Shown here piece after piece: positions 1-64,000 of a DNA stretch of 64,000 nt. The DNA is from a virus. Location of the stretch: positions 1-64,000 of the IMG/VR virus record IMGVR_UViG_3300005573_000006; one strand, written 5' to 3'. A program made the translations under genes and the position numbers. Each line of letters begins with the position of its first letter. Within the stretch, counting starts at the first letter, position 1. The notes under the pieces were generated by a model, which did no database searches, had not been told where the DNA came from, and saw only the letters and a list, made by a program, of their open reading frames with translations.

Positions 1-2
1 GT

Positions 3-272
3 AAACGGCTCCTTTTTCAATGCGGAGATGACAAATGCCAGGGAATACTCGTTCCAATGTTTATTAGCCTGGAAGAGGGATATTCTTTAAGAATTGAGGG
101 GTATTGCTCCAAATGCGGTAATAGATTTTATGTAAGTTATCCACTGGAGAGGCTGATTACCTCTTGTCCGGGAAGTAGTACAACTCCGTTTAAGCCAATA
201 AGACCACCCTTGAAGTCAAAAGAGGACGATGATTTTTTGAAACAGATTGGTATTGACCCAAACGGTAAGTAG
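3..272 (+). CDS. Zn-ribbon hypothetical protein, 5'-truncated by the window edge
   Basis: Frame is open from base 3 (KRLLFQCGDDKCQGILVPM...), giving CxxxxC plus CSKC. Confidence 0.6.
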   Translation, partial: KRLLFQCGDDKCQGILVPMFISLEEGYSLRIEGYCSKCGNRFYVSYPLERLITSCPGSSTTPFKPIRPPLKSKEDDDFLKQIGIDPNGK

Positions 273-275
273 GAG

Positions 276-467
276 GTGGATATGAAAAACATTCTTGGAT
301 TTTGTGCTATTTGCCAGAAGCCGATTTATGAAGGAGAGAGTTTTGTTAACTTCAAAGTACCTGGTAAAAATGAATATCTTTTATTTCATTATCAACCTGA
401 TGATAATGGTGGAGGAAGAGATTGCTGGTCTAGGTTTATTCTATTCTTAACCCTGGATGGTCAATGA
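276..467 (+). CDS. small Zn-finger hypothetical protein
   Basis: CAIC...H...C; AGGAG immediately upstream. Confidence 0.55.
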   Translation: MDMKNILGFCAICQKPIYEGESFVNFKVPGKNEYLLFHYQPDDNGGGRDCWSRFILFLTLDGQ

Positions 468-533
468 GTTCTTCCTGGCTCTCTCTAAAAGAACCAGGTT
501 AATTTCAAGAATTAAATTAAAATAAAGAATAAT

Positions 534-1091
534 ATGAAAATCTCAGAAGCAAAAGAAAAATTAAAGGTTGGAGACTGGGTAAGGACAAATGGAAATGGTG
601 GTATGATAGATAGTTTTTTTGAAGGTGAAGTAGGTGAAATATGTGATGATAGATTTTATGTTTGGCAAAACGAGAGAGATGGGGGTGTTGGATCTATTCA
701 CCCATCTACAAGAGGTTATAAATTTTCCTGGTGTATATATTGGTCGAATCCAGGAGAAATAGAAATTTTAAGAAGACAAAATAATTCTGATATTGTAACA
801 GTCTATCATTATCCAGTAGATTCTAGTTATTTTTGGAAAGGGAATGTATATAGTCCATATACAAGTCAATATATTATTTTGCCAAAAACTACTATGCAAA
901 AATTAACTTCAACACTTAAAAGAATATTATCGCCAGAGCTTCAAAAGCTCTATAAGACTGGTCTAATTGATGGTAATCTTGAATTAACCGATGAAGGTAA
1001 AAACGAAATCTGGGCATTATTGCTTAAACAATTTGAGGCAGAGCTTGTAAAAGTAGCCGAAGAAAAACTCGCTGAAGAAGAGAAAAAATAA
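534..1091 (+). CDS. hypothetical protein (SH3/KOW-like N-terminus)
   Basis: 185 aa ORF, LKVGDWVR motif. Confidence 0.65.
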   Translation: MKISEAKEKLKVGDWVRTNGNGGMIDSFFEGEVGEICDDRFYVWQNERDGGVGSIHPSTRGYKFSWCIYWSNPGEIEILRRQNNSDIVTVYHYPVDSSYFWKGNVYSPYTSQYIILPKTTMQKLTSTLKRILSPELQKLYKTGLIDGNLELTDEGKNEIWALLLKQFEAELVKVAEEKLAEEEKK

Positions 1092-1092
1092 T

Positions 1093-1332
1093 ATGATTTG
1101 TGTTAAACTAGATTGGAAAACCAGAATAAAAAACGTTATTCTTATGACTCTTTATGCATACAGAATTCCCACAAAAGAGTCTGTTCGCCTGGCGGAGATT
1201 ACTTATCGCTATATAAGAGGGATTATAACAAAAGAAATTTTGGGAGAGCTGGAAAAGGAAATAAAAAATGGAAAAACTTGGTCGAGGAAAAAGTTATTGG
1301 CGTTGATAAAGAGAATTAAATCAGAACTTTAA
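1093..1332 (+). CDS. hypothetical protein
   Basis: Tightly packed with neighbouring ORFs. Confidence 0.55.
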   Translation: MICVKLDWKTRIKNVILMTLYAYRIPTKESVRLAEITYRYIRGIITKEILGELEKEIKNGKTWSRKKLLALIKRIKSEL

Positions 1333-1341
1333 ATTAAAACT

Positions 1342-1752
1342 ATGAAAAAAGAAAAGAAAATATATGAACCCGAACTTGGACAAGCGATATTCGGACAGTC
1401 TTATCAAAAATATCAAGCCAGCGAGTTATTGATTGCTGCTCTCAACGCAATTAGAGAAGAATTAGCAAGGGTTTATTGGAATAACAACCAAAAAGAAATC
1501 CGGGACCCATTTGATAATACGGGTGGAGAATATAAAAATGATGTCTTTGAGGTATATGCATATTCTTGGAATGATGACGAGGAACAACCCTATAATTTTA
1601 AGTGGAAAGATTTAGAGGTAAGCTGGTATAAGTATCTTGAGAGGGGAACATCAGTCAATAGGGAAATTACTCCCGACGAAATAAATCAGATGTTGGAAGA
1701 GTGTTTGGAGTCAATTAGAAAAGAAGAAAAAGATATAAATTTACCCTTTTAA
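1342..1752 (+). CDS. hypothetical phage protein
   Basis: 136 aa ORF preceded by TTAAATTAAAACT-ATG. Confidence 0.7.
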   Translation: MKKEKKIYEPELGQAIFGQSYQKYQASELLIAALNAIREELARVYWNNNQKEIRDPFDNTGGEYKNDVFEVYAYSWNDDEEQPYNFKWKDLEVSWYKYLERGTSVNREITPDEINQMLEECLESIRKEEKDINLPF

Positions 1753-1830
1753 TTAACTATTTCGTTGCTTTAGTATAAATACCCAGTCTTAGCGGCGAAA
1801 GTTCTTCAAAATCATTCATTAAATTAAGCC

Positions 1831-2010
1831 ATAAAAAAAGAAAAGAAAGTTATAAAAAATTCTTTTATAAGAAAAGACGGCAATCTTCCTGCAGGTATTT
1901 ATGTTTTTGAGGAACCAAATATTTGGTACCCTGCAATATATTTCAGAAAAGCTAAGGGAGTAGATGACAAGATTTATAAAGCTATTTTAGAATATATGTT
2001 TGGGAATTAA
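1831..2010 (+). CDS. small ORF with ATA (non-canonical or lost) start
   Basis: IKKEKKVIKNSFIRKDGNLPAGIYVFEEPNIWYPAIYFRK...MFGN*; preceded by TTAAATTAAGCC; N-terminus mirrors MKKEKK of the 1342 gene. Confidence 0.5.
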   Translation: MKKEKKVIKNSFIRKDGNLPAGIYVFEEPNIWYPAIYFRKAKGVDDKIYKAILEYMFGN

Positions 2011-2019
2011 ATTAAAACT

Positions 2020-2268
2020 ATGAAACTCTTAGTAGACGAAATCAATAGAAAGGCAATACTAGAATTTAATCGTGAGGATTTTTTTCTTGTAAAATCAGAT
2101 GATGAAACGAAGGGCGAATATGCTTTGGCGTGGAGAATAGATAGGAGCTATAAAGGTAAAGAACCAGACGTCGGAGTACCTGTAATTTATCTCTCGGAGC
2201 CAGAGGCCAAAAAATTAAGGTCAATTTTAGATGGAGTTGATTTACCCGATGAATTTTATAAAGATTAA
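2020..2268 (+). CDS. hypothetical protein
   Basis: ORF with the shared AATTAAAACT-ATG leader. Confidence 0.65.
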   Translation: MKLLVDEINRKAILEFNREDFFLVKSDDETKGEYALAWRIDRSYKGKEPDVGVPVIYLSEPEAKKLRSILDGVDLPDEFYKD

Positions 2269-2287
2269 AATAAATTAAATTAAAACT

Positions 2288-2590
2288 ATGAAAAAATATA
2301 TAAAACAATTAAAAGAAAAAATGATTAAGGAATTTCCATTTACGATTGAAGATGGTATTTTGAATGTGTGGGAGCGAGTTCCCCCAGATGGAGATTGGGA
2401 TAGTAGAATTGCCACGATAGACGATTTAAAGAAATACTTCTTTTCTAAGCTTACCGAACTTGAATGTGTGATAAAGAAAGAATATAAAAAAGCAGCGGAA
2501 AGTGCCTATATAGAGAATTGTCGTGAATATAGCGATGGATATTTAACAGGGGAGGATGTATTAGAAAGACTTGCCAGAATTAATGATTAA
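2288..2590 (+). CDS. hypothetical protein
   Basis: ORF with the shared leader. Confidence 0.65.
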   Translation: MKKYIKQLKEKMIKEFPFTIEDGILNVWERVPPDGDWDSRIATIDDLKKYFFSKLTELECVIKKEYKKAAESAYIENCREYSDGYLTGEDVLERLARIND

Positions 2591-2594
2591 AGCT

Positions 2595-2786
2595 ATGAAA
2601 AATAGAATAAAAGCAATTAATCTACTTTTGGCGTATATTAGGCATTCTATTTCTAAATCCCATCGCCATTCTGAAATAGACCCCGATTGTCCAGAATGTA
2701 AAATGCGGATATTAGAAGGATATTTGGAGTGGTATAAAGACCTTTTAGAGTGGGATAAAAAATTAAAAAATGAAAAAGATCGTTAG
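2595..2786 (+). CDS. small His/Cys-containing hypothetical protein
   Basis: ATTAAAGCT-ATG start; HRH...CPEC. Confidence 0.55.
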   Translation: MKNRIKAINLLLAYIRHSISKSHRHSEIDPDCPECKMRILEGYLEWYKDLLEWDKKLKNEKDR

Positions 2787-2805
2787 AAATTAATTAAGAT
2801 AAAAG

Positions 2806-2982
2806 ATGAAAAAGGAAAAAACTAAATGTAGATATTGTGGGAAAAGTGGAAAGTTAAAATATTACATTATTGCCGATGATTTAGAGAAACCAAAACCATA
2901 CCACCCGAAATGTTATAAAAAATGGAAATTAGAAACCTTATTTATATTATTATTTGGAATTAATGATAAAAAATTAAATTAA
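2806..2982 (+). CDS. small Zn-finger protein (not in ORF track)
   Basis: MKKEKTKCRYCGKSGK...YHPKCYKKW. Confidence 0.55.
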   Translation: MKKEKTKCRYCGKSGKLKYYIIADDLEKPKPYHPKCYKKWKLETLFILLFGINDKKLN

Positions 2983-2995
2983 ACTATCATTTATA

Positions 2996-3916
2996 ATGAA
3001 TAAACTTGAGCAATTTATAGAAAAACTTAAAAAAGATACGGATTTTACTGGACTTATAAACACATTAGATCAAATTGAAAAACCAGAAATAATTCCGTTT
3101 AATATTCCTTCTCTTGACAAAATTTTAGGAATAGGAGGTATACCAAGAGGAATGTTAACGGAGATTTATGGGAATGAAAGTACATGTAAAAGTTCAATAT
3201 GTTTAAGACTAGTTGGACAAGCACAAAAAATGGGTGTAAAATGTGGATATTTAGATGCAGAAATGGCCCTCGGACAAGGATTTGCCGAAACAATGGGTGT
3301 AGATAATAAAAATTTAATTGTTGCAAGACCCCTTAATGGCGAAGAAGCATTTGAACTTATTGAGGCAATGTCAGAATCTGGACATGGATTAATTATTGTA
3401 GATAGCGTTAGTAGTCTTACGCCAGAAGATGAACTTGAGGCGGATTTTGATCAGCAAAGTATGGCACTTCAAGCTCGTCTTATGAGTAAGGGCATGAGAA
3501 AGATAGTTGGTTGTATAAACAGGAATAATACCGCTGTGGTTTTTATAAATCAAGTTAGAGATGATATCGGAAAGGTTGGGTTTGGAGAAAAAACAACCAC
3601 AAGTGGAGGAAGAGCATTGAAATTTTATGCGGCATTAAGAATAAAAATGACAAGAACTGGATGGATAAAAGAAGGAGAAGAAAAAATTGGTATGTCTTTA
3701 AAGGTCGTTACGGCCAAGAACAAATTAGCTACTCCTCAACGAGAAACTAATATAGACTTCTATTTTTCTACAGGTTTTGATATAGATTCAGATAAACTGA
3801 ATGTAATGTTAGAAGAAAAACAGATCGAGCTTATTGGTAGAACCTATTTTACAAACAATGGAGAAAAAATAGGAGATAAACAAAAGGTATTAGAATATAT
3901 TAAAAATAACAAGTAA
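2996..3916 (+). CDS. recA: RecA-family recombinase
   Basis: LDKILGIGGIPRG, Walker A GNESTCKS, YLDAE, IIVDSV, QARLMSKGMRK, FINQVR, TSGGRALKFYA, KNK. Confidence 0.95.
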   Translation: MNKLEQFIEKLKKDTDFTGLINTLDQIEKPEIIPFNIPSLDKILGIGGIPRGMLTEIYGNESTCKSSICLRLVGQAQKMGVKCGYLDAEMALGQGFAETMGVDNKNLIVARPLNGEEAFELIEAMSESGHGLIIVDSVSSLTPEDELEADFDQQSMALQARLMSKGMRKIVGCINRNNTAVVFINQVRDDIGKVGFGEKTTTSGGRALKFYAALRIKMTRTGWIKEGEEKIGMSLKVVTAKNKLATPQRETNIDFYFSTGFDIDSDKLNVMLEEKQIELIGRTYFTNNGEKIGDKQKVLEYIKNNK

Positions 3917-3933
3917 TATTATTAAAAAATTAC

Positions 3934-3984
3934 TGTGGACAACTACCTATTGCAATTTTTCTGATAATATGCTAAGATAAATAT
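3934..3984 (+). promoter_or_regulatory. sigma70 promoter with extended -10 and upstream DnaA-box-like site; leaderless transcript
   Basis: TGTGGACAA (3934-42), TTGCAA (3950-55), 17 nt, TGC-TAAGAT (3973-78), 6 nt, ATG 3985. Confidence 0.75.
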
Positions 3985-4404
3985 ATGGAGAAAAAAGATA
4001 TTATAAGATTTAATGAAGGTGAATCGGTTCGGGTTGTATTAGATACCGAGCCGTCAAAAGCAAAATCTTATACAAACAAAAGTCAATATGGTACAAAAAC
4101 AAGTTATGCCATATTTTGCGATAATAATCGGCTTATTTTTGCAACAGAAAAACTTTATGAAAAGCTACTGGAGTTTCATAAAGGAGACACGGTTACAATA
4201 ACTTTTAGTGAAAAAAGGTGGTTGGTTCAAGGGGCAGACGGTAAGGTTGTATCCCCATTGAAACAACGTTTAGAAACAGAACAAATGGCGCTATTAACAC
4301 AAATAGCCGCCGATATTAAAGAAATAAAAAATACACTTTATGAACAAAAAACAGAAAATAAAAAATACCCCTCAGACGAAGATATTGACAAAATTGATTT
4401 CTAA
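3985..4404 (+). CDS. putative single-stranded DNA-binding protein
   Basis: Beta-rich OB-like N-domain and acidic tail ending DEDIDKIDF; lies next to recA. Confidence 0.5.
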   Translation: MEKKDIIRFNEGESVRVVLDTEPSKAKSYTNKSQYGTKTSYAIFCDNNRLIFATEKLYEKLLEFHKGDTVTITFSEKRWLVQGADGKVVSPLKQRLETEQMALLTQIAADIKEIKNTLYEQKTENKKYPSDEDIDKIDF

Positions 4405-4681
4405 TAATTTAGAAACAGAAGTTAATACCATTGCACGAGAAATAAACGCATTAGTTGATAAATATGCAAGTGAAAAAAATATATCTATTTTAGGTGAACC
4501 TTCTGGAAAGGATCAGGGATTTTATCTTTTATTTATAAAAAGAGATGAAAAACTGGGAGAAAATAGATTAGAAATAACTACTTTTGGAAAGTATATGAGC
4601 GGAATAGATATAACTAATGCTATGGAAAGTGCACTAAGTCAGCTTATACCACTCGAAGAAAAACAAGAAAACTTAGCATGA
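4340..4681 (+). CDS. hypothetical protein
   Basis: ORF; stop overlaps the next start (ATGA). Confidence 0.55.
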   Translation: MNKKQKIKNTPQTKILTKLISNNLETEVNTIAREINALVDKYASEKNISILGEPSGKDQGFYLLFIKRDEKLGENRLEITTFGKYMSGIDITNAMESALSQLIPLEEKQENLA

Positions 4682-5154
4682 GAATATGCTCACGATGCGG
4701 AAAAGAATATTTTGATAATAAAGAATCTGGACTTTGTCCGGATTGTAGAAGTTTAATAGGTCGCCGTGCAAAAAGAAAAGGCTATACAGATGAAAAACGA
4801 TTTGAAAAATGGATGCAAAACCAAATTAATAAATATGATTTACCATATCAAATACACAGATCGCCTTCTTCTGGCGCAATTCACAATTTTAACTCATCGG
4901 ATTTTTTCTTTTCACATTTGCCATCTTATAGCTGGTTTAACAAATTACACATAGAAAAAAAAGATAGGGCAAATTGGGATATAATTAAATGGATTAAAGA
5001 AGCAGAAGAAAAAGAATTAGAAATGGGAACATTTAAAAAACCGATAATTATTGTTAAAAAACCGAATAATGAAGACGATTATGTAATTATGAAAAAAGAA
5101 TTATTTGCCGAATTAATTCTTTCTCTTGATAAATTATTAGAAAAAAATGAATAA
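4678..5154 (+). CDS. Holliday-junction resolvase-like PD-(D/E)XK nuclease with N-terminal Zn finger
   Basis: CSRC..CPDC, AKRKGYTDEKR, RSPSSGA, SD...IEKK, PIIIVK. Confidence 0.7.
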   Translation: MRICSRCGKEYFDNKESGLCPDCRSLIGRRAKRKGYTDEKRFEKWMQNQINKYDLPYQIHRSPSSGAIHNFNSSDFFFSHLPSYSWFNKLHIEKKDRANWDIIKWIKEAEEKELEMGTFKKPIIIVKKPNNEDDYVIMKKELFAELILSLDKLLEKNE

Positions 5155-5911
5155 AGAAAAAATTTTATTTATAGATATAGAAACATTTGCCAATGAAGGA
5201 TATTTTTGGAATAGAATATGGAAAACTAATATAATTGAAATAATAGATTATATGAACATTATTTCTTTCTCTGCTAAATGGTTAGGCGGCAAACATATTA
5301 CAAAGGCACTTTGCGATTATCCGGGTTATAGACCAAAAAATAGAAATGATAAAAAAATAGTAAAAGATATTTATGAACTTGTTAGTAATGCAGATATTGT
5401 AATTGGGCAAAATTTAAAAAAATACGATCTTCGAGTGTTAAATTCAAGATTTCTATATTACGGACTAACGCCACCAACAACATATAAAGTTGTAGATACA
5501 AAAACTGAAGCCAAAAAGATTTTAAATTTACCAAGTTATTCTTTAAATGATATAGCTGATTATTTTGGTTTTGGACATAAACTTGAACATGAAGGTTGGA
5601 GGTTATGGAAAAAATGTTATAATGGTGATAAATCCGCATGGACAAAAATGAAGGCTTATAACCGTATGGATGTAATTCTTTTAGAAAAACTATATCTGAA
5701 ACTTCGCCCATACATTCATAATCACCCAACGCTTGGTATGTTTAGAAATAGCGGTGAAGTATGTCCAAATTGTGGATCAAATAAGTTACAATCTAGAGGA
5801 TTTGTGGTAACCAAGACATCTAAATATAGAAGGTTTGTATGTACTTCGTGCGGTTCATGGGGCAGATCAGTATATAATATACAGGAAAATAAACCGATAG
5901 TTTCGTTATAA
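5147..5911 (+). CDS. DEDD/RNase H-like 3'-5' exonuclease with C-terminal Zn ribbon
   Basis: LFIDIET, GQNLKKYD, VDT, YSLN, YNRMDV, CPNC..CTSC. Confidence 0.85.
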   Translation: MNKEKILFIDIETFANEGYFWNRIWKTNIIEIIDYMNIISFSAKWLGGKHITKALCDYPGYRPKNRNDKKIVKDIYELVSNADIVIGQNLKKYDLRVLNSRFLYYGLTPPTTYKVVDTKTEAKKILNLPSYSLNDIADYFGFGHKLEHEGWRLWKKCYNGDKSAWTKMKAYNRMDVILLEKLYLKLRPYIHNHPTLGMFRNSGEVCPNCGSNKLQSRGFVVTKTSKYRRFVCTSCGSWGRSVYNIQENKPIVSL

Positions 5912-6324
5912 TGGATAAAAAACAATATTTTAAAGAATTAAAAAATAAAATATTAGAAAGCGTAGAATTGGTTTATTCTAAGAATATAGACAGTAAAATT
6001 ACTGGATTAAAAAATTTAGAAATGTTTATTTCTGCATTGAAAAGAGAATTGATATCTAAAATTGGTGAAGATAAATATAATAATAAAAAGACCATAACAA
6101 CTTCCGATATTCAGAAAATAAAAAAGTTTGGAGAAGATAATGGATGGCCGGGAATGGTTTTAAAAAGAGAAAGTAGAATAACCAAATATTTGGGTGCTGG
6201 TGAAGATAAATGGAACGAAATATTAAGTTTAGCAACATTAAAGAATCCGTATAATGAAAATATTTTAGATCTTATACGGGCGGTTGAAGAAAATGACAAA
6301 TATGAGCCTGGAATGGACAGATAA
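5911..6324 (+). CDS. hypothetical protein
   Basis: ORF coupled to the upstream stop. Confidence 0.55.
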   Translation: MDKKQYFKELKNKILESVELVYSKNIDSKITGLKNLEMFISALKRELISKIGEDKYNNKKTITTSDIQKIKKFGEDNGWPGMVLKRESRITKYLGAGEDKWNEILSLATLKNPYNENILDLIRAVEENDKYEPGMDR

Positions 6325-6691
6325 AGACGAAATTGAATATCAAGGATGTATACGCTTGATTGAGGGTATTATTTTACGCGTATTAGATGATATAAGTATA
6401 TCTGGAAAATGGTATAATAGAGATCTTAGTTTAAATATACTTAAAAAAAAACGAACAATATTAAGACAGATGTTAAAATGGTTTAGACACCAAAACTGGG
6501 ATATACTATTAGATATTTATTGTAATTATATTGGAATTAATAAAAAAAATATTAAAAAAAAATTTGAACGCATTAGAAAAGAAAGTGTCCGTTACACAAA
6601 TATCAGGATTAAGGAGAAGAATAAAAATACCACCAGAACGGATAGAAATACCGTTAAAGTTAAATTCACGAAAACAGAGGAGAATATCTAA
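6302..6691 (+). CDS. basic hypothetical protein
   Basis: ORF within the operon. Confidence 0.5.
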   Translation: MSLEWTDKDEIEYQGCIRLIEGIILRVLDDISISGKWYNRDLSLNILKKKRTILRQMLKWFRHQNWDILLDIYCNYIGINKKNIKKKFERIRKESVRYTNIRIKEKNKNTTRTDRNTVKVKFTKTEENI

Positions 6692-6708
6692 GCGAGAACT
6701 AAAAAAAT

Positions 6709-7035
6709 ATGAATAATCCGCTTAAAAATCTATTTAGAAACAACAATACCAAAGAGAAAGAAGCAATGGATCGTTTGTTGCGTTGTGCCGAAGGTAGAGC
6801 ACAATTTATGGCATCTTTATCGTGCATGTTTCCCAAAAATAAAAAGACGCTTTTTGATTTATCCATAGATATAAATCAAAGAATGGCAATAGATATGTGG
6901 GAAAAATCAATGTTAAAGGGTCAACTAAACGAAATAGAAAATATATTAAAAAGTAGAAAACAATTAAAAACTAAAGTTGATTTAATTAAAGATATTATTA
7001 ATCCACCGCCAAAAAAAGAAGAATATTATGAATAA
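6709..7035 (+). CDS. hypothetical protein
   Basis: ORF within the operon. Confidence 0.55.
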   Translation: MNNPLKNLFRNNNTKEKEAMDRLLRCAEGRAQFMASLSCMFPKNKKTLFDLSIDINQRMAIDMWEKSMLKGQLNEIENILKSRKQLKTKVDLIKDIINPPPKKEEYYE

Positions 7036-7837
7036 ACTACAATTAAAAAATATACCTGTCAAGTTTGATGAGGAAGGACATGTATATACAAATACAGAAA
7101 CTGGCGAACTATTAACTGGTGTTACTACGATCTTAGAAGCGAAAAGCCGTGACTTTCTTCACTTTTGGACCGTAAAAGAAGCGGTACGATTTCTTGGATG
7201 GTTTGATCCGGAAGAAACTGATCCAAAAGAAGGCGTTAAAATACTAAAACAAAAGTTTGCTAAACTAAAAAAACTGACACCAAAAGAATATTATAAAATA
7301 CTAGATGAAGCCAGGCTTGCATGGTCAAAAAAGTCCAAAAATGCATTAAACAAAGGAACTATTATACATAATTGGTTAAAAGAATATATTGCTGGCAATA
7401 ATCCAAAAATACCAGAAGACAAAGAAGTATTATCAAGCATTAACGCTTTTCTTAACTTTGAAAAACAACATCATGTTGAGTGGTTGGCATCAGAACTTAT
7501 GGTAGCCAGTCTAACACATAAATTTGCAGGAACTTTAGATTTTATAGCAAAAATAGACGGTATATTGACACTCGGAGACTTTAAAACAAGTAATCAAATG
7601 TCAGAAGATTATGATTTACAATTGGCTGGATATATGATAGCTTTAAAAGAAATGTTAAAAGAAGGAGAAGGGGTTCCGTCACAAAGAATGATAATTAGAA
7701 TATCAAAAAATGGTGGTGATTTTGAAATCCATATTTGCGACCCATCTTTATTACAATTTGATTGTGAAACATTTCTACATTTAAGACAAATACATAAATG
7801 GATGGTTTATCATGAAAACAGAAAAAATAATATATAA
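7028..7837 (+). CDS. PD-(D/E)XK exonuclease (RecB/Cas4-like phage exonuclease)
   Basis: FDEEGHVY, GVTTIL, GTIIH, FAGTLD, DFKTS, LQLAGY. Confidence 0.85.
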   Translation: MNKLQLKNIPVKFDEEGHVYTNTETGELLTGVTTILEAKSRDFLHFWTVKEAVRFLGWFDPEETDPKEGVKILKQKFAKLKKLTPKEYYKILDEARLAWSKKSKNALNKGTIIHNWLKEYIAGNNPKIPEDKEVLSSINAFLNFEKQHHVEWLASELMVASLTHKFAGTLDFIAKIDGILTLGDFKTSNQMSEDYDLQLAGYMIALKEMLKEGEGVPSQRMIIRISKNGGDFEIHICDPSLLQFDCETFLHLRQIHKWMVYHENRKNNI

Positions 7838-8051
7838 TGTTTACCAAAACAATCGGATTGATAGTTTTCTAAATATAGAAGATATGGAATTGTTTGTAAT
7901 TAATGCCATAAATAATGGAATAAAAATTACTGCGATAGGAGGAATGTCTGAACTGAATAAAAGATTTGCGTTTCATTATAAAGTTGAACCCGGTAGAAGT
8001 ATTTACCGAATTTTATCTATGTTAATTGATGAAGGTGTAAATCCATACTAG
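7812..8051 (+). CDS. hypothetical protein
   Basis: ORF at the operon end. Confidence 0.5.
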   Translation: MKTEKIIYNVYQNNRIDSFLNIEDMELFVINAINNGIKITAIGGMSELNKRFAFHYKVEPGRSIYRILSMLIDEGVNPY

Positions 8052-8056
8052 CCCAC

Positions 8057-8085
8057 TTGATTTTTTTTTATTTTTATGCTAAACT
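8057..8085 (+). promoter_or_regulatory. sigma70 promoter for the CHAP gene
   Basis: TTGATT, 17 nt, TGC-TAAACT. Confidence 0.65.
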
Positions 8086-8166
8086 TATATTAACAATTAA
8101 ATAGGGTATAATCGCTTGTTTTGAATAAAAGTGCCCATATTCTTATGCGAAAAACAAGCATAAAAC

Positions 8167-8679
8167 ATTAAGACAATAGGTAAAATATTAGTTTCTATAC
8201 TACTATTTTCTATAACATTTACGGCAAGAGCATATTGGTTAGATGACTTCTGGAATATGTATTTAGCACCAAAACCAAGTAATCTAACAATAATACAACA
8301 AAATAGTGTAGTAGCGACTAATCAAATAACAATATCTAAGTATGCTAATTATCCAACAACAACACAAAGAAAAATATTGCCAACAGACTGGAACCCATTG
8401 TCTGCTGGTCAATGTGTTGGATTCGTAAAATATCTGACAGGAGTAGATTATTCTGGTAATGCTATTTCTTGGCAAAAATACATTAATACACAAATACCAG
8501 AAATAGATTCAATAGTTGTTATAAATGCAGGTAAATCTGGACATGTAGGAATTGTTATAGATAAAGATGAAAATACAATAACAGTTTTGTCAAGAAACTG
8601 GAATGGTTTATGGGTTATTAGTAAAGATAAATTTAATATAAATGATAATAGGATTCTAGGATTTATAACCTATAAATGA
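8167..8679 (+). CDS. secreted CHAP-domain peptidoglycan hydrolase (probable ATT start; first ATG at 8257)
   Basis: GQCVGFVK, GNAISW, GHVGIV, RNW; in-frame upstream extension IKTIGKILVSILLFSITFTARA resembles a Sec signal peptide. Confidence 0.75.
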   Translation: MKTIGKILVSILLFSITFTARAYWLDDFWNMYLAPKPSNLTIIQQNSVVATNQITISKYANYPTTTQRKILPTDWNPLSAGQCVGFVKYLTGVDYSGNAISWQKYINTQIPEIDSIVVINAGKSGHVGIVIDKDENTITVLSRNWNGLWVISKDKFNINDNRILGFITYK

Positions 8680-8792
8680 TGTCTACTGAGATATTCGAAC
8701 AAAACGGTATCTTGGTAAATAATCAGTAAATTGTGTGTCTCGATAAGAAATTATAAATAGATTAAATATCAAAAGATCGTATAGACACATAA

Positions 8793-8822
8793 CTAAAACA
8801 CGATATTTCTATCGTGTTTTAG
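8793..8822. terminator. bidirectional hairpin terminator at the convergence of the two arms
   Basis: Perfect 13-bp inverted repeat CTAAAACACGATA-TTTC-TATCGTGTTTTAG. Confidence 0.75.
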
Positions 8823-8838
8823 ATTGGCCAACCTAAAC

Positions 8839-9081
8839 TTATTTGCCCAAAGACGCTTTTGTTCCACTATAAAGTCCACAACTTGTTAATCCAACAACAA
8901 GTCCAAATAGAACATTTGATAGCGTTACTCCAAGTCCAACAATGGACAAACCAATACCTATACCAACGGAAAGTAGCGGAATAAATCTTTTAGAAATACC
9001 TACGGCTCTTTTTAATGCTTCTACCAATCCGCCGGTTAAAGCAACTCCCAAAACTGTATCAAAAATGATTTTCTCATTCAT
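8839..9081 (-). CDS. holin
   Basis: 80 aa, 2-3 hydrophobic helices, GLVEALK, KRFIPLLSV, GLTSCGLYSGTK. Confidence 0.8.
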   Translation of the reverse strand: MNEKIIFDTVLGVALTGGLVEALKRAVGISKRFIPLLSVGIGIGLSIVGLGVTLSNVLFGLVVGLTSCGLYSGTKASLGK

Positions 9082-9082
9082 A

Positions 9083-9271
9083 TTAGAATTTTGACAAAGT
9101 TTTTGCTAATGCTGCCATTTTTCGGATCTTGGGATTCTTGCTTTTTTGGGCTTGCATTAGTTTTACGGCAGGAATTTTTTCGCCCAACGGTACACCAAGT
9201 GCACGATGGAGTTTCCCTTTAGATGAAGGGTTTAATGCCTTCTGGATCCACTTTTTATTTTTATTTGCCAT
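9083..9271 (-). CDS. small basic phage protein
   Basis: KWIQKAL..KGKLHRALGVP.GEKIP..KL..A...ALAKTL. Confidence 0.7.
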   Translation of the reverse strand: MANKNKKWIQKALNPSSKGKLHRALGVPLGEKIPAVKLMQAQKSKNPKIRKMAALAKTLSKF

Positions 9272-9357
9272 ATTTTTATACTTATTTATCTATTTATTCG
9301 ACCCGGCTCAGTGCCGCATATATTTATATAATAACATATTTTTAGAGTAAAATCAAC

Positions 9358-12300
9358 TTATGCTATTGGTATTTTTGTTCTATCTGTCCATGTAGATATT
9401 GGTTTAGTACGGTTTGTAAATGTAGTAGTGGGCTTAGTTCTATTTGTAAAAGTGGTAGTTGGTTTAGTTCTGTCCGTAAAAATAGTTGTTGGTTTAGTTC
9501 TGTCCGTGTATATAGGATTTGCGGGTTTAGTTCTGTCTGTCCATATAGGACTTGGAGAAGGAGAAATAGATGGCGATACTGATGGACTTAAAGATACAGA
9601 CGGGGATACGGATGGACTTATTGATGGACTAATAGAAGCAGATGGGGATATACTTGGAGATAATGATGGACTTTTGCTTGGACTTACACTTGGACTAATA
9701 GATGGAGAAAGACTGGGGCTAATACTTGGACTTATAGATGGACTGATGCTTGGACTAACTGATGGTGAAATAGAAGGACTAAGACTTGGTGAAAGACTTA
9801 CTGACGGGGATACCGACGGAGAAAGAGAAGCGGATGGTGATACCGATGGAGAAAGACTGGGGGAAAGACTAACTGATAAAGATGGACTTAAACTAGGAGA
9901 TAAAGATACACTTGGAGATACACTTGGGGAAATACTAGGACTTAATGAAGGGCTTACTGAAACAGACGGACTAACAGAAGGACTAATAGATGGTGATAAT
10001 GACGGGGAAATGCTAGGACTAATACTCGGACTTAATGAAGCCGAAATTGAGGGACTTATCGACGGACTGAAAGAAACGGAGGGAGAAACACTGGGAGACA
10101 AAGACGGAGACAGACTTGGACTGATTGATGGACTTAGAGATGGAGAAATAGACGGTGATAATGAAGGACTTAAAGACGGAGACAGTGAAACACTAGGACT
10201 AACCGATGGACTAACTGAGGCACTTGGAGAAACTGAAGGACTCAAACTGGGTGATAAACTCGGCGAAAGTGACGGACTCAAACTTGGAGACAATGACGGA
10301 CTTAAACTAACGCTAGGCGAAACACTCGGAGAAATACTTGGGCTAATAGAAGGACTTAGACTTACCGATGGTGAAACAGACGGACTGATACTCGGTGATA
10401 CTGAAGGACTAAGACTTGGTGAAACTGATAGGGATAGACTTGGAGATAAACTGGGAGAAAGGGAAGGAGAAAGACTAGGGCTCAAGGAGGGGGATAAACT
10501 AACACTCGGTGAAATGGACGGACTGATACTTGGAGATAGCGAAGGAGAAATACTTAGCGATAAGCTTGGAGATATACTAGCACTTGGAGATATTGATGGA
10601 CTGATACTGAGAGATAATGAAGGACTTAAAGACGGCGAGATTGATAATGAAATACTTGGAGAAATGCTTGGACTTAAACTAGGACTTATTGATGGAGATA
10701 AAGATGGCGATAACGAAATCGAAGGACTGACCGATGGAGAGACTGAAGGCGAAATACTGAGCGAAATTGAAGGAGATAAACTTGGTGATAAACTAGGAGA
10801 AAGTGATACAGAAGGGCTTACGCTTGGACTTAAACTTGGAGATATGCTTGGAGATTTGGATGCTGATGGACTAACAGATGGAGATAAACTAGGGCTTAAA
10901 GAGGGACTTAACGAGGGAGATAGACTAGGCGATTTACTAACACTAGGTGATACAGAAGGAGAAACCGAAGGCGATATTGAAGGAGATATAGAAGGCGAAA
11001 GACTCGGTGATAGAGATATCGATGGAGATAAGGACGGAGAGATACTTGGTGATAGACTCGGTGACAAGGAAGGACTAAGACTTGGAGAAATGCTAGGGCT
11101 AAGTGATAGAGAAAGCGACGGCGATAAACTAGGACTAGGAGAGACACTGGGAGATATACTTGGACTAGGAGAGATAGACGGGCTAATACTAGGCGAAATC
11201 GACGGAGAAATACTAGGACTTAACGAAGGTGACGGTGAAACAGATGGACTTGGAGAACCCCACGCAATATCTGTTGCAGATCTAAAATAAATTTTGCCAT
11301 AATAATCTAAATCTGACGTAGCACCAAACATCCAAACCATCACAGAAGAAGCAGAAGGAACATTTGGTTTTTTTCCATTAATGATTGGATAATTTGCCCA
11401 TAATAAGTTAGAATTTTGCTGCTGCGTTGGTTCAAAACTGATAGTTTCTATTGATTGCCAATTGTTGTCGGTTTTTTTTCTAAGAACAATATTCCTAATC
11501 GTAGAACTATATAACCCCGTTTCCTCTCCTGAAACATAAATATTATTATCTTTATCTAAAGAGATACAAGGTCGATAAGCATTGTGAGTGCCATCACCAA
11601 AAACAACTTCGGCTGCTGACCAAGTAGTTGTTTTCTTTTGATATAAATCTGACCAAACATTATTAATAGCCCTATTATAGACTAGGTGAAGATTATCCGA
11701 ACTGTCAATAGCTAAAACGGGAACGAAAGAAGACCATGCGTTGTCTGTTACTACTTCTGGACTACTCCAACCATTCGAATATGCTATATGTACAATCTGA
11801 TAATAATTATTATTTGCTCCGCCCCAATAGGGGCCATCCCATACAATGTGTATATCATTACTACTATTTATGGCTATGCTTGGGTCAAATTGATGATATG
11901 CCTTATCTGTCAAGGGGGTAATATCTTCATAAGTTCCGTTACTATTTCTCTTTCTATAGACTATCTGACAGTAGGTAGTATTAGTACCATAACCTAATCC
12001 ATACCAAGTAATATGGAGATTATCATTACCATCAATAGCAATACTCGGGGCATACTGTTCACTTGCACTATCTGTGACCATTTCTCTGCTTCCCCAGTTG
12101 TTCCAAATACCCTTAACTAAGCAAATATTTTTTACATTATCGTTTACTGTTGGACTTTTAGTTTCCCAAACAATAAAGATATTATCAGCACTATCAACAG
12201 CTATTTTTGGACAATACTGTTGTCTAGTCGCATGAGTATATACTAACTGATTTGACCACGAACTACCACCATCAGTCGAGCGAGAGACATAAATATCTCC

Positions 12301-14853
12301 CCAAATACCATTAGTGCCATTCCATCGGTTATAGACGACATAAAGATCTCCATTAGAAGTTCTGGCAATGCTATTTCTAGCAGAAGTTTCCAGATAACAT
12401 GCATTAGAATCAACAATACTATTATCGGGTGCCACTGATGGAGATAAAGACGGAGAAATAGAAGGGCTAATGCTCGGGCTTAATGAAGGAGAAATACTAG
12501 GAGATAATGAAGAACTTATACTTGGAGAAAAAGAAGGGCTTAGTGATGGTGAAATAGATGCCGATGGGCTAATACTTGGAGAGATACTTGGAGAGATTGA
12601 TGGACTTAACGAAGAAGAAATAGATGGACTCAACGACACCGAAGGACTTACACTTGGAGAAAACGAAGGCGACAAACTAAACGATAAACTTGGAGAAAAA
12701 CTTGGGCTTAGTGAGGGTGACAACGAAGGCGAAACCGAAGGAGATAAAGAAACACTAGGGCTAACCGAAGGACTAAGAGAGGGGGAAAGACTGGGACTAA
12801 GAGATGAACTAAATGAGGGACTTATGGAGGGACTTAAACTAGGAGAGATAGACGGTGATAAACTAGGACTTAAGGATGGAGATAAACTAACGCTCGGTGA
12901 AATTGACGGACTGATACTTGGAGATAGCGAAGGAGAAATAGAAACTGACGGGCTTATACTCGGTGAAATTGAAGGAGACAAAGAAGGACTCAAAGACACT
13001 GATGGACTGATACTCGGTGAAAGTGAAGGACTTAAACTCGGACTAATGCTTGGCGATAGTGAGGGGGAAAGAGAAACCGATGGTGAGACTGATGGAGAAA
13101 TGCTTGGGCTGAGACTCGGAGAGATAGAAGGAGAAAGAGATGGAGAAAACGATGGACTTAGACTTGGAGATAAACTCGGCGATAAACTCGGACTTAGGCT
13201 GGCGCTGGGCGAAACCGATGGGCTTATACTGGGACTAACTGATGGAGAGATAGAAGGAGAAAACGAAACACCACTACTAATTGTGACTGCTACTAATATT
13301 GCTACTGCATAGACATCATTATTATTTGTCGTTGCTTTACAGTCTAAATTCTGATCAGCAGGCATTGTCATTGCCGCTGAGATACCCTGGTTATCTGGTG
13401 AAGTTACTACCGAATTAGTTACTTGAGTTCCTTCTGCTGTATCAATTTCGACGACTGAAGTAGAATTGTTAGCAGCGTCGACAGCGTTTTTATAAACATT
13501 AGTTACTCCACTCCATTCGGTAGAATCCCATTTAGTAAGTGTACTTTGTAATCCCGTACCAGTAGATAGAAGAGTATTGGCAAGAAGATACTGGGGTTCA
13601 AGTTTAGTAATAACGCCACTATACAGCGTAAAATATAAATCAAATGTAGAATATGGGTTCCACACTCCACCATTTTGCCTATAATATTGTGTACCATCGG
13701 CATATACATCCGAAGATGTTTCGTTCACTTCAAAGTAATTGGTATTATTATTTGTATCAGGCGAGCGGGTAACTTGAATATAGTATGTTGTATTAGAGTC
13801 TAATAGTACAGGATTCGTAAAAATTAAAATATAGTCAGTACCAGATGTAGTTAAATTACTTGCGGGCATGGTAGCTGAAGCAAGTGAACTTCCACCAAGA
13901 TTTGAAACTATATCAACTCTAACCGTATCAGTTGGAGAACCAACTTTTAATAATTTAAGTTTTACCGCGGTAATTGTTTTGGCCGTAGTAAGTTTAAAAG
14001 ATTGCCCTCCGGCTTCAGACGAGCTAGCATTAGAACCGCCAGTTATCCATAGATAATTTGCAGAAGTCGTATTTTGAGTTATTTCTTCCGAACCAAGCTG
14101 GTCAATAATAATCTTCGCATTATAAATAGTAGTAGCGGATTTAGAGGAAGCACTTTTGAAAGCAACTCTATAATTTCTTCCTGCCGTAAGAGTAATTGCA
14201 GAACTTCTTACTATAGTAGCACTAGTACTTGTAGTTGTTATGGTTGAACCAGTAACATCTGTCCAACCCGTAAAACCATCTCCCGTGCCGTCTGCAACTT
14301 GAAGCGAACAGGTCGCAGCAGATTTGGAGGAATCTGATTTGAAAGAGGCCTCGAAAAAAGCAGTAATAGTTCCATCCCAATTGGCAGAAGTATATTTCCA
14401 GTATTTTGGATTAGTTAGTGCAACTAAGGTCGTAGAGGTAGTAGAACATTGAGAACCTATTTCTATTTGAGTTTCGGTGCTGGAAAGAGCAGAGGTGTTT
14501 TGAATTACAATTATACGGGCAGATTTGACTGTTTGAGAGTGAGTTCCATCTGCAAGATTTTGTACAAAATAAGTAGTTCGTCCTGCTGGGGGTGTAAAAG
14601 CACTAGAACGATTAAGAGTAAAAGCTGTAGAAGTTCCCACAGAAATACTTGCATCATCTGTGGATGTCCCATTTCTACGCAGGGTTACTGTTCCTGTATT
14701 AGATGCACTGCCAGCAGTTTCAGCTTCAAAATAGTAAGTTACTGTTCCGTTATATCTAGTGGTATCTAGTTGAATACGAGCATTAGTATCTACTGAAGTT
14801 GTAGAGGTTGATACTGCGTTTAATATATTTATTTCTTGTCTTATTTGTATCAT
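9358..14853 (-). CDS. giant Ser/Pro-repeat virion fibre/adhesin with beta-sandwich domains and a BNR-type beta-propeller
   Basis: 1831 aa; two (SPSX)n tracts; SRSTDGGSSW Asp-box and repeated PSIAID..D.LHI.W blades. Confidence 0.8.
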   Translation of the reverse strand: MIQIRQEINILNAVSTSTTSVDTNARIQLDTTRYNGTVTYYFEAETAGSASNTGTVTLRRNGTSTDDASISVGTSTAFTLNRSSAFTPPAGRTTYFVQNLADGTHSQTVKSARIIVIQNTSALSSTETQIEIGSQCSTTSTTLVALTNPKYWKYTSANWDGTITAFFEASFKSDSSKSAATCSLQVADGTGDGFTGWTDVTGSTITTTSTSATIVRSSAITLTAGRNYRVAFKSASSKSATTIYNAKIIIDQLGSEEITQNTTSANYLWITGGSNASSSEAGGQSFKLTTAKTITAVKLKLLKVGSPTDTVRVDIVSNLGGSSLASATMPASNLTTSGTDYILIFTNPVLLDSNTTYYIQVTRSPDTNNNTNYFEVNETSSDVYADGTQYYRQNGGVWNPYSTFDLYFTLYSGVITKLEPQYLLANTLLSTGTGLQSTLTKWDSTEWSGVTNVYKNAVDAANNSTSVVEIDTAEGTQVTNSVVTSPDNQGISAAMTMPADQNLDCKATTNNNDVYAVAILVAVTISSGVSFSPSISPSVSPSISPSVSPSASLSPSLSPSLSPSLSPSFSPSLSPSISPSLSPSISPSVSPSVSLSPSLSPSISPSLSPSLSPSISPSVSLSPSLSPSISPSISPSVSISPSLSPSISPSISPSVSLSPSLSPSLSPSISPSLSPSISPSFSSSLSPSLSPSLSPSVSPSVSLSPSVSPSLSPSLSPSFSPSLSFSLSPSFSPSVSPSVSLSPSISSSLSPSISPSISPSISPSASISPSLSPSFSPSISSSLSPSISPSLSPSISPSISPSLSPSVAPDNSIVDSNACYLETSARNSIARTSNGDLYVVYNRWNGTNGIWGDIYVSRSTDGGSSWSNQLVYTHATRQQYCPKIAVDSADNIFIVWETKSPTVNDNVKNICLVKGIWNNWGSREMVTDSASEQYAPSIAIDGNDNLHITWYGLGYGTNTTYCQIVYRKRNSNGTYEDITPLTDKAYHQFDPSIAINSSNDIHIVWDGPYWGGANNNYYQIVHIAYSNGWSSPEVVTDNAWSSFVPVLAIDSSDNLHLVYNRAINNVWSDLYQKKTTTWSAAEVVFGDGTHNAYRPCISLDKDNNIYVSGEETGLYSSTIRNIVLRKKTDNNWQSIETISFEPTQQQNSNLLWANYPIINGKKPNVPSASSVMVWMFGATSDLDYYGKIYFRSATDIAWGSPSPSVSPSPSLSPSISPSISPSISPSISPSPSISPSVSPSPSLSPSLSLSLSPSISPSLSPSLSPSLSPSISPSLSPSISLSPSLSPSISPSISPSVSPSVSPSVSKSPSLSPSLSPSLSPSLSPSVSPSASKSPSISPSLSPSVSPSVSLSPSLSPSLSPSISLSISPSVSPSVSPSISLSPSLSPSISPSLSPSISPSISLSISPSLSPSLSLSISPSISPSASISPSLSLSISPSLSPSISPSISPSVSLSPSLSPSLSPSLSPSLSPSLSLSVSPSLSPSVSPSISPSVSPSVSLSPSISPSISPSVSPSVSLSPSLSPSLSPSLSPSLSPSLSPSVSPSASVSPSVSPSVSLSPSLSPSLSPSISPSLSPSISPSLSPSLSPSVSPSVSFSPSISPSISASLSPSISPSISPSLSPSISPSVSPSVSVSPSLSPSISPSVSPSVSLSPSLSPSLSVSLSPSLSPSVSPSASLSPSVSPSVSLSPSLSPSISPSVSPSISPSISPSISPSLSPSISPSVSPSKSPSLSPSISPSASISPSISPSVSPSVSLSPSVSPSISPSPSPIWTDRTKPANPIYTDRTKPTTIFTDRTKPTTTFTNRTKPTTTFTNRTKPISTWTDRTKIPIA
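9361..9545 (-). repeat. six ~10-aa C-terminal repeats [WYF]T[DN]RTK(P)
   Basis: WTDRTKP/YTDRTKP/FTDRTKP/FTNRTKP/FTNRTKP/WTDRTKI. Confidence 0.9.
9549..11258 (-). repeat. (Ser-Pro-Ser-X)n tract, about 570 aa
   Basis: Read directly from the translation; synonymous codons are highly varied. Confidence 0.95.
12430..13270 (-). repeat. (Ser-Pro-Ser-X)n tract, about 280 aa
   Basis: Read directly from the translation. Confidence 0.95.
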
Positions 14854-14855
14854 AT

Positions 14856-15893
14856 TTATTTTAGATGTTTAACATCCATTACTCCCCAAATCTCAACGGT
14901 CTTGTATTTATCGTCTTCTCTCATTTTAGGTTTAGCAAAGTTCCATAATTCTGAATCGGGTGTATCGTCTGCCTTACTCCAGTCAAAATCAGTCATCAGT
15001 TTACGGGAAAGAAGCGAACACCCAATACCCTGCTGAACCGTATCTCCTGTCGGCAGGGTTTTGTAGCAATGTGAAATCCAGTCAGCATCTTGCCCGTATT
15101 TAAGCAAGGTTTCAATCACGTCTTTTGGAGGAATGATATCGGCTTCTATGTTCATCCAGTGGGTATAGTTTCCTGCAAGAAAGTGCTTTTGAATTACTGC
15201 CATCGATTTGCATATTCTATTACCCATTCGTTGAGGGTCTTGGTCTTGGTTAGATAGATGTATCATTGGCACTTGGTCGCCCCACTTCTTAACATACGAA
15301 TCATCGGGGGAGTTATCTACTACTAAAATATCGTAATTCGGGTAGGTCAAGTTTTTAACATTATCTATCCATTCTTGAAAACAGTATTCTTTGACTTGGT
15401 GGGTCGGACAAGCAACAAGGATTTTTGGGACTTGTAATCTTTTTTTCCATTCCTCTATAGTTTTCAGATTAACAAAATTTTCTTCATCTATTCCGCTACC
15501 AATAGGGTCTATGTTGTGTTCCTGAATCTTCCCTACACGATTACATTCTGCCCACGCCTTGTCTATATCTGTTTCTTTCACATACTCCCACAAACCCTGC
15601 GAGTAAACTACATCGAAAAACCCATTTTTGAAAGGAATGTCAGTAACCGAACCCTTGAGAACATATCCTTTAGCACAAGAGTTTTCTAGGGCATAGTCAG
15701 AAATTTCTAATCCCCAAGCATCACAGCCTTTCTCTCTTAAAAGTTTAACTAAGTATCCACAACCTGTTCCGCAATCTAAAAAGCGAACTTTTCCATATTG
15801 TTGGATTAATCTATTAGCTAAAGATTCACAATAATCATGTCTATGGACTGTTCCCCAAATATTATCATAATATTTTTTATTTGTTTCTATCAT
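14856..15893 (-). CDS. class I SAM methyltransferase fused to GT-A glycosyltransferase
   Basis: FLDCGTGCG, GLEIS, GSVTDIPF; then ILVACPT, VVDNS, NIEADI. Confidence 0.85.
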   Translation of the reverse strand: MIETNKKYYDNIWGTVHRHDYCESLANRLIQQYGKVRFLDCGTGCGYLVKLLREKGCDAWGLEISDYALENSCAKGYVLKGSVTDIPFKNGFFDVVYSQGLWEYVKETDIDKAWAECNRVGKIQEHNIDPIGSGIDEENFVNLKTIEEWKKRLQVPKILVACPTHQVKEYCFQEWIDNVKNLTYPNYDILVVDNSPDDSYVKKWGDQVPMIHLSNQDQDPQRMGNRICKSMAVIQKHFLAGNYTHWMNIEADIIPPKDVIETLLKYGQDADWISHCYKTLPTGDTVQQGIGCSLLSRKLMTDFDWSKADDTPDSELWNFAKPKMREDDKYKTVEIWGVMDVKHLK

Positions 15894-15895
15894 AA

Positions 15896-17578
15896 TTACA
15901 TTGCCAATTGATAAACCCGACACGAAATAATAGAACTCACGTTCTTATAGTTGGATAAATTAGATATATTAGCTGTTAAAATAAAATCAGTATTAGCCGC
16001 CGAAGTATTATCTGAATCGACCGTTTCCCACGCTGATGTATTTCTATTGTAAATTTGTAAATAAACAGCAACCGACGATGGGGCAATTGTGGTTTGTCCT
16101 TCCCATTCTAAATTACAAGAATTTGCACTTCCCACATAATCCTTGAATTGATGAATAGCAATTCCATCTGTATGGGTTTGTTCAACCCTTGTATCGTCTT
16201 TAGTGGATACATCTAAATAATCCTGTGTTGAATAAGCGGTTTCTAAATCATCATCATTGGTAGGTGGTGTTGCATATTCTCCTCTTGTATAATCTGTCCA
16301 ACCAGGGCTTGGAGATGGAGAAATACTGGGACTAATAGATGGAGATAAACTAACTGAAGGACTGATCGAAGGAGAAAGAGAAGGAGATAAACTGGGAGAT
16401 AAACTCGCACTCGGGGAAACACTGGGCGAGATTGAAGGAGAGATGGAAGGAGAAGTTGAACCAGCCGCACTATGCACCACCACCAATTTAGGGTCTTGAG
16501 AAGTGCCCGTTTGGTCAGCGCAATAGCCTTCTAACCTAGTGTTGAGATAACCAGAAGCCCAGGGCGGGGTGCTATTTGCGTCATCATATTGCTGATTCTT
16601 CGCACCAAATTTTGAAATTCCAGTTTTGTTTATATTCCCCCTACCCGTAGCATTAAGGGTAAAATCATTATAACCAGATGTAGACCAATTAGCATAAGTA
16701 ATTAAATCGGATTGTAAAACACCACCCGGAGACATCCCACCAGAACTATAGTCTGCTGCAACCAGATTATCGTTTGAAGCGGGATTGGAAAGATAGATAC
16801 CAACATTGGGTGTAGCATTAAGTTGGTCTTGTTTACCCTTGCCGTAAATGGAAAGAACTGCCGAAGTAATATCATCTGTTCCAATAGTAGAAGTGTCAAA
16901 AAGATAAATTGCACGAAGGTTATATCTAAAATAATTGGTAGTGCTCCCGGCTGAAAACTGAACGGGTGTTGTCCATAATTCGGTAGGATTGGCATAAGTT
17001 GAGGTCCCTGCGTGGTTAACGATATACGACCACGCCTTCCCGGCATCACTTCCTCCATCATCATAAACCGTATATCCGACACCTCCATCAACAGGACTAT
17101 TTGCTCCAGCGGCTGGATAAAAAGTATCGGTAGTGCTCCCTATTTTACCCTTAACTATTTTTCCTCTCGGGTTATTCTTGGTTGAAACAAGAATCGTATG
17201 GGCTAATGATTGTAAAATAGCTTCTTTGGGGTCTTCTCTTAATTTTCTTTGTTTTAATTCACCAGTTTTTTCATCTGTCCACTCCCGAACAATATCGCCG
17301 TTTGGGTCATCAACTAAAATCGGGGGATTAAAAATCCTAAATCTTTCTATTTCAACCGTGCCGTCTTTACCAAAACCTACTTGTCCCTGAGAATCCCAGG
17401 CTCTAGCATAAAGCTCAATTCCGCCCCCAATCGGATTAAAAGAAATAATCTCAATATCGTAATCAGCACCAGAGAACTTAACATTGGTTCTAGGAACACT
17501 TTTAATTTTAGCTATTTCGGTAGCTTTGATATTGGCTCGCTCTCGGGCTGGTTTATTTTGAAGTAAATCTTTAATCAT
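15896..17578 (-). CDS. virion protein with an internal SPSX linker
   Basis: Thr/Ser/Gly-rich beta domains (R..YLFDTS.I..D.ITSA.LSIY; PKLVV); ~50-aa SPSX tract at about 16305-16460. Confidence 0.7.
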   Translation of the reverse strand: MIKDLLQNKPARERANIKATEIAKIKSVPRTNVKFSGADYDIEIISFNPIGGGIELYARAWDSQGQVGFGKDGTVEIERFRIFNPPILVDDPNGDIVREWTDEKTGELKQRKLREDPKEAILQSLAHTILVSTKNNPRGKIVKGKIGSTTDTFYPAAGANSPVDGGVGYTVYDDGGSDAGKAWSYIVNHAGTSTYANPTELWTTPVQFSAGSTTNYFRYNLRAIYLFDTSTIGTDDITSAVLSIYGKGKQDQLNATPNVGIYLSNPASNDNLVAADYSSGGMSPGGVLQSDLITYANWSTSGYNDFTLNATGRGNINKTGISKFGAKNQQYDDANSTPPWASGYLNTRLEGYCADQTGTSQDPKLVVVHSAAGSTSPSISPSISPSVSPSASLSPSLSPSLSPSISPSVSLSPSISPSISPSPSPGWTDYTRGEYATPPTNDDDLETAYSTQDYLDVSTKDDTRVEQTHTDGIAIHQFKDYVGSANSCNLEWEGQTTIAPSSVAVYLQIYNRNTSAWETVDSDNTSAANTDFILTANISNLSNYKNVSSIISCRVYQLAM

Positions 17579-17643
17579 TACGTATCTCTTTTTGTTCGGA
17601 AGCAAAGAATAAAAAGTTGAATGTGTGCATCTTTATATACACA

Positions 17644-17699
17644 TTATAACATAAAAATACACCAAAATCAAGGTATTTGGTGTATTTTTAATATATATT
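17644..17699 (-). promoter_or_regulatory. promoter overlapping a terminator-like palindrome
   Basis: Minus strand TTGATT, 17 nt, TGT-TATAAT, within inverted repeat AAAAATACACCAAA...TTTGGTGTATTTTT. Confidence 0.6.
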
Positions 17700-17708
17700 T
17701 ATTGTTTT

Positions 17709-18671
17709 TTATAAATTTTCTAAGTCTTCTTCTGTCCACCCATTAACTGGCCAGAATTTTTTTAATAACCAAACTAATTTTGGATTTTTCCAATATTTAT
17801 TTTTAACATTGTCTTTTGTTTTTTGCGTCTCTTTTCCACTATTAGGCCAAGGGAAACTAAAATCTCCACCCTGTGTACGAAACAGATGGGCATACCATGT
17901 ATGATGATTACATAAAACCCTTCCGCCATTAAACCATGTAGCTAAAGCCACTTCTATACCCTGATTGCCCCAGTTTCCGAGTTTTTCATCACATACCTCC
18001 CATTTCCAGTAGTTTTCTCTTGTAACCATAAAACAACTTCCTTGTAAAGACATTGTTTCGGTAAAACCAGTTTCTTTTTTGTCTTTTATATATTCTGGAC
18101 GATGTTTATAATCTTCAAAATATTGAAAGTGTGGTATTGCGTCAAAACAATAAGAAGTAGATTGTGGATTATGTTTCCCTATCCACATAATTTTTTTTGT
18201 AAATTTTGTACTATCACAAGGTTTACCAGTCCCCTTAAAATTGGTTTCTTGACATTTAATAGGAGTAGGCCCCTGATACCACTTTTTACCGCATTTTAGA
18301 CACTTCCAATCAAAAGCCCAAAGATTTCTCATTATAGGAACCATTGTTACATTGTCTCCTGTCTCTTTAAAACCTTCTATCATTTTTCGATCAAATCCTT
18401 TATCAAAAGCACAATGGGCATCAATCTTCATTACAAATTTTGCTTTGCTTAACTTGCACGCCAAATTAGTTGCCGCTCTTTGCCCTATTGGTTCTGGTAC
18501 ATAAATTACATTCACTCTTTCATGCTGAAGGATTGGCGGATCTGCCCATGCCCCGTCTAAAACGGCAATCACTTCTGTGTCTGCTTCTATGTTCTTCAGA
18601 ATATCCTCTATGGTATTCTTAAGAAATGCCTCATTGCGGCTAGGAATTAAAATTGAAAGTTGGTTTGCCAT
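17709..18671 (-). CDS. GT-A glycosyltransferase, polypeptide GalNAc-transferase (GT27)-like
   Basis: LSILIPSRNE, VLDG, KIDAHC (DxH), GSCF, D..LGNWG...E....WFNGG......AHLFR. Confidence 0.85.
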   Translation of the reverse strand: MANQLSILIPSRNEAFLKNTIEDILKNIEADTEVIAVLDGAWADPPILQHERVNVIYVPEPIGQRAATNLACKLSKAKFVMKIDAHCAFDKGFDRKMIEGFKETGDNVTMVPIMRNLWAFDWKCLKCGKKWYQGPTPIKCQETNFKGTGKPCDSTKFTKKIMWIGKHNPQSTSYCFDAIPHFQYFEDYKHRPEYIKDKKETGFTETMSLQGSCFMVTRENYWKWEVCDEKLGNWGNQGIEVALATWFNGGRVLCNHHTWYAHLFRTQGGDFSFPWPNSGKETQKTKDNVKNKYWKNPKLVWLLKKFWPVNGWTEEDLENL

Positions 18672-19413
18672 ATTTAAAAACATCTTCTATTGTTCCCCAA
18701 TAGGAGAGATTAAATGTTCTCTTTGTTCCTCTTCTATTTTTTGTAAAATTATTATTATGTCTTATGTCTATATTTGGAATTGTCGTTCTGAAATTTCTCC
18801 CTTCATAATCTTGAATATATTTCTTTAATCTTTCTCTAATATGAGCAACATTTTTTCCAACCGCCAATCGCATAGCGTGGTTATAGTCCATCGCCCCTGC
18901 CTCCCCAATTCTTCCCAACGGATATCTTGCTTTCCATACTGGGTCGCTCATCATATCTATCCTATCTTGTGTTGCTTTAATCATTATTTTTGTTCCGCAA
19001 ATTAATTGGGAATTAGCCTTTCTATTTTTAAAAAATGAAAACATACCGTTAAATTCTGGATGACTTAGACTATATACTTGTAATAACCAAACATTTTCAT
19101 TATACCAAAAGACATTTTTGTCTGGGGGAATAAAAGCAAAATGTTCGGGGGTATATAAACAATCGTGTTCAGCAATGGCAATAAATTCGGTCTTTACTCT
19201 TTTTAACGCTTCCATCATTTGAATGTTGATGGTCAAACTTGTCCTTTCCATTTCTCCTACGCAAATATTTTCGCCAAAATCTATAGGCTTATGAGAAACG
19301 GAAATTAAAGGATAATTACCGATTGATTCCAAAATGTTTTTTTTACAAAATTCATCTATCTTAGGATCAAGACAATTATCGGTCAAATAAATTATTGTTT
19401 TATTAACATCCAT
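18640..19413 (-). CDS. putative GT-A glycosyltransferase with ExD motif
   Basis: TIIYLTDN, ISVSHKP, IAEHDCLY; paralogue of 20021-20695. Confidence 0.65.
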   Translation of the reverse strand: MDVNKTIIYLTDNCLDPKIDEFCKKNILESIGNYPLISVSHKPIDFGENICVGEMERTSLTINIQMMEALKRVKTEFIAIAEHDCLYTPEHFAFIPPDKNVFWYNENVWLLQVYSLSHPEFNGMFSFFKNRKANSQLICGTKIMIKATQDRIDMMSDPVWKARYPLGRIGEAGAMDYNHAMRLAVGKNVAHIRERLKKYIQDYEGRNFRTTIPNIDIRHNNNFTKNRRGTKRTFNLSYWGTIEDVFKYGKPTFNFNS

Positions 19414-20024
19414 GAATAATATTTATCATTCTTTTTTTCTAATTCAATTGGCTTCGATCTGCCAAAAATATAAAAGTTTTTAACACCAAAAGCTCTTACA
19501 TAGGCATCAATAATTGGTTTAACTTGGCAAATAACGTTATTTGCTGTCGGATCTGTGCAGAAATAATCGTGTCCAGATATTATACCGTTTTTTTTAACTT
19601 TAAAACTCCATTCATAAATATCCTCTGCTATATATCTAAATCTATGATCACCGTCTATGTAAACAAAATCAAGGCTTTCATTGTCAAAAAATTTTAATGC
19701 ATTCATTGAAGTTTCTCTAATAAGCAAACATTGCCCATTTTTTATATAGGTATCAAGATATCTTTGAGTATGTCCGTATAGAAAATCTTGTCTTGCCTTG
19801 TTTTTTTGTGTTCTCCCCGCTCCTTCATATGGTTGCCATGGATCAATTGCATATATTTTTAATCCAACATCTAAGAATTTTTTTGTAAATTCTCCTTTAT
19901 AAACTCCGATTTCCACTCCAACTTTATAACCCATTTCTTTTAAAAATTCTGGTAATTCATCTCTTGAATTATCAGGAATTTCAAACGGACATCCTTCATA
20001 TTTTATTCCATCAATTAGTTTCAT
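19392..20024 (-). CDS. class I SAM methyltransferase (Methyltransf_24-like)
   Basis: GVEIGVYKG, AIDPW, LDFVYIDGDH, GIISGHDY. Confidence 0.9.
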   Translation of the reverse strand: MKLIDGIKYEGCPFEIPDNSRDELPEFLKEMGYKVGVEIGVYKGEFTKKFLDVGLKIYAIDPWQPYEGAGRTQKNKARQDFLYGHTQRYLDTYIKNGQCLLIRETSMNALKFFDNESLDFVYIDGDHRFRYIAEDIYEWSFKVKKNGIISGHDYFCTDPTANNVICQVKPIIDAYVRAFGVKNFYIFGRSKPIELEKKNDKYYSWMLIKQ

Positions 20025-20695
20025 TTAAATGTTCTTTTTTTTCTTACGTAATATTTGCGCAAAGTTTTACCATCTCCCCAATATTTTAATGAATAAATCG
20101 GAATACGCTCTGAATGGGTGTAATATCTAAGAGAATCTCCTGTTTTTATTTGTACGACCGGATTTTCGCTTTCCCAGTATTCAATTTTATCAAATACATC
20201 TTCTTTGCGCCATCTTTCTTTCGGAAAATTTTTCTCTTCTATACTCCACATCGGTGCTCCTTCAAATAATTTTTTTAATGTTTTTATATAAAATTCTCGT
20301 CCAACTATTTGCGCATGTGTAGCTCCCTCAGGTTTTCTAAAATAAAAATCTCTCATATCTGGCATTACATATAAATTTGAATCACGATAACAAACATCAT
20401 CTCTTGGCGGAATAAACGTAAAATAATCTGGTGGATAAAGAGTATCAGCCTCTGCAGATATTACAAATTTTGTGGTTGCCGCTTCGCATGCAATTAAAAT
20501 TTGTCTAAAACAATTAAAGCCACTAGCCCCAACATCACCTACACAAATATTTGTTCCTAGATTTATTGGTTTTTGAGAGACAGAAATTATAGGAATATCT
20601 CCGCATACTTTTAGAAGATTTTCTTTAATCCTATTTTCAAATCCCTCGTCTTCGCGGTTTGATGTGTAATATATAATACTAACTAAATTATCCAT
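20021..20695 (-). CDS. putative GT-A glycosyltransferase with ExD motif
   Basis: SIIYYTSN, ISVSQKP, SAEADTLY. Confidence 0.65.
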   Translation of the reverse strand: MDNLVSIIYYTSNREDEGFENRIKENLLKVCGDIPIISVSQKPINLGTNICVGDVGASGFNCFRQILIACEAATTKFVISAEADTLYPPDYFTFIPPRDDVCYRDSNLYVMPDMRDFYFRKPEGATHAQIVGREFYIKTLKKLFEGAPMWSIEEKNFPKERWRKEDVFDKIEYWESENPVVQIKTGDSLRYYTHSERIPIYSLKYWGDGKTLRKYYVRKKRTFK

Positions 20696-20728
20696 TTTTA
20701 AAAATAATCTTATGCAACTAATATATTT

Positions 20729-21523
20729 TTACATATTCCACTTTGGTAAAATTTCTTTCTCATAATATTCTCGCCATGTGTCTAAAGCATATTTATAACC
20801 AGCTTCACAATTGGCCGGATTTTCTTCAGTACCGTTATTATGTGTCCTTGGAAAACTTCGATGTTTATGTGCAAACCAAGTATTTTTATTAAGCATTAAC
20901 CTGCCTCCTGCTTTCCATGTTTTAAATTGCATTTCATGAGAATCTTGTATAAGTGGGCCATAATGTTCTGTATCTAGTTCACCTATTACTTCATCCCACC
21001 ATTTTCTAGGCATTACCCAACACGATCCTTGCATGGCCATGGTTTCATCAATCATTATATCTTTACGTTCTTCATCTCTTGATCTCCATCTTTGTGCTGC
21101 AAATTTCTTTCCTTCTTGAATAACTAATTTTTCGTAATCTACATAGGGTATGTCCATAAGTTCCCACTTAACAGGATCTAAATAATATCTTCTGGCAGTC
21201 ATTATCCAATTTGGTTCGCAAACATCAGTCATTGCTTTATCAAAACCCTTAGCAAACATACAATGTTCGTCGGTTCGCATAATAAATTCGCCTCTTGAAA
21301 TAGATACTCCCGCATTTATTGCCCCCCTCATTCCACGATTTCGGCCAAGATGCACATATCTTACTCTTGGGTCTTGTACTATTTCATAAGATGGCCAAAA
21401 ACCATCTAAAACATCAATTATTTCTAATTGATCACCAAGTTCAGATCCTTCTAAAAGTGAATTAATGGTTTTTACAGAATAAGGATCTTTATATGAAGGA
21501 ATTATTATTGATAATTTTATCAT
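20729..21523 (-). CDS. GT-A glycosyltransferase, GT27-like paralogue
   Basis: LSIIIPSYKD, VLDG, NRGMRGAIN, RTDEHC (DxH), GSCW, E...KTWKAGG......AHKHR. Confidence 0.85.
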   Translation of the reverse strand: MIKLSIIIPSYKDPYSVKTINSLLEGSELGDQLEIIDVLDGFWPSYEIVQDPRVRYVHLGRNRGMRGAINAGVSISRGEFIMRTDEHCMFAKGFDKAMTDVCEPNWIMTARRYYLDPVKWELMDIPYVDYEKLVIQEGKKFAAQRWRSRDEERKDIMIDETMAMQGSCWVMPRKWWDEVIGELDTEHYGPLIQDSHEMQFKTWKAGGRLMLNKNTWFAHKHRSFPRTHNNGTEENPANCEAGYKYALDTWREYYEKEILPKWNM

Positions 21524-22247
21524 TTATTTCTAATAACTTATTTGTTAATTCCGGTACATATCCTAACGATTCTGCCCAGGCGGCCCACCCATAAACATCT
21601 TTGGGCAAGCACTTGCTATTTATACCTCTTTTGTCTGGATAGACAAAAGTAAACCAAAGATTAAATCTTGGATCATCTCCATATACTATATCACGAATTG
21701 TATAATAATCAACTCCAGCTTTTTCACAGACATCGTATAACTCTTGACATTGCATTACTTTATATGCTATAGCCCTATTCTCTGAAAGTTTAATTATTTC
21801 AGCTTCATAATTTGTTACCTGTCTTATTACAATATTTGCATTGTATACAGTTTGATATAGTTCTATTATTTTTCTACGATTTTCTGGTTTTCCTCCTAAA
21901 ACTATGAAAGATCTTGTTTTCAAATCATTTAGCGGATGATTTATAGATTCTCCCAAATATTCTGGTTGAAATACAATATTTTTATTGTATGTTTTTTCTA
22001 AATAATCACAAGTTCCAGGCATTACGGTAGAACGAATTAATATTAATGGACTATTACAATTTTTTACCACATCTTCAACTATAGAACAGTCTAATGCACC
22101 GTTTTTTAATGGTGTTGGAACACAGACAATAGAAATGTCCGCAAATTCATTATTTATAAAATTTTGTAATGGATCGTGAACTAAAGCATCTGGAAACAAT
22201 TTTTTCATTGCTTTACCCACGTATCCAAAACCATAAATTTTTATCAT
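21489..22247 (-). CDS. UDP-glucose/GDP-mannose dehydrogenase family protein (lacks the C-terminal domain)
   Basis: GFGYVG, CVPTP, RSTVMPG, PEYL, AEIIKLSEN, DPR, CLPKD. Confidence 0.9.
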   Translation of the reverse strand: MIKIYGFGYVGKAMKKLFPDALVHDPLQNFINNEFADISIVCVPTPLKNGALDCSIVEDVVKNCNSPLILIRSTVMPGTCDYLEKTYNKNIVFQPEYLGESINHPLNDLKTRSFIVLGGKPENRRKIIELYQTVYNANIVIRQVTNYEAEIIKLSENRAIAYKVMQCQELYDVCEKAGVDYYTIRDIVYGDDPRFNLWFTFVYPDKRGINSKCLPKDVYGWAAWAESLGYVPELTNKLLEINDKIINNNSFI

Positions 22248-23095
22248 GGCTTTAGTAAAATATTAATATAAGGAAGAACTGATCTTAATTTTTTAGAAAT
22301 CATTTCGTCAGAAATAGCCGTTTGTGCATCATCAACATCAATATATGGGTTTGTCCCCCTGTTAGCATTATAAAAAATCTGTACCTGGTGCGCAAACTCA
22401 AAAACCAAAGATCTTGGATCAAAACCAGGTAGTTTAGAAATACACATATTTCTTTCTGGATAATAGAAGGTAGTTAACATATTATCATTTACGTCTACGG
22501 GTGTATAACGAATAAATGAATAACGATATGGCAAATACTTTTTATCAAACATTTCATCTGCCAGTTTATATGCGCTAAACTGATCTAATGGCCCTTTAAT
22601 AGATTTGTTTATTATGTCCCACGTGCATGTAAGCATTCCAGCACTATATTTTAATAGTTCATTCTGAAAATTTTTCATTTGTGGAATATTTATATTAACA
22701 ACAACAATAGGAATATTTGTTGAATAAAAATATTCTTCTGGGTCTAAACGTTTTCCGTTCCTTATTATCTGTAAATGAAGATGTGGACCCGAGGTTTGTG
22801 TACCAGAGTTTCCGCTTATTGCTATCGGTTGTCCTTCATTTACTCTTGTTTTAAATAACCATCCCTGTCTAACTAAATATTTATCTAAATGCGCCATTTC
22901 TATTTTGTCACCATTATCTCTTTTAATACCTATCCAGTTGCCACCTTTTGTTTCTTTGAATGTATAAATAGTTCCGCCACATGGTGCATAAATGGTTTCA
23001 TAATTGGCCACATAATCACAGGCAGCACCAAGTCCATCTGCAATATGTTCTTTTACTCCACGTATAAGTTGTCGTCTAAATAATGGGAATGTCAT
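22244..23095 (-). CDS. M23 peptidase endolysin
   Basis: H..........D, IYAP..G, GGNWI, AHL, SGNSG..SGPHLH. Confidence 0.85.
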   Translation of the reverse strand: MTFPLFRRQLIRGVKEHIADGLGAACDYVANYETIYAPCGGTIYTFKETKGGNWIGIKRDNGDKIEMAHLDKYLVRQGWLFKTRVNEGQPIAISGNSGTQTSGPHLHLQIIRNGKRLDPEEYFYSTNIPIVVVNINIPQMKNFQNELLKYSAGMLTCTWDIINKSIKGPLDQFSAYKLADEMFDKKYLPYRYSFIRYTPVDVNDNMLTTFYYPERNMCISKLPGFDPRSLVFEFAHQVQIFYNANRGTNPYIDVDDAQTAISDEMISKKLRSVLPYINILLKP

Positions 23096-23349
23096 TTTGT
23101 TAAAACATATATAGCTAATCCTGTAATAACAGCCGAAAATAAAGATAATATAATGGTTATTACCGGAGAAATTCCCTTAAGTTTTTCCATTTTGTTATAA
23201 ACATCATTTTTAAAATGTTCAAAACAATTACTGGTAAAAAATTTAAAATCGCTTGATAATAAATCAACTTTCTTATCAAGAGATTTATAATTTGCTTCTA
23301 AAGCTGCTAGTTTACGTACTATTTCTATTTTGTAATCTTCTTCGTTCAT
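23092..23349 (-). CDS. coiled-coil plus single-TM protein (holin/hemolysin-like)
   Basis: C-terminal TM helix; coupled to the lysin start. Confidence 0.6.
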   Translation of the reverse strand: MNEEDYKIEIVRKLAALEANYKSLDKKVDLLSSDFKFFTSNCFEHFKNDVYNKMEKLKGISPVITIILSLFSAVITGLAIYVLTK

Positions 23350-26300
23350 TTATTTAATGTTGCTTGGATTATATTGTTCAACTCCAACAACGTCTTGCAT
23401 TATATTATCGACCAAATTTCTGTATTTTTGAAAGAAGTATGGGGATTCATATCTCATCATTCCCTTCATTAATAAAGCATAAAGTTCTTTTGGAAAATCT
23501 ATTATCGGTTGATTTAGATCTAAACCAGTCCATTTTTGTATATTATTTACATAACTATCTGATTTTTTATTAGGAATAGTGGTACCAGATTCGTGTATTC
23601 TTAACATATCTGCAACTGTCGGATTGTCAATATTTTCTTTAGATAAAATACTCTGGACAATATTTCCGCCACCAGATAATTTTGTATTCAAATCTTCTGC
23701 ACTTGCCCTTATTCCCTCTTCTGGACTATTAAACTTTTGTAATACTGTTTTTGAATTTGGCTCTTTTAAATTTGTGGCATTATTATTAATTACTGGTTTT
23801 TCTGTCATCTGTTTTGGGGTATATTTCAACGTATCAATACTTTTACCATTTTCTAATATTGACGGATCTTTTAACTTCGTAGTATCGAATGCTAATTTAT
23901 TGTCTATTGTTGGTTTATTATTTACATTTATAGTATGTGAACCAAACAATGGTGATAAAAGATTTATTATTTTGGTTATTATACCACCACTTTGCTCGTC
24001 TACCCTTTTGTATTGTGGCATATCTTTTATTTTTTGTAAAGCATATGCTGGTTCTTGTTGTGCACCTTGTATAAATTGTTCCGGTGTTTGCGGTATTTCT
24101 GCAGCATAAGCGGTACCACCAAGCGGATTTAACAAAGACAAATCTAATACATCGTCCCATAACCATTTACCAAGATTATAAACACCACGGCCACCTCCAC
24201 CAGCCTGAGAGGTCATAAATTTTGCTAATAGATCTGCTGCTTTTTCTATATCACCAGCGCCAATTGCAGCACCAGCCCTTACGGCAGTTTCTATTCCTCC
24301 ACCTATCGTTCCGGCAGTTGGCCCCATTGCCCATGCAACACCTCTCCCAGATAAACCAGCGGTAATAGCATCTCCTATTATAGACATTACACCGGTGTTT
24401 AATGCCCCTTCTATATATAGGCCTAAGAAAGATTTATCTTCATCTGTTAGCCCTTCCGTTAATGCCCTTCCGGTTATAATTCTTTTAAGTACATTTTGTG
24501 CCATTCCCAATGGAGGATATATGGTTGTAATAATTGCCAAATTTCTTAAAGCCCTCGCATCTCCCCTTAATATTTCATCAAATAAAAACTTGGCTTGTCT
24601 ATATCCAAATGATTTAAACTGAAGTATTGCTGAACCCCATTCATTATTAAACGCCGTTGGTAGTTCAAGCGGATTAAATCCAAACTGAGTATAATCCATA
24701 AAATTTGAACCTATTTTTATAAGATCATCTTCGTTTAAAAATCCTCTCAATATTGCACTTGTTGTATCCGATTCTCCCAAATATTTTGCCACTTCACCAA
24801 AATTTCCTTTTTTGAATTGTCGTATAGCATAAAAAGCTCCAGTGTTTGCAGCATGGGTTCTATTGAGACTTACCTCTGTCCATTTAAATGGGCCAATAAT
24901 TTTATTTATAAATCTTCTCCACGCAGTTGCTTGTTCTTTATTTCCTTTAAATATATTAAACGGTTCTACAATAGTTCCGGCTTTGGCTCCTGTCAAAGTT
25001 GCAAATTCTTGCGCAGTATACTTTTCCATCGGTGATGAAGTAATATGTAACATACTTGCAAATCCTTTTGCAAAAGACGGTAAATCAGCAGCCAACAATG
25101 AGTTTAATGGCTGAAAAGCGTTAGCAATGAAAGATGTTGTCAATTTTGCAGCACCAAGTTGTTTAATTGTTGCTAATGCCTTATAAAGATCTCTTTCTTC
25201 AGCAGATTGTCCAACTCCTAAAATTGCATTTAATTGTCCTCTAACAAATTCTGAAGACCTAATGCCCTCACTTTCACTTTGTTGAACTGCTTTTGTAGCA
25301 ATTCTAACTTTTTCAACGATATCGTCTACATATTTTCTTAATTGAGCATCTGGATCTACCGGTCTACCAGTTGATTCATTTATTTTGGGAGCCTTCAATA
25401 AAGTTGTATATTTAGCTGCATCATCCGCGTTTTGATCTATCATTGCATAAAGCATATCTTTATAATCTTGTGGTTTACGTAATAACCACCCAGCTTCTGC
25501 AGCTTCTTGTGGAGTATCAAATGTAAATTGTCTTGCCGATGCTTGCCCCCAACGAGAATACGCTTCAATTCCAAGATTTTCTCTGTCTATTTTTGCTTCA
25601 GCAGCCAACCTTCTTTCTGATAAATCAGCTATTTTAGATATTCTAGGATCATTATTCATTACATTTTGAACCAATGCTTCATGCATTTCATCTCTAGTTC
25701 TACCGCCAACCGGAGTAATAAGTCTTGGCACTGGTTTTTCTGCCTGTCTTCTTATCTTTGTAACCGGTATTTTTTCTCCTTCTATATATATCTTGATCCC
25801 AGTTGGAGCGGGTTTAAATCCTTCTGCAGCCGTTACAACCGGTTTGCCAGGACCTTCCTTAACAACAGCAACTTCAGGAGTTGCCCCTTCACCCATTTTA
25901 CTATATTTTGGCAATTCTTTTCTTAAAGCATCTCTCAGTCCAGGCATATTTGTAAACTCAGCTATATCAAACTGTTTTTCTTTGTTATAAACAACTTTTA
26001 CATCTTTTTCAATATTAGAAATAATCTGATCTACATCTGAATATTTATATCCTAATCCGGCTAATTCTTCACGAAGATCATTAACGCTTATTTTTTCTGC
26101 CGGAAGAATAAAACCACCTTCAATTTGCGGCAATCTTGATCTATTAGTATAGATTTTTCCGAATTTGGCAACCGGCGCATCAACAATAGCAGAAGTATTA
26201 TAAGTATCTAATATTGCAGTTTTGGCAACGGGATCATCTGTTTGTTTAAGAACAACTTCTAGTGGTTCATGAGGCGCATTTGGAGAAAGTGAATTTTTAC

Positions 26301-27471
26301 CACTTAAAAATAATCCTTCATTATATCTCCTAATAGCTTCTTCTTCCCCAAGTTCATTAACATATTTTTCAAACCTAGATACTGCCTTATCTGCTTGTGC
26401 TTGTGCAGCTCCTTTAATTCTTTTGCTTTCAAGAAAAACATTTTCAAGATCTTTAGTTACGTTTTTAAGACCAAGTTTTTCTAATGTAGTATTTAATGGT
26501 TTTACTAATCCACGCCATATCATTTTGGTTACACCACTGCCTAATTTACCGCCCATTGCTTCATCTACTTTATCAACCATCGGAGCTATTACTTTAGAAC
26601 CAAAAAGCCCTAATCCCCTTGTAGCCAGTGGTGTTACAGCGCCAGTACCAAACCCAAACGGAGCACCAACTATTGCCGCCACCGCTGCTTTATCAATATC
26701 ACCGGTTTCTGCAAGTGTTCTACCGCCAGCAAAGGTGGCCCCAACTGGTGCAGCGGCCAATCCTGTTTCTAAAGCAGCCCTACCTAAACCACCAGCAGCT
26801 CTCATCGTCCCAGCCCTTGCAAGTTCCATTCCAGTTTCTGTTACAACTGGCTTTAACATAGTACCAACAGCTTTTGTTGTAGCAAATTTTGCTGGTACAA
26901 ACGGAGCCGCTGCGGTTGCAGCAATATCAGCAAGAGCACCAACCGTTTGTAATGTAGTTGGTTTTTGAAAAACATCTTCTCCAAGAAGATCGTTGGTTTT
27001 TTGTATAGTATCCGCCAAAGTGGTTCTAAGTCTATTTGCCCGCTCTACATCTCCCTTTGCTTCAGCATCAGTTATACGAGTATTAAATAAATTTATGGTA
27101 TTTTGCGCATCAGAAATTATTTGATTTTTTAACTGTTCATTTTCATTAGCAGTAATGTCTCTGGCAACTACTCCCATACTTTGTGTTGGAAGAAATGTAT
27201 TAAGTAACCAGGAGCCAGCTTTCTTTAAGAACCCTGCGTTTTCGGCGGGTTTAAACATTTCTTCTCCTGGTACTACTTTTTGTACTGGTTGCTGTATACC
27301 AGTTTGAATTATTTGTTGCGGTGTTTGTGGTTGGACTACTTGCTGTTTTAATATTTGGTCTATATCATTTATTGATGGCGCAAAACCATTACCAGACATT
27401 CTAATCTGGTTAGGTGTTTGAGGAGTAGCTCCCCTATTTAAAATTGTATCTATATCATTAATTGAAGGCAT
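23350..27471 (-). CDS. large internal virion/ejection protein with C-terminal lysozyme-like domain
   Basis: 1373 aa; Ala/Gly-rich segments; QFKSF; NNATNLK..FNSPEEGIRA...HESG...YVNNI. Confidence 0.6.
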   Translation of the reverse strand: MPSINDIDTILNRGATPQTPNQIRMSGNGFAPSINDIDQILKQQVVQPQTPQQIIQTGIQQPVQKVVPGEEMFKPAENAGFLKKAGSWLLNTFLPTQSMGVVARDITANENEQLKNQIISDAQNTINLFNTRITDAEAKGDVERANRLRTTLADTIQKTNDLLGEDVFQKPTTLQTVGALADIAATAAAPFVPAKFATTKAVGTMLKPVVTETGMELARAGTMRAAGGLGRAALETGLAAAPVGATFAGGRTLAETGDIDKAAVAAIVGAPFGFGTGAVTPLATRGLGLFGSKVIAPMVDKVDEAMGGKLGSGVTKMIWRGLVKPLNTTLEKLGLKNVTKDLENVFLESKRIKGAAQAQADKAVSRFEKYVNELGEEEAIRRYNEGLFLSGKNSLSPNAPHEPLEVVLKQTDDPVAKTAILDTYNTSAIVDAPVAKFGKIYTNRSRLPQIEGGFILPAEKISVNDLREELAGLGYKYSDVDQIISNIEKDVKVVYNKEKQFDIAEFTNMPGLRDALRKELPKYSKMGEGATPEVAVVKEGPGKPVVTAAEGFKPAPTGIKIYIEGEKIPVTKIRRQAEKPVPRLITPVGGRTRDEMHEALVQNVMNNDPRISKIADLSERRLAAEAKIDRENLGIEAYSRWGQASARQFTFDTPQEAAEAGWLLRKPQDYKDMLYAMIDQNADDAAKYTTLLKAPKINESTGRPVDPDAQLRKYVDDIVEKVRIATKAVQQSESEGIRSSEFVRGQLNAILGVGQSAEERDLYKALATIKQLGAAKLTTSFIANAFQPLNSLLAADLPSFAKGFASMLHITSSPMEKYTAQEFATLTGAKAGTIVEPFNIFKGNKEQATAWRRFINKIIGPFKWTEVSLNRTHAANTGAFYAIRQFKKGNFGEVAKYLGESDTTSAILRGFLNEDDLIKIGSNFMDYTQFGFNPLELPTAFNNEWGSAILQFKSFGYRQAKFLFDEILRGDARALRNLAIITTIYPPLGMAQNVLKRIITGRALTEGLTDEDKSFLGLYIEGALNTGVMSIIGDAITAGLSGRGVAWAMGPTAGTIGGGIETAVRAGAAIGAGDIEKAADLLAKFMTSQAGGGGRGVYNLGKWLWDDVLDLSLLNPLGGTAYAAEIPQTPEQFIQGAQQEPAYALQKIKDMPQYKRVDEQSGGIITKIINLLSPLFGSHTINVNNKPTIDNKLAFDTTKLKDPSILENGKSIDTLKYTPKQMTEKPVINNNATNLKEPNSKTVLQKFNSPEEGIRASAEDLNTKLSGGGNIVQSILSKENIDNPTVADMLRIHESGTTIPNKKSDSYVNNIQKWTGLDLNQPIIDFPKELYALLMKGMMRYESPYFFQKYRNLVDNIMQDVVGVEQYNPSNIK

Positions 27472-30137
27472 TATTGCGGAATAACAGTATAATTATTATT
27501 TTTTAATACCTGTACCTGGGATTCATTTAACATTCTGGTTGTAGATCCGTCTGAACCAATAATTTTATATAAACGAGTTCCGGCAACAGATCCGCTACCA
27601 GTTGTGCCTATGCTTTGTAAATAAGAATTAAAATTTACTATTGGAGTAGTCATATCATTTGGATCGGCAGTGATTCTATTTCCAAATAGATTCCAATCAT
27701 ATTTATCACCTTTACTAATAGCTTTTTTAATATCCGCATCGTTAACATCTAGGTTATTTTTTATAGCTATTTCTCGATACTGAGATTCTGTATATCCACC
27801 ACCATACTGATTTGCAAAATTTATGAACGCAGTTTTTATACTAGCAGGAGTAGGCAATTTGCTGCCTTCAACTGGATATGTACCAGGTCCGGTTGGTTTA
27901 GTTGCTGAAATTAAACTTACTTCACCGGTTATGGGATTTGTATACCACGTATAAACAACATTACTATCACTACCACCAGGTTCAGCATAACCAGGAACTG
28001 TGCCTATTTCTATTTGTCTACCATCACTGGTCACTCCATAAGTATGCATTACACCATTAGCATCAATATCATGAAATATTGTTTGATATTTAGTACCAGA
28101 TATTTTACTTATCTTACTGATCAAAGACGCAGGATAAGTACCGTTTTTATTAATATAATCAAATTCCGCCTGTGTAATATCTTTTAACATTTCTGGATTT
28201 GATGCCAAAAACTGAAGTGCTTGACGCGCATTATCCGCTTCCTTATCTATTCTTTCCTGTAACTTATCATAAGCATTCTGTAAATCATTAAGCTGGTTTC
28301 TATAAATATTATATTGGGTTATTTGGTCGCTTAACCTTGTAGTAACCGTCGCTTCTGCTTTTGCAATTGCATTATTTATAGAATCTAATTGACGCGTCAA
28401 AGCGGCAACCTGTGAAGTTTGTTTATTAGATAGTAACTGTAGTCTTTTATTTTTAATGGTCTGGGTTATATCCGGATTTTCATCATTTTCACCAATAAGT
28501 TTATCATAAGCATTATAAATAGCATCTATTCTTTTTTGTATTGTATTTCTATCAGCATATAGTTTATCTAAACCAAGTTCAGAAGTAAGTTCAGCTCTTA
28601 TCTGTTCAATGGTTTTACCAACAAAAGGATCTTTAGCGGTAAGTGCATCAATTTGTTCTTGCAATTTATTTGCTTTTTTCTGTAATTCAGAATCTTCCCC
28701 ATTATATACTAATTGGGGCAATGGAGAAGGGGTTGTTTTTTCTGGAATCCAATCTGCATTCAATCCCAAAGATTTAAATGTAGCAAGATCTATTTTGTTA
28801 CCATTAGAATCGTATATATCATAACCACCAGGGTTATCTGCCGTAACAGGAACTTTTACTTTATAAAAGTCTCTTGCCTGTGCTGCTTGATTGTCTTTAT
28901 AATTTATTTGTGGATTATAATAAACACTTCCGATAATATCATCAATACGCTGATTAAATCCGGCGGCTGTCCCAACGTTTTCTGGAACGGTAGTAATACC
29001 CCTTGATATTTCTCTAGTACTAGGGATTGTTGTATCAATAGTTGGTGTGGCGGTAGTTGTTAATGGATGTCCCCAAGTATCTATAGACACCTTGTTAGCA
29101 ATGGCTTTTTGTTCTGGAGTTAATTGATTAACATCAATGGTCGGTATTGTTTCAAACCATCCGGGATTTTTATTAAGCCCGGTTGAGGCAAGATCTTTTT
29201 CTTCTATATGTTTAAACATTCCCCCAGTGGTTTCATATATATCTAAGCCTATTTTACCAAAAGTTCTGGTGGTAGGCGTTGTTGTATATCCTTCACCAGG
29301 ACTAAAGATACCAGGTTTATTATATGTTTGTTCAAATCCTGCACTTGGTGCTTGAACTCCGCCCATTGCACTACTGGTTAATGGTGTAGTTGTTTGCGTC
29401 CCCATTGCAGCAACGCTAAAGGGATTAAATGATTGTCCTGTTTGTGCTTGTGCAAGAGATACTGTTTGTCCTGGTTGTACAAAATTTGCATTTATTCCAA
29501 GCCGTTTAAATGCAGAACCAGGATCTGCACTATTAAGTTTTATATATTGTCCATCAGAAGTAGTAACATAAAAATTATTACCTTCTCTAGAAACAGATAT
29601 AACATTTTGTGGCGTAATATTAGACTGTATTAAATCCACCGTCGGCGTTGGCTGTCCGGAAGTTGTTGGTTGTTGTATAAATTGTTGACTATAAGTAGGA
29701 ATTGTTGAACCAGTTATATCTGCCATAGTTTGAGTTTTTGGGATCGATGAAACTGATATTGGTTGTGAACCTGCAATATTTAATTCTTTAGCCTTTTGGG
29801 GATCAGTATAAGGATTAACCATACCAGGAGCTATTTGAGCAGGTTGAACACCCGCCTTCAAGGCAGCTGCTAATTGTTGATTATATGCTTGTTGAGCCAA
29901 GTCTTCTGGAGTCATACCAAATATAGAATCGTAAGCACTTTTAGTATATGTTTTTCCTCCTCTTATGACATAGATATTTCCCTCGCCACCTGTCCATTTA
30001 TCGCCTTCATAATAAATAGGAGTGTCTGGATTAGTCCCCATCGCCTCTAATTCACGCACTCTTGCAAGACTGGCAGCTTGCTGCTCTCGTTCAGAAGCAT
30101 TTGGATCGTATGCATCTTTTAGTTTAATTATTTCCAT
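27471..30137 (-). CDS. virion/ejection protein with coiled coil
   Basis: 888 aa, Gln/Thr/Pro-rich, long heptad region; lies between the tail and large ejection genes. Confidence 0.55.
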   Translation of the reverse strand: MEIIKLKDAYDPNASEREQQAASLARVRELEAMGTNPDTPIYYEGDKWTGGEGNIYVIRGGKTYTKSAYDSIFGMTPEDLAQQAYNQQLAAALKAGVQPAQIAPGMVNPYTDPQKAKELNIAGSQPISVSSIPKTQTMADITGSTIPTYSQQFIQQPTTSGQPTPTVDLIQSNITPQNVISVSREGNNFYVTTSDGQYIKLNSADPGSAFKRLGINANFVQPGQTVSLAQAQTGQSFNPFSVAAMGTQTTTPLTSSAMGGVQAPSAGFEQTYNKPGIFSPGEGYTTTPTTRTFGKIGLDIYETTGGMFKHIEEKDLASTGLNKNPGWFETIPTIDVNQLTPEQKAIANKVSIDTWGHPLTTTATPTIDTTIPSTREISRGITTVPENVGTAAGFNQRIDDIIGSVYYNPQINYKDNQAAQARDFYKVKVPVTADNPGGYDIYDSNGNKIDLATFKSLGLNADWIPEKTTPSPLPQLVYNGEDSELQKKANKLQEQIDALTAKDPFVGKTIEQIRAELTSELGLDKLYADRNTIQKRIDAIYNAYDKLIGENDENPDITQTIKNKRLQLLSNKQTSQVAALTRQLDSINNAIAKAEATVTTRLSDQITQYNIYRNQLNDLQNAYDKLQERIDKEADNARQALQFLASNPEMLKDITQAEFDYINKNGTYPASLISKISKISGTKYQTIFHDIDANGVMHTYGVTSDGRQIEIGTVPGYAEPGGSDSNVVYTWYTNPITGEVSLISATKPTGPGTYPVEGSKLPTPASIKTAFINFANQYGGGYTESQYREIAIKNNLDVNDADIKKAISKGDKYDWNLFGNRITADPNDMTTPIVNFNSYLQSIGTTGSGSVAGTRLYKIIGSDGSTTRMLNESQVQVLKNNNYTVIPQ

Positions 30138-30143
30138 TTTATT

Positions 30144-33100
30144 TTATGCTATTAAATTATTTTCTGCGACCAGGAATTCACCAGCAGCGCCTCCGCCTCC
30201 TCCACCAGCCTGATTATTTGCTCCAGCGGTACCACCAGATCCTCCAGTAAGACCACTACTACCATTTTGGGCTGCGCCTGAACCAACATATCCTCCATTA
30301 CCACCCTTACCATTCAATCCACCGCCACCTCCGCCACCTGTTCCACCCCACGAGCTTCCAATAGTACCACCATCACCTCCGTTGCCACCCGTTACGATAT
30401 AAGTTCCAGTATTAGCAGTAAGGGTTCTATATAAAATTAAAATATGTCCTCCCGCTCCTCCACCTCCACCACCGCTAGCTTCACCCCATGCACTTGTTCC
30501 ATTTGCCCCATTCCCTCCAGAAGCATCTATTGTTCCTGTAATATTTAAACTATCATTACACTCTATTAATAAAGCCCCGCCGCCCCTTCCTCCTGCTCCG
30601 CTGGGTGCATTAGTGGATCCGCTTCCGCTACCGCCACCAGGGCCAGATGTAAATTCAACAAATTTTCTATAATTTCTTGATGCTTTAAAAGGATAAAGCC
30701 CTGAAATACTAAATTGGACACCACCGGCGCCAACGACTGCTCCGCCACTAGTTCCCCCAACCCCGCCTCTTCCCGCTACAAGGGCTGTGTCAAGCATATC
30801 TCTATGTGCTAAACCTTCATTACCATTACCTGTTGACGATGCTCCACCCTTGCCTCCTAAATTTCTTAAATCAATAGCTCTTGTGGCTGATGATGTAATC
30901 GTTACATTACCCTTTGATTTAAGAACAATCTTCGTTCCGTTGTTGTGAGGATTACTAAAAGTAAGAGCACCAGTTCCACTTATCGTTATACTTGTATAAT
31001 TCTTTTCAAAATATTCTGCTCCACCTAAATCAATATTTGTTGTTCCAGAAGTAATACTTAATGCCCCGTCAGAACCATTGCCGCCAAAAGTTGCTTTTCC
31101 TAATGTCGGAACATTATCGGCAAATACTTCAAGAATACCAGCAGAATTATCCCATTTAGCGTAGTTTCCAGTAGTCTCATTGCCCATAATTACATCTCCA
31201 ACATCGGTTCCTCCGACCATTGCTTTAAACACATTATCCCCGGCATTATCAATTACTTGTATTCCAGTATTGGTATCTGGAAAGATACGAACTCTTGCTC
31301 CTGAAGACGCCGAGTCATAAGTTCCACCGACTTTTGCTGTTTTGGTAGTTGGGTCGTATCCAGAATCAAAAGTTGTAGCTCCGCTTATTGTAATATTATC
31401 AGCATCAATCTTAATTCCTTCTGTCGAAGCGTTAATTGAAGCAATTACATTTGTTGTTTGTACTGGGGTGAAGTTAAGTTGTGAAAGGGTTACTGTATTT
31501 GTTGATATTTGTCCTCCATCTATTTTGGTTAAATCGCCTGTTTTTCTCCAATTAGAAAGATAAGTTGTGCCGTCTATTAAGACTTTTGAGCCAGCAATAC
31601 TTAATATATTATCCGAAGTAATAGTATTTGTCGCTATTTCATTAGAAGTAATAGTTCCGGCGTGAATATTCCCAGCCACAATAGTATTAGCTGCAATTTC
31701 ATTAGATGTAATAGTAGCAGCGGCAATTTGCGCATTAGTGATAGAACGATTTTCAATATCTCCGCCAGTTATCGCAACTCCACCAGACCCTCCAAATACT
31801 TGAAAAGTGGCTTCTGTGGTTGATTTTTGCGCTACCGCTATTAAAACCTTTCCATCTCCAACCGCATTAGTGGCAGTGGTTGTTATTTGGTAAGCAGTAG
31901 TTGAAACTGCAATATCTAAATAAATATAAGTTATTGCAGTCATATTGCCGGTATTGCCCGCTGAAATAGAATACGAAGTTCCTGCCGCGGTTGTAAAAGT
32001 TCCAGCTCCCCAACTAACAGTATCTGCATCGGTAGAACTAAATACGCAAGTTTGCGTCCATCCCTGAGAAGCAATGTTAGTATCGCTTGAAACTACATTT
32101 CTTGGAGTAGCCGATGCTACTGTTGAAAACGAAGCCGACACATTGCCCGAAGTATCTACTGCTTTAACCCAGTAATAATAAATCTGACCGCCAGTTCTTC
32201 CTCCGTCTATAAAATAATTGGTTCGGCAATTTCCTATCAAAGTGGCAGTCTCGCTATTGTTTGTTGTATTTCTGTAGATATTATACGAAGCTAAATCGCT
32301 TTCGGTGTTATGTGTCCACTGAACTATCACATATTGTATTCCAGCTGTTGCTGAAACTCCCGTAACGGTAGCCGGAGCAGTTGAATCAGAAGGGGTTGTT
32401 TGTATAATATCAGATGAAAAAGCTGAAGATGTCCCGTATTTATTTACCGAACAAACACCGAAGTTATACGAAACATTAGGCGTTAATCCTTCAATAGTTA
32501 TTGTGTTCGTAGTGGCTGGAATATAGGTGTAATAAGTAAGTGCCGCTTTCTTATATCTAACCAAATAGTGGTCAAAAGTGTTTGAAGAAATCGCATTCCA
32601 AGTAAGAACGACATAGGCCGATTGCGAACCGTCCGAACCTGTTGAAATACCACCAGTGGAATATGTTAATCCGGTAGGAACGCTATCTGCGGTTGAAGTG
32701 GCAACATAACTTATTTGAGTTCCGGTTATTCCGGCAATCGTAGATGTTCCGTCTATTACACCTCCAGTAATATTTATACTAGAAAACGTGGCATCACCAT
32801 TACTAGATATTTTTGCTGGTGCAGAATCAAATGTTGCTGCTCCAAGCCACATATTACCATTTATGTCAACATGGAAAGAAGTAGAATCAGAACCTCCTAT
32901 ATCTATTGTACTGGCAGATAATGCTCCAGAAAAAGTACCACTATTAAATTCAACATCTCCGTTTTCGTCTATTTTCCATCCGTCACTTCCGGATTTATAG
33001 TTTGGGGACATTATAGAAGAACTAGTGGTTTGATATGGTGCCGCATTTTTAATATTTAAAATCTGGTCCTCTAATAAGGATACTCTTTTTTCAAGCAATA

Positions 33101-33152
33101 CTGTTTTATCTTCCTCGTAAATACTGCGTATTTTTATTTCGTCTTTATCCAT
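30144..33152 (-). CDS. tail fibre/spike protein with two FN3 domains and Gly-rich C-terminus
   Basis: GWKIDENGDVEF; W...Y.VRY..L.PN.SY; W..NTESDLASYNIYR...YYYWVKAVD; ITxxxIAAxT repeats; GGGGG motifs. Confidence 0.8.
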   Translation of the reverse strand: MDKDEIKIRSIYEEDKTVLLEKRVSLLEDQILNIKNAAPYQTTSSSIMSPNYKSGSDGWKIDENGDVEFNSGTFSGALSASTIDIGGSDSTSFHVDINGNMWLGAATFDSAPAKISSNGDATFSSINITGGVIDGTSTIAGITGTQISYVATSTADSVPTGLTYSTGGISTGSDGSQSAYVVLTWNAISSNTFDHYLVRYKKAALTYYTYIPATTNTITIEGLTPNVSYNFGVCSVNKYGTSSAFSSDIIQTTPSDSTAPATVTGVSATAGIQYVIVQWTHNTESDLASYNIYRNTTNNSETATLIGNCRTNYFIDGGRTGGQIYYYWVKAVDTSGNVSASFSTVASATPRNVVSSDTNIASQGWTQTCVFSSTDADTVSWGAGTFTTAAGTSYSISAGNTGNMTAITYIYLDIAVSTTAYQITTTATNAVGDGKVLIAVAQKSTTEATFQVFGGSGGVAITGGDIENRSITNAQIAAATITSNEIAANTIVAGNIHAGTITSNEIATNTITSDNILSIAGSKVLIDGTTYLSNWRKTGDLTKIDGGQISTNTVTLSQLNFTPVQTTNVIASINASTEGIKIDADNITISGATTFDSGYDPTTKTAKVGGTYDSASSGARVRIFPDTNTGIQVIDNAGDNVFKAMVGGTDVGDVIMGNETTGNYAKWDNSAGILEVFADNVPTLGKATFGGNGSDGALSITSGTTNIDLGGAEYFEKNYTSITISGTGALTFSNPHNNGTKIVLKSKGNVTITSSATRAIDLRNLGGKGGASSTGNGNEGLAHRDMLDTALVAGRGGVGGTSGGAVVGAGGVQFSISGLYPFKASRNYRKFVEFTSGPGGGSGSGSTNAPSGAGGRGGGALLIECNDSLNITGTIDASGGNGANGTSAWGEASGGGGGGAGGHILILYRTLTANTGTYIVTGGNGGDGGTIGSSWGGTGGGGGGGLNGKGGNGGYVGSGAAQNGSSGLTGGSGGTAGANNQAGGGGGGAAGEFLVAENNLIA

Positions 33153-35103
33153 AAATTGATGTTGTTCTACTTAATAATCCTAATGATATTAATATGGGTC
33201 TTGCAATTGAACCATTGCTTTCCATTGTAACCTTCGCTTGTAATGTTCTACCAACCAAAGATGTCCAGTCTCTTTTCCAATAAGTATCGCCAGTTCCTCC
33301 ATCATGTAACTGATCATTACTGCTAGTTAATGAGTTTACAGAATTTGTATCATAAGATGTGGCATTGTCTACTTTGGCAGATATACCAATTGAACAATTC
33401 GCTGCTAATGGTTTTGATACTATTAAAAAACCAGTCCATTCTTTCAAAAATTCTGGTTTACCACCATCTACAAACACTGTTTCTATAACAGCATTAGAAC
33501 TATATCTTGGACTATTGTTGCCTTCAAGTTTTATACTCGTAGCAACTGTATCATCTACAAATGCACCATAAATATTTGGTCCTGCTCCAAAAACAGCATA
33601 TGGAATATGAACAGAATAATCACTAACATTAAATCTACGTCCCAATACTAATGCAAATGGACTGTTGGCATCAAATCTGCCAAATTCATATAATCCTGTT
33701 TTATCGGTTTTCCACAATCCAAAATATACCCTATCGTTTGCCACAAATTTACATGCATCTGGAATAACTGGTTGATCATCTGTTTCTGTCTCAACATTTG
33801 ATAAATTATTTACCAAAATAGTGCCACCATCCGTTAATCTATATATAAATAGTTTACCATTTTGCGCACAAAATACAAATGGTATTTCTTGATAATTAAC
33901 AATTATTTGTGGGCCACCCATCGGTATGTTTTTAACATCTACTGGTTGCTCATAACTTGACAAATCCCAATATATCACTTTAGAATAATTTAGTTTAGAA
34001 TTTATACTTCTTGTTAATATTCCCAAAAAGTTACCAAATATATCTGCACTAATCGCATCCCAGCCGTTTGGCAACGTAAATCTCTTTTCAATAAATTGTC
34101 CATCTATATCTATTTCAGAAATATATTGACCATTTAATATGTAAAGCCCTCCGTATGCTTCTATCATAGCAATACGATCCGTTGCCTTGCCAAGTCCAGG
34201 AAGTGTCATTGTTGTATTTGTCTGATCTACTTGCGATTCATTTGTAGCAGAAGACAATGTTCCTAGTTTTGTTAAAGTATTTGTATCATCAACATAATAT
34301 AAATAACTTACCCTTGCATACATTGTACTGGTAGTATCATCAGCGCCAGAATTGGGGACAGTATATGTAAAAGTTTTTGCCCCCGTAACAGTTATTGTAA
34401 AAGTTCCATTAAATTCTTTTGTAGACGATCCAACTATAACAACAACATCGTTGTTTGTCAACAAATGATTATTAGTCGTTGTAGCAGTGGCAGTTGTTGT
34501 AACCCTTGTAATGCTATCAATTGCAATTTGATGTTGATGCCTTGCTATTGGTGACTGCCAGTTAAAATTATAAGATGAAGTTTTAAATACCGCCCATGCA
34601 CCCGGAGTATCGGCGCTGGCATTTGTTTTTTTCCATATCTTTATCTTTGGTGTACCAGCCCCATCGTTACTTAAAGCAAATAAGTTATCATTTTCATCAA
34701 GAGTATATCCTATTGTCTCATAAGGCATTACAGACATATACATAGTTCCGGTCGCTGGTGAAGTTGGAGATCCGCTAACTGTAAATGTAAAAACAGTATC
34801 ATTTACAACTGTAACAGTTTTAGTTCCATTATACTCTGACTGATCCGAACCAAATATAGTTACAACATCATTTGTTGTTAATCCATGGGCAGTAGATGTA
34901 GTAACCGTTGCCGTTGTTCCAGATCTTGTTATGCTACTAATCAGAAAATCGCCACGAAATATTGTATTCGGAGTAACAGAACTTTTATTAGAAAATATAT
35001 CAACCTCTTCCATATTTAAATGGACGCCCTCAGTAGTATCTCTTTCGTTTGTAGTAATACCACCATAAAATTTATTTATACGATTTAGTATTTCATCTGC
35101 CAT
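33145..35103 (-). CDS. tail nozzle/stabilisation-like protein with two inserted beta-rich repeats
   Basis: KFYGG N-terminus; duplicated ISSITR..TATVTT..AHGL..NDVV.I.G....YNG unit. Confidence 0.6.
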   Translation of the reverse strand: MADEILNRINKFYGGITTNERDTTEGVHLNMEEVDIFSNKSSVTPNTIFRGDFLISSITRSGTTATVTTSTAHGLTTNDVVTIFGSDQSEYNGTKTVTVVNDTVFTFTVSGSPTSPATGTMYMSVMPYETIGYTLDENDNLFALSNDGAGTPKIKIWKKTNASADTPGAWAVFKTSSYNFNWQSPIARHQHQIAIDSITRVTTTATATTTNNHLLTNNDVVVIVGSSTKEFNGTFTITVTGAKTFTYTVPNSGADDTTSTMYARVSYLYYVDDTNTLTKLGTLSSATNESQVDQTNTTMTLPGLGKATDRIAMIEAYGGLYILNGQYISEIDIDGQFIEKRFTLPNGWDAISADIFGNFLGILTRSINSKLNYSKVIYWDLSSYEQPVDVKNIPMGGPQIIVNYQEIPFVFCAQNGKLFIYRLTDGGTILVNNLSNVETETDDQPVIPDACKFVANDRVYFGLWKTDKTGLYEFGRFDANSPFALVLGRRFNVSDYSVHIPYAVFGAGPNIYGAFVDDTVATSIKLEGNNSPRYSSNAVIETVFVDGGKPEFLKEWTGFLIVSKPLAANCSIGISAKVDNATSYDTNSVNSLTSSNDQLHDGGTGDTYWKRDWTSLVGRTLQAKVTMESNGSIARPILISLGLLSRTTSIYG

Positions 35104-35111
35104 TGCTTATT

Positions 35112-35417
35112 TTAAACTGAACTTTTAGTATATTGTTGTGTTTTAGAATAATCAAGTTTGGGTTTTGGAAGTCTTTTTATAAGATCGTGGTTTGGTAAAG
35201 TGGGCAACATATTTGATGAAAAAGAATAAGGATTGGGAAGCCCCGTTGATTTCGTGGCCCAGTTATTATATCCACTTTCTACCTCCCACGCTCTTTGCTG
35301 TTCTGGGGACACGTTTTTATATCCTCCACCGCCATAATCATGAAAGGATATTCCCTGATATGAAGGATTTGGATTTGATAGTTGTTTATTTGGTTTTATA
35401 TCTTCCACTCGCAACAT
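35112..35417 (-). CDS. hypothetical protein
   Basis: ORF with an upstream TTGAAA-17-TATAAT promoter. Confidence 0.5.
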   Translation of the reverse strand: MLRVEDIKPNKQLSNPNPSYQGISFHDYGGGGYKNVSPEQQRAWEVESGYNNWATKSTGLPNPYSFSSNMLPTLPNHDLIKRLPKPKLDYSKTQQYTKSSV

Positions 35418-35448
35418 AATTGTATTTAATTATATTATAACACAAATA

Positions 35449-36201
35449 CTAACTATTTTCAAATAGTTCTATTATTTCTTTTGGCGCGGGTGAATAAACT
35501 GCTTTACTTTGTTCTATTCCTTGTGGTCTAACTATCATATTAGACCCTGGTTCCCATTTACTCCATACATTTACATACCAAGAAGTTAAATCATTTATTG
35601 TATCCGCATGTTCATAACTGGTCAATTTTTGCAATATTTGTTCATCTGTTCTGACATATGAAAAATGATGACTAGTTATGTCTATATAAGTAATACAATC
35701 TTTAGTATTACCATCGCCATTTATATAGTTAGCGTTTCTAGCAAAAGTAAATAATACAGATTTTGGGTCAACAACCAAAATAAATCTGGCAACATCGGTT
35801 GGAAATAATATATATTCTGGTGTTTTCCAATAAACAATAATATTTTTTGGATAAGCAACTGGAAACCAAGAATCTTTTTGGTTTAATCTTTTTAACAATA
35901 TCTTCTGATCATCTTTTGTAAAAAACTCGTCCGAATCTATGATTAAAACCCAGTCATAATCATATAATCTCGCTAATCCCCAGTTTCTTTGTTCTGATTC
36001 GCTTTGCCATCTTCCCAAAACAGCATCAGCCCCCATTTCTAATGCTATTTCATAAGATTTGTCTCTTTCATAAGTTGGTCCATGCCATGGTTTCTCACTT
36101 ACTAAAACAAGATGTTTGTCAACAACTCCTCGCCAGTTTTTTATACAGGCTTTTAGATTCTTCTCGTCATTGTAACATAATGTTTCAATAGCTATTCGCA
36201 T
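35449..36201 (-). CDS. GT2-like glycosyltransferase
   Basis: CYNDE, EQRNWGL, WVLIIDSDE, HHFSYVR. Confidence 0.85.
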   Translation of the reverse strand: MRIAIETLCYNDEKNLKACIKNWRGVVDKHLVLVSEKPWHGPTYERDKSYEIALEMGADAVLGRWQSESEQRNWGLARLYDYDWVLIIDSDEFFTKDDQKILLKRLNQKDSWFPVAYPKNIIVYWKTPEYILFPTDVARFILVVDPKSVLFTFARNANYINGDGNTKDCITYIDITSHHFSYVRTDEQILQKLTSYEHADTINDLTSWYVNVWSKWEPGSNMIVRPQGIEQSKAVYSPAPKEIIELFENS

Positions 36202-36887
36202 TTTATTTTCTCTTCCCAATAATCACCTATTAATCTATTTGCTTCTTCTTCTAACCACAACCTGTTTATACCATCATATTCTATATTTCGCTTCGGGTAT
36301 GATCCAAACCAAAAATGATGCACTACATTACCATAAAATGTCCCACATCCATATCCAGATTGTCTAACTGGTAAAAATAGTTTCTTATCTAAAGATTGCG
36401 ATATCCCATAACCAGATTCATGATTAGCAATATTTAATTCTTTTGTAAAATCTGTCCTCATTTTTTCTAGTCCAATTTTTTTCATTTTTTTCATATTGAT
36501 AATAAAGAAATTCTGATTAGCAAATCCGGGTGCATTTCTATTTAATCCTTCAAATGGTATTACCTCTTCAACACCAATTAAATCATATTCATTATTTCTT
36601 ATTTTATCTAACATATCATCAATATTTTTTAATAAAAACACATCGTGTTCTATATAAACCGCTATTGGTGTTTTACATTCTTTTGCTAATCCAATGGCAG
36701 CATCTACCCAAAGATTAGAATGCATATCATGTTTAATAATCTTATATTTAACATCTATCGGTTTATCGTCTTTTTGCTGGCTTATTATTATCTTAGCATT
36801 AGAATAATATTTTTTGATACTGTCAAGACAGATTTTTAAAAAATCTGGTTGGGCAAAGTAAGTTATTAAAAAAGTTACGTCTTTCAT
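36192..36887 (-). CDS. GT-A glycosyltransferase
   Basis: VTFLITYF..P.FLKICLDSI, YIEHDVF, HFWFGS. Confidence 0.75.
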   Translation of the reverse strand: MKDVTFLITYFAQPDFLKICLDSIKKYYSNAKIIISQQKDDKPIDVKYKIIKHDMHSNLWVDAAIGLAKECKTPIAVYIEHDVFLLKNIDDMLDKIRNNEYDLIGVEEVIPFEGLNRNAPGFANQNFFIINMKKMKKIGLEKMRTDFTKELNIANHESGYGISQSLDKKLFLPVRQSGYGCGTFYGNVVHHFWFGSYPKRNIEYDGINRLWLEEEANRLIGDYWEEKIKCE

Positions 36888-37699
36888 TTATGTAAATAAT
36901 TACATTTTAATGGCCATTTGCCAGCTAATACATTTTTAGTAGCTGCACCATTTCGTTTAAAATGATTTATTTCCCAATCTATAGGTCTTGGATCAAAATC
37001 TTGATGATAAATACCATAACATTCGTTTTCTCTATCGATATAAATATCATATCCCAACATTTTTGCCCTCAACGCAAAGTTTTTATCTTGACCGCAATAT
37101 ACTATTCCACATTTTTCTTCCATACCACCAAGTTCTTCTAATATAGTTCTGGGAAAAGCACACCAGTTAAATTCAAAATTTAAATATTGATCCGTGTTTT
37201 CTATTTTTTCTTTAGAGCCACTTTTTCTTTCATCAATTTCTCTAATAATAATATTTTCAGGAAATGTTTCCATTGGTTTTTCAAATATGGTTATTTTACC
37301 ACAGGGATTAATAACCGGTGGAGAATCTATCTTATCTCCCACTCCAGTAAATAATGCATCACCATATGTCCTCCAGTCTTTATAAAATCTTTCTAATGCA
37401 TTTGGTTTTATCCATATATAATCTTCTAATACAACTATTAACTCACCACTTGACAGATTAAAACAATCATTATATGCTTCTGGAAGATTCCATACATGAT
37501 TTTCTTTTTTAGGACGCGGTTTAAAATGTTTATAGTTAATTTCTTTTACATATTCTTTAACTTCATCTTTCCTTTCTTCATATAGTTCATCGCCAAAGAT
37601 CCACTCCATGTCTTTAAATGTCTGATTTTTTAGAGTATTATAAAATATATCTATAGATCCCCAACGATTAGAAATTGATATTACAGAAATTTTTACCAT
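36884..37699 (-). CDS. GT2 glycosyltransferase
   Basis: ISVISIS, L.NQTFKD.EWI..D, AYN, VLEDY, LGGMEE, QD..FALR. Confidence 0.85.
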   Translation of the reverse strand: MVKISVISISNRWGSIDIFYNTLKNQTFKDMEWIFGDELYEERKDEVKEYVKEINYKHFKPRPKKENHVWNLPEAYNDCFNLSSGELIVVLEDYIWIKPNALERFYKDWRTYGDALFTGVGDKIDSPPVINPCGKITIFEKPMETFPENIIIREIDERKSGSKEKIENTDQYLNFEFNWCAFPRTILEELGGMEEKCGIVYCGQDKNFALRAKMLGYDIYIDRENECYGIYHQDFDPRPIDWEINHFKRNGAATKNVLAGKWPLKCNYLHK

Positions 37700-37717
37700 T
37701 TTTAAAATATACTATAT

Positions 37718-38287
37718 TTACTTGTTTTTTATTGCCCATAATGCATCTCCCGGTTTAACCCCGTCAGCATTTTCCCATCGATGAAAATTATTAAGAATAT
37801 CAACCTGATAACCTCTTTTCTCAAAATAGTCTGGACTTAATCTAATATGATGTATTTGATATTGATTACTTAAATCTTCGGGAATTCTTAACTTATATTT
37901 ATTTCGTTCAATTGGCCCAAAGATCAAAATTCTTTTCAAATTTGGGATTGTTGTTTCAATCTTTTCAAGCAATTTATCAAGATTGTTATAGGTCATATGT
38001 TCGGCAACATCAAATAACATTACAACATCTGCATCCGGAAAGTCCATTGTTAAAATATTATCAACAATTTTAATATGTTCTTTTGCTTTAATTTTTGATT
38101 CATCAATTTCATCTAAATATTTTGGCCAAATATCAACGCTAATTAATTTTTTAAACGGAAAATCAAAAATATGTGCTGCGAGAGCTGATGTATAATTTCC
38201 CGCACCCAGATTTAAAACTATAAGTTCTTCAATATTAAGACCTTTTAGTTTTGGAGCTAAAAATAATTGTGGATTAACCGGTAACAC
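37718..38287 (-). CDS. class I SAM methyltransferase
   Basis: VLNLGAG, SVDIW, DVVMLFDVAEH. Confidence 0.8.
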   Translation of the reverse strand: MLPVNPQLFLAPKLKGLNIEELIVLNLGAGNYTSALAAHIFDFPFKKLISVDIWPKYLDEIDESKIKAKEHIKIVDNILTMDFPDADVVMLFDVAEHMTYNNLDKLLEKIETTIPNLKRILIFGPIERNKYKLRIPEDLSNQYQIHHIRLSPDYFEKRGYQVDILNNFHRWENADGVKPGDALWAIKNK

Positions 38288-38296
38288 AATATTTTA

Positions 38297-38740
38297 TTAC
38301 AATATTTTATTTTTTATAAACGTTTTTATTTTTTCTTTTGTTAATTTATGAAGTCTTGGGCCACCAAAATAACTTTCTGTTATTTCTTCTCCACATTTTA
38401 TATCTCTTAATACTCTTACACCATCGCTATTCGGATTATCAGAATGATTCATTAAACATTGTAAAATAATTATACTATTTGGATGTCTAAAACACATATC
38501 TTCTCCTTCATAAAATATTGTTCTGTCAAGAATCATATCTTGTATTGGTTTTTCTATTAATTTAAAATCTTCTTCGCTAATACATATTCTACCGCGAAAA
38601 TCTTGTCCATTGTTTATTACAGTCCCTTTTGGAATGTCTCTAATTGCAAAAACACCAACTCCATGAATTTTAGATGGTTTTATTGTTGCCCACACATCCT
38701 TATTTAATTTTTCAACTAACAGATTCATATATTTATTCAA
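38297..38740 (-). CDS. SET-domain protein-lysine methyltransferase
   Basis: PSKIHGVGVFAIRDIPKGT, MNHSDNPN, RDIKCGEEITESY. Confidence 0.92.
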   Translation of the reverse strand: MNKYMNLLVEKLNKDVWATIKPSKIHGVGVFAIRDIPKGTVINNGQDFRGRICISEEDFKLIEKPIQDMILDRTIFYEGEDMCFRHPNSIIILQCLMNHSDNPNSDGVRVLRDIKCGEEITESYFGGPRLHKLTKEKIKTFIKNKIL

Positions 38741-38744
38741 TACA

Positions 38745-39308
38745 TTAGTTATTATTTTTAAATAGTTGTATATTTGACGGCTTTCTTCCCCATTTGTCTA
38801 TAAATTTTTTTAAATTATCACTAGATATTTTATCTCTATCAAATAACTTCATTGTTGAAGAAGTGTCACCAACAACCTTTAGTTTTGCATCTTGTAAAAA
38901 TGGAATATTTAATTGTTTTATTCTTTCAAAATAATCATTATCTTCATAATATCCTATCTCAAATCTTTCATCAAAATCACCAACCCCTTCATATACCCAT
39001 CTGGGCATACAAAAGAAACCACCATAAAATTCCTGAACAACACCGTTTACCGACGGACTACATACTCCTTCTGGTTTAGCAATATATTCTAATAATCCTT
39101 CTTGTATATATAAATCATTGTTAACAACACAGATATAATCACCGCTTGCAATTTTTAGTCCGCAGTTAACTGCTTTAGCAAATCCTATTTTATCATTTAC
39201 AATAATTAAAATTTCATAAGCTCCAACCAGGCTATTAACACATCTTTTAAGTTTTGTGTTTATTTCTTCGTTATATGGATAATGCGGAATTACAACTGAT
39301 ATTTTCAT
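38745..39308 (-). CDS. GT2 glycosyltransferase
   Basis: ISVVIPHY, GFAKAVNCG, VNND, VGDFDERF..GYYEDND. Confidence 0.9.
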   Translation of the reverse strand: MKISVVIPHYPYNEEINTKLKRCVNSLVGAYEILIIVNDKIGFAKAVNCGLKIASGDYICVVNNDLYIQEGLLEYIAKPEGVCSPSVNGVVQEFYGGFFCMPRWVYEGVGDFDERFEIGYYEDNDYFERIKQLNIPFLQDAKLKVVGDTSSTMKLFDRDKISSDNLKKFIDKWGRKPSNIQLFKNNN

Positions 39309-39309
39309 T

Positions 39310-39801
39310 TTATGTGTTATTACTACCGTTTGTTGCATATACAACCAAATAATTTTCTTTTTTATCGCAATGTTGCCACAATTCGTCTTTTATAATCCAT
39401 TTTCCAATCAACATTCTTTTAAACTGATCTTCTGACACGTCGGTATCTATTGCTGCCGATATAATCAAATATTTAGTTTTTAATTTTGATAAAAAATCTT
39501 CTGGTTCTTTTAAGTGTAAAAGTGTATCTAAACAAACTATAGCATCAAACTCATAACTTACCACATTTTTATCGTCAAAATCCACTTCTAAATATTCTCC
39601 AGGATAATCTATTCTTGCCTGTTTGACAACTTCTGGTTTATCTAAACCGATAACTTTTCTTCCGTTTTTAAGAACTTTTGTGCCATAACCTGTCCTACAG
39701 CCAATATCACCAACAAGAATATCTTTTGGTAATACTCTATCGGCAAATTCATACTGTTCTAACAAAATCTTTGATTTTCTTTTTAAAACCGAACTATTCA
39801 T
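39310..39801 (-). CDS. class I SAM methyltransferase
   Basis: YEFA, DIGCRTGYG, IGLD, FDAIVCLDTLLH. Confidence 0.8.
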   Translation of the reverse strand: MNSSVLKRKSKILLEQYEFADRVLPKDILVGDIGCRTGYGTKVLKNGRKVIGLDKPEVVKQARIDYPGEYLEVDFDDKNVVSYEFDAIVCLDTLLHLKEPEDFLSKLKTKYLIISAAIDTDVSEDQFKRMLIGKWIIKDELWQHCDKKENYLVVYATNGSNNT

Positions 39802-40547
39802 ATCGTATATGTGAAAAAATAACTATCATCTCCGCGTTCATCTTTACATGGAAACATTTTAAACCCATTCTTTTTACCAAACTTATTTAGTATATATTTC
39901 AATGTATATTTTCTCAAATGCTCTGGTTTTCTTTCTAACATAATTTTTAAATAATCATCTGAACGTTTTTCTCTAACTATTTTTGGTAAATTTATAATAA
40001 TTGTTCCGCCATCCTTAGCGACATTTTCCATTGCTTCTATTGTTGCATTATCATCTAAAACATGTTCTAATACATCGAACGCAGTTATTATATCAAATTT
40101 CTTGTTCCAAATATTAGAAATATCTTGTGCTCGCATATTAAAAAAATCACAGTTCAAATTATTAATCTTCGATTCATAGTTTGACATTGCCTGATTAATT
40201 ATGTCAACACCATATCCAAATATTGTTGGAAACTCTTTAACAATGCTCATTAAAAAAGAACCATTAAGACAACCGATATCTAACATAAATACTTCTTTTT
40301 TATCCTTTACAATATCTGCTATAATACTTCTTGCAATTTTAAACTTTTGAAAATCTTGTATATCTGATGGCCCCGTCCAATACCTTTCACCAGGATGTAA
40401 TTCTTGATATTCTATGTCTTTATATCTCTTTTCAATTATCTTTCTAACAAGATTGTCTTTTGGTAATTTAACACAAAGTTTTCTGGCATTGTCCATATCA
40501 TTATCAAGATACATCCAGGCTATTTTTTTTTCTAAACTTTCTTTCAT
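39798..40547 (-). CDS. class I SAM methyltransferase
   Basis: LDIGCLNG, GVDI, FDIITAFDVLEH, GG.IIINLP, EHLRKY. Confidence 0.88.
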   Translation of the reverse strand: MKESLEKKIAWMYLDNDMDNARKLCVKLPKDNLVRKIIEKRYKDIEYQELHPGERYWTGPSDIQDFQKFKIARSIIADIVKDKKEVFMLDIGCLNGSFLMSIVKEFPTIFGYGVDIINQAMSNYESKINNLNCDFFNMRAQDISNIWNKKFDIITAFDVLEHVLDDNATIEAMENVAKDGGTIIINLPKIVREKRSDDYLKIMLERKPEHLRKYTLKYILNKFGKKNGFKMFPCKDERGDDSYFFTYTI

Positions 40548-40548
40548 A

Positions 40549-41442
40549 TTATATATCACCACAAAGCAATAATTCTATACCCCTTTTAAGATTTTCCGCG
40601 TAATGCCTACTTGTCCATTTAGACATAATATATTCGTGTCCGCCCTTCGTTCCCTTCAATTTTTTTATAGCATCTCGAATTGCATTTTCTTCTGGTTTAA
40701 CAACTAAACCAACGCCAGATTCTTCTACATATTCAATATTTTTTGGAGAATCATTCATTACTATTGGCGGAACATTACATGCAAGTGATTCCAATGTCAT
40801 TCTTTGTCCACCGCCCCAAAAAGATGCAGTGTTTACTGCTGTATGAGACATATTTATATATTTAACTAGTTCATTTACATCCATTTCATCATGAACTTCA
40901 ACTCCTTTTTCTACACATATATTATAACAATGATCTTCTGTTGAATCTCCTTTTCTACCTATAGCAATGCCTTTATTCCCCAATGCTGCAGAAAACAAAT
41001 CGTGTCTTTTCCAATTACAAAATGTTCCCCAAAAAGCACCATCATATTTTTTTTCTAAATCCATTGGTTTAAACGAATCTTCATTAATACCAAAAGCCCT
41101 AATCCATGGTCTGCCGAAATATTCTAACTCTTCTTCATTTATTTTACTTTCTACAAAATATAAATCAAATCCAGTTACATTATCATAAGTTATTGGGCCG
41201 CCACCAAATAATATTGCTTTTTTAAACGGCAGTTTGACTACTTCTGGTTTATATTTATGATCACATAATGGACCCCAAAACAATACAACATCTGGATTAA
41301 ACTCATATATTTTTTTATCATTAGGTTCTAGATAAATAATATCATAATCTTCTTCCAATCTCTTCATTGCTCGCCAAAGTCCATCTTTACACTGATTACC
41401 AAACCTATGTATTCCATTCCAAAGAAATGCTATTTTATTCAT
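40549..41442 (-). CDS. GT-B (GT4-like) glycosyltransferase
   Basis: FGINEDSFKP, G.F..WKRH, GGQRMTLESLACNVP. Confidence 0.85.
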   Translation of the reverse strand: MNKIAFLWNGIHRFGNQCKDGLWRAMKRLEEDYDIIYLEPNDKKIYEFNPDVVLFWGPLCDHKYKPEVVKLPFKKAILFGGGPITYDNVTGFDLYFVESKINEEELEYFGRPWIRAFGINEDSFKPMDLEKKYDGAFWGTFCNWKRHDLFSAALGNKGIAIGRKGDSTEDHCYNICVEKGVEVHDEMDVNELVKYINMSHTAVNTASFWGGGQRMTLESLACNVPPIVMNDSPKNIEYVEESGVGLVVKPEENAIRDAIKKLKGTKGGHEYIMSKWTSRHYAENLKRGIELLLCGDI

Positions 41443-41766
41443 TTATTTACCCAGTATTTTATTCCAAAAATCAGCACCAATACCGCTATCCGTATCATTT
41501 TGTCGTTTAGACTGGATAGCTTCGTCTTCTTCATATTTTTGCATCAAATCATTTACTCCGGTATTGCCAGGATTATCTTTGTCTTCCCAGTTAACGTCAA
41601 CCTCAACGGTAGCGCCACAAAGTAAACATTTCATTGATACAAGTGTGGTTGTTCCTCCAGATATTTGCATTTTTGTTTTACTATCATCAAAAACATGATG
41701 TCCAGCAGCACAACCAGTTTCTTTACTACCAATTTTTTCTACTTTTGTTAAATCTACTTCTTCCAT
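41443..41766 (-). CDS. small Zn-binding hypothetical protein
   Basis: C...HH...CLLC. Confidence 0.55.
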   Translation of the reverse strand: MEEVDLTKVEKIGSKETGCAAGHHVFDDSKTKMQISGGTTTLVSMKCLLCGATVEVDVNWEDKDNPGNTGVNDLMQKYEEDEAIQSKRQNDTDSGIGADFWNKILGK

Positions 41767-41767
41767 A

Positions 41768-44209
41768 TTATTTATTAAATACTTCAATCCATTTTTCACA
41801 TGTTTTTTCCCATGTAAATGATTTTGCGTATTCAATTAATTCTTTTCTCATTAATTCATATTTATTTACATTAGTAATATATTCTACAATTTTATCAGCA
41901 ACTTCTTCTACATTTTCAACACCATAATCAACGCCTTCTCTGATATTTCTGTCCCAGTTTGTATAATTCACATCAGAATGTATTTTAATACCCTTACAAA
42001 ATTCACCCTGAGCAAACACATCTGTTGTCAATGGAATACAACCAGCCAACATTGCCTTCATACCACTTATAAATCCTATTTCGAAAAAGTTACTCGGATA
42101 TAATAATAGTCCTGCTTCTAAATATTTATCAGTAATTTTGTCTTGCGATAGTTTTATACCACTATCCTCGGTCATAATACCCATATCTTTTAGTTCTTGC
42201 ATTTCGTTGATAGCATCAGATTTCCACTTCATCATATCATTATCATTAGAAAATTCTACATCCCAAACATTAAAACCATAATAATGGGCAAATTTAAGTT
42301 TTGATTTCAGTTCGTCCGATAATTTATTATAAGCAAGTTTAACCGCTTTTATTGATGTCCTGATACCCCTATCTGGAGAAGATGTATTAAGTATCAAATA
42401 AGGATTTTTAACAACAGTATTTCTTTTCTTATCAAACTCATCTATGTCTAATCCATGTGGTATAACAATAGCTTTATCATCTGGAATATTTGTATAATAA
42501 TCCCTTTGAACCTTGCTTTTGAATAAAACACCAGTTACTTTCTTTAATCTAGATGGCGTAAACTCGGCCGGAGGCACTACATCATGTATATCTACAAATA
42601 TTTTGTCTGAATTAATATCAAAATCAAGATATCTTGGTGCTCTCCAAATAATAGTTATATCTTGTTTATCCCCACAATTCCATCCCATAAATGGTTTCCA
42701 AAAAACACCATCAACAACATACTCTTGTTGTCTTGGAGTATTACAATAAACCGTAACGTTATATCCATTGTTTTTAATTCTTTTTGCTAATTGAACTATT
42801 GCTTCTTCGGATCCACCAAACCCATCTGTTATTGCTGTCCCTGGATACCATTCATGAACGGTAAATCCACAATAAATAACAACATCTTTACCGGAAGATT
42901 CTGTTTTTACAATATATCTATTTCTTAAAGACACAAGTGGCGGATAAAACTTCATATCTTCCGGGACAGATTCAAGTAGTTTTATTATTTCTTCCTTAGA
43001 CTTGAGGCTTTTTGCTTTTTTATAAATATTATCGGCAAAATCAAATTTCTTTACTTCACCACTAAGTGATTTGATTAAATCTTTTATTTTAGTATCTTTC
43101 GGTCTAATTTTTAGACATTTTCTAAAGTTCTTGATGGCGTCTCTTGGTTTATTTATAGCTAAATATGCCTTACCGAGTAGAAGTCGAGAATTATAAGTAT
43201 AATCTAGGGGATTCCATACTATCATTTCTGTCTCTAATGGATCTTTAGTAAAACCCATTTCAAACATTTCTATAGCATTTCTGTGTTTGCCTATATCAGA
43301 ATACATTTGTCCCAACAAAAAATATGGGTCCGGATACCATGGCCTAAGAGAAAGTGCTTCTAATGCGCATCCTATCCCCCTAGCATAATCTTTTATATTT
43401 TTATATGCTATTGCAAGTCTCTGCCAAGATAAAAATCTTTCTTCGTCCGAGTTAGATAGGTCTAAAAACTGTAAATATATTTCTATCGCTTTATGATTTT
43501 GCCCGGACATTAAATATGAATTTGCTAGGTTCCAATAACTATGAGGATCTTTTGGGTTTTCTATAACAGCTTTTTCTGCTATTTCAACATTTCTTAAGGC
43601 AGAATTGGCAGTTCTTTCTTTATCGGTAAGATGTAATACATTAATATCTTTGTTTAAAACAGAAGTTATTTCTCTGTTTTCCTGAAAATCTTCATGTATT
43701 TGATTAACCCATTTAACACAACCATCATTTCTTACAATGCGTGTTTTTAGATGTTCAACTATTGGATTACCGTATTCGTCAAAGTCATATTTATATTTCA
43801 AGATAATAGCATCAACATGATTTTGATATGCTGTTTCTACAACATTTCTAATAAGTTGAGGATTTTCCCATATATCATCCGTATCCGTCCACACGATCAT
43901 GTCATATTCAGGCGGAACTTGAGAAAAATTAAAATTTCGTGCCGCAGAAAAATCATTAATCCACTCAAATTTAGAAATATTTGCATTATATTTTTTAGCT
44001 ACCTCTACACATTTATCATTATCTCCAGTTATTGTAATAAATATTCCATCTACATATTTTGCCAATCCATCGGTTTTAGATATATCTATATTTTTATGAT
44101 AATCACTTAATTGTGATTTTTTTATTCCGCCAAGACATCTGTCTAAAAGTTCAGATTCTCTATCTGATCCTTTAACAATCATACATAATGCTAATTTAAG
44201 TTTATTCAT
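41768..44209 (-). CDS. GT2-TPR-GT4 multidomain (protein) glycosyltransferase
   Basis: LALCMIVK, DFSAARN, WTDTDD, WVNQIHE; TPR repeats; GFGGSEEA, SSPDRG, YPS.F.E...IS.MKA. Confidence 0.9.
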   Translation of the reverse strand: MNKLKLALCMIVKGSDRESELLDRCLGGIKKSQLSDYHKNIDISKTDGLAKYVDGIFITITGDNDKCVEVAKKYNANISKFEWINDFSAARNFNFSQVPPEYDMIVWTDTDDIWENPQLIRNVVETAYQNHVDAIILKYKYDFDEYGNPIVEHLKTRIVRNDGCVKWVNQIHEDFQENREITSVLNKDINVLHLTDKERTANSALRNVEIAEKAVIENPKDPHSYWNLANSYLMSGQNHKAIEIYLQFLDLSNSDEERFLSWQRLAIAYKNIKDYARGIGCALEALSLRPWYPDPYFLLGQMYSDIGKHRNAIEMFEMGFTKDPLETEMIVWNPLDYTYNSRLLLGKAYLAINKPRDAIKNFRKCLKIRPKDTKIKDLIKSLSGEVKKFDFADNIYKKAKSLKSKEEIIKLLESVPEDMKFYPPLVSLRNRYIVKTESSGKDVVIYCGFTVHEWYPGTAITDGFGGSEEAIVQLAKRIKNNGYNVTVYCNTPRQQEYVVDGVFWKPFMGWNCGDKQDITIIWRAPRYLDFDINSDKIFVDIHDVVPPAEFTPSRLKKVTGVLFKSKVQRDYYTNIPDDKAIVIPHGLDIDEFDKKRNTVVKNPYLILNTSSPDRGIRTSIKAVKLAYNKLSDELKSKLKFAHYYGFNVWDVEFSNDNDMMKWKSDAINEMQELKDMGIMTEDSGIKLSQDKITDKYLEAGLLLYPSNFFEIGFISGMKAMLAGCIPLTTDVFAQGEFCKGIKIHSDVNYTNWDRNIREGVDYGVENVEEVADKIVEYITNVNKYELMRKELIEYAKSFTWEKTCEKWIEVFNK

Positions 44210-44210
44210 A

Positions 44211-44615
44211 TTAGTATTTAGATGAAACCCTAAATTGTGGAAATTCATTATAAAACCACTCGGCCTCATTGAGTTTTTTATTTGCTTCTTCAGACAAAAA
44301 CGGCGGATCTTTTATTACCATATTTATTCTGGTATGTAAAGAGCTTGGTATACTAAACAATACCCTAATATCGCTTGCATCATCGGCAGAAAATTCATTT
44401 TTACTTAACTCTCTCCTTCTTTTTAAATTATTCTGAAACTTATCCATTTCAGAGCCGTATTTTTGTTGCCATATTTCTACCATAATTCTAATAATTCTTC
44501 TTCTTTCACTTTCTTCTGGATATTTATCTATAATAAATTTAGTAATACCAGCAAAAATAGGGTCGCTAAAAGTTTGCTCTTGAATAAATTTTTCAAGTTG
44601 TTTATTATCTTCCAT
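44211..44615 (-). CDS. hypothetical protein downstream of the capsid gene
   Basis: 134 aa ORF; SIP...WF..EFPQFRV. Confidence 0.65.
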   Translation of the reverse strand: MEDNKQLEKFIQEQTFSDPIFAGITKFIIDKYPEESERRRIIRIMVEIWQQKYGSEMDKFQNNLKRRRELSKNEFSADDASDIRVLFSIPSSLHTRINMVIKDPPFLSEEANKKLNEAEWFYNEFPQFRVSSKY

Positions 44616-44646
44616 ATTATTTTAGAGTGCTAATTTATTTTTACTT

Positions 44647-44709
44647 ATTAGTTGCGTTCACTATGCCTCAGACAATCCATAGTGACAGAAAGTCCGAGAC
44701 ACAACCAAT
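44647..44709 (-). ncRNA. candidate pseudoknotted RNA element 3' of the major capsid gene
   Basis: 11-bp closing stem enclosing interleaved 7-bp and 8-bp helices; three G-U pairs set the strand as minus. Confidence 0.6.
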
Positions 44710-44725
44710 TCTATTAGGTTATTCC

Positions 44726-45625
44726 TTAATCATAATCGAATCCGTCAGCGTAGAAGTTAATCGTCTTATTTCTGACTTCGAGAGTCAAATCACCTACAAC
44801 TGCGCGGAAATCATAATCGCCCGCTCTTTGCAAACCAGTATCAAGATATGGATTACGCAAATAGGCAATTCTCAATGTATCAGGTTTGACACCCAATACT
44901 GCACCCGCTGTGACCACCCTGTGGTAATGAGCATTAAGCCTTCCAAAAGAAGTGCTAATGACATCAACCGCCTGGGCAACCTCGTTAGCAGGAACCTGAA
45001 CCAGAGTGCTTGACTTTTGTGTAAATGTATCCATCACATATTTCAGGAAGGACCCCATAAACACGTCGGTAGCAGCATCGCCATTCGAGTTTTCCACATT
45101 TGCCCGCATTAATCCGTTTAAGATTGAAGCAGCAAAAGCGGTACCAGAAGAATGAGAAGTATGATTTGTGGCCTGTGAAGTACCGTAAATTATACCGTTC
45201 ATCTTTGGTGTCGTTCCAGAAGCGCCAGAAGTAAGTGCACTAAGTACTAAATCGTACTCAGCGGCATTACCCCATTCCTTAAGCGCTTTTGTAGTCTGGC
45301 GAGCAAGTTCATTCTCCCCAAAATAGTGTTGAACCAACTGTTGAGTTCGCGAAACCTTAAACGGAATCGCAATTTTTTCAACTATATTGGTAACTAAAGA
45401 AGGAAGAGTTCTAGCAGCGGCGGTAAAATCATCAGCCTCAGAAACGGCCGCGGATGCGGTTGTTCTGAGTGTATCCGTCATAGTGCTATGAACTGTGCTA
45501 ATAGCGGTTGTTTTGCCTAAATTTTGTAAGAACCAGGTTTCTGATGCTGTTAAAATTTCAATCAATCCAACAACATCAGCTTTTATGTTTACGTCTTGAT
45601 AACTTCGGACAATATTATCAGCCAA
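44726..45625 (-). CDS. major capsid protein (SU10/DUF5309-like), TTG start
   Basis: N......F.VS.TQ, ELARQ..KA.KE....E..L, M.GI, STSFG, A.LR, L...GD.....V.G..TLEVRN; follows the scaffold gene. Confidence 0.85.
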   Translation of the reverse strand: MADNIVRSYQDVNIKADVVGLIEILTASETWFLQNLGKTTAISTVHSTMTDTLRTTASAAVSEADDFTAAARTLPSLVTNIVEKIAIPFKVSRTQQLVQHYFGENELARQTTKALKEWGNAAEYDLVLSALTSGASGTTPKMNGIIYGTSQATNHTSHSSGTAFAASILNGLMRANVENSNGDAATDVFMGSFLKYVMDTFTQKSSTLVQVPANEVAQAVDVISTSFGRLNAHYHRVVTAGAVLGVKPDTLRIAYLRNPYLDTGLQRAGDYDFRAVVGDLTLEVRNKTINFYADGFDYD

Positions 45626-45637
45626 GTTTTTTTGACA

Positions 45638-46465
45638 CTATAGTCCAAGAACTTCTGAAACTAATGCCTGTTGTTCTTCAAGAGAAGATTTCCCAGACAC
45701 TACCCGTTTCCCCAGTTCTTCGACTTTTTTAGTGTCGAATTTAGTTTTGTTACTTGGGGTAACTATCGGGTTTTTTGTAGTCGCTTCTTTTGCCTTAAGT
45801 TCAATTAGATCCTTGAGAGGAGAAGTCTCATAAGCCTCAATATAAGATATGCCTTTTGCTTTTGCAATTAATGCAACTTCTTCGGCAACCTCATGGGCAT
45901 TAGGATACTTCCTTTCTAGAGATAATAACTGATTATCGTGCTCTAATTTCTCAAGACGCTTCTCCAACTCCGGGTCAGATGGTTCTTTTTTAGGAGCCAC
46001 TTCCGGTTTGGTTTCTTGCGGTTTCTGCGGAGGATTTAAAACCAAATCTGTCAAATATGTTTCTAACTCTTTTATATCAGTCTTGCCAAATTTTTGAGTA
46101 AGATTTGTTAAAATCTTCTCTGCTTCTCTGGCTTTAGCAATATTTTGATCGCCAACCAAACTGTTCAAATTTGTTAGAAACTTTTGAGCATCTTCTAGTT
46201 TCTCGAATTTTCTACCCGTAGAAGTCTCTATTAACTTAAGTGCAACGGTGTTCGCATCTACACCGTCAGAAGAGATTTCCTGAGTAGCAACATCCGCTGT
46301 GCCTCCTGATGGCTTAGCAACCTCGGGTTCTGTAATTGGATTCATTACACCACCCGTTTTTTGCTGTTGAATACCTTCCGAGATACGCTCGCGGATTGCC
46401 TCCGCTTCGCTTGTCCCTTCGGTTTCTACAGGGTCGGCTACGTCTTCGGGTTTGTTGTTATTCAT
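45638..46465 (-). CDS. capsid scaffolding protein
   Basis: Acidic disordered N-terminus and helical coiled coil; directly upstream of the capsid gene. Confidence 0.7.
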   Translation of the reverse strand: MNNNKPEDVADPVETEGTSEAEAIRERISEGIQQQKTGGVMNPITEPEVAKPSGGTADVATQEISSDGVDANTVALKLIETSTGRKFEKLEDAQKFLTNLNSLVGDQNIAKAREAEKILTNLTQKFGKTDIKELETYLTDLVLNPPQKPQETKPEVAPKKEPSDPELEKRLEKLEHDNQLLSLERKYPNAHEVAEEVALIAKAKGISYIEAYETSPLKDLIELKAKEATTKNPIVTPSNKTKFDTKKVEELGKRVVSGKSSLEEQQALVSEVLGL

Positions 46466-46473
46466 TTTTTACG

Positions 46474-46642
46474 ATAGATACGCCTTGTATTCCCATAAGA
46501 TAGAATGACATAAGTCAAGCAATTTCTTTTGGGGATAACTCGGCATACCTATTATTAAACTCCCTCGAGTTATCGGATTCCATCGACCTAATGAATCCCA
46601 GGAAGCGCGGATATATTATCCGCAACTCTTGGCATTCATCTA
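46474..46642 (-). ncRNA. candidate multi-hairpin structured RNA in the scaffold/capsid leader
   Basis: Closing helix TAGATGAATGCC/GGCGTATCTA enclosing at least four hairpins. Confidence 0.55.
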
Positions 46643-46975
46643 TTCAACAACTTTGTAAAGTTCTTGTCCCTTTTCTTTTTTTTCTAATATAGACATTATC
46701 ATATCTGCATCAGCCACATAACCTTCTATTAATGTTTGAATTTCAGAAAGATAATCAGCCGCCATAGCCCTTCCTTCAACTAAAATTTCTGCTTTTTTAT
46801 TAGAAGATAATAAAGATTTTTTAATATCTCTTATGTCAACTAATCCCTTAATCATACTATCTATTATTGGTTTTACAAGTTCAAGCCATTCACGAGACTG
46901 CAAAAAATTTCGAGCCATATTGCCGAACTCTATTCTTCTTTTTTGCTCGGTTTCTATTTCTTTTGTTTTATCCAT
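46640..46975 (-). CDS. hypothetical head-module protein
   Basis: 111 aa between portal and scaffold; own promoter TTGATA-17-TAGAAT ending 8 nt before the ATG. Confidence 0.7.
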   Translation of the reverse strand: MDKTKEIETEQKRRIEFGNMARNFLQSREWLELVKPIIDSMIKGLVDIRDIKKSLLSSNKKAEILVEGRAMAADYLSEIQTLIEGYVADADMIMSILEKKEKGQELYKVVE

Positions 46976-47015
46976 TTTATATTATTCTAACACAAAACAA
47001 CGATTTTATCAAGTG

Positions 47016-48971
47016 TTATCCACCGAACTGCGTCATAGGGGTACTAATATTTAGCCTTGATTCAAGAGGTGCTTGTGTTTGAATAGGTTGTTGAACAGCA
47101 CCCCCTATTTGTGGCATACCAGCCGCATTTTCAAAAGCAGTTCCTTCATTTGGTAATTCTTGTGGCATTTCTTTTAATAATCTACCAACCTGGCTTGCCC
47201 CAGGAGAAAGTATTGGTACCTGTGGCTTTTCCAAGAACAATTCTCCCTTTATACCCATAAGATTAAACATTTCTCTCAGCACGGCGTCGGTATTTAGTTT
47301 AGAAGCCACTGGTAATCTGGAAAACGCTATAAGCGCATCTCTAAGTTGTTGAACCGCAACAACTCTATTAAACCTTTCATCGGTTATCATTATATCAACA
47401 TCAACATCGGTATCAAATAAATCAGTAGAATACTTCATAAATCTACTTTTACCCATACTCTTTAAATACTTAAGTTGTTTATCCTTAAATTTTTCTATCT
47501 CAATATCATCTGGCAAAAATCCGGTTTTATTTAGTGCTTGTAATTTGAACTCATTTACTCTATGATTAATGATGGCCTCGTCAATAAACGCTAAAGAATC
47601 AGCATCTCCGGTTATTTTTATAATATCTTCCGCTTCTAATATCTTTTTTAGAAGTGGGAGATATTGTCTAGTTATTAATCTTTCAACAAAAAACCCTATT
47701 CCTTCTTGAACTAATACAAATGTGTCTCTTATGTTTCTATCTTGTGTTAACGTTGCCGTTGCCGAAGCCGATGGCCTTCCTGCCTCGCCACGGTTAATAT
47801 CAAACGAACTTGTAACCCTATCTGCCATTAAATAAGCCCTATCTTCATCCGTATACGAAGATTGTCTATAATCTTGAACATTTAACTGTTTTACATCCCT
47901 GTCTATATCAGTAACCGGTATACCGCCACCGGCAGAAATAGAACTAATCATATCTGGTGTTAATCCAGAACCTTTTCTAATCAAAAATATGCCATTTCCT
48001 AATACCATATTATTACTTTTTCTGGTATTAACAATTAAGTTGACATATTCTTGTAAATCAAATAACATTTCTGCAACACCACGACCATACCATCTACCAT
48101 CTATTTTTCTATACCACGCCTCTTCGTATGGTTTTATTCCGTCTTCTCTCGGATTTTCCCGTATTAAATGTATTATCGATGGAGTTCCAGAACCAGAAGC
48201 AACAATGTGCCCTTCTATCCACGTATCTTCATCTTTATCATCTTCGGTAATCCAAGACTTTTTTATTTTCCCCCATCTTTCCCATACTTCAGTATAAGGC
48301 ACTTTAGTTTTAGTAAGCAACTTATCAACTATTGTTTTTGGGACATTTGGTGAAAAATTAATATATTCTATATTTTTCCAAACACCTTTGTATTCATTTA
48401 TTTCATCAGTTGATAATCTTTCTCTTTCTATCACCGGTCCTTCTTGCAATGTATCTGCAGTTGGATCTACCCAGAGATTATTTATATCAACAATTTTAGA
48501 CCTAATTACTCTTTTCTTTGTTGCCGGATCTATACAATCATATGTTTTCACTACAACCGTTCCATCTCTTGACAAAACACGTATAAGATTATTCAATAAC
48601 TGTCCAAATCCTATTTTTTTCAATAAATTTAAAATTAATGCCCTAATTATTGGAACTCTATTAACAGCCTCTGGTGTTCCTGGTTGTATTAAAATATCTT
48701 TTGTATCTAAATCTACGCTTTTTACAACAGATTCTACAGACCATTCCGTTAATGGTACCCATGTTTTTCTCTCCCCGGTAACCTCATCATTAGGATTTTC
48801 AAACTTTCCCATATAATACCGACGAGCCTGATCAATAACATTACGCATCAAATACTGAAGTTTTTCTGACACAAAAACTGCAGCATCATCCCATTGTGTT
48901 TTTTCAGAAATGATTGTTTCTAATGCTTCTCTTTCGTATTTATTTGGTACATATCCAGAAAGTTTATTCAT
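47016..48971 (-). CDS. portal protein
   Basis: 651 aa; E.WG, PY........GR.YGRGVAE.L...Q..VN, SASAT; head-module position. Confidence 0.85.
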   Translation of the reverse strand: MNKLSGYVPNKYEREALETIISEKTQWDDAAVFVSEKLQYLMRNVIDQARRYYMGKFENPNDEVTGERKTWVPLTEWSVESVVKSVDLDTKDILIQPGTPEAVNRVPIIRALILNLLKKIGFGQLLNNLIRVLSRDGTVVVKTYDCIDPATKKRVIRSKIVDINNLWVDPTADTLQEGPVIERERLSTDEINEYKGVWKNIEYINFSPNVPKTIVDKLLTKTKVPYTEVWERWGKIKKSWITEDDKDEDTWIEGHIVASGSGTPSIIHLIRENPREDGIKPYEEAWYRKIDGRWYGRGVAEMLFDLQEYVNLIVNTRKSNNMVLGNGIFLIRKGSGLTPDMISSISAGGGIPVTDIDRDVKQLNVQDYRQSSYTDEDRAYLMADRVTSSFDINRGEAGRPSASATATLTQDRNIRDTFVLVQEGIGFFVERLITRQYLPLLKKILEAEDIIKITGDADSLAFIDEAIINHRVNEFKLQALNKTGFLPDDIEIEKFKDKQLKYLKSMGKSRFMKYSTDLFDTDVDVDIMITDERFNRVVAVQQLRDALIAFSRLPVASKLNTDAVLREMFNLMGIKGELFLEKPQVPILSPGASQVGRLLKEMPQELPNEGTAFENAAGMPQIGGAVQQPIQTQAPLESRLNISTPMTQFGG

Positions 48972-48973
48972 AT

Positions 48974-49693
48974 TTATTTGTAATTTTTATATAAAGCCTT
49001 AAAATAAAATTTTTGTTCTACATCCGGATGTGCCTCTAATGTCCTCATTCTCGCTATTCCGTTCACCCATCTATTTTCTGCTATTCTCATATCGTTAAGT
49101 TTCCCATATTTTCTAAATACATCAATAAGCATGCCTTCTGTCAATACGCTTAAAAAATCTGCCGGAATATTGGGAATATCACTAGAAGATGTCATTTCGT
49201 TTGGTCTTTTTATCCAAAAAATATATAAGTTATTATTTCCGGTCTTAGTATAATCATCAGAACCCGGAATAGGAGCTATCCATATAGACCTGTCTTTAAA
49301 CCAATACTTTGGAGCATTTTTACTATAAAGACTGTTTAAATCAGTATCTAAAATGGTTGGACCGGGTATTTCTTGTAAAGACATTGGTGTAGCAACACGC
49401 CAGTTTGTATCATCATATGATATTTCTACTCTTTGTATTTTTATCAATCCACCACCATATGTGGTTGTAGAATCTACCGGTAATGGATATTCACGTTGAC
49501 CAGAAACTAAATCTGTATAAGATATTTCCGCATATAAATCTTCGTTTAGATCAATAAGTTCACGAACCATTAATCTAAAATATTTATTTGCAAGTCTTAA
49601 AAGATCAGAATCTATTAAAGTCGTACTGTCTTTACCAGCACTAAAACGCACATCTGAATACACATTAGAAAGAGTTTGATAAGTCGAAGTCAT
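48974..49693 (-). CDS. head-tail adaptor protein
   Basis: L..LAN, LVSGQREYPLP.D, I.RVE, P..W....I.I.PIP, P.IP..F. Confidence 0.7.
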   Translation of the reverse strand: MTSTYQTLSNVYSDVRFSAGKDSTTLIDSDLLRLANKYFRLMVRELIDLNEDLYAEISYTDLVSGQREYPLPVDSTTTYGGGLIKIQRVEISYDDTNWRVATPMSLQEIPGPTILDTDLNSLYSKNAPKYWFKDRSIWIAPIPGSDDYTKTGNNNLYIFWIKRPNEMTSSSDIPNIPADFLSVLTEGMLIDVFRKYGKLNDMRIAENRWVNGIARMRTLEAHPDVEQKFYFKALYKNYK

Positions 49694-49701
49694 TTCTTTA
49701 T

Positions 49702-49730
49702 ATTATAACACAAACAAAAATGATTATCAA
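49702..49730 (-). promoter_or_regulatory. sigma70 promoter, near-leaderless
   Basis: TTGATA, 17 nt, TGT-TATAAT, 8 nt, ATG 49693. Confidence 0.75.
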
Positions 49731-51079
49731 TAATATGTTCTTTTATTCGGACGAATAACAAAATTACTACTGTCCAAACCAATGCCTAATGGCTCCTCAT
49801 TTAATTTCCAACATGCAAGAGCTAATGAGTTTAAACAATCATCTTTTCTTGAAGAACCATATATTATATTCCCGCTTGGAGAAAAACGATATGAAAAAGA
49901 CCTTATTTCTTGTATTAATTGGGGAATACGTGGAAAAGATATTTTATTTCTATCCATTAATATCGCAAGTTTATCTATTAACAATCTTTTACTTTTATTA
50001 GTATAAACAAAATCTACATCAACGTTTGCTCCCATGTTTTTTAAATCTTCAGAAAATATATCACCACCATTTCCTGTAGCATCTAAAATAATTTCTGCAT
50101 TATTGTACTTTTGAGATATATCTTTAATTTTCGCTCTCATAAATTGCCATGATAAATTGTTTGCCCTATAAAAACCAACAACCCTATGCGTCATTCTATC
50201 CACAACGGTAGCAACAGTAAAATCTTCTATCTTTGCAATATCACATCCTAAAAAATATAAATGACCCGGTATAGGAGTTTCAAACCATTCATTTGGATCA
50301 TCTACAATTATACTATCATCTATACACTGATCAAACTTTTTAAATCTTTGCCCAGCGCCTTCTTTAAATTCACCTAAATATTCTGAAACCCAAATATCCC
50401 TCGGAGTAGCCGCCTTAATATTTCTTAGTTCTTCTACACTCACAGCATATGGATTGTTAGTTCCGATAACTTCTCCATTCTCGTCTTCAATAGCTGTAGG
50501 AAAAGAAAAAGAAATATATTCAGGATGTTCTACTCTTCCTTCTGGTGTCCCCCATAAATATTTCTCATAAAACCAATTATATCCAAATGGATTAGATATT
50601 AAAAATGCCCTACCATTTTTATCTATAAGATTTGGACGAATATAACCATCCCATATACCATCATCTATTCTGGCCGCTTCATCCATAATAGCTAAATCTA
50701 GTCCTTTACCGAGTAACGACTCGGTTGTTTCAGAAGTTTTCATCCATAATTTTGCTCCGGTTACATTGTTTTCAATAATACGATCATGTTTATTAACTCT
50801 AAAAGGGCCCTGTTCGCCAGCAAAATATCTATCAATCCATTCTTCTATATAATCCCAGACACGGGAAGCAAGTTCATAATTAGGGCCAATTATCCACACA
50901 GTATGTCTTGGCATCCACATTTCTCTTAATCCCAAATATGCGGCTAAAAAAGTTTTCCCGAGCCTTTTTGCCGAGGCAACTACAGTAAAACGCCCCATAT
51001 TCTGAAGTATATATTTCTGAACAGCATGAGGATGAAAATTTATTTTTTGTTTTATTGCCGCAAAACTAATACTCTTCAT
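49727..51079 (-). CDS. terL: terminase large subunit
   Basis: PHAVQ, AKRLGKT, GKGLDLAIMDEAA, ISNPFG.NWFY, EYLGEF, GCDIAK..DFTV, DATGNG, DDCLNSLALA. Confidence 0.95.
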   Translation of the reverse strand: MKSISFAAIKQKINFHPHAVQKYILQNMGRFTVVASAKRLGKTFLAAYLGLREMWMPRHTVWIIGPNYELASRVWDYIEEWIDRYFAGEQGPFRVNKHDRIIENNVTGAKLWMKTSETTESLLGKGLDLAIMDEAARIDDGIWDGYIRPNLIDKNGRAFLISNPFGYNWFYEKYLWGTPEGRVEHPEYISFSFPTAIEDENGEVIGTNNPYAVSVEELRNIKAATPRDIWVSEYLGEFKEGAGQRFKKFDQCIDDSIIVDDPNEWFETPIPGHLYFLGCDIAKIEDFTVATVVDRMTHRVVGFYRANNLSWQFMRAKIKDISQKYNNAEIILDATGNGGDIFSEDLKNMGANVDVDFVYTNKSKRLLIDKLAILMDRNKISFPRIPQLIQEIRSFSYRFSPSGNIIYGSSRKDDCLNSLALACWKLNEEPLGIGLDSSNFVIRPNKRTYY

Positions 51080-51712
51080 TTATACAGTATCCATAATATC
51101 AAGTCGTGTTTTTCTTTCATCCATATGATCATCTGGAAAATCTTCTTCAGATTCTCTATATATTGGCTCAATAACTTCGCGAATTTTAGTATCAGAAATA
51201 ACTTTATCTGTAAACATAGCCTGTGTTTTACCCATAAGTTCTAACAACCTGGTTTTTTCTGCTATAGTTGCATGATCGTGATTATAAAGTTTAAGCATTT
51301 CTTTTTTAATAAAATCTGGATTAACATCATCAAAAGTAAAAGCCGCAACAAGTTCTGGAGCTTTTGCCTTAATTCTTGCCAATACCTGAGCAGCCATAGC
51401 ACCACATTTAGCATTTTCTATTCTTTTATCAGGATAACTTTTAACTTTATATGCCGCCCTATACGCTTCCTGCATATTTCCGGTTTGCGATAACACCATT
51501 AAAAATTTCTTTTCGTTTATGGTAACCTTCTTTTTATGTACGGCACTATATGGATTCCAGGGAGGATTTACTCCTTTTGTAGGCTTATATCCCTTCCATT
51601 TCTTTAATTCCGGATCCCAATATGCCCCACTTGGATGCGGATTTTCCTTAGTAAACAAAGACCGAGCTTCTTCTATAGAAAGTTGAGATTTTTTTTCTAT
51701 ATTTTCATTCAT
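51080..51712 (-). CDS. terS: terminase small subunit
   Basis: EKKF.....TGN..EAYRAAY HTH-like; LELMGK..AMFTDK; directly upstream of terL. Confidence 0.8.
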   Translation of the reverse strand: MNENIEKKSQLSIEEARSLFTKENPHPSGAYWDPELKKWKGYKPTKGVNPPWNPYSAVHKKKVTINEKKFLMVLSQTGNMQEAYRAAYKVKSYPDKRIENAKCGAMAAQVLARIKAKAPELVAAFTFDDVNPDFIKKEMLKLYNHDHATIAEKTRLLELMGKTQAMFTDKVISDTKIREVIEPIYRESEEDFPDDHMDERKTRLDIMDTV

Positions 51713-51719
51713 ATATATT

Positions 51720-51795
51720 ATTATACCATATTGACAAGTTTTATTCAAGCTGTTGATAACTACCTATTGCTTTTAATTCAAAAATATGCTAAACT
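51720..51795. promoter_or_regulatory. divergent promoter pair separated by a DnaA-box-like site
   Basis: Minus: TTGAAT-17-TATAAT, 7 nt to terS ATG. Plus: TTGCTT-17-TAAACT, 6 nt to ATG 51802. TGTTGATAA at 51751-59. Confidence 0.75.
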
Positions 51796-51801
51796 TAATA
51801 T

Positions 51802-52203
51802 ATGAAAAAGAAAAATAACAAATTTTTACCAAAAGGTAAAAAAACCCTGGCGGTCGATCTTGATGGGACAATAGCAAAAATAAATCCACTTGCAGGTATA
51901 ACAATAGGTAGCCCAATCAAAGAGGCTATTCCAATATTGAAAAAATTTAAAAGGGCCGGTTGGCAAATAATTCTCTATACCGTTAGGCCAGATGAATGGG
52001 TATTGCGAAAATGGTGTGACAAAAACTTCCCCAAAATATTTGATGCTATAAATTGTAATCCTGAAGATGTAAGACAATGGGGGATAGTCAGTGCTAAACC
52101 AAAAGCAACCATCTATTTAGACGATTGTGCATGGCCCAATAACGGTTTTTTTGATTGGAAAAAATTTAAAGAAGATGCAATAAAAAACAAATGGATAAAA
52201 TAA
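51802..52203 (+). CDS. HAD-superfamily hydrolase
   Basis: AVDLDGTIA, ILYTVR, KP.A..YLDD. Confidence 0.85.
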   Translation: MKKKNNKFLPKGKKTLAVDLDGTIAKINPLAGITIGSPIKEAIPILKKFKRAGWQIILYTVRPDEWVLRKWCDKNFPKIFDAINCNPEDVRQWGIVSAKPKATIYLDDCAWPNNGFFDWKKFKEDAIKNKWIK

Positions 52204-52637
52204 AAACGAATACAATATATTCAGGACATGTAATTGATGTCCTGCGAACTTTTCCTGATGAAAGTATTGATATGGTAATTACTTCTCCGCCATATTGGGG
52301 ATTACGCGTATATAAGGCCGGAGGCGTTATCTGGGATGGAGATAAAGAATGTAATCATGAATGGAGTAACAATGTTCTAGCAGGAGGAAGGGCCGGACGT
52401 CCGTGGGGAGATACGGGACTACATAAGATACAACAACAATCATGGGACCAAAAACAACTTTCTTTTCAGCATAAAGAAACCATGTCGGCTTTTTGTACTA
52501 AATGCAATGCATGGATTGGAGAACTTGGACTTGAACCGAGTTTTGAAGATCAAATATTTGAAATAGAAATAATGGAACCAAAAAAAGATCTGACCAAAGA
52601 AGATTTAGACATGCTTAAAAAAGAGCTTGGTTTTTGA
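52191..52637 (+). CDS. DNA N4-C/N6-A methyltransferase, N-terminal part (catalytic motif IV)
   Basis: PDESIDMVITSPPYWGLR.Y ... GELGLEP. Confidence 0.9.
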   Translation: MDKIKTNTIYSGHVIDVLRTFPDESIDMVITSPPYWGLRVYKAGGVIWDGDKECNHEWSNNVLAGGRAGRPWGDTGLHKIQQQSWDQKQLSFQHKETMSAFCTKCNAWIGELGLEPSFEDQIFEIEIMEPKKDLTKEDLDMLKKELGF

Positions 52638-52662
52638 TAATCTTTGTGATCTGATAGATAGC

Positions 52663-53484
52663 ATGAGTATAAAAAACATAGTAGAAAACAAAAGAAGATG
52701 GAGTAACCCAGAATATAAAAAAAGAGTTGGGAATAAGATTTCTAATACCTTGCGCGGAAGAAAAATGTCGGATGATACTAAACAAAAAATATCTAAAAAA
52801 TTAAAGGGAAGAAAAACATGGAAAACAAGGATAAGAATCCTAAAAGGAAAGGACCATCCAAACTGGAAAGGAGGAACAACACCACAACGACAACAAGAAT
52901 ATGCCACAGAATCTTATAAACTATTTGTTAATACCGTATTACAAAGGGATGATTATACTTGTCAAGAATGCGGGGCAAAAAACGGAAATGGTTATAATGT
53001 CAGACTTAATGTTCATCATATAAAATCATATGCCGAAAATCCAACATTAAGATTCGATATTAATAATGGAATAACGTTATGTTTCATTTGTCATAATAAA
53101 ACTAAATCAAAAACGCCAAAACCCAGTAGGATTGATAAAATATTGATTAAAAAAATATGCCAGAAATGCGGTGAGGAGTTTCAAAAAAGAAATCCCCAAA
53201 AATACTGTGATAAGTGTAAAGAAACAATATGTGAATATTGTGGCGAAACATTTATATCAAGAAATAGTAAAAGATATCAAAAGTTTTGTTCCCGAAAATG
53301 CTATGGTCAATGGTGGTCAAAAAACAAAGTAAAAGAAAATAACCCCCACTGGAAAGGGTATATTGAAAAAGATTGTATAAATTGTCTAAAAAAAATTAAA
53401 AGAAGGGATAACGAAATTTTAACAAATTATAATAAAAGAAAGTTTTGTTGTCTAAAATGTGCATATGATTATAGAAAAAAGTAA
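52663..53484 (+). mobile_element. HNH homing endonuclease (NUMOD3-like repeats, HNH, Zn fingers) inserted in the methyltransferase
   Basis: KISNTLRGR..S..TKQKISK, HPNWKGG, RDDYTCQECG, VHHIK, NGITLC..CH, FCSRKC. Confidence 0.9.
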
Positions 53485-54541
53485 AATACCTCAACATTTA
53501 TTAAAATACTTTCAGTTAAAAGAAAAGAAAAAAATAGTTCGTCGTGGTTATATTTCACATCTTTGTGACATTTTTGATGAAATAAAAAGAGTGTTAACCA
53601 AAGATGGAACTTGTTGGGTAAACATAGGAGACACTTATCAGTCCGCACCAGTTAGCGGTAAACAAGGTGGTTTTTCTGGTAAAGCAGCTAAAAATAATCC
53701 AGAATATGCCGAAGCAATATTAGTAAAAAAACCAAAAAGCAGACTTAAAAATAAAACACTTTTACAAATACCGGCCCGGTTTGCTATAGAAATGTGTAAT
53801 CGTGGATGGATACTAAGAAACGATTTGATCTGGAAAAAACCAAATATTCTTCCGAGTTCTGTCAAAGATAGATTCACGGTTGATTATGAACATATTTTCT
53901 TCTTCGTAAAAAATGAAAAGTATTATTTTGAACAACAATTTGAACCGTATGCTACATCTACAAAAAATGATAAAAGATTTGAAATAGCCAAAGAAGGAAA
54001 ATATACCGGCGGGACAAATGTAAAAAAAGGATATGAAGAAAGCAAAGCACAAAATCCCATTGAGGTTAGAAACAATGTATTTAATGCCGGACTTGGACAA
54101 GGAAGAAATATGCGAAGCGTATGGACTATAACAACTAAAGGGTTTCGGGGAGCCCATTTTGCCGTATATCCAGAGAAACTTATAGAAACACCAATAAAAG
54201 CAGGTTGTCCAGAACTTAGATGTTTAACATGCGGAAAACCACGAAAAAAGATAATAACAAACGAACATGTTGGTGGAACACCATATTATCCGCAACATAA
54301 ATGGCAAAAAGAAAATAATGTTGGCCCACGTCCAAGAGATTATATTGCTAAAAAAGAATTTTGCGGATACACAGACTGCGGACATAATAACTGGCGTAAA
54401 GGAATAGTATTAGACCCGTTTTTTGGATCGGGAACCACTGGAGTTGTGGCAGAAAAACTAAATAGGGATTGGATAGGTATAGAACTAAATAAAGAATTTA
54501 TTAATATAGCAGAAAAAAGAATAAATGAAGAAAGAAGATAA
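53465..54541 (+). CDS. DNA methyltransferase, C-terminal part (SAM-binding motif I)
   Basis: YISHLCDIFDEIKRVL..DGTCWVNIGDTY, GWILRN.LIW.KPN..P.SVKDR, HFAVYPEKL, VLDPFFGSGTT, GIELN. Confidence 0.92.
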   Translation: MIIEKSKIPQHLLKYFQLKEKKKIVRRGYISHLCDIFDEIKRVLTKDGTCWVNIGDTYQSAPVSGKQGGFSGKAAKNNPEYAEAILVKKPKSRLKNKTLLQIPARFAIEMCNRGWILRNDLIWKKPNILPSSVKDRFTVDYEHIFFFVKNEKYYFEQQFEPYATSTKNDKRFEIAKEGKYTGGTNVKKGYEESKAQNPIEVRNNVFNAGLGQGRNMRSVWTITTKGFRGAHFAVYPEKLIETPIKAGCPELRCLTCGKPRKKIITNEHVGGTPYYPQHKWQKENNVGPRPRDYIAKKEFCGYTDCGHNNWRKGIVLDPFFGSGTTGVVAEKLNRDWIGIELNKEFINIAEKRINEERR

Positions 54542-54625
54542 GGCATTTTGGTTATCAATATGGTTGCTTATAGGACTTTATGGTTCTGTTCTTTTAACCA
54601 TATTTATAATGAAAATATTACAAAA

Positions 54626-55060
54626 ATGACAAAATTTAAAATATACCCAGAAAAAGGAAACAAACAATATTATTCAGTAATAATATTTGACAAAAAAGCT
54701 GATATGATAAAATATTCATGTGCCATAACAAAAAGACCGTTACATCTATTTGAGGCAGTAGCACATTCATATTACGCTTATTATAAAAGAAACAAAAAAT
54801 ATATATTGTCAAAGCAAATAGGAAGTATACTGTTTTATAAAAACGGATTTGGAGTAGGAACCGTTGCCCATGAAATAGCTCACGCAACCAATTACTATTT
54901 TAATAGAAAAAAGATAAAATTTAGAATTGGTAATGTTATAAAACCAACAAAACAATGGTTTAAATATGATGAAGCATACGCCCATATTTTAGGATATATG
55001 ATAAATCAGTTTTGGAATAAATATAATGGTAAAGTAAAAACTAAATCAGAAAAATATTAA
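54626..55060 (+). CDS. zincin-like HExxH protein
   Basis: VAHEIAHA ... EAYAH..GY. Confidence 0.6.
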   Translation: MTKFKIYPEKGNKQYYSVIIFDKKADMIKYSCAITKRPLHLFEAVAHSYYAYYKRNKKYILSKQIGSILFYKNGFGVGTVAHEIAHATNYYFNRKKIKFRIGNVIKPTKQWFKYDEAYAHILGYMINQFWNKYNGKVKTKSEKY

Positions 55061-58000
55061 TGAAATTTACACATTTACATGTTCACTCAATGTACTCATT
55101 GCTTGACGGACTACCAAGTCCGATTTCTTTAGTTGAAGAAACAAAAAAACTTGGAATGGATTCAATTGCCTTGACAGATCATGGAAATATGTATGGAGCA
55201 ATAGAATTTTACAAAGCCGCGAAAGCCAATGGTATAAAACCAATATTGGGTTGTGAAGTTTACATTACCAAAGATATGTTCAAAAAAAGCATTAAAGATG
55301 ATAACCAAATTTATCACTTAACATTATTGGCCATGGACAATAATGGATATCATAATCTAATTAAGTTAGTTAGCGAATCAAACATTCATGGATTTTATTA
55401 TAAACCAAGAATAGATTTTAATTTATTATCTAAATATAATGAAGGATTAATTTGTCTATCTGGATGTCTTGGAGGAGAATTGTCACAATTATTACTTTTA
55501 AAACAATATAGCGAAGCCGCTCAACTTGCCATAAAATATAAAAATCTATTTGGAGATAGATATTATATAGAAATAATGCGACACCCAAATAATAAAGATC
55601 AGTGCATTGTTTCACCAGAACTTATTAAACTATCATCAATGTTAGATATACCAATGGTAGCCACAACAGATTTACACTACCTTCACAAAAAAGATATCGA
55701 TACTCATGAAGTATTTTTAGCTATTAATACAGGAAAAAACCTAGATAATAAAGATAGGCTTTCTATGAAAGATAGTGACATATTTCTTGCTTCACCAGAA
55801 GAAATGATAAAAAAATTTAAAGACATACCCGAGGCAATAAATAATACACAAATAATTGCAGATAGATGTAATGTTGATATTAAACTTGGAGAAATAAAAC
55901 TACCAAAATTTAATGTGCCAAAAGGAGAGACGTATGATTCATATCTTAGAAAACTTTGTTTAAATAGCCCTAAAAACAAAAATGAATATTCAGATAGATT
56001 AGAATATGAACTAAAAATTATTGAAAAAACAAAGTTTGCATCATATTTACTAATTGTTTGGGATATTATAAAATGGGCAAAAGAACATGATATAATGGTT
56101 GGCCCAGGACGTGGTTCTGCCGCAGGTAGTATAATATGTTATCTTTTGGATATTACAAATATAGATCCGTTAAAATATGGATTATTATTTGAACGTTTTA
56201 TGAACCCAGATAGAATATCTATGCCAGATATAGATATGGATTTTGACGACACAAAAAGAGATGCGGTTATTAAATATGTGTCAGATAAATACGGACAAGA
56301 TAATGTCGCCCAAATTATCACATTTGGCACAATGTTTTCAAGATCTGCAATAAGGGATGCCGGTAGGGCAATGAAATATGATCTTAAAACGTGTGATAGA
56401 ATAGCCAAAATGATACCGTTCAATAGTTCATTAGCCGATTCGTTAAACAATGTTAAAGAACTAAAAAAAGAATATGAAGATCCAAAATCTAAAAAACTAA
56501 TAGACATGGCAATGAAACTAGAAGGAGTTGTTAGGCATGTCGGGAAACATGCTTGCGGAGTGATCATATCTGATAAACCAATAACCGATTATATGCCGAT
56601 TCAGTTATCAAAAGAAAAATCAGTAATGTCTCAATATGATATGAAGATTATTGAAGACCTGGGATTATTAAAAATGGATTTTCTTGGACTAAGAAACCTT
56701 TCGGTAATTTCTGAATGTCAGAAACTAATAAAAAAACAACTTGGTGAAGATGTAAATGTAAACAATATTCCCTTAAATGACAAATTAACATACAAACTAT
56801 TACAAGAAGCAAAAACAACTTCTGTGTTTCAACTTGAATCTGATGGAATGAAAAAATATCTAAAGAAATTAAAACCAACAAATATTGATGATATTTCGGT
56901 TCTTATAGCATTATACAGACCCGGTCCAATGAATTTAATACCAGAATATATAGCAAGAAAACACGGAGAAAAAACAATAACATATTTACATCCAAAACTT
57001 GAACCAATACTAAAAGACACTTACGGTATTATGATATACCAAGAACAACTTATTTCGGCCGTTCAAGCATTAGCAGGCATGACATTGGCACAAGCAGATG
57101 TTTTAAGAAAAGCTGTTGCCAAAAAAGACGCTAAACTTTTGAAACAACAAGAATCTAAATTCAAAGACGGATGTAAACAAAATAAAATAAGTAACAATGT
57201 ATCCAACACATTTTGGAACCTAATAGAACCGTTTATAGGATACGGATTTAATCGATCACATTCTACATCTTATGCCATAATAGGTTATCAAACAGCATAT
57301 TTAAAAGCAAATTATCCGGTTCAATATATGGTGGCAGAAATGAATTCCGATGACAAAATAGAAAGAATAACCGAATTAATGCCAGAACTTGAAAGTATTG
57401 GTATAAAAATAGCCCCTCCGGATATTAATATAAGCGAACAAAAATTTGTCGGAACCGGTAATAAGATATTATTTTCTTTATCGGCCATAAAAGGAATGGG
57501 CAAGAAGGCCATAGAAACAATAATAGAAGAAAGAAAAAATGGGCCATATAAATCTATAGATGATTTTATTTACAGACTAAACGGAACATCTATTACCAAA
57601 AAAACAATAGAAATCTTAGCAAAATCAGGGGCATTTGATACATTTGGTGAGTGGACTAAAAGAAATCAAATATCAAAGTCGGCAGAACAAATAGCAGAAA
57701 GTATAAAATTTAAATATAAAGATTTACTTCCACCAATAATCTATTCAAGTGTTAAAACTTCATGGAAACAAATGGTATCTTGGGAAAAAGAACTACTTGG
57801 ACTATATTTAACCACAAATCCGGCGCTTAATTATGCCGTAGAGATAAAAAAACATGGAACCATAGACATAAACAGAATATCTGAATATCAAAATAAAAAC
57901 ATCAAAATTGGCGGAGTAATTACCGATCTTAAAAAGATCATTCTAAAAAGTGGCAGAACCTTTTATAACTTTAGATTACAAGATACTACAGGATCAATAA

Positions 58001-58125
58001 ACTTATCAATATCAAGCGGTTTATATAATAAAAAACCGTTCAGCACAAACTCTGTAGTAATTTTATACGGTCAATATAAAGATAAATTTAAAATATTTAG
58101 TTGCGATCTAATAGATTCTTTTTAA
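55060..58125 (+). CDS. dnaE: DNA polymerase III alpha subunit (family C)
   Basis: HLHVHS.YSLLDG, ALTDHG, GPGRGSAAGS, LLFERF, MPDIDMDF, KMDFLGL, FQLES, GFNRSH, C-terminal OB fold. Confidence 0.98.
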   Translation: MKFTHLHVHSMYSLLDGLPSPISLVEETKKLGMDSIALTDHGNMYGAIEFYKAAKANGIKPILGCEVYITKDMFKKSIKDDNQIYHLTLLAMDNNGYHNLIKLVSESNIHGFYYKPRIDFNLLSKYNEGLICLSGCLGGELSQLLLLKQYSEAAQLAIKYKNLFGDRYYIEIMRHPNNKDQCIVSPELIKLSSMLDIPMVATTDLHYLHKKDIDTHEVFLAINTGKNLDNKDRLSMKDSDIFLASPEEMIKKFKDIPEAINNTQIIADRCNVDIKLGEIKLPKFNVPKGETYDSYLRKLCLNSPKNKNEYSDRLEYELKIIEKTKFASYLLIVWDIIKWAKEHDIMVGPGRGSAAGSIICYLLDITNIDPLKYGLLFERFMNPDRISMPDIDMDFDDTKRDAVIKYVSDKYGQDNVAQIITFGTMFSRSAIRDAGRAMKYDLKTCDRIAKMIPFNSSLADSLNNVKELKKEYEDPKSKKLIDMAMKLEGVVRHVGKHACGVIISDKPITDYMPIQLSKEKSVMSQYDMKIIEDLGLLKMDFLGLRNLSVISECQKLIKKQLGEDVNVNNIPLNDKLTYKLLQEAKTTSVFQLESDGMKKYLKKLKPTNIDDISVLIALYRPGPMNLIPEYIARKHGEKTITYLHPKLEPILKDTYGIMIYQEQLISAVQALAGMTLAQADVLRKAVAKKDAKLLKQQESKFKDGCKQNKISNNVSNTFWNLIEPFIGYGFNRSHSTSYAIIGYQTAYLKANYPVQYMVAEMNSDDKIERITELMPELESIGIKIAPPDINISEQKFVGTGNKILFSLSAIKGMGKKAIETIIEERKNGPYKSIDDFIYRLNGTSITKKTIEILAKSGAFDTFGEWTKRNQISKSAEQIAESIKFKYKDLLPPIIYSSVKTSWKQMVSWEKELLGLYLTTNPALNYAVEIKKHGTIDINRISEYQNKNIKIGGVITDLKKIILKSGRTFYNFRLQDTTGSINLSISSGLYNKKPFSTNSVVILYGQYKDKFKIFSCDLIDSF

Positions 58126-58208
58126 AAAAGGGGGACATTCTATAGCGGACTCAAGTGTCCTAGAATAATCCCCAAGGTTTCTTCCTGTCTCACGCGGGCG
58201 GAAGAATA
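58124..58208 (-). ncRNA. candidate ~85-nt small RNA with its own promoter and terminator
   Basis: TTGTAA (58237-42), 17 nt, TGA-TATAAT (58214-19); 5' hairpin TTCTTCC/GGAAGAA; long 3' hairpin followed by a U-tract; no plausible ORF. Confidence 0.65.
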
Positions 58209-58231
58209 CTTCTATTATATCATAAGCATCA

Positions 58232-58288
58232 TTAGTTTACAAGATCATTACCGTTTGGGCAAATAATCGGAAACTTATGAAATATCAT
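58232..58288 (-). CDS. 18-aa micropeptide MIFHKFPIICPNGNDLVN
   Basis: TTGATA-17-TGC-TATACT promoter (58305-33), AGGAGGAGG RBS, ATG. Confidence 0.5.
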   Translation of the reverse strand: MIFHKFPIICPNGNDLVN

Positions 58289-58454
58289 ATTGTCCTCCTC
58301 CTATAGTATAGCATACATATACACAAGTATCAACCCCTCATCTTCATAAATTACCTAAAACATAAATTTTGTTCGGAAACAAGTTGTTTTTAAATTCCTT
58401 CCTTTTCTCCCAAACGGGGACATAACATTTCAAGCCTTTTGTCAAGACTTGTTT

Positions 58455-58685
58455 TTATCAACAAGTTGTCCACTTCCCCCGCTTGCATTGACTTCTTTTT
58501 TATGCTATGCTTTGGTTAGGCAATGTTTTGGTTTCTTTACAAAACTTTAAGATATGTTATAACAACAACACACTTTTTATATATGTCAATAAAAAGTTGT
58601 CCACTTGCTTTGGTTTTTACTTTTTGCTATAATTAGATTAGTAAAGTAAAGTTGTCCACATCTTTACTTTTAACAAAGATGTGGC
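58455..58685 (+). promoter_or_regulatory. early promoter cluster with four DnaA-box-like sites (possible origin)
   Basis: TTATCAACA 58455, TTGTCCACT 58466 and 58597, TTGTCCACA 58652; promoters TTGCAT-17-TATGCT (58483-58511) and TTGCTT-17-TATAAT (58605-33). Confidence 0.65.
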
Positions 58686-58727
58686 GATGTTCATTAAAAA
58701 CTCCATAAGCGGCGATGGGGTTATAAT

Positions 58728-59087
58728 ATGAGAACCATTAAAACAGCATTAAGATCGGGTTTTGTCAAGACGCAAGCAACAAGAGTCAGAAGCGGTTTTG
58801 TTAGGGATATCCAAGATCTAGGTTTAGAGGTTGGAGGTGATCCTTGTGTTTTGACTGAAGAAGAGTTTCGAAGTTATGGCTTTTCTGAACGGACTATTAA
58901 GAATGGCCCAAGATATCTATTGAACAATAAAGCAAGCGAGAAAAGAGGCGAGTTTTATGCGGTAGCTCGTGGAGTTGCTACCGGTGAATTAGCTGAAGAG
59001 TTGCAAGTTCCTGAAAATACGCCGGTTATACAAATCGCTAGAGTTGCAACAAAAAAAGAGATCGGGACGCATTTTTTAACCGAGTAG
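58728..59087 (+). CDS. first early gene, hypothetical
   Basis: 119 aa downstream of the promoter cluster; internal RSGFV duplication. Confidence 0.75.
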   Translation: MRTIKTALRSGFVKTQATRVRSGFVRDIQDLGLEVGGDPCVLTEEEFRSYGFSERTIKNGPRYLLNNKASEKRGEFYAVARGVATGELAEELQVPENTPVIQIARVATKKEIGTHFLTE

Positions 59088-59147
59088 ATATTCCGTAGCT
59101 ATGAATTAAACGCCGCTATTCGTAGCTACTAGAATGTTTATTCTATT

Positions 59148-59176
59148 AACTCATCGGAGGTCGGGATGAGTTTTTG
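59148..59176 (+). terminator. intrinsic terminator
   Basis: AACTCATC-GGAGGTCGG-GATGAGTT-TTTG. Confidence 0.65.
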
Positions 59177-59194
59177 AACCAGTAAATTAAAAAC

Positions 59195-59359
59195 ATGGTC
59201 AAAATTGCTATTGAAAAATACAGTAAAAACTTATACCGTGGAATTGGAATTGTAAATGGATTACCGATTATAATTTTTGGAAGCAGTTTCATGAATGTCA
59301 TTACAAAAGCCTTGTATGAATATATGAAAAGACGAGCATTTTTTACTGAAGAATGCTAG
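59195..59359 (+). CDS. small hypothetical protein (54 aa)
   Basis: MVKIAIEKYSKNLYRGIG...; AATTAAAAC-ATG leader. Confidence 0.5.
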   Translation: MVKIAIEKYSKNLYRGIGIVNGLPIIIFGSSFMNVITKALYEYMKRRAFFTEEC

Positions 59360-59367
59360 TATAAATT

Positions 59368-59395
59368 GAAGGATCTTATTAAAGGTCCTTCTTTT
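59368..59395 (+). terminator. intrinsic terminator
   Basis: GAAGGATCTT-ATTA-AAGGTCCTTC-TTTT. Confidence 0.65.
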
Positions 59396-59400
59396 ATTAT

Positions 59401-59589
59401 ATGATCAAAATAAATAAGAAAATCGCACTTTTTGATAAACCAAAAGACATTTTAGAAGTTATTATGATCAAAAGAAAATATAGATTAAAAGAAATAAAAA
59501 AAGAAGGAAATATAATTACAAAAACATATATGAAGGGCCGGAGATATTGGAAAATAAGCTATCCAGATAACTATATTGGTCAAATATGA
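59401..59589 (+). CDS. small basic hypothetical protein
   Basis: ORF track. Confidence 0.5.
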   Translation: MIKINKKIALFDKPKDILEVIMIKRKYRLKEIKKEGNIITKTYMKGRRYWKISYPDNYIGQI

Positions 59590-59692
59590 AGATGATTATA
59601 GAATTAACCGCACTTTTGCGGAGATTTAACCATTATTTGTATATATTATTCCATCAAAAAGACATATAGAAGAAAATAAGAAGGGGGGTATT

Positions 59693-59845
59693 ATGAATAA
59701 AAAGAAGAAGAAAAATAGACAGTATATAGCATGTATTTGGTGCGGAAAAGACATAAATAAGAAATATGCCAAATACTATTCAGATAAATGTAGAAGTGAA
59801 GCGTTGGGACAAAAGTTAGAAGGGAGGTGTTATTATGAGCAATAG
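59693..59845 (+). CDS. small Cys-containing protein
   Basis: AAGGGGGT RBS; CIWCGK...SDKC. Confidence 0.5.
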   Translation: MNKKKKKNRQYIACIWCGKDINKKYAKYYSDKCRSEALGQKLEGRCYYEQ

Positions 59846-60086
59846 AGATAAAAGACCAAAAAGATCAAAATATATTAAGTGCCCGCTTTGCGGGGAGAAG
59901 TTAGACAGTATAATGGAATGGGTAAATACCACGATCGGATATGAAAGAGATTTAAAGACCGGAGATATTCTTCATACAAGAGAAGGAGATTATAGCGATT
60001 TTGAGGCTTATAGTTGCCCGGAATGCGGAGAAGATTTAGATGAAAAAACATGTAAAAAGATAAATAAAATGTTATGGGGTATTTAG
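59835..60086 (+). CDS. Zn-ribbon protein
   Basis: GGAGGTG RBS; CPLCG...CPECG. Confidence 0.7.
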   Translation: MSNRDKRPKRSKYIKCPLCGEKLDSIMEWVNTTIGYERDLKTGDILHTREGDYSDFEAYSCPECGEDLDEKTCKKINKMLWGI

Positions 60087-60100
60087 AAAGGAGGTGAAAT

Positions 60101-60295
60101 ATGAAAAAGCCAAAAGCCGTATTTGTAAAACAAAATAATGGAGGTTCGTATAAGTTAGAAATATATCTTGTGGAGAATGCCACGGATGAACAAAATGCAT
60201 GGGTCGATGCACAAGGAAAAATAGTATATGATTATGAATTAAATGGCGTTAAAGCCGATCTAAAAAAAGACGGATTTAATGTTGTTGTAAAATGA
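60101..60295 (+). CDS. hypothetical protein
   Basis: AAAGGAGGTG RBS. Confidence 0.7.
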   Translation: MKKPKAVFVKQNNGGSYKLEIYLVENATDEQNAWVDAQGKIVYDYELNGVKADLKKDGFNVVVK

Positions 60296-60468
60296 GACAA
60301 TTAACATCCGCACAAAAGAAGTTATTAGACAAAACATTGAAAAATAATCCAGAAATAAGAGAATGTGATGATTTACCAGATGAAGTTTGGGATATGATAG
60401 TAGAGCTTAATGATACCGAGATATTATATGATGAGGTTAATAAATATATCAGACAAAAAGATTTATAA
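60292..60468 (+). CDS. small hypothetical protein (58 aa)
   Basis: MRQLTSAQKKLL...NDTEILYDEVNKYI. Confidence 0.55.
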   Translation: MRQLTSAQKKLLDKTLKNNPEIRECDDLPDEVWDMIVELNDTEILYDEVNKYIRQKDL

Positions 60469-60518
60469 ATGAACTTTGATAACTGAATACATTTTAAGGA
60501 ATATAGGGGCAAAATAAA

Positions 60519-60713
60519 ATGAGCAAAATATATTGTATTGAGCTAAGCAAGGATGAAGAATTAATGGCAGAAGATATGGGGTTAGAAGATTTTATAGAAA
60601 CAGATGAAGATGAAAGAATCTTCTGCCGTAAATGCGGGAAGGATATAACAGATGAAGGATTATCAGAAGATATTTGCCGCAAATGTGGGCTAGAAATGGG
60701 GGTTTATGACTAA
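60519..60713 (+). CDS. acidic Zn-finger protein
   Basis: CRKC..CRKC. Confidence 0.6.
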   Translation: MSKIYCIELSKDEELMAEDMGLEDFIETDEDERIFCRKCGKDITDEGLSEDICRKCGLEMGVYD

Positions 60714-60930
60714 AAAAGACTTTATTAAAATTGCGGAGATTATTAAGAGTATAATTGGACAACTTGGAAGAGTAAATGTTAAGACCGAAGATGGAAATAC
60801 TATTGAAGATATATCCGAGTTTATTATTGATGAGTTTGCTTATGGTTTAGAAGATACAAATGAAAGGTTTGATGAAAATAAGTTCAGAAAATATATCTAT
60901 AAAGATAATAAGTATTACGAAGGTCAATAA
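60706..60930 (+). CDS. small phage protein
   Basis: MTKKDFIKIAEII...N.RFDENKF. Confidence 0.7.
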   Translation: MTKKDFIKIAEIIKSIIGQLGRVNVKTEDGNTIEDISEFIIDEFAYGLEDTNERFDENKFRKYIYKDNKYYEGQ

Positions 60931-61159
60931 TATGGTTTAATAGTTCCTATACTTTAAGATGTATTCAGTAATTAGTGTTTATTATGAAGATATTATTTAT
61001 ATTTTTAGTTATACTATCCGCCATTTTTGTGTGGACATTCTATAATATATTTTGGGTTTCTGATATTCGGAATATATGTTTGCCAAGAATGGAAGATTGT
61101 AGTAAATAAATATGAAAAACCAAAAAAAGACAAATAAACATAAAAACCAGCGAAAAAAA

Positions 61160-61270
61160 ATGACAGAAGAGTTTTATGAGGGCAAAGAAACTTTATGCGG
61201 AAATTGTGGACGAATAGCAACATGGAAGTATGGAGATATTCATAGATGTAATAAATGTATGGGACTATGA
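61160..61270 (+). CDS. 36-aa Zn-ribbon peptide
   Basis: CGNCG...RCNKC; ATGA overlap with the next gene. Confidence 0.5.
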   Translation: MTEEFYEGKETLCGNCGRIATWKYGDIHRCNKCMGL

Positions 61271-61458
61271 CACATAAAAAAGAATGGACAATAAATATAA
61301 TACTAATTATTTTATCATTTATAATAGTTTTTGGGTTTCTCAAATGGCAAATAGAAGAAAATAAGGGATTTTGTTTAAAGATTATGAGCGGATATTTTAT
61401 GTCAACTAATAAAGATTTAGAAGAGTACCAAAAATATATGAAATATTATAATAAATAG
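61267..61458 (+). CDS. small membrane protein
   Basis: Single N-terminal TM helix. Confidence 0.55.
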   Translation: MTHKKEWTINIILIILSFIIVFGFLKWQIEENKGFCLKIMSGYFMSTNKDLEEYQKYMKYYNK

Positions 61459-61472
61459 AAAGGAGGTGAAAT

Positions 61473-61646
61473 ATGAAAAAATATAGTGTTTCTTGGAGTG
61501 AAAAACATACATTGCCGGGTATAGAAGCGAATTCTCCAGAAGAGGCAATAGAAAAAGTCCAAAACGGAGAAATAACGGAAGAGTCCGAGAATGGAGATGT
61601 TATTGAGCTAGTTGATGGGCCCGAGGCCGTAGAAGAAGGTATATAA
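61473..61646 (+). CDS. small acidic protein (57 aa)
   Basis: AAAGGAGGTG RBS; IEANSPEEAIEKV. Confidence 0.65.
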   Translation: MKKYSVSWSEKHTLPGIEANSPEEAIEKVQNGEITEESENGDVIELVDGPEAVEEGI

Positions 61647-61676
61647 TAACACAAGCGGCCATGTGTATTTTTACAA

Positions 61677-61931
61677 ATGAAAACAGTCCGTTTTAAGATA
61701 GCAGATGTATTTGAAGTAGAAGTAGAAAACGATGCAACACAAGACGAAATAGACGCAGCAGTTGATGCGGAACTAAAAAAATTAGCAGAAGCCCCATTTT
61801 TTCTGGAAAATGCAGAAGTTGAGTTTGTAGACGAAGAAGAAAATGAAGAAGAAAATTACGAAGATTTATCAGTCGAAGACCTAGATGAAAATTCCTCAGA
61901 AGAGAATTTAGAAGAAGATACAGAGGAATAA
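61677..61931 (+). CDS. highly acidic early protein
   Basis: 34 of 84 residues are Asp/Glu. Confidence 0.75.
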   Translation: MKTVRFKIADVFEVEVENDATQDEIDAAVDAELKKLAEAPFFLENAEVEFVDEEENEEENYEDLSVEDLDENSSEENLEEDTEE

Positions 61932-61996
61932 ATTACCGTGAGTTGCCATGATATTTGGCCGCATGTCGTGGCAACAATTCGGTTATTTATTATAAT

Positions 61997-62569
61997 ATGA
62001 AAAAGGTTCATAATAAAATAGAAAAAAATATAATGGAAAAAGAATTTGTTTGTAACCGGATGCCTATTTGTGCAGTGGCCGGATATGTAATAGCAAAAAG
62101 AGCCAAATATAATGATAATTTATCAAAATCATTGGGAATGGCATTGGCCACTAAATTAGCAATTTGGAAGAATGCCGGATGGGGATACGGAGTTTCAACG
62201 AATAAACATTATGGAGCCGGAAGAGTAAGTGAACAACAATTATCTAATGAAGATAAATTAAATGCCGGTTTAGTTGATGAAATAGATTTTTGTGGTGAAA
62301 ACTTTTTGGTAAAAGACAATTTAGTAGTGGGAGAACTACATGTAAAAAAAGAATTTAATTGTTCACCAGATAAATTTGATTTTCAAGTCCATAAAATAGA
62401 AAGCGGTGGTGGTAATTTTAAGAAGTTAGTAGAAGCAATCAATGAAAAATTAGATAGTGAAGAGTGGAAAAATTATGATTTAAGCAAGGCGGTATTTGGT
62501 AAATCTTTTATGAGATTTTGGAAACAAATTAGAGATGACTTTCGTAAAACAGAATTTTATCATGAATAA
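61997..62569 (+). CDS. hypothetical protein
   Basis: ORF; start at 61997 or 62033. Confidence 0.65.
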   Translation: MKKVHNKIEKNIMEKEFVCNRMPICAVAGYVIAKRAKYNDNLSKSLGMALATKLAIWKNAGWGYGVSTNKHYGAGRVSEQQLSNEDKLNAGLVDEIDFCGENFLVKDNLVVGELHVKKEFNCSPDKFDFQVHKIESGGGNFKKLVEAINEKLDSEEWKNYDLSKAVFGKSFMRFWKQIRDDFRKTEFYHE

Positions 62570-62804
62570 CTTATATGATAAAGACGATATTGAAGAAGTA
62601 ATACTTAATAACTATATAATGCTTTTAACCAGAGCGTTTACATTAAAACCGATCAAAGTAACAAAAACAGATCATAAAAAAAGAAAAAAGTATTACCACG
62701 AATATTATTTAAGAAGAAAAAAAGATCCAGATTTTGTTATGAAAAGAAGAATGAGAACAAGAAGATGGTATAAAAATAATAAAAAACATAAACTAAACAA
62801 TTAA
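62562..62804 (+). CDS. basic hypothetical protein
   Basis: Arg/Lys/Tyr-rich C-terminus. Confidence 0.55.
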   Translation: MNNLYDKDDIEEVILNNYIMLLTRAFTLKPIKVTKTDHKKRKKYYHEYYLRRKKDPDFVMKRRMRTRRWYKNNKKHKLNN

Positions 62805-62833
62805 CCGCTACGGTGAATGTTTATATATTTATT

Positions 62834-63145
62834 ATGAGCAAAATAAAAAAAAGAGCCTTGCTAATAAAAGAATTAAAAGAAAGGCATATTGATCTTGAAT
62901 TTTGGTGGAGATTTATAAATGAAATAAACGAAGCAATGAATTTTTGTGATTTAAGGCCAATGTTAATGAATACAGAAGGAGGACCACTGGTTTTATATGA
63001 TATTGTAAAAATAGGAAAACCAATAATTCTTAAATATACAATGGAAAGAAATTTTGATAGTTTAGAAGACCTGGCAGATTATTTGCTATATCTTGATCAA
63101 CAAGGAAGAATAATCAAAAATAAAATAATATTTAAACGAAACTAA
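62834..63145 (+). CDS. hypothetical protein
   Basis: ORF track. Confidence 0.55.
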   Translation: MSKIKKRALLIKELKERHIDLEFWWRFINEINEAMNFCDLRPMLMNTEGGPLVLYDIVKIGKPIILKYTMERNFDSLEDLADYLLYLDQQGRIIKNKIIFKRN

Positions 63146-63441
63146 TGGACAACAAATATACATACACAATAAGAGGCAAATGTCTATTTTGCAAGTGTCC
63201 AAACACGATGGTAAATATAGACGGATACTGCGAAACTTGTCAAAAAGAAATAGACGAAAAGATGTCCAACGGAGGACTAGATTTTAAGGTTACAGTTCCT
63301 GGTAGTATATTGAAGGTTCATGCAAATAGCCGTAAAGAGGCTATAGATATGGCTATAAAAATATGGGAAGAAGAGATTAAAAAAGCTCAGGAAGACAAAA
63401 CAATTTATGCAATAAAAGATTTAGTAAAAATATTAAAATGA
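63145..63441 (+). CDS. Zn-finger hypothetical protein
   Basis: CLFC...CETC; VHANSRKEAI. Confidence 0.6.
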   Translation: MDNKYTYTIRGKCLFCKCPNTMVNIDGYCETCQKEIDEKMSNGGLDFKVTVPGSILKVHANSRKEAIDMAIKIWEEEIKKAQEDKTIYAIKDLVKILK

Positions 63442-63510
63442 AAAAATATCGCAAGATAACGGTTTATTTTAAGTCTAGACAAAATCCGAAAATAAAATAT
63501 AAGGTTGAAA

Positions 63511-63534
63511 GGTTCCGTAACGGAGCCATTTTTT
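63511..63534 (+). terminator. intrinsic terminator
   Basis: GGTTCCG-TAA-CGGAGCC-ATTTTTT. Confidence 0.65.
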
Positions 63535-63634
63535 GTTCTTGTCCCGGATTTAAGTTCACACATTATAATGGACAAGTTTGTTTTCATGTAAAAAGAGCAA
63601 AACATTGGAAAAAATAGAAAGGACAAATAATAAT

Positions 63635-63826
63635 ATGGACAAATGGTATATAATTAAAGACGGATCCGAATATGTGGTAAAATATAAAGATAAAAATGAC
63701 GGAAAACTTTACCATATATCTCCGTTTTTTAAATCAAGACTCATGGCTATTATTCATGCATATATTAGTCGTCGGGTTCTTAGGTCGAAAGGACTTGATG
63801 TAAAAATAATAAAATATTGCATATGA
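63635..63826 (+). CDS. hypothetical protein
   Basis: ORF track. Confidence 0.5.
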   Translation: MDKWYIIKDGSEYVVKYKDKNDGKLYHISPFFKSRLMAIIHAYISRRVLRSKGLDVKIIKYCI

Positions 63827-64000
63827 ACTATCCAAAAATAAAAAAGTATATAGAAATTACTTATCCTGAAAAAATAAGAGAACTAATAGATTATTTAGAT
63901 TCTTTAGAATTTGAAAAAGATGTAAAAAAGATATTACAGGATCAGTATAAAGTTAATGAACCATTATCTGAAGAATTCGCCGCGACCTGCTGTATTGACA
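63823..64000 (+). CDS. hypothetical protein, 3'-truncated
   Basis: ATGA overlap; frame open to the window end. Confidence 0.5.
   Translation, partial: MNYPKIKKYIEITYPEKIRELIDYLDSLEFEKDVKKILQDQYKVNEPLSEEFAATCCID

Follow-up and report, generated by a model that had tools for sequence, protein, structure and literature searches.

Gene content of the locus

We analyzed a 64,000-nucleotide window (positions 1 to 64,000 of IMG/VR record IMGVR_UViG_3300005573_000006) from an uncultured 91-kb phage, the host of which likely belongs to the ultra-small Patescibacteria. Genes for two fiber-like proteins with alternating-serine tracts, P0001 and P0002, lie on the same strand as a cassette encoding glycosyltransferases (GTs), methyltransferases, and a short nucleotide-sugar dehydrogenase-like protein (Table 1). 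A preliminary description of the locus, made from the sequence alone, had named these features with coordinates, which held with corrections. Its estimate of roughly 200 SPSX units in the two tract proteins was confirmed (184 SPS units in P0001 and 11 in P0002), as were the DxH motifs KIDAHC and RTDEHC, both C-terminal GT blocks, the divergence of WGGE to WGNQ (in P0004), and the two methyltransferase domains (PF08241 in P0003 and PF13578 in P0249). The proposed nucleotide-sugar dehydrogenase also held, but it is short and lacks its C-terminal domain. Four of the five claimed GT-A domains were verified (P0004, P0005, P0247, and P0248), the exception being the C-terminal half of P0003. The designation of P0001 and P0002 as virion proteins held in part, as it rests solely on where their genes lie, at the far end of the tail-gene arm. 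Support for a virion role from a PHROG or Pfam family is lacking for both proteins, and P0001 has no PHROG match.

Table 1. Positions of the serine-tract proteins, their tracts, and the cassette genes within the window
Feature	Position	Strand	Description	Support
P0001	9358..14853	(-)	Fiber-like protein, 1831 aa	Translation
Ser tract 1 of P0001	12433..13266	(-)	aa 530-807; 278 residues, uninterrupted (Ser-x)n	
Ser tract 2 of P0001	9547..11256	(-)	aa 1200-1769; 570 residues, uninterrupted (Ser-x)n	
P0003	14856..15923	(-)	Class I SAM methyltransferase (aa ~45-132) plus C-terminal half	PF08241, E 2.8e-13
P0002	15896..17605 (TTG start 17605, or ATG 17578)	(-)	Fiber-like protein, 569 aa	
Ser tract of P0002	16304-16459	(-)	aa 383-434; 52 residues	
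P0004	17709..18683	(-)	Soluble GT27/GT60-like GT-A glycosyltransferase, 324 aa	
P0247	18640..19413	(-)	Divergent GT-A-fold protein, paralogue of P0248; ExD motif (AEHD)	
P0249	19392..20024	(-)	Methyltransf_24 class I SAM methyltransferase	PF13578, E 2.4e-13
P0248	20021..20695	(-)	Divergent GT-A-fold protein; invariant E82-x-D84	
P0005	20729..21523	(-)	Second soluble GT27-like glycosyltransferase, 264 aa	
P0250	21489..22247	(-)	Short NDP-sugar dehydrogenase-like protein, 252 aa	

Alternating-serine tracts

P0001 comprises, in order, a beta-rich N-terminal region, tract 1, an Asp-box beta-propeller (aa 810-1199, supported by weak BNR/SBBP matches), tract 2, and C-terminal decapeptide repeats. 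The N-terminal region includes a choice-of-anchor R domain (NCBIfam NF041539, aa 263-409, E 2.5e-7), and its look-alikes in the Atlas were all below 0.9, none of them with a family. In P0002, an N-terminal region is followed by the tract and a conserved C-terminal domain (aa ~435-569), which was seen again at the end of tract-bearing proteins of other phage contigs.

The tracts have a perfect period of two residues without a single register break, one phase being 99-100% serine (100% in tract 2; the scan of P0001 was numbered stop to stop, with a start 5 aa before the ATG). This pattern is far beyond chance and, if the tracts are glycosylated, would offer 427 candidate serine sites per P0001 chain. 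The counts at the X position of the SPSX units are L 66, I 58, V 46, A 7, P 6, F 5, and K 1. In the coding DNA, TRF detected only short arrays with 65-82% identity, and the serine codons are a mixture of TCN and AGY, indicating that the tracts are not a recent tandem repeat and that the pattern is kept at the protein level. Given that the alternation is perfect over 570 residues despite scrambled codons, selection on every serine is suggested.

Kinship of P0004 and P0005 with polypeptide GalNAc-transferases

P0004 carries KIDAHC (aa 86-91) and WGNQGIE...GG...AHLFR, and P0005 carries RTDEHC (aa 83-88) and KTWKAGG...AHKHR. The metal ligands of mouse GALNT1 are Asp209, His211, and His344 (PMC4202792). 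These align with the DxH pair and a third histidine in both phage enzymes, namely D88, H90, and H266 of P0004 and D85, H87, and H219 of P0005, all of which are invariant in the respective family alignments (A1 for P0004 and A2 for P0005). P0004 additionally has invariant W238, G239, E244, G253, F268, and R269, which, together with H266, align with the Gal/GalNAc-T motif, its WGGEN reading WGNQG; it also contains an inserted Cys zinc ribbon with invariant C128, C131, and C144. P0005 is a paralogue of P0004 (hhalign of A1 versus A2, E 7e-43) that keeps only E...GG...H..R of this motif and has neither WG nor the zinc ribbon. Without WG, P0005 may lack the role of initiator.

The preliminary description had proposed affinity with GT27, to be weighed against GT60 and generic GT2, and this held for both enzymes by profile search and for P0004 also by fold. 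In the PDB profile search with A1, the top 11 matches were polypeptide GalNAc-transferases (1xhb, E 3.2e-7), with DAHC placed on DAHC and WG..G.E...GG...H.FR on the Gal/GalNAc-T motif. Foldseek ranks 1-48 for P0004 were exclusively GT27 (E 2e-14 to 4e-11), and VIA-align against 48,161 chains gave Z 24.9 for mGalNAc-T1 (265 aa aligned) and Z 23.6 for TgGalNAc-T3; the best ordinary GT2 reached Z 20.9 over 187 aa. With A2, GalNAc-T4 was matched at E 5e-11 over residues 4-220, and other GT2 enzymes aligned with the N-terminal half only. The fold comparison covers P0004 alone, and the kinship of P0005 rests on profile searches. In Pfam, both enzymes exceeded the PF00535 (Glycos_transf_2) cut-off of 23.3, P0004 with 48.3 bits over aa 10-121, that is, its N-terminal half only, and P0005 with 47.3 bits over aa 5-174. 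Sub-threshold matches to PF11397 (GT60) occurred in 12 of 22 A1 members and 1 of 21 A2 members (best E 0.0017); P0004 itself had no such match at E <= 1. Overall, both DxH enzymes are GT27-like and do not group with ordinary GT2.

No lectin-domain Pfam match was found in P0004 or P0005, and their peak 19-residue hydropathy was 0.68 and 0.46, respectively. In fact, hydrophobic segments with KD19 > 1.2 are absent from every cassette enzyme; all of them are likely soluble, cytoplasmic, and lipid-free, as far as can be inferred from sequence alone. When P0004 was modeled together with Mn and a tract fragment of 41 residues, the predicted complex scored 0.01, which counts neither for nor against an interaction.

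Other cassette genes

P0248 adopts a GT-A fold with confidence (AF2 pLDDT 92.5) and resembles B4GALNT1, SpsA, and other GT-A enzymes (VIA Z 12.7-12.5, with further support from Foldseek); a profile of P0247 and P0248 found no sequence match in the PDB. The C-terminal half of P0003 was considered as a fifth GT-A domain, but this assignment was not supported: it contains only GT-A-like sequence hints (VVDNS and EAD), with an hhalign E of 0.2 against A3 and no meaningful PDB match. P0250 keeps a Rossmann fold and the aligned catalytic-Cys motif and lacks the C-terminal domain, which accounts for about 115 of the 413 positions in the family model; equally short homologues were present in 13 of 83 loci.

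In these 83 loci, all of them viral and encoding a P0004 homologue, GT-A paralogues (76/83), Methyltransf_24 (64/83), and P0005 (46/83) were encoded on the same strand as that homologue. Additionally, some other proteins join a P0249 homologue to GT27-like domains, and GT-GT-Methyltransf_24 fusions exist.

Coupling of the enzymes to serine tracts across genomes

A (Ser-x) run of at least 20 units was found on the same strand in 64 of the 83 viral loci and on the opposite strand in none. When at least 6 kb was available downstream of the P0004 homologue, the tract lay 0.4-4.4 kb downstream on the same strand in 35 of 39 loci. The association extended to 401 Patescibacteria genomes, where a tract on the same contig accompanied the GT in 5 of 6 GT-positive genomes (within ~3-8 kb), compared with 8 of 395 GT-negative ones (Fisher p = 9e-8). 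It was also seen within a single fiber-domain family: among relatives of the P0002 end domain, a GT lay upstream in 11 of 11 tract-bearing homologues, and none of the five tract-less homologues was accompanied by a GT, GT-A, or Methyltransf_24 gene. These loci were fetched without selecting on the GT (exact p ~2e-4, before allowing for relatedness). Since related loci are included (e.g., L122/L123, L016/L030, and L004/L005), independent events are fewer than the raw counts.

By their non-repeat parts, cassette-adjacent tract proteins fell into 28 clusters, and flanking M23, capsid, and terminase genes were never in common between loci. This indicates that what accompanies the enzymes is the tract itself and not one family of proteins or one phage backbone. 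No GT homologue was fused to a serine tract, so no single protein connects enzyme and tract. The cassette is not phage-specific, as it also occurs among the housekeeping genes of complete CPR chromosomes; in a Woesebacteria chromosome, it adjoins the UDP-sugar genes Polysacc_synt_2, Epimerase_2, and Polysacc_synt_C, and a carbamoyltransferase gene. Because cassette and tract proteins are both found in Patescibacteria chromosomes, a single kit seems to be common to phage and host.

Conversely, tracts can exist without the cassette in cis. A nearly complete provirus (G403; 84.5 kb, GC 52%) encodes an 1812-aa fiber with long SPSX linkers between globular domains and had no GT27-like match, and two GT-negative Patescibacteria genomes had tract matches with at least 54% identity. 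A locus search with the tract itself yielded only 6 confirmed loci, comprising 1 true SPS tract without a GT, 1 with cassette fragments, and 4 other Ser/Thr-Pro repeats.

With respect to the preliminary description, the expected co-occurrence of DxH GTs and SPSX genes held, as they adjoin across phage contigs and Patescibacteria genomes. Its notion of a phage system held in part, given the CPR chromosomes, and SPSX fibers in phages without these GTs, which it had named as potentially refuting if widespread, were represented by one provirus. What is demonstrated is the kinship of the enzymes in fold and motif, their solubility, and their tight genomic coupling with the tracts. This linkage is strong, but the evidence for the acceptor is association only, without biochemistry or mass spectrometry of any sugar.

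Alternative explanations

The tracts might be plain, unglycosylated linkers, flexible or extended, with the cassette modifying another virion part (capsid, tail, or another fiber) and merely sharing a late-operon hot spot. Ser/Pro-rich linkers are common in modular proteins, the provirus has SPSX linkers without a GT27-like gene, and a second GT/methyltransferase island adjoins the capsid gene in this phage, showing that other targets exist. We nevertheless regard this explanation as unlikely: the GT tracks the tract within one fiber-domain family (11/11 versus 0/5) and precedes it at short range in loci with very different backbones (35/39, 0.4-4.4 kb), and perfect alternation over 570 residues with scrambled codons would be needless for a simple linker.

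Still less probable is that the cassette makes or alters a host surface polysaccharide or glycolipid, as in serotype conversion or superinfection exclusion, with the tract proteins as unrelated cargo. Pfam and NCBIfam do give only generic GT2-type matches for the GTs, the Woesebacteria cassette adjoins UDP-sugar pathway genes, and the source-database label on homologues is 'involved in cell wall biosynthesis'. However, the cassette enzymes all lack a membrane segment, the Pfam scan of the ten ORFs over 14856-23349 revealed no polyprenyl-phosphate transferase, flippase, or polymerase, the best full-length matches are peptide-modifying GT27 rather than polysaccharide GT2, and the coupling to tracts would be left unexplained; we therefore rate this explanation as very unlikely. 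Hypermodification of phage DNA bases against restriction is highly unlikely. Phage GTs often act on DNA (PMC12619734), but these genes are located with fiber genes in the late structural arm, the same genes occur with tract proteins in cellular chromosomes, the enzymes resemble peptide GTs, and the cassette showed no genes for base hydroxymethylation.

A putative fiber-glycosylation kit

We lean, by a modest margin, toward the reading that the phage sugar-coats its own fibers with GT27-like enzymes, although no sugar has been measured. The cassette would then be a self-contained cytoplasmic kit for protein O-glycosylation whose targets are the alternating-serine tracts of the neighboring fibers, a proposal that we find more plausible than its negation but, again, without any sugar determined. 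During late expression, P0004, probably with its paralogue P0005, would draw on a UDP-sugar, with a metal bound by Asp-x-His and the distal His, to place the first sugar on serine hydroxyls of the (Ser-Pro-Ser-Leu/Ile/Val)n tracts in P0001 and P0002. The divergent GT-A enzymes P0247 and P0248 would extend the glycan, the Methyltransf_24 enzyme P0249, and perhaps also the P0003 methyltransferase, would methylate it, and P0250 may tune the sugar-nucleotide supply. The predicted product is a stiff, extended, heavily glycosylated, mucin-like stalk that spaces globular domains (the beta-propeller and the conserved end domain) away from the virion. The glycosylated, methyl-capped fibers proposed in the preliminary description are supported, yet glycosylation, the donor sugar, and the fiber role stay inference. 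The same applies to the tracts as acceptor, the order of the enzymes, and the function as a stalk; taken as a whole, the scheme is probable but not established.

Comparison with known systems

The phage enzymes share with GT27 the GT-A domain, the metal site of DxH and a distal His, and, in P0004, a Gal/GalNAc-T-like W-G...E...GG...H-x-F-R block; GT27 is the best PDB sequence match for both and the best fold match for P0004, and dense Ser arrays with nearby Pro are the likely acceptor. They differ in that GT27 has a ricin-type lectin domain and a type II membrane anchor, neither of which is present here, which suggests that the phage enzymes are cytoplasmic rather than Golgi-lumenal. Other differences are the zinc ribbon inserted in P0004, its change of WGGEN to WGNQG, the loss of WG in P0005, and an identity of only 14-18%. 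GT27 enzymes perform retaining alpha-transfer from UDP-GalNAc to peptide Ser/Thr; for the phage enzymes, a peptide acceptor is inferred only from genomic context.

GT60 enzymes are relatives of GT27 without the lectin domain, and the Skp1-modifying Gnt1 is a soluble cytoplasmic enzyme (PMC8724618). The build of the phage enzymes is closer to this soluble type (protist pp-alpha-GlcNAc-transferases, Gnt1), and an Atlas neighbor cluster of phage proteins carries PF11397. However, every PF11397 match was below the gathering threshold (best E as given above), and Gnt1 targets one hydroxyproline of one protein, whereas the presumed phage target is hundreds of serines.

Serine-rich repeat proteins (SRRPs; Fap1, GspB, PsrP, and SraP) likewise have very long tracts with Ser at every second position, soluble cytoplasmic GTs encoded beside the substrate gene, and a stalk with globular binding domains. 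Glycosylation of SRRPs is started by the GtfA/GtfB pair of GT4 enzymes, and the proteins are exported via accessory Sec to an LPXTG anchor. In the window, Pfam found no GT4 (Glycos_transf_1), SecA, or SecY in the ten ORFs over 14856-23349, and P0001 ends in decapeptide repeats instead of an LPXTG anchor. The residues alternating with Ser also differ, being Pro and Leu/Ile/Val in the phage tracts and Ala/Val/Glu/Thr in SRRPs. Among phages, GTs encoded in the structural regions of the mycobacteriophages Che8, Corndog, and Myrna modify their own virion proteins (Freeman et al. 2023, cited in PMC12619734). Those glycans decorate the C-terminal ends of subunits of the capsid and tail tube, whereas the presumed targets here are fiber tracts of hundreds of residues, and the enzymes here are GT27-like and belong to a cassette common to host chromosomes.

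In the literature searched, we found no paper that reports, for phages or CPR bacteria, GT27-like enzymes together with alternating-serine proteins. Should the tracts prove to be glycosylated, bacteria and phages would possess a protein O-glycosylation system that employs relatives of the enzymes initiating mucin glycosylation, known until now from eukaryotes; it would offer a simple, soluble, lectin-free model for GT27/GT60-type peptide glycosylation, a candidate prokaryotic root of mucin-type glycosylation, and a hint at the way in which long fibers are built, and hosts reached or evaded, by phages of uncultured Patescibacteria. A bolder and speculative reading, possible but less likely than not, would make the soluble DxH enzymes found in phages and Patescibacteria the prokaryotic sister group or source of eukaryotic GT27/GT60, with mucin chemistry beginning there. 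If so, dense O-glycans on stiff Ser/Pro stalks would first have been a cytoplasmic fiber-coating kit that ultra-small bacteria and their phages passed to each other.

A tblastn search of P0004 against 50,697 cultured-phage records returned no match. This is a sizeable family: in a set of 5.8 billion proteins, we found 4,636 P0004-like and 2,113 P0005-like proteins, and IMG/VR contained 264 stretches that matched. In homologues of greater length, the additional parts are homing endonucleases, an intein, or further GT and methyltransferase domains, not a lectin domain. The high conservation of the family and its invasion by inteins and homing endonucleases are common traits of important phage genes.

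Results and discussion

We investigated the relationship of P0004 (17709–18683) and P0005, the two DxH glycosyltransferases of the serine-tract cassette, to known enzyme families. Pfam recognized only the generic GT2 family in them (residues 10–121, the N-terminal half, of P0004; residues 5–174 of P0005), and in single-sequence searches of the PDB, polypeptide GalNAc-transferases ranked first for P0004 and second, behind generic GT2, for P0005. Profiles made from homologues gave a sharper picture: the top 11 matches of the P0004 family were all GT27 (E = 3.2e-7), with the DxHC and W-G...E...GG...H-x-F-R blocks collinear in the alignment, and the P0005 family matched GalNAc-T4 over residues 4–220 (E = 5e-11), with ordinary GT2 enzymes aligning only over the first ~110 residues. 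Searched with an AlphaFold model of P0004 (pLDDT 83), Foldseek placed GT27 at ranks 1–48, and exhaustive VIA-align gave mGalNAc-T1 (Z 24.9; 265 residues, rmsd 3.0) and Toxoplasma GalNAc-T3 (Z 23.6), compared with Z 20.9 over 187 residues for the top ordinary GT2. An Asp, His, His triplet, invariant in both families, matches the Mn ligands of mouse GALNT1 (Asp209, His211 and His344; PMC4202792). In hhalign the two enzymes align as paralogues (E = 7e-43); what sets P0004 apart is a Cys zinc-ribbon insert together with a C-terminal extension that is helical. PF11397, the GT60 pp-GlcNAc-transferase family, gave sub-threshold matches in 12 of 22 P0004-family members; GT60 enzymes lack a lectin domain, and one, Gnt1, is cytoplasmic (PMC8724618). 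Since P0004 and P0005 have neither the lectin domain nor the membrane anchor of GT27, we call them GT27/GT60-like rather than members.

The remaining cassette enzymes are P0247 and P0248, divergent GT-A proteins in which an ExD is invariant (pLDDT 92.5; Z ~12.7 to many GT-A enzymes), P0249, a Methyltransf_24 enzyme, P0003, whose N-terminal half is a class I methyltransferase and whose C-terminal half could be assigned to no family, and P0250, a short NDP-sugar dehydrogenase with the catalytic Cys motif retained but no C-terminal domain. No membrane segment was found in any cassette enzyme.

The preliminary description claimed SPS repeats in the fibre-like proteins P0001 (9358–14853) and P0002 (15896–17605), and this held for both (184 and 11 units, respectively). 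The period of two residues is perfect: P0001 has (Ser-x)n stretches of 278 and 570 residues and P0002 one of 52, all without interruption; one phase is 99–100% Ser, and in the other Pro alternates with Leu, Ile or Val. In an extended chain, all serines are inferred to lie on one face, with Pro and the aliphatic residues on the opposite one. TRF detected only short arrays of 65–82% identity in the tract DNA, and Ser codons are a mixture of TCN and AGY, indicating that this DNA is no recent tandem array and, therefore, that selection acting at the protein level preserves the pattern. In P0001, an N-terminal region including a choice-of-anchor R domain is followed by tract 1, an Asp-box-containing propeller, tract 2 and C-terminal decapeptide repeats, for which no family match was found. 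Long antisense ORFs opposite the tracts are almost certainly artefacts of repeat composition, not genes.

We next consider how closely enzymes and tracts are coupled. In a first set of 28 loci (16 viral, 12 genomic), a same-strand ORF with ≥10 SPS units lay downstream of the glycosyltransferase (GT) in 21 and upstream in 2 more. A P0004 homologue was present at 83 viral loci, of which 64 had a same-strand run of ≥20 Ser-x units and none an opposite-strand one; where ≥6 kb of downstream sequence was available, the tract lay 0.4–4.4 kb past the GT stop in 35 of 39. Across 401 Patescibacteria genomes, a tract occurred on the same contig, a few kb away, in 5 of 6 GT-positive genomes, and tracts, mostly low-identity matches, in 8 of 395 GT-negative ones (Fisher p = 9e-8). 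Loci fetched through the P0002 C-terminal domain, hence without selection on GT, gave a GT27-like gene upstream in every one of the 11 tract-bearing homologues whose upstream sequence was long enough; GT27-like, GT-A and Methyltransf_24 genes were absent from 20 kb in all five without a tract. Grouped by sequence outside the repeats, cassette-adjacent tract proteins formed 28 clusters, and flanking M23, capsid and terminase genes were never common to cassette loci, indicating that what accompanies the enzymes is the tract itself. These counts include near-duplicate loci, and the five homologues without a tract, which are also the most distant, may represent one clade.

Homologues are numerous and highly conserved in both GT27-like families (4,636 for P0004 and 2,113 for P0005; listed best matches mostly 67–88% identical). 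Named members of both derive from Patescibacteria MAGs, and ~91% of the Atlas neighbours of P0004 are viral. Elsewhere, P0004-family proteins (P0253, P0258, P0259, P0264, P0291) are fused to GIY-YIG/NUMOD3 homing endonucleases, split by an intein (Hint + LAGLIDADG) or joined as GT-GT-Methyltransf_24, as expected of a conserved phage gene that is often invaded. The complete Woesebacteria chromosome CP066693 carries, at about 187–247 kb (L025, L040, L041), cassette and tract proteins amid housekeeping genes (dnaA/dnaN, groEL, tRNA synthetases), with no phage structural genes in the surroundings examined; the kit thus belongs to cells and not only to viruses. There it adjoins a carbamoyltransferase and three UDP-sugar pathway genes (Polysacc_synt_2, Epimerase_2, Polysacc_synt_C), which look FnlA/B/C-like; tatC follows the tract genes, and the tract protein, Gly-rich at its head, lacks a signal peptide. 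Occurrence in only 6 of the 401 sampled Patescibacteria genomes fits a mobile island.

Two records appear mislabelled. OZ246401.1 (L026), a 938-kb chromosome labelled Gammaproteobacteria, has just downstream of its GT an ORF of 2,378 aa in which serine alternates without a break over 1,972 residues; the size and content of the chromosome suggest that it is a Patescibacterium. An IMG/VR phage contig (L016, 48,602 bp) and a contig in a Sphingomonas MAG (L030, 48,606 bp) show identical match patterns, and the phage contig was probably mis-binned into that MAG.

Taken together, the best and a likely reading is that the cassette O-glycosylates the serine tracts in the cytoplasm and independently of lipids, although experimental evidence is lacking and both glycosylation and the donor sugar are undetermined. 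P0004, alone or together with P0005, would initiate the O-glycosylation, P0247 and P0248 would lengthen the glycan and capping would fall to the methyltransferases, yielding mucin-like stalks in phage fibres. Among known systems, the enzymes come closest to GT27/GT60, the logic of substrate and island to Gram-positive serine-rich repeat glycoproteins, and the proposed phage self-glycosylation to mycobacteriophage virion glycosylation; our literature search found no description of this enzyme/tract system.

Alternatively, the tracts could be bare, unglycosylated linkers and the cassette act elsewhere, which we consider unlikely given the association of enzymes with tracts. One provirus (G403, locus L046; 84.5 kb, GC 52%, 96% complete) encodes a 1,812-aa fibre whose globular domains are separated by three SPSX (X = A/L/V/I) linker tracts, and no GT27-like match was found anywhere in its record; host-supplied glycosylation and bare linkers are both possible there. 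That the cassette makes an envelope glycan is very unlikely, and modification of DNA is more unlikely still.

The window covers bases 1–64000 of an IMG/VR virus record (91,307 bp, direct terminal repeats) that is rated complete. Its minus-strand arm runs from the terminase through a portal/adaptor-like protein and the major capsid protein to the large tail proteins and M23 peptidase, and ends distally in the cassette, whose co-directional genes are tightly packed or overlapping. Virion membership of P0001 and P0002 is inferred from this position only. The host is probably a Patescibacterium, an inference from the Patescibacteria-MAG identities of GT homologues and a Dojkabacteria-labelled capsid homologue.

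Features of the minus-strand arm and antisense ORFs (window positions)
Feature	Position	Strand	Remark
Terminase	49727-51079	-	arm start
SU10-type major capsid protein	44726-45625	-	PF17236
Second GT/methyltransferase island	35449-44269	-	adjoins capsid gene
Large tail proteins	23350-35103	-	
M23 peptidase	22244-23095	-	
Six tandem decapeptide repeats, P0001 C-terminus	9361-9546	-	(W/Y/F)-T-(D/N)-R-T-K-P-x-x-x, immediately follows tract 2
Antisense ORF	9428-11290	+	620 aa
Antisense ORF	12470-13312	+	280 aa

The second island contains no further GT27-like gene, and its target may differ from the fibres; an 833-aa protein within it matches a beta-1,4-glycosyltransferase PHROG.

Follow-up and report, generated by a model that had tools for sequence, protein, structure and literature searches.

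The window, a 64,000-nt stretch of hot-spring phage DNA (positions 1 to 64,000 of IMG/VR record IMGVR_UViG_3300005573_000006), encodes a DNA methyltransferase that is split in two by a free-standing HNH endonuclease gene, with an additional peptide at each of the broken ends. Taken as a whole, the data are probably best explained by a two-piece enzyme that would be reassembled by a clasp borne by the inserted cassette itself.

Anatomy of the interrupted methyltransferase locus

The locus consists of three ORFs on the plus strand, each in another frame. The N-half (52191–52637, 148 aa) contains catalytic motif IV (SPPY, 52284–52295) and the C-half, which starts at a GTG at 53459 or an ATG at 53465 and ends at 54541, contains motif I (DPFFGSG, 54413–54433); the HNH ORF lies between them and extends from a TTG at 52627 or an ATG at 52663 to 53484. 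The order of the motifs, IV before I, together with a Pfam match of the C-half to PF01555 (E=5e-38), identifies the enzyme as a beta-class N6A/N4C DNA methyltransferase, and PHROG 67 (DNA methyltransferase) matches both halves. Relatives of the C-extein with solved structures are M.MboIIA (1g60) and CcrM (6pbd). Both halves retain every catalytic motif, are free of stops and frameshifts, and show 43–52% identity to intact relatives.

Codons 1–120 of the N-half (52191..52550), the N-extein, include motif IV and a CxxC...CxxC insertion and align with uninterrupted relatives through ...LGLEPSFED. They are followed by a C-terminal extension of 28 aa, the tail, with the sequence QIFEIEIMEPKKDLTKEDLDMLKKELGF and a TGA stop (52551..52637), which closes the host frame at 52635–52637 and is absent from 33 intact relatives. 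The C-half opens with an N-terminal extension, the head (M-HMIIEKSK-IPQHLLKYF-QLKEKKKIVRRG, 53459..53548), which matches an HMM of the heads of other loci and is 30 aa long when counted from the GTG at 53459. This GTG is likely to be the start of the head, since a Met plus eight residues before the IP motif reproduces the spacing seen in related heads. The C-extein (53549..54541) then continues from YISHLCDIFDE... to motif I and the stop codon. The methyltransferase is therefore broken between ...LGLEPSFED and YISHLCDIFDE..., giving the junction ...EPSFED|YISHL..., a position that is fixed because the similarity of relatives to the C-half begins exactly at residue 31 (Tyr). In all 33 viral relatives the gene is uninterrupted and reads ...LGLEPTFxxY[IV]xHL..., with nothing inserted there. 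The insert is precise, comprising 998 nt (52551–53548) with a 1-nt (T) ambiguity, and leaves all host codons in place. Between the N-half stop and the HNH ATG there is a gap of 25 nt (52638–52662), and the end of the HNH gene is overlapped by the start of the C-half by 20–26 nt. These results bear out the initial annotation, made from the sequence without database searches, in its description of a methyltransferase with motifs IV and I in separate ORFs on either side of an HNH ORF, a break within the GLEP...YV.HL segment, 25 non-coding nucleotides, a C-half that overlaps the nuclease gene, and two intact halves.

The middle ORF matches the HNH family PF01844 (E=4.7e-8; 33.5 bits against a cut-off of 21.4) as well as PHROG HNH families, and it has both the catalytic motif of HNH enzymes and a pair of zinc-binding Cys residues. 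Its probable start is the ATG at 52663, which yields a protein of 273 aa composed of NUMOD3-like repeats (this match falls slightly under the Pfam cut-off), an HNH core (HH at 53014, N..H at 53065–53097) and C-terminal zinc ribbons. The nearest solved chain is the GVE2 HNH protein (5h0m), and the nucleases of other cassettes, encoded on either strand, are 36–48% identical to it.

A family of tail and head peptides

Related tails conform to the consensus ..LRxDLTxEExxYVxxELxxxGLL-stop and related heads to MxIRLxKxxIPxHLLKYFxP.... An exhaustive profile search for the tail returned 101 hits: in about 95 of them the motif is the very C-terminal end of a PF01555 N-fragment, in two it is internal, and three are spurious. 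Both internal hits are re-fused forms, and because only two of the ~97 true hits are internal, the idea that the tail is a normal part of the methyltransferase was rejected. All of the ~95 tail-bearing protein clusters are methyltransferase N-fragments, with at least six cut sites in two PF01555 subfamilies. A search of other split genes for the peptide pair, as the initial annotation had suggested, thus recovered it in ~95 clusters, with or without an intervening nuclease; its assumption that the peptides were gained at this particular junction did not hold, as they are instead constant terminal parts of a mobile cassette that occupies numerous positions in numerous methyltransferases.

The content of the cassette is variable. 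The halves are separated by an HNH gene in the sense orientation (the window, L074, L084 and L097) or in the antisense orientation (L072, L075, L077 and L078), by a DUF559/Vsr-like nuclease gene (L119), or by no nuclease gene at all (L076, L121 and L165-type loci). With a nuclease in between, the head and C-fragment lie 600–1100 nt further downstream, and without one the distance is 43–78 nt; in L076 a 14-nt spacer with GAGGAG precedes the ATG, and L121 is alike. Hence, in relatives of the window, the split and the tails outlast the loss of the nuclease. Secondary fusions also occur: natural re-fused proteins, although rare, were identified in P0058, P0039, L145 and L189, with the tail and head joined directly.

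Independent cassettes have similar extensions. Identity among family tails is 0.59/0.81/0.40 at the three codon positions, a pattern that fits selection on the protein rather than on RNA. Every head has a fixed spacing from the Met to the IP motif, and the stop codon of the tails comes 5–16 residues past the ..EL motif, mostly 6–8. At the DNA level, a degenerate tail pattern matched 7 viral contigs; relaxing it raised the number to 30, of which 27 contained the tail motif; where the N-part was readable, these were methyltransferase N-fragments. A looser motif regex, built to include the tail of the window, matched nothing when 486 kb of collected loci were read in 6 frames, a word-index search with the P0019 tail returned only P0019 itself and one near-identical protein, and no tail match was found among cultured phages (INPHARED). 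The literature search found no paper on the methyltransferase cassette family or on the portability of its peptides. Some relatives carry short stop-containing gaps (7–8 nt) within conserved motifs that resemble target-site shields; their sequences take the forms TGG-TRA-A-TGG and ACC-stop-N-GCC.

The window in all likelihood holds a member of this conserved family. An HMM of 24 heads, all from other loci, recognized the window head with E=5.3e-7, the next best of 2380 ORFs of the same genome having a value of 0.26, and the segment IPQHLLKYF is identical in the heads of the window and L075. When compared with 91 independent tails, the window tail outscored 500 of 500 composition-preserving shuffles, its nearest family member being P0113. 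It is the most diverged tail seen, four residues shorter and with ML replacing YV, and its score (3.4 bits) was not significant with a tail HMM from which it had been left out. A metagenome scan with the N-half revealed neither a close relative of the phage nor an empty-site allele, and the contigs of the two likely source DNA runs contained neither a nuclease-less form nor an empty-site allele. These two were the only sequencing runs in which the stretch was found, and no RNA run containing it is listed. Two short 'joints' with sides of 21–24 nt were seen in the DNA runs; they are probably from other organisms.

Predicted reassembly and alternative explanations

We propose that a mobile cassette, in which a homing-endonuclease gene is flanked by one end that codes for the tail and another that codes for the head, inserted into a gene for a beta-class N6A/N4C DNA methyltransferase, at the loop that connects the LGLEP strand to the long helix after it. 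The interrupted gene would be read as three overlapping cistrons, for the N-fragment, the HNH nuclease and the C-fragment. The N-fragment would terminate with the 28-aa tail and the stop codon of the cassette, the C-fragment would begin with the 30-aa head at the cassette's own start codon, and neither RNA nor protein splicing would be involved. The two fragments would then reassemble non-covalently, and the predicted two-piece methyltransferase is probably active. The tail (a short strand and an amphipathic helix) and the head (a short strand and the helix IPxHLLKYF) would form a small pendant beta-alpha-beta-alpha domain that may hold or chaperone the methyltransferase halves, while the nuclease presumably cleaves uninterrupted alleles and so allows the cassette to spread.

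In an AlphaFold2 model of the natural fusion L189, the joined module is a compact beta-alpha-beta-alpha unit with pLDDT of 75–91 (E210–213, H219–232, E237–239, H245–250, E251–255) and the split point within the loop 233–236. The module of the fusion P0058 was modelled with pLDDT of only 41–70. The alignment for the second AlphaFold2 fold excluded the tails (MAFFT put them in wrong columns). The proposal of the initial annotation that the two peptides fold together draws support from the conservation at the protein level, from the natural re-fusions that join both peptides and from the L189 module. For the putative role of the peptides, we lean towards that of an assembly clasp. A role of the window tail as a nascent peptide or in bypass was also considered and found to be unsupported, because a Met of its own, at constant distance, is present in each head.

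An alternative, which we consider unlikely, accepts that the halves cooperate but assigns the peptides another job, such as target shielding, DNA binding by a SAP/HeH-like helix pair, docking of the nuclease or translational coupling. Among the ~95 clusters the module is confined to DNA methyltransferases, which may point to a connection with DNA or with that enzyme family, and the stop-containing gaps of relatives have the appearance of shields. In T4, extra cassette sequence protects against MobA. Shielding, however, needs only a change in the DNA and not peptides that are conserved at second codon positions; the module appears as one folded unit in the L189 model, and Pfam contains no DNA-binding family that matches it. 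The tails of Aeh1 NrdA are dispensable for heterodimer formation and needed only for higher assembly, so the word 'clasp' may itself be too simple.

It is considerably less probable that insertion of the nuclease killed the methyltransferase and that the halves are a young pseudogene, with peptides that have no role in the window phage. Phage methyltransferases are often dispensable, and the extreme divergence of the window tail would fit such decay. Against this, the halves are undamaged, as described above, purifying selection acts on the halves, the tail and the head across the cassette family, and the family persists as a two-gene unit after losing the nuclease.

The possibility of a group I intron that carries the HNH gene within one of its loops, with halves joined as RNA and 'peptides' that are chance-open intron sequence, is very remote. 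The size of the precise insert, which preserves all codons, is similar to that of the T4 td intron, and an intron would not forbid the two flanking frames from being open for ~30 codons in AT-rich DNA. HNH genes are carried by phage group I introns (PMC3428280). Nevertheless, no Rfam match, including Intron_gpI, was found at E<=10 in 52000–54800, although an 820-nt ORF inside a core can hide it, which makes this result weak by itself; only 113 + 64 nt lie outside the ORF. No register would place U at the end of the 5' exon and also G at the end of the intron (52550/53548 vs 52549/53547): the register 52551–53548 ends in U, and the register 52550–53547 does end in G, but its 5' exon then finishes with A. 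Conservation of the flanks follows codons and not nucleotides, the Met-to-IP spacing and the position of the stop beyond ..EL are constrained, and the same flanks are seen with an antisense nuclease or with just 14–31 nt from stop to start. On the grounds of the Rfam result, the unsuitable splice-site bases and the codon-wise conservation, the group I intron was rejected.

Least credible of all is a very small or degenerate split intein acting by protein trans-splicing in a 'fractured gene', which shares the order of half, free-standing nuclease and half (PMC2677866) and could draw on the Cys found first in the tail and first in the C-extein of many site-A relatives, as opposed to which the pieces lie in three frames, tail and head total ~58 aa, far under the size of a Hint fold (>=~130 aa), no intein blocks were found, the window tail begins with Gln and the C-extein with Tyr, the terminal His-Asn is absent, the junctions at sites B, C and D lack Cys, Ser and Thr, and the natural re-fused proteins retain the module inside the mature sequence. 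We are thus highly confident that splicing does not occur, and the denial of both an intron and an intein in the initial annotation stands.

Relation to known split genes and significance

The two-piece methyltransferase resembles the nrdA-a / mobE / nrdA-b arrangement of Aeh1 (Friedrich et al. 2007; PMC3045599), where a conserved gene for an enzyme is divided by a free-standing HNH gene, neither intron nor intein being involved, and where the first piece gains a C-terminal tail and the second an N-terminal tail. In common with Aeh1 NrdA and T4 Topo2L, the nuclease lies between the halves and the extensions are absent from uninterrupted homologues. The initial annotation regarded the arrangement as a third way for a homing endonuclease to neutralize its insertion; this principle is already in the literature (Aeh1 NrdA tails; T4 gp39/gp60). 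Crona et al. 2011 (PMC3045599) showed the mobE-derived tails of NrdA-a/NrdA-b to be essential for activity and proposed them as a general means of neutralizing gene fragmentation. In contrast to the methyltransferase, Aeh1 involves another host gene and unrelated tails, described as unique and born at that insertion, whereas the tail/head pair recurs in ~95 clusters, at >=6 sites and with various nucleases or none.

The gene 39 / mobA / gene 60 locus of T4-type phages (10.1101/2022.08.31.505936; cryo-EM, PMC11461880) is similar in that the two parts of Topo2L owe their conserved C- and N-terminal extensions to an HNH cassette. There too the nuclease can be swapped (VSR, GIY-YIG) or lost while the split and the tails stay, secondary fusions occur, and the extensions, once joined, make up a pendant domain separate from the host fold. 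Unlike the cassette of the window, MobA always occupies one site in one gene and comes with a 50-nt translational bypass, which the window cassette lacks, and its extensions are longer (~44 and 44–45 aa vs 28 and 30 aa). Fractured genes (Dassa et al. 2009, PMC2677866) share the order of half, nuclease and half, and the Vsr/DUF559-like nuclease recurs in L119, but their halves carry true split-intein parts that are ligated, whereas the window lacks a Hint fold and splicing residues.

The presence of the pair at >=6 positions, in two methyltransferase subfamilies and with several nuclease types suggests that these ~55 aa act as an assembly module in their own right, carried along by selfish nucleases. 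More tentatively, the tail and head could be a portable self-folding split mini-domain (beta-alpha | beta-alpha) at the ends of different homing endonucleases that can rescue methyltransferases whatever surface loop, or nearly so, has been cut, a natural, general reassembly tag and not a host-specific patch, with nuclease attack in the same gene family having selected the 7–8 nt stop-containing coding gaps in conserved motifs, across which ribosomes would have to hop or shift; we regard this combined scenario as possible rather than probable. With the proposed clasp, a mechanism proven only once, for the ribonucleotide reductase of Aeh1, would be extended to a natural family that is large and has a recognizable sequence signature. 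Gene callers will label such split enzymes as truncated or hypothetical fragments, and phage methylation, and hence escape from host restriction, is perhaps underestimated. The tail/head pair is also a candidate natural non-covalent split-protein tag.

Another HNH homing element that resides in phage DNA methylase genes and needs neither intron nor intein is the ShiLan domain, a hidden out-of-frame HNH of actinophages (Gosselin et al. 2023, PMC9957025; Arsenault et al. 2025, PMC11855218). Methylases are a hot spot for such elements. Unlike the window, where a stop and a restart yield two polypeptides and the host frame is closed across the nuclease insert, ShiLan leaves the host frame open through the insert and yields one polypeptide with a loop. 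ShiLan-like antisense insertions are present as second insertions in L073 and L075.

Organization of the split methyltransferase locus

The locus comprises three overlapping plus-strand ORFs, each in its own frame, as seen from the ORF listing and the sequence of the window. The N-half (52191–52637, 148 aa) contains the catalytic motif IV SPPY (52284–52295), the HNH ORF extends from 52627 (TTG) or 52663 (ATG) to 53484, and the C-half, which starts at 53459 (GTG) or 53465 (ATG) and ends at 54541, carries motif I DPFFGSG (54413–54433). The middle ORF matches Pfam HNH (PF01844, E=4.7e-8) and, near threshold, NUMOD3; the C-half matches N6_N4_Mtase (PF01555, E=5e-38), and both halves match PHROG 67 (DNA methyltransferase). 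Because its nearest solved chains are M.MboIIA, DpnA-type enzymes and CcrM, the enzyme is predicted to be a beta-class N6A/N4C methyltransferase. The phage is represented by one 91-kb contig (33% G+C) from hot-spring metagenomes, in which each of the three genes is single-copy. The missing Shine-Dalgarno sequences at the split-gene starts are uninformative, as just 3 of the 58 genes of the window phage have one. Of the neighbouring plus-strand ORFs, 51802–52203 encodes 133 aa with a DLDGT motif and resembles HAD-type phosphatases, and 54548–55060 encodes 170 aa that include HEIAH (HExxH).

All 33 viral relatives retrieved with the C-half are single uninterrupted proteins, and their similarity to it begins precisely at residue 31. 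The junction reads ...LGLEPTF-x-x-Y[IV]xHLCDIFDE... in intact relatives and ...LGLEPSFED / insert / YISHLCDIFDE... in the window; this comparison places the insert at 52551–53548 (998 nt, with a one-base T ambiguity), all host codons being kept. The first piece thereby gains 28 residues, QIFEIEIMEPKKDLTKEDLDMLKKELGF, and the second, counted from GTG 53459, gains 30, MHMIIEKSKIPQHLLKYFQLKEKKKIVRRG. In an AlphaFold2 model of the related fused protein L189, the window's insertion site falls in a loop that links a short strand (LG.E) to the long helix after it. The ORFs, the Pfam and PHROG matches and the 33 uninterrupted relatives confirm the initial annotation of a methyltransferase split by an HNH gene with added junction peptides.

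The same annotation had seen neither an intron nor an intein, and this too was upheld. A group I intron was rejected: at the window locus Rfam matched no intron at E<=10, the insert DNA outside the nuclease ORF amounts to only 113 + 64 nt, and neither of the two possible registers at the insert ends pairs a U preceding the 5' splice site with a G as the last intron base; comparative data on the family were decisive. An intein was rejected on the three different frames, the total of 58 aa in the peptides and the junction residues Gln and Tyr.

Tail and head peptides in related loci

Searches recovered short relatives of the N-half, other N-fragments with a similar tail end, some of them cut elsewhere in the enzyme. 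A degenerate DNA pattern encoding L[KR]xDLTx5YVxxEL, used in a first scan, matched seven viral contigs, all seven with methyltransferase N-fragments that end ...LRDDLTxxExxYVxxELxxxGLL-stop. A looser DNA pattern matched 30 contigs, 27 of them with the tail motif, on methyltransferase N-fragments where the N-part was readable; a looser motif expression, written to include the window's tail, had no match in six frames of the 486 kb of loci fetched by then. An exhaustive profile search of 1.84 billion cluster representatives (E<=1e-3) gave 101 hits. In about 95 the motif lies at the extreme C-terminus, 5–16 residues (mostly 6–8) from the end; the remainder are two with an internal motif, three spurious hits and the window itself. 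Where recognisable, all tail-bearing proteins are N-fragments of PF01555 methyltransferases, which fall into an SPPYW-type and a DPPY...GSGFPK...KASxxER-type subfamily. The cuts fall after SPPYFGLRSYLPDGV, LGLEPTxD (the window's site), LNLGSSY.., RFAIEMxNxxW, RNxRSVWT or KASxxERxxGL. Identity by codon position among nine tails (0.59/0.81/0.40) shows the pattern typical of selection acting on a peptide rather than an RNA.

The downstream C-fragment opens with a conserved head, M-x-[IL]-x-L-x-K-x-x-IPxHLLKYFxP, whose Met usually lies 8 residues ahead of the IP motif. Between the halves lies an HNH gene in sense (the window, L074, L084, L097), a homologous HNH gene in antisense (L072, L075, L077, L078), a DUF559/Vsr-like nuclease (L119) or no nuclease (L076, L121 and L165-type prophages); in L076 the halves are 14 nt apart with GAGGAG preceding the ATG, much as in L121 and the L165-type prophages. 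Rare proteins (P0058, P0039, L145, L189/L190) have tail and head joined in a single chain.

The window head clearly groups with this family by sequence: it scores E=5.3e-7 against an HMM of 24 heads from other loci (next best 0.26 among 2380 ORFs of the same genome), and its IPQHLLKYF is identical in L075. The window tail is diverged, with ML replacing YV and EL-GF-stop replacing EL-xxx-GLL-stop, and falls below significance when scored with an HMM made from 91 other tails. Among these 91 it aligns best with P0113 (...LREDLTKEEREFVLKELGLL), at a local score of 49, above all 500 of 500 composition-preserving shuffles (29.4 ± 4.4), and the mean top-10 score also exceeds all shuffles; we read it as a diverged family member. 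The peptides, initially taken as a local gain at this junction, are on comparative grounds the ends of a widespread cassette present at many sites. The cassette was not found among cultured phages (INPHARED) and is rare in GTDB genomes, where the few MAG contigs that carry it are classified as Alphaproteobacteria, Chloroflexi or Patescibacteria.

The linker after the window head (53459–53548), FQLKEKKK, is closest to FKLKEKGK of L189 (contig JGI20214J51650_10002220), a re-fused methylase with a different cut site, a likeness consistent with the cassette having moved from one site to another. In L110 (oriented), GRNIRNVWT.. flanks the cassette on both sides, a duplication of ~10 host codons, and the N-fragments P0048 and P0077 have an intein within GSGFPK in addition to the tail, so that several kinds of selfish element can share a single methylase gene. 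L073 (2013–2636, minus strand) and L075 (2030–2665, minus strand) have a second HNH gene, antisense within the C-fragment frame between ..PFSD and SHFAVFP, where the sense frame stays open through ~250 low-complexity codons, an arrangement that mirrors in antisense the hidden-HNH insertions described for ShiLan (PMC11855218).

A predicted two-polypeptide enzyme

The economical and most likely reading is that the methyltransferase works as two polypeptides, because stops and starts are integral to the family, the split persists without a nuclease and the halves keep all motifs. The tail-bearing and head-bearing halves would then associate. AlphaFold2 models the natural fusion L189 with a strand (210–213), helix (219–232), strand (237–239), helix (245–250) and strand (251–255), the joined module (pLDDT 75–91) lying directly upstream of the core strand WILRRDIIW; the tail therefore corresponds to the first strand-helix and the head to the second, and the model places the split point in the loop connecting these units. 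In an earlier model of the fusion P0058, from a shallower alignment, the module was uncertain (pLDDT 41–70).

ELRDDL, with which the tail starts, is similar to ILRNDLIW within the enzyme itself, and at the site after RFAIEMxNxxW both ELRDDL-like and ILRNDLIW-like copies are present, one on each cassette flank. The head P..L.KYF likewise resembles the native (HPT)VKPxxLxxYL helix of the second subfamily. Because of these likenesses, the cassette ends may be captured methyltransferase pieces.

The principle of a split enzyme reassembled with the help of added tails has been published for Aeh1 NrdA, whose mobE-derived tails proved essential and were put forward as generally applicable (Crona et al., PMC3045599). 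The MobA/Topo2L element has conserved C- and N-terminal extensions, with replacement by VSR or GIY-YIG nucleases, tails kept after nuclease loss and secondary fusion (10.1101/2022.08.31.505936), and in the cryo-EM structure of T4 topoisomerase II the joined extensions hang as a pendant beyond the TOPRIM fold (PMC11461880). All of these features recur in the methyltransferase cassette, for which the function is predicted. The initial interpretation, a clasp of junction peptides as a third way for homing endonucleases, was right in substance, but its principle is not new given the Aeh1 NrdA and MobA precedents. ShiLan (PMC9957025, PMC11855218) solves the problem in methylases differently, by keeping the host frame open, unlike the window cassette. 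Literature searches found no description of the methyltransferase cassette, nor of one peptide pair serving many sites, two subfamilies and several nuclease types.

Stop-containing gaps in related genes

In the second subfamily, the head ORF (M..IPxxLRxYFE...HPT) meets a stop directly behind the Thr in the conserved HPTVKP motif, and VKPL... and motif I resume 7 nt later in the +1 frame (L116, L119, L153 and L164–L177, for example L165 near 2112–2135; not the window). The gap reads TGAGGCC, TAGCGCC, TGAAGCC, TAGAGCC, TAATGCC or TAGGGCC, with a stop in 16/16 pattern hits and TGG in 0/16, across loci of 50% to 70% G+C. Ribosomes might shift by +1 at ACC-stop or hop 7 nt from ACC to GCC, which would restore HPTVKP; alternatively, translation may start separately in the +1 frame, or the genes may be dead.

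Otherwise intact methyltransferase genes (L073, 866–898; L074, 7639–7671, minus strand; L145; L178–L183) have a stop after ...SPPYW, and GLRDY... resumes 7 nt downstream, in the +1 frame. The variants are TGG TRA A TGG GGN in four of eight loci, TGC in three and TGA in one; in L145 an 8-nt gap is flanked by two TGG codons. That the take-off and landing codons match points to a short hop by the ribosome, and the arrangement resembles the logic of T4 gene 60, the shielding of a nuclease target.

Follow-up and report, generated by a model that had tools for sequence, protein, structure and literature searches.

We propose that a small gene of an uncultured hot-spring phage is clamped between two hairpins whose apical loops are complementary over seven bases, so that the start and the end of its message could meet in a kissing contact. 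The gene lies in the window, by which we mean the whole analysed stretch of 64,000 nucleotides of viral DNA. In a metagenomic relative both loops have changed and all seven pairs are kept, and within the window the two-part module has been copied to a second gene; this combination is what we consider new. The predicted structures, their conservation and the selection for loop complementarity are apparent from sequence comparison. The pairing itself is supported by covariation, and an effect on expression we infer from it.

Complementary hairpins at both ends of a small gene

The coordinates of both copies of the module, called unit 1 and unit 2, are given in Table 1. All four hairpins described in the preceding sequence-only reading proved correct in position and sequence on re-reading.

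Table 1. Positions of the module elements and neighbouring features, counted from the first nucleotide of the window
Feature	Position	Strand	Remarks
Promoter-like site P1	58483..58511	+	TTGCAT, 17 nt, TATGCT with TG extension; just 3' of GTTGTCCAC box
Promoter-like site P2	58605..58633	+	TTGCTT, 17 nt, TATAAT with TG extension; GTTGTCCAC box before it
Leader hairpin A	58656..58684	+	10-bp stem CCACATCTTT/AAAGATGTGG, upstream of kissing hairpin; -14.7 kcal/mol, z -3.5
Unit 1 5' hairpin	58699..58722	+	8-bp stem (one G.U), 8-nt loop AAGCGGCG; 5 nt ahead of ATG 58728
Unit 1 5' kissing 7-mer	58708-58714	+	AGCGGCG, read from sequence
Unit 1 gene	58728..59087	+	119 aa; homologues 79% (P0002) and 68% (L059) identical
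Unit 1 3' composite hairpin	59082..59143	+	Stop codon TAG 59085-87 inside helix; U-rich tail after
Unit 1 3' upper stem	59095-59129	+	12 bp; loop TAAACGCCGCT at 59107-59117
Unit 1 3' kissing 7-mer	59111-59117	+	CGCCGCT, read from sequence
Canonical terminator-like hairpin	59148..59177	+	8-bp stem, then T run; 18 nt past unit 1 3' hairpin
Unit 2 5' element	61649..61666	+	Paralogue of unit 1 5' core; weak 5-bp stem ACACA/TGTGT
Unit 2 5' kissing 7-mer	61655-61661	+	GCGGCCA; 15 nt ahead of ATG 61677
Unit 2 gene	61677..61931	+	84 aa, very acidic; from ORF list
Unit 2 3' composite hairpin	61927..61991	+	Stop TAA 61929-31 inside; U-rich tail after
Unit 2 3' upper stem	61942-61975	+	Loop TTGGCCGC at 61955-61962
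Unit 2 3' kissing 7-mer	61956-61962	+	TGGCCGC, read from sequence

Compared with shuffled controls, the 5' hairpin of unit 1 folds with -10.9 kcal/mol (z -3.2) and its 3' hairpin with -27.4 kcal/mol (z -7.1). Both persist with open loops when the whole message is folded, the probability of being unpaired reaching 0.95 for the 5' loop and 0.98 for the 3' loop; such folds retain the hairpins at both 37 °C (loops unpaired at 0.95-0.98) and 60 °C (0.78-0.97). The calculated energy of the kissing duplex rises from about -13 kcal/mol at 37 °C to about -7 kcal/mol at 70 °C. In the whole 91,307-bp genome, about 2,500 pairs of nearby hairpins were compared, and the 7-nt loop match of unit 1 ranks first. 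As read from the sequence, no further complementarity between the 5' and 3' elements exists beyond the seven loop bases, which fits a kissing contact and not a terminal inverted repeat. We regard the case for kissing hairpins in unit 1 as strong.

The promoters and terminators around unit 1 were called by consensus only. The P1 block is nearly identical in the relative L060, which also matches the layout of P2 (TTGCAA-17-TATACT), and the message of unit 1 would start from P2 near position 58640. The stem of leader hairpin A is kept in L060 and missing in the other relative, L059, where an ORF is inserted instead; the terminator-like hairpin behind unit 1 is not kept in L059 either. The unit 1 protein has no significant family in Pfam or PHROG, and the ESM Atlas gave nothing significant. 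Its AlphaFold model is of alpha/beta type (pLDDT 67) and found no significant match in the PDB with Foldseek. The loop of another hairpin, within the coding region (58960-58983), could pair with the 5' arm of the 5' hairpin; we attribute this to chance, as the internal hairpin is not conserved in L059 in the alignment read by eye. Both genes indeed lack a Shine-Dalgarno (SD) sequence, as the sequence-only reading had pointed out, but this hardly sets them apart, since of 22 listed starts in the neighbourhood about 13 have none either.

Covariation in relatives

The metagenomic relative L059 shares 74% DNA identity in the DnaE region and 68% identity in the unit 1 protein. Its architecture is the same: both hairpins are kept and their stems are re-written. 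The 5' stem shows three compensatory pairs in comparison with L059 and L060, and the 3' upper stem six in comparison with L059. The loops of L059 are AAACAGCG and TAAACGCTGTT, with kissing words AACAGCG/CGCTGTT where the window has AGCGGCG/CGCCGCT. Two kissing pairs have thus changed from G-C to A-U on both sides and 7/7 Watson-Crick pairs are kept, which bears out the earlier claim that the loops stay complementary through compensatory changes. In the covarying-loop test between window and L059, 100% of cells were paired, and all unpaired loop bases of L059 are the same as in the window. When all possible substitutions of two bases on each side are considered, only 0.8% retain seven Watson-Crick pairs (3% if only transitions are counted).

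Mixing the loops of the two lineages is informative as well. The 5' loop of the window can pair with the 3' loop of L059 through G.U pairs (-8.6 kcal/mol), whereas the reverse mix of the L059 5' loop and the window 3' loop does not pair (-3.9 kcal/mol). One viable G.U intermediate is what a stepwise path would be expected to offer in RNA. Further, every stem contains G.U pairs on the + strand, corresponding to A.C on the other strand, so the structures belong to the sense RNA. L059 and L060 have the same 5' hairpin but differ in the spacer and in the N-terminal codons, which indicates purifying selection. The distance of this hairpin to the start codon is 5-7 nt in the three sequences.

We conclude that these comparisons support selection on loop complementarity, and hence a contact in the RNA between the loops at either end of the gene. 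The comparisons comprise two lineages only and the two units of the window are paralogous, so the independent evidence is thin.

A second copy of the module

The sequence-only reading had described two occurrences with stems unrelated in sequence. The stems are in fact related. The 5' cores have 12/14 bases in common (CAYAAGCGGCSATG) and the 3' upper stems 10/12 per arm, as judged by eye. A covariance model built from unit 1 and L059 without unit 2 finds the 3' hairpin of unit 2 (23.3 bits, E 0.0024) as its second-best match in the window, the next one reaching 14.8 bits. By their sequences, units 1 and 2 are paralogous copies of one two-part module and consequently not independent observations.

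The claim that the architecture is seen twice stands only in part. The 3' hairpin of unit 2 is strong (-28.2 kcal/mol, z -5.5 against shuffled controls), but the 5-bp 5' stem ACACA/TGTGT is absent from the minimum-energy fold (z-score 0.04), and the 5' hairpin of unit 2 has to be called marginal by prediction. In a fold of longer context, its GCGGCC has a predicted local partner in GGCCGU (61626-31). The missing stem and the competing local partner both count against the reading that we favor below. That the messages are early was assumed in the sequence-only reading. Unit 2 lacks its own promoter and sits within an operon; it is not a separate mRNA headed by its 5' element. Its protein belongs to no Pfam or PHROG family.

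Relative to unit 1, the kissing pairs of unit 2 differ by one G:C to C:G swap and a register shift of one base. Cross-pairs between the units reach -10 to -11 kcal/mol compared with -13 to -14 kcal/mol for the cognate pairs; being nearly as stable, they imply that the loop "addresses" are not orthogonal. On its + strand, the genome contains 8-10 target 7-mers for either 3' loop. About 0.004 of them would be expected per 40-nt start region, and both units carry one. The 12-mer CACAAGCGGCCA occurs a third time, 2.2 kb downstream within a coding region (genome position 64202), with no partner hairpin of its own.

Search for further occurrences

The covariance model of the 3' hairpin, a search that the sequence-only reading had itself suggested, recovered unit 2; the remaining genome and 59 other loci yielded no additional member. 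Relatives of the unit 1 gene were found neither in IMG/VR contigs nor in GenBank phages or GTDB genomes, and the nearest DnaE polymerases in these collections are at most 47% identical. Pattern searches of IMG/VR for the 5' hairpin and for a conserved small RNA gave no match, and Rfam 15 gave none for the window at gathering score; up to E 1, only sub-threshold chance matches of eukaryotic families appeared. The stretch is contained in two sequencing runs only, both of hot-spring DNA and probably its source. No RNA sequencing run containing it was found, and contigs aligned at a similarity of 80% revealed no variation in the hairpins.

Loop-pair scanning of distant DnaE loci produced weak GC-rich noise only. 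Among 228 strong stop-adjacent hairpins from 57 distant DnaE loci and this genome, six had start-region matches where 3.6 were expected, and the only convincing ones are the three of this lineage. The long hairpin at genome position 73380-73430, which has a GC-rich loop, lacks a loop partner. The conserved small RNA on the minus strand (58110-58212) was considered as a third partner and dropped, because its loop stays the same where the kissing loops differ, and even its best duplexes with these loops contain bulges. Matches to a 19-mer of this small RNA in 12 unrelated GTDB assemblies were discarded, as by our own estimate about 9 are expected by chance in 596 billion bases.

Possible role of the loop-loop contact

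We suggest, with slightly more confidence than doubt, that loop-loop pairing within one molecule holds the start region to the stop-codon hairpin, and that translation or stability of the message is tuned in this way. One part of the module would be a hairpin (for unit 2, an exposed GC-rich heptamer at minimum) shortly before the start codon, and the other a long hairpin with the stop codon in its base. Their apical loops would form a 7-bp Watson-Crick kissing helix, presumably in cis, joining the two ends of the coding region. This contact may keep the hairpin abutting the start shut, and the closed state would then lower translation initiation, shield the message from nucleases, or both. Release could follow when a ribosome at the stop codon melts the base of the 3' hairpin, or when a nuclease trims that hairpin. 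Duplication of the module around two unrelated small genes, with loop letters altered on both sides, would yield partly distinct addresses.

A bolder version, which we find possible but doubtful, is that phages carry a portable, address-coded "closed-loop" tag. A copy of it could enclose any small gene; it would pseudo-circularise the message and link termination at the stop codon with re-initiation or with decay. If true, it would give prokaryotes a counterpart of mRNA circularisation. Should the contact control translation, decay or read-through, it would represent a compact programmable device with a 7-letter address. On that condition, it would also show how phages time or limit the expression of small genes, and could serve as a part for synthetic biology.

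The U-rich tails invite another explanation, namely that the 3' hairpin is an intrinsic terminator or attenuator and loop pairing sets read-through into downstream genes. Seven U in 10 nt directly follow all three 3' composite stems and same-strand genes lie downstream. However, the U tracts are interrupted and each partly pairs with the A-rich region of the stop codon, neither hairpin was flagged by the consensus terminator scan, and unit 1 has a canonical terminator of its own 18 nt further on. A loop-loop helix would leave the terminator hairpin intact, with no evident route to altered termination, and a 5' partner fixed 5-7 nt from the start codon in three sequences would be needless for a pure termination device. 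We consider such a gate unlikely. A little less likely again is a role in trans, in which the stable 3' hairpin persists longer than its message, or is released by cleavage, and kisses the start-proximal loops of other copies and of the paralogous unit. By analogy with loop-loop control of CopA/CopT or RNAIII type, this would mean feedback or cross-regulation. The 3' hairpins do rank among the most stable structures of the + strand, the cross-pairs between units are strong, and the third 12-mer downstream is a target that a closed loop in cis leaves unexplained. On the other hand, the best partner of each loop sits on its own gene, the change in L059 was matched within the unit, and a separate RNA has no evident promoter or processing site. 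In the sequence, action in cis and action in trans look alike, and so do effects on translation, ribosome recycling, stability or processing, as the sequence-only reading had proposed them, and on termination.

In S. aureus, cutting of RNAIII loop-loop complexes by RNase III shortens message life. By analogy, the 5' stem, the kissing helix and the 3' upper stem (8 + 7 + 12 bp) might stack coaxially into a nuclease signal; about 27 bp of summed length exceed two helical turns, and RNase III is among the search terms listed for a paper on icaR 5'/3'-UTR pairing (PMC3868564). Since the same geometry could equally protect the RNA, we find this improbable. Hardly any credence is left for the heptamers being inverted protein-binding or recombination sites that flank mobile cassettes, or a plain coincidence. 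Shared flanking modules around unrelated genes look cassette-like, and GCGGC is present at all four kissing sites on one strand or the other. Yet the inverted repeat is just 7 nt long with no extension, the heptamers lie exactly in the loops of hairpins whose covarying stems and G.U pairs indicate RNA, and a protein site would require a matched change of specificity in L059. Family scans found no recombinase (integrase or transposase) nearby, and the stem ends GTT...AAC are the reverse of the order in integron attC sites. Coincidence is opposed by the chance estimate of about 0.004 per unit.

Comparison with known systems

In hok-type mRNAs, pairing of the 5' and 3' ends keeps the message closed and inert until its 3' end is processed. 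The genes described here encode no small hydrophobic toxin (unit 1 codes for an alpha/beta protein of 119 aa, unit 2 for an acidic one of 84 aa), no antisense Sok-like gene or antisense promoter over the leaders was seen, and the pairing would be loop-loop instead of end-to-end. Closer in form are the 3' cap-independent translation elements of plant RNA viruses, an analogy drawn by the sequence-only reading, where covarying 5' and 3' apical loops join the ends of a coding RNA; apical loops kept complementary through compensatory changes are also seen between the window and L059. Those elements deliver eukaryotic initiation factors, for which bacteria have no counterpart, and we know of no sequence signature for a bacterial 3' element that recruits translation factors or ribosomes. 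Here, in contrast, the transcript would come from a dsDNA phage, and its 3' hairpin takes in the stop codon.

GC-rich 7-nt loops likewise begin specific RNA-RNA contacts in antisense control by kissing (ColE1 RNAI/RNAII, R1 CopA/CopT) and in the RNA immunity systems of phages (P4 CI, P1/P7 c4). These are fully complementary antisense or processed leader RNAs acting in trans, whereas in our case only the loops match and both partners are on the sense strand of one gene. The Guanidine-IV (mepA) riboswitch also has a kissing loop of two hairpins beside a terminator, but its contact is ligand-dependent, compact and upstream of the gene, and Rfam gave no match here.

To our knowledge, end-to-end base pairing of bacterial messages is limited to few cases, which are linear duplexes at the ribosome-binding site. 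A 14-bp 5'/3' interaction is reported to modulate RNase Y cleavage of hbs in Bacillus subtilis (PMC5737220). In icaR of Staphylococcus aureus, the subject of PMC3868564, the 5'/3'-UTR pairing covers the SD site. In both, sequence behind the stop pairs with the leader of the same message and changes translation or nuclease access. The 3'UTRs of our units are not complementary to a ribosome-binding or leader cleavage site: pairing would cover only the apical loop, 5-15 nt upstream of the ATG, and leave start codon and SD uncovered. The duplex in icaR and hbs is linear, whereas here a 7-bp loop-loop helix would form between two intact hairpins, and the contact is duplicated as a portable module in a phage.

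Hairpins and loops of unit 1

All four elements reported by the sequence-only reading, a hairpin before and a hairpin after each of two small genes, were found in the places assigned to them when the sequence was checked (see table). The hairpins of unit 1 (gene 1 with both flanks) have folding energies of -10.9 kcal/mol (5', z -3.2) and -27.4 kcal/mol (3', z -7.1). When the whole presumed message is folded, at 37 or 60 C, both are retained, and the heptamers in their apical loops, AGCGGCG and CGCCGCT, are 0.95-0.98 unpaired at 37 C. Judging from sequence signals, unit 1 probably is a transcription unit of its own. Two nearby sites resemble promoters with an extended -10 box, and both are kept in the related contig L060; unit 1 also has a hairpin in its leader and another that looks like a canonical terminator. 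Exact GTTGTCCAC boxes, which resemble DnaA boxes, occur in the same region; two of them abut the upstream side of the -35 of the conserved promoter-like sites, with the same layout in L060. They could represent an origin or an activator site.

Features of the kissing-hairpin region and its genomic surroundings
Feature	Position	Strand	Remarks
Terminase, portal, tail proteins		minus
GTTGTCCAC box	3935-3943	minus
Recombinase, exonuclease, methyltransferase split by HNH gene		plus
Methyltransferase frame	52191-54541		apparently broken by HNH endonuclease gene; PHROG hits 52627-53484 and 53459-54541
DnaE-type polymerase	55060-58125
Small RNA	58110-58212	minus	promoter ~58213-58245, extended -10
GTTGTCCAC boxes	58465-58473, 58596-58604, 58651-58659
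Unit 1 5' hairpin	58699-58722	plus	8 pairs, loop AAGCGGCG, ends 5 nt ahead of ATG 58728
Gene 1	58728-59087		119 aa
Unit 1 3' composite helix	59082-59143	plus	stop codon included
Unit 1 3' upper stem	59095-59129	plus	12 bp, 11-nt loop TAAACGCCGCT
Terminator-like hairpin of unit 1	59148-59177
TAGAAAGGAGGTGAAATATGAAAAA blocks	60084-60108, 61457-61481		25 nt, identical
Unit 2 5' element	61649-61666
Gene 2	61677-61931		84 aa
Unit 2 3' composite helix	61927-61991
Third CACAAGCGGCCA copy	64202-64213 (genome)		202-213 of locus L073
AT-rich hairpin	73380-73430 (genome)		9380-9430 of L073

Loop complementarity in related phages

A large protein collection yielded three protein relatives of gene 1. The sequences compared represent two lineages only. 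The contigs L059 and L060 come from one metagenome scan. Both are syntenic with the window and 70-74% identical in DNA at the DnaE end; L059 covers the entire gene 1 and its 3' flank, L060 the 5' part. In L059, the 5' hairpin AACATTAT[AAACAGCG]ATAATGTT lies 7 nt ahead of the aligned ATG, and the 3' composite hairpin, again including the stop codon, has a 12-bp upper stem and an 11-nt loop, TAAACGCTGTT. The 5' hairpin of L060 is identical to that of L059, with differing spacer and first codons.

The proposal of co-varying, complementary loops is supported by this comparison: the loops of L059 pair as AACAGCG/CGCTGTT, so that two kissing pairs are altered on both sides from G-C to A-U, while the five loop bases outside the kissing helix are the same. 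By alignment count, 100% of cells are paired in the 5' stem, the kissing helix and the 3' upper stem, with three, two and six pairs, respectively, changed on both sides. Pairing falls to 32-53% when the partners are slid by 1-3 columns. Full enumeration of two-per-loop substitutions leaves seven Watson-Crick pairs in 0.8% of cases, or in 3% with transitions only. Through two G.U, the window 5' loop retains pairing with the L059 3' loop (-8.6 kcal/mol), whereas the reverse mix (-3.9 kcal/mol) gives no pairing; such one-way tolerance matches the stepwise path that selection on RNA would be expected to take.

L059 differs from the window and L060 by an extra 70-aa ORF (2091-2303), inserted after the promoter region and ahead of the gene 1 hairpin. 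At the stop codon of this ORF begins a long imperfect hairpin (2299-2366); the sole loop match upstream, 6 nt and AU-rich, is probably due to chance.

A second copy of the module

Unit 2 surrounds gene 2, the final member of a closely packed series of small genes, for which no promoter of its own was found. Its 3' composite helix (-28.2 kcal/mol, z -5.5) equals that of unit 1 in strength. The claimed 5' partner is weaker: the 5-bp ACACA/TGTGT stem is absent from the minimum-energy fold (z ~0), and in context the predicted partner of GCGGCC is GGCCGU at 61626-31, within the upstream gene. Thus only the 3' half of the hairpin pair stands, and the 5' heptamer is exposed or alternately paired, forming no clear 5' hairpin.

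The stems had been regarded as unrelated between the units, which proved incorrect. The 5' cores CATAAGCGGCGATG and CACAAGCGGCCATG are alike, and the 3' upper stems, GTAGCTATGA-AT/AT-TCGTAGCTAC and GTTGCCATGATAT/ATGTCGTGGCAAC, match at 10 of 12 bases per arm (manual count), with compensatory differences. A covariance model, the check proposed earlier, was built from unit 1 and L059 alone; within the window it recovers the unit 2 hairpin as second-best hit, at 23.3 bits (E 0.0024), where noise begins at 14.8 bits, and in the remaining genome and 59 further loci it found no other member. What had been seen twice is therefore a single module, duplicated around genes that are unrelated to each other, and not two separate cases. 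As far as predicted pairing goes, paralogous copies are still informative: a pair next to the GCGGC:GCCGC core common to both reads G:C in unit 1 but C:G in unit 2, and the two helices are offset by a single base. Both genes do lack an SD, as reported, but this is not special: about 13 of 22 listed neighbouring starts lack it too, and a few of the 22 carry a perfect GGAGG. Calling the two mRNAs early is guesswork.

The unit 2 5' element contains the 12-mer CACAAGCGGCCA, of which a third exact copy lies 202 nt past the window end, within a 356-aa gene (codons P-Q-A-A-T). No hairpin surrounds it, and a rough composition-based estimate gives a chance expectation of ~0.0007. The unit 2 3' loop may have an additional target in this copy.

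Nature of the contact and alternative explanations

At the level of predicted structure, the data show that a loop-loop contact in sense RNA, reaching from the start-codon site to the stop-codon hairpin, is under selection. Complementarity ends at the loop borders, which argues for a kissing helix, neither an extended duplex nor a terminal inverted repeat. At 37 C the 7-bp helix has a calculated energy of -13 kcal/mol, against about -7 at 70 C; the helix of L059, richer in AU, is weaker (-9 and -4). Most likely, the contact is made in cis and ties the two ends of the coding region together. In three sequences the 5' hairpin lies 5-7 nt ahead of the start codon, within the ribosome footprint, and with this fixed position the stability added by the kiss should reduce initiation. 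The closed structure would also hinder nucleases. In all three units the base of the 3' hairpin includes the stop codon, so a terminating ribosome would have to open that base.

DNA-level sites or chance are unlikely to underlie these elements. Every stem has G.U pairs on the plus strand, which become A.C mismatches on the opposite strand, so the folded molecule should be the sense RNA. When loops of all simple hairpins of at most -4 kcal/mol were compared over the whole genome (plus strand, pairs 60-1500 nt apart), the unit 1 match ranked first of ~2,500 hairpin pairs. The genome plus strand has 8-10 occurrences of words that could pair with seven bases of either 3' loop; the chance that one falls into the 40-nt stretch ahead of the gene ending at that hairpin is ~0.004, and both units have one.

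Other RNA-level roles might be considered as well. The 3' hairpin, followed by a U-rich tail, may terminate transcription, with the kiss setting the extent of read-through, although the U tract is interrupted, unit 1 has an extra terminator and the 5' partner sits at the start codon. The stable 3' hairpin may also act in trans, as suggested by near-cognate cross-pairs between the units and by the CACAAGCGGCCA copy inside the gene at genome position 64202. Finally, the helices, stacked on each other, may serve as a site for RNase III.

Compared with known systems, the presumed cis contact has no match among Rfam families, and our literature searches did not find such a contact described in phage mRNA. 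Among described systems, icaR and hbs (PMC5737220) come nearest; their 5'/3'-UTR pairings are linear duplexes at a ribosome-binding or cleavage site, in contrast to the kissing loops of the phage units. The kissing loops of plant-virus 3'CITEs resemble the phage contact in geometry, though their biochemistry is different; for hok-type closure and for antisense kissing in plasmids or phages, the defining parts are not the same as here. The phage module encloses a conserved protein gene; family searches assigned no function to either protein, nor did structure searches with the gene 1 product.

Genomic setting

The 91,307-bp viral record has direct terminal repeats, and the window is its first 64 kb (GC ~33%). 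The source virus is a tailed phage, present in only two metagenome runs, both hot-spring. No phage RNA polymerase was recognised among the gene-family assignments of the genome. The kissing-hairpin region lies directly 3' of the polymerase gene, beginning with a 600-bp intergenic stretch followed by many small plus-strand genes.

Convergent with the polymerase gene is a conserved stand-alone small RNA, ending in a bulged terminator hairpin and a U run. The window, L059 and L060 share its hairpin loop CCGCCCGCGUGAGA without change, and its stem covaries; a search for its target found none, and it does not track the kissing-loop changes. The long AT-rich hairpin beyond the window has a GC-rich 13-nt loop (core GGCCGCCGGC), lies in a 240-nt non-coding stretch ahead of a 77-aa gene and showed no complementary loop nearby. 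The TAGAAAGGAGGTGAAATATGAAAAA blocks stand ahead of two different small genes and contain a stop codon, a perfect SD site, a start codon and the first codons, which looks like a copied ribosome-binding module.
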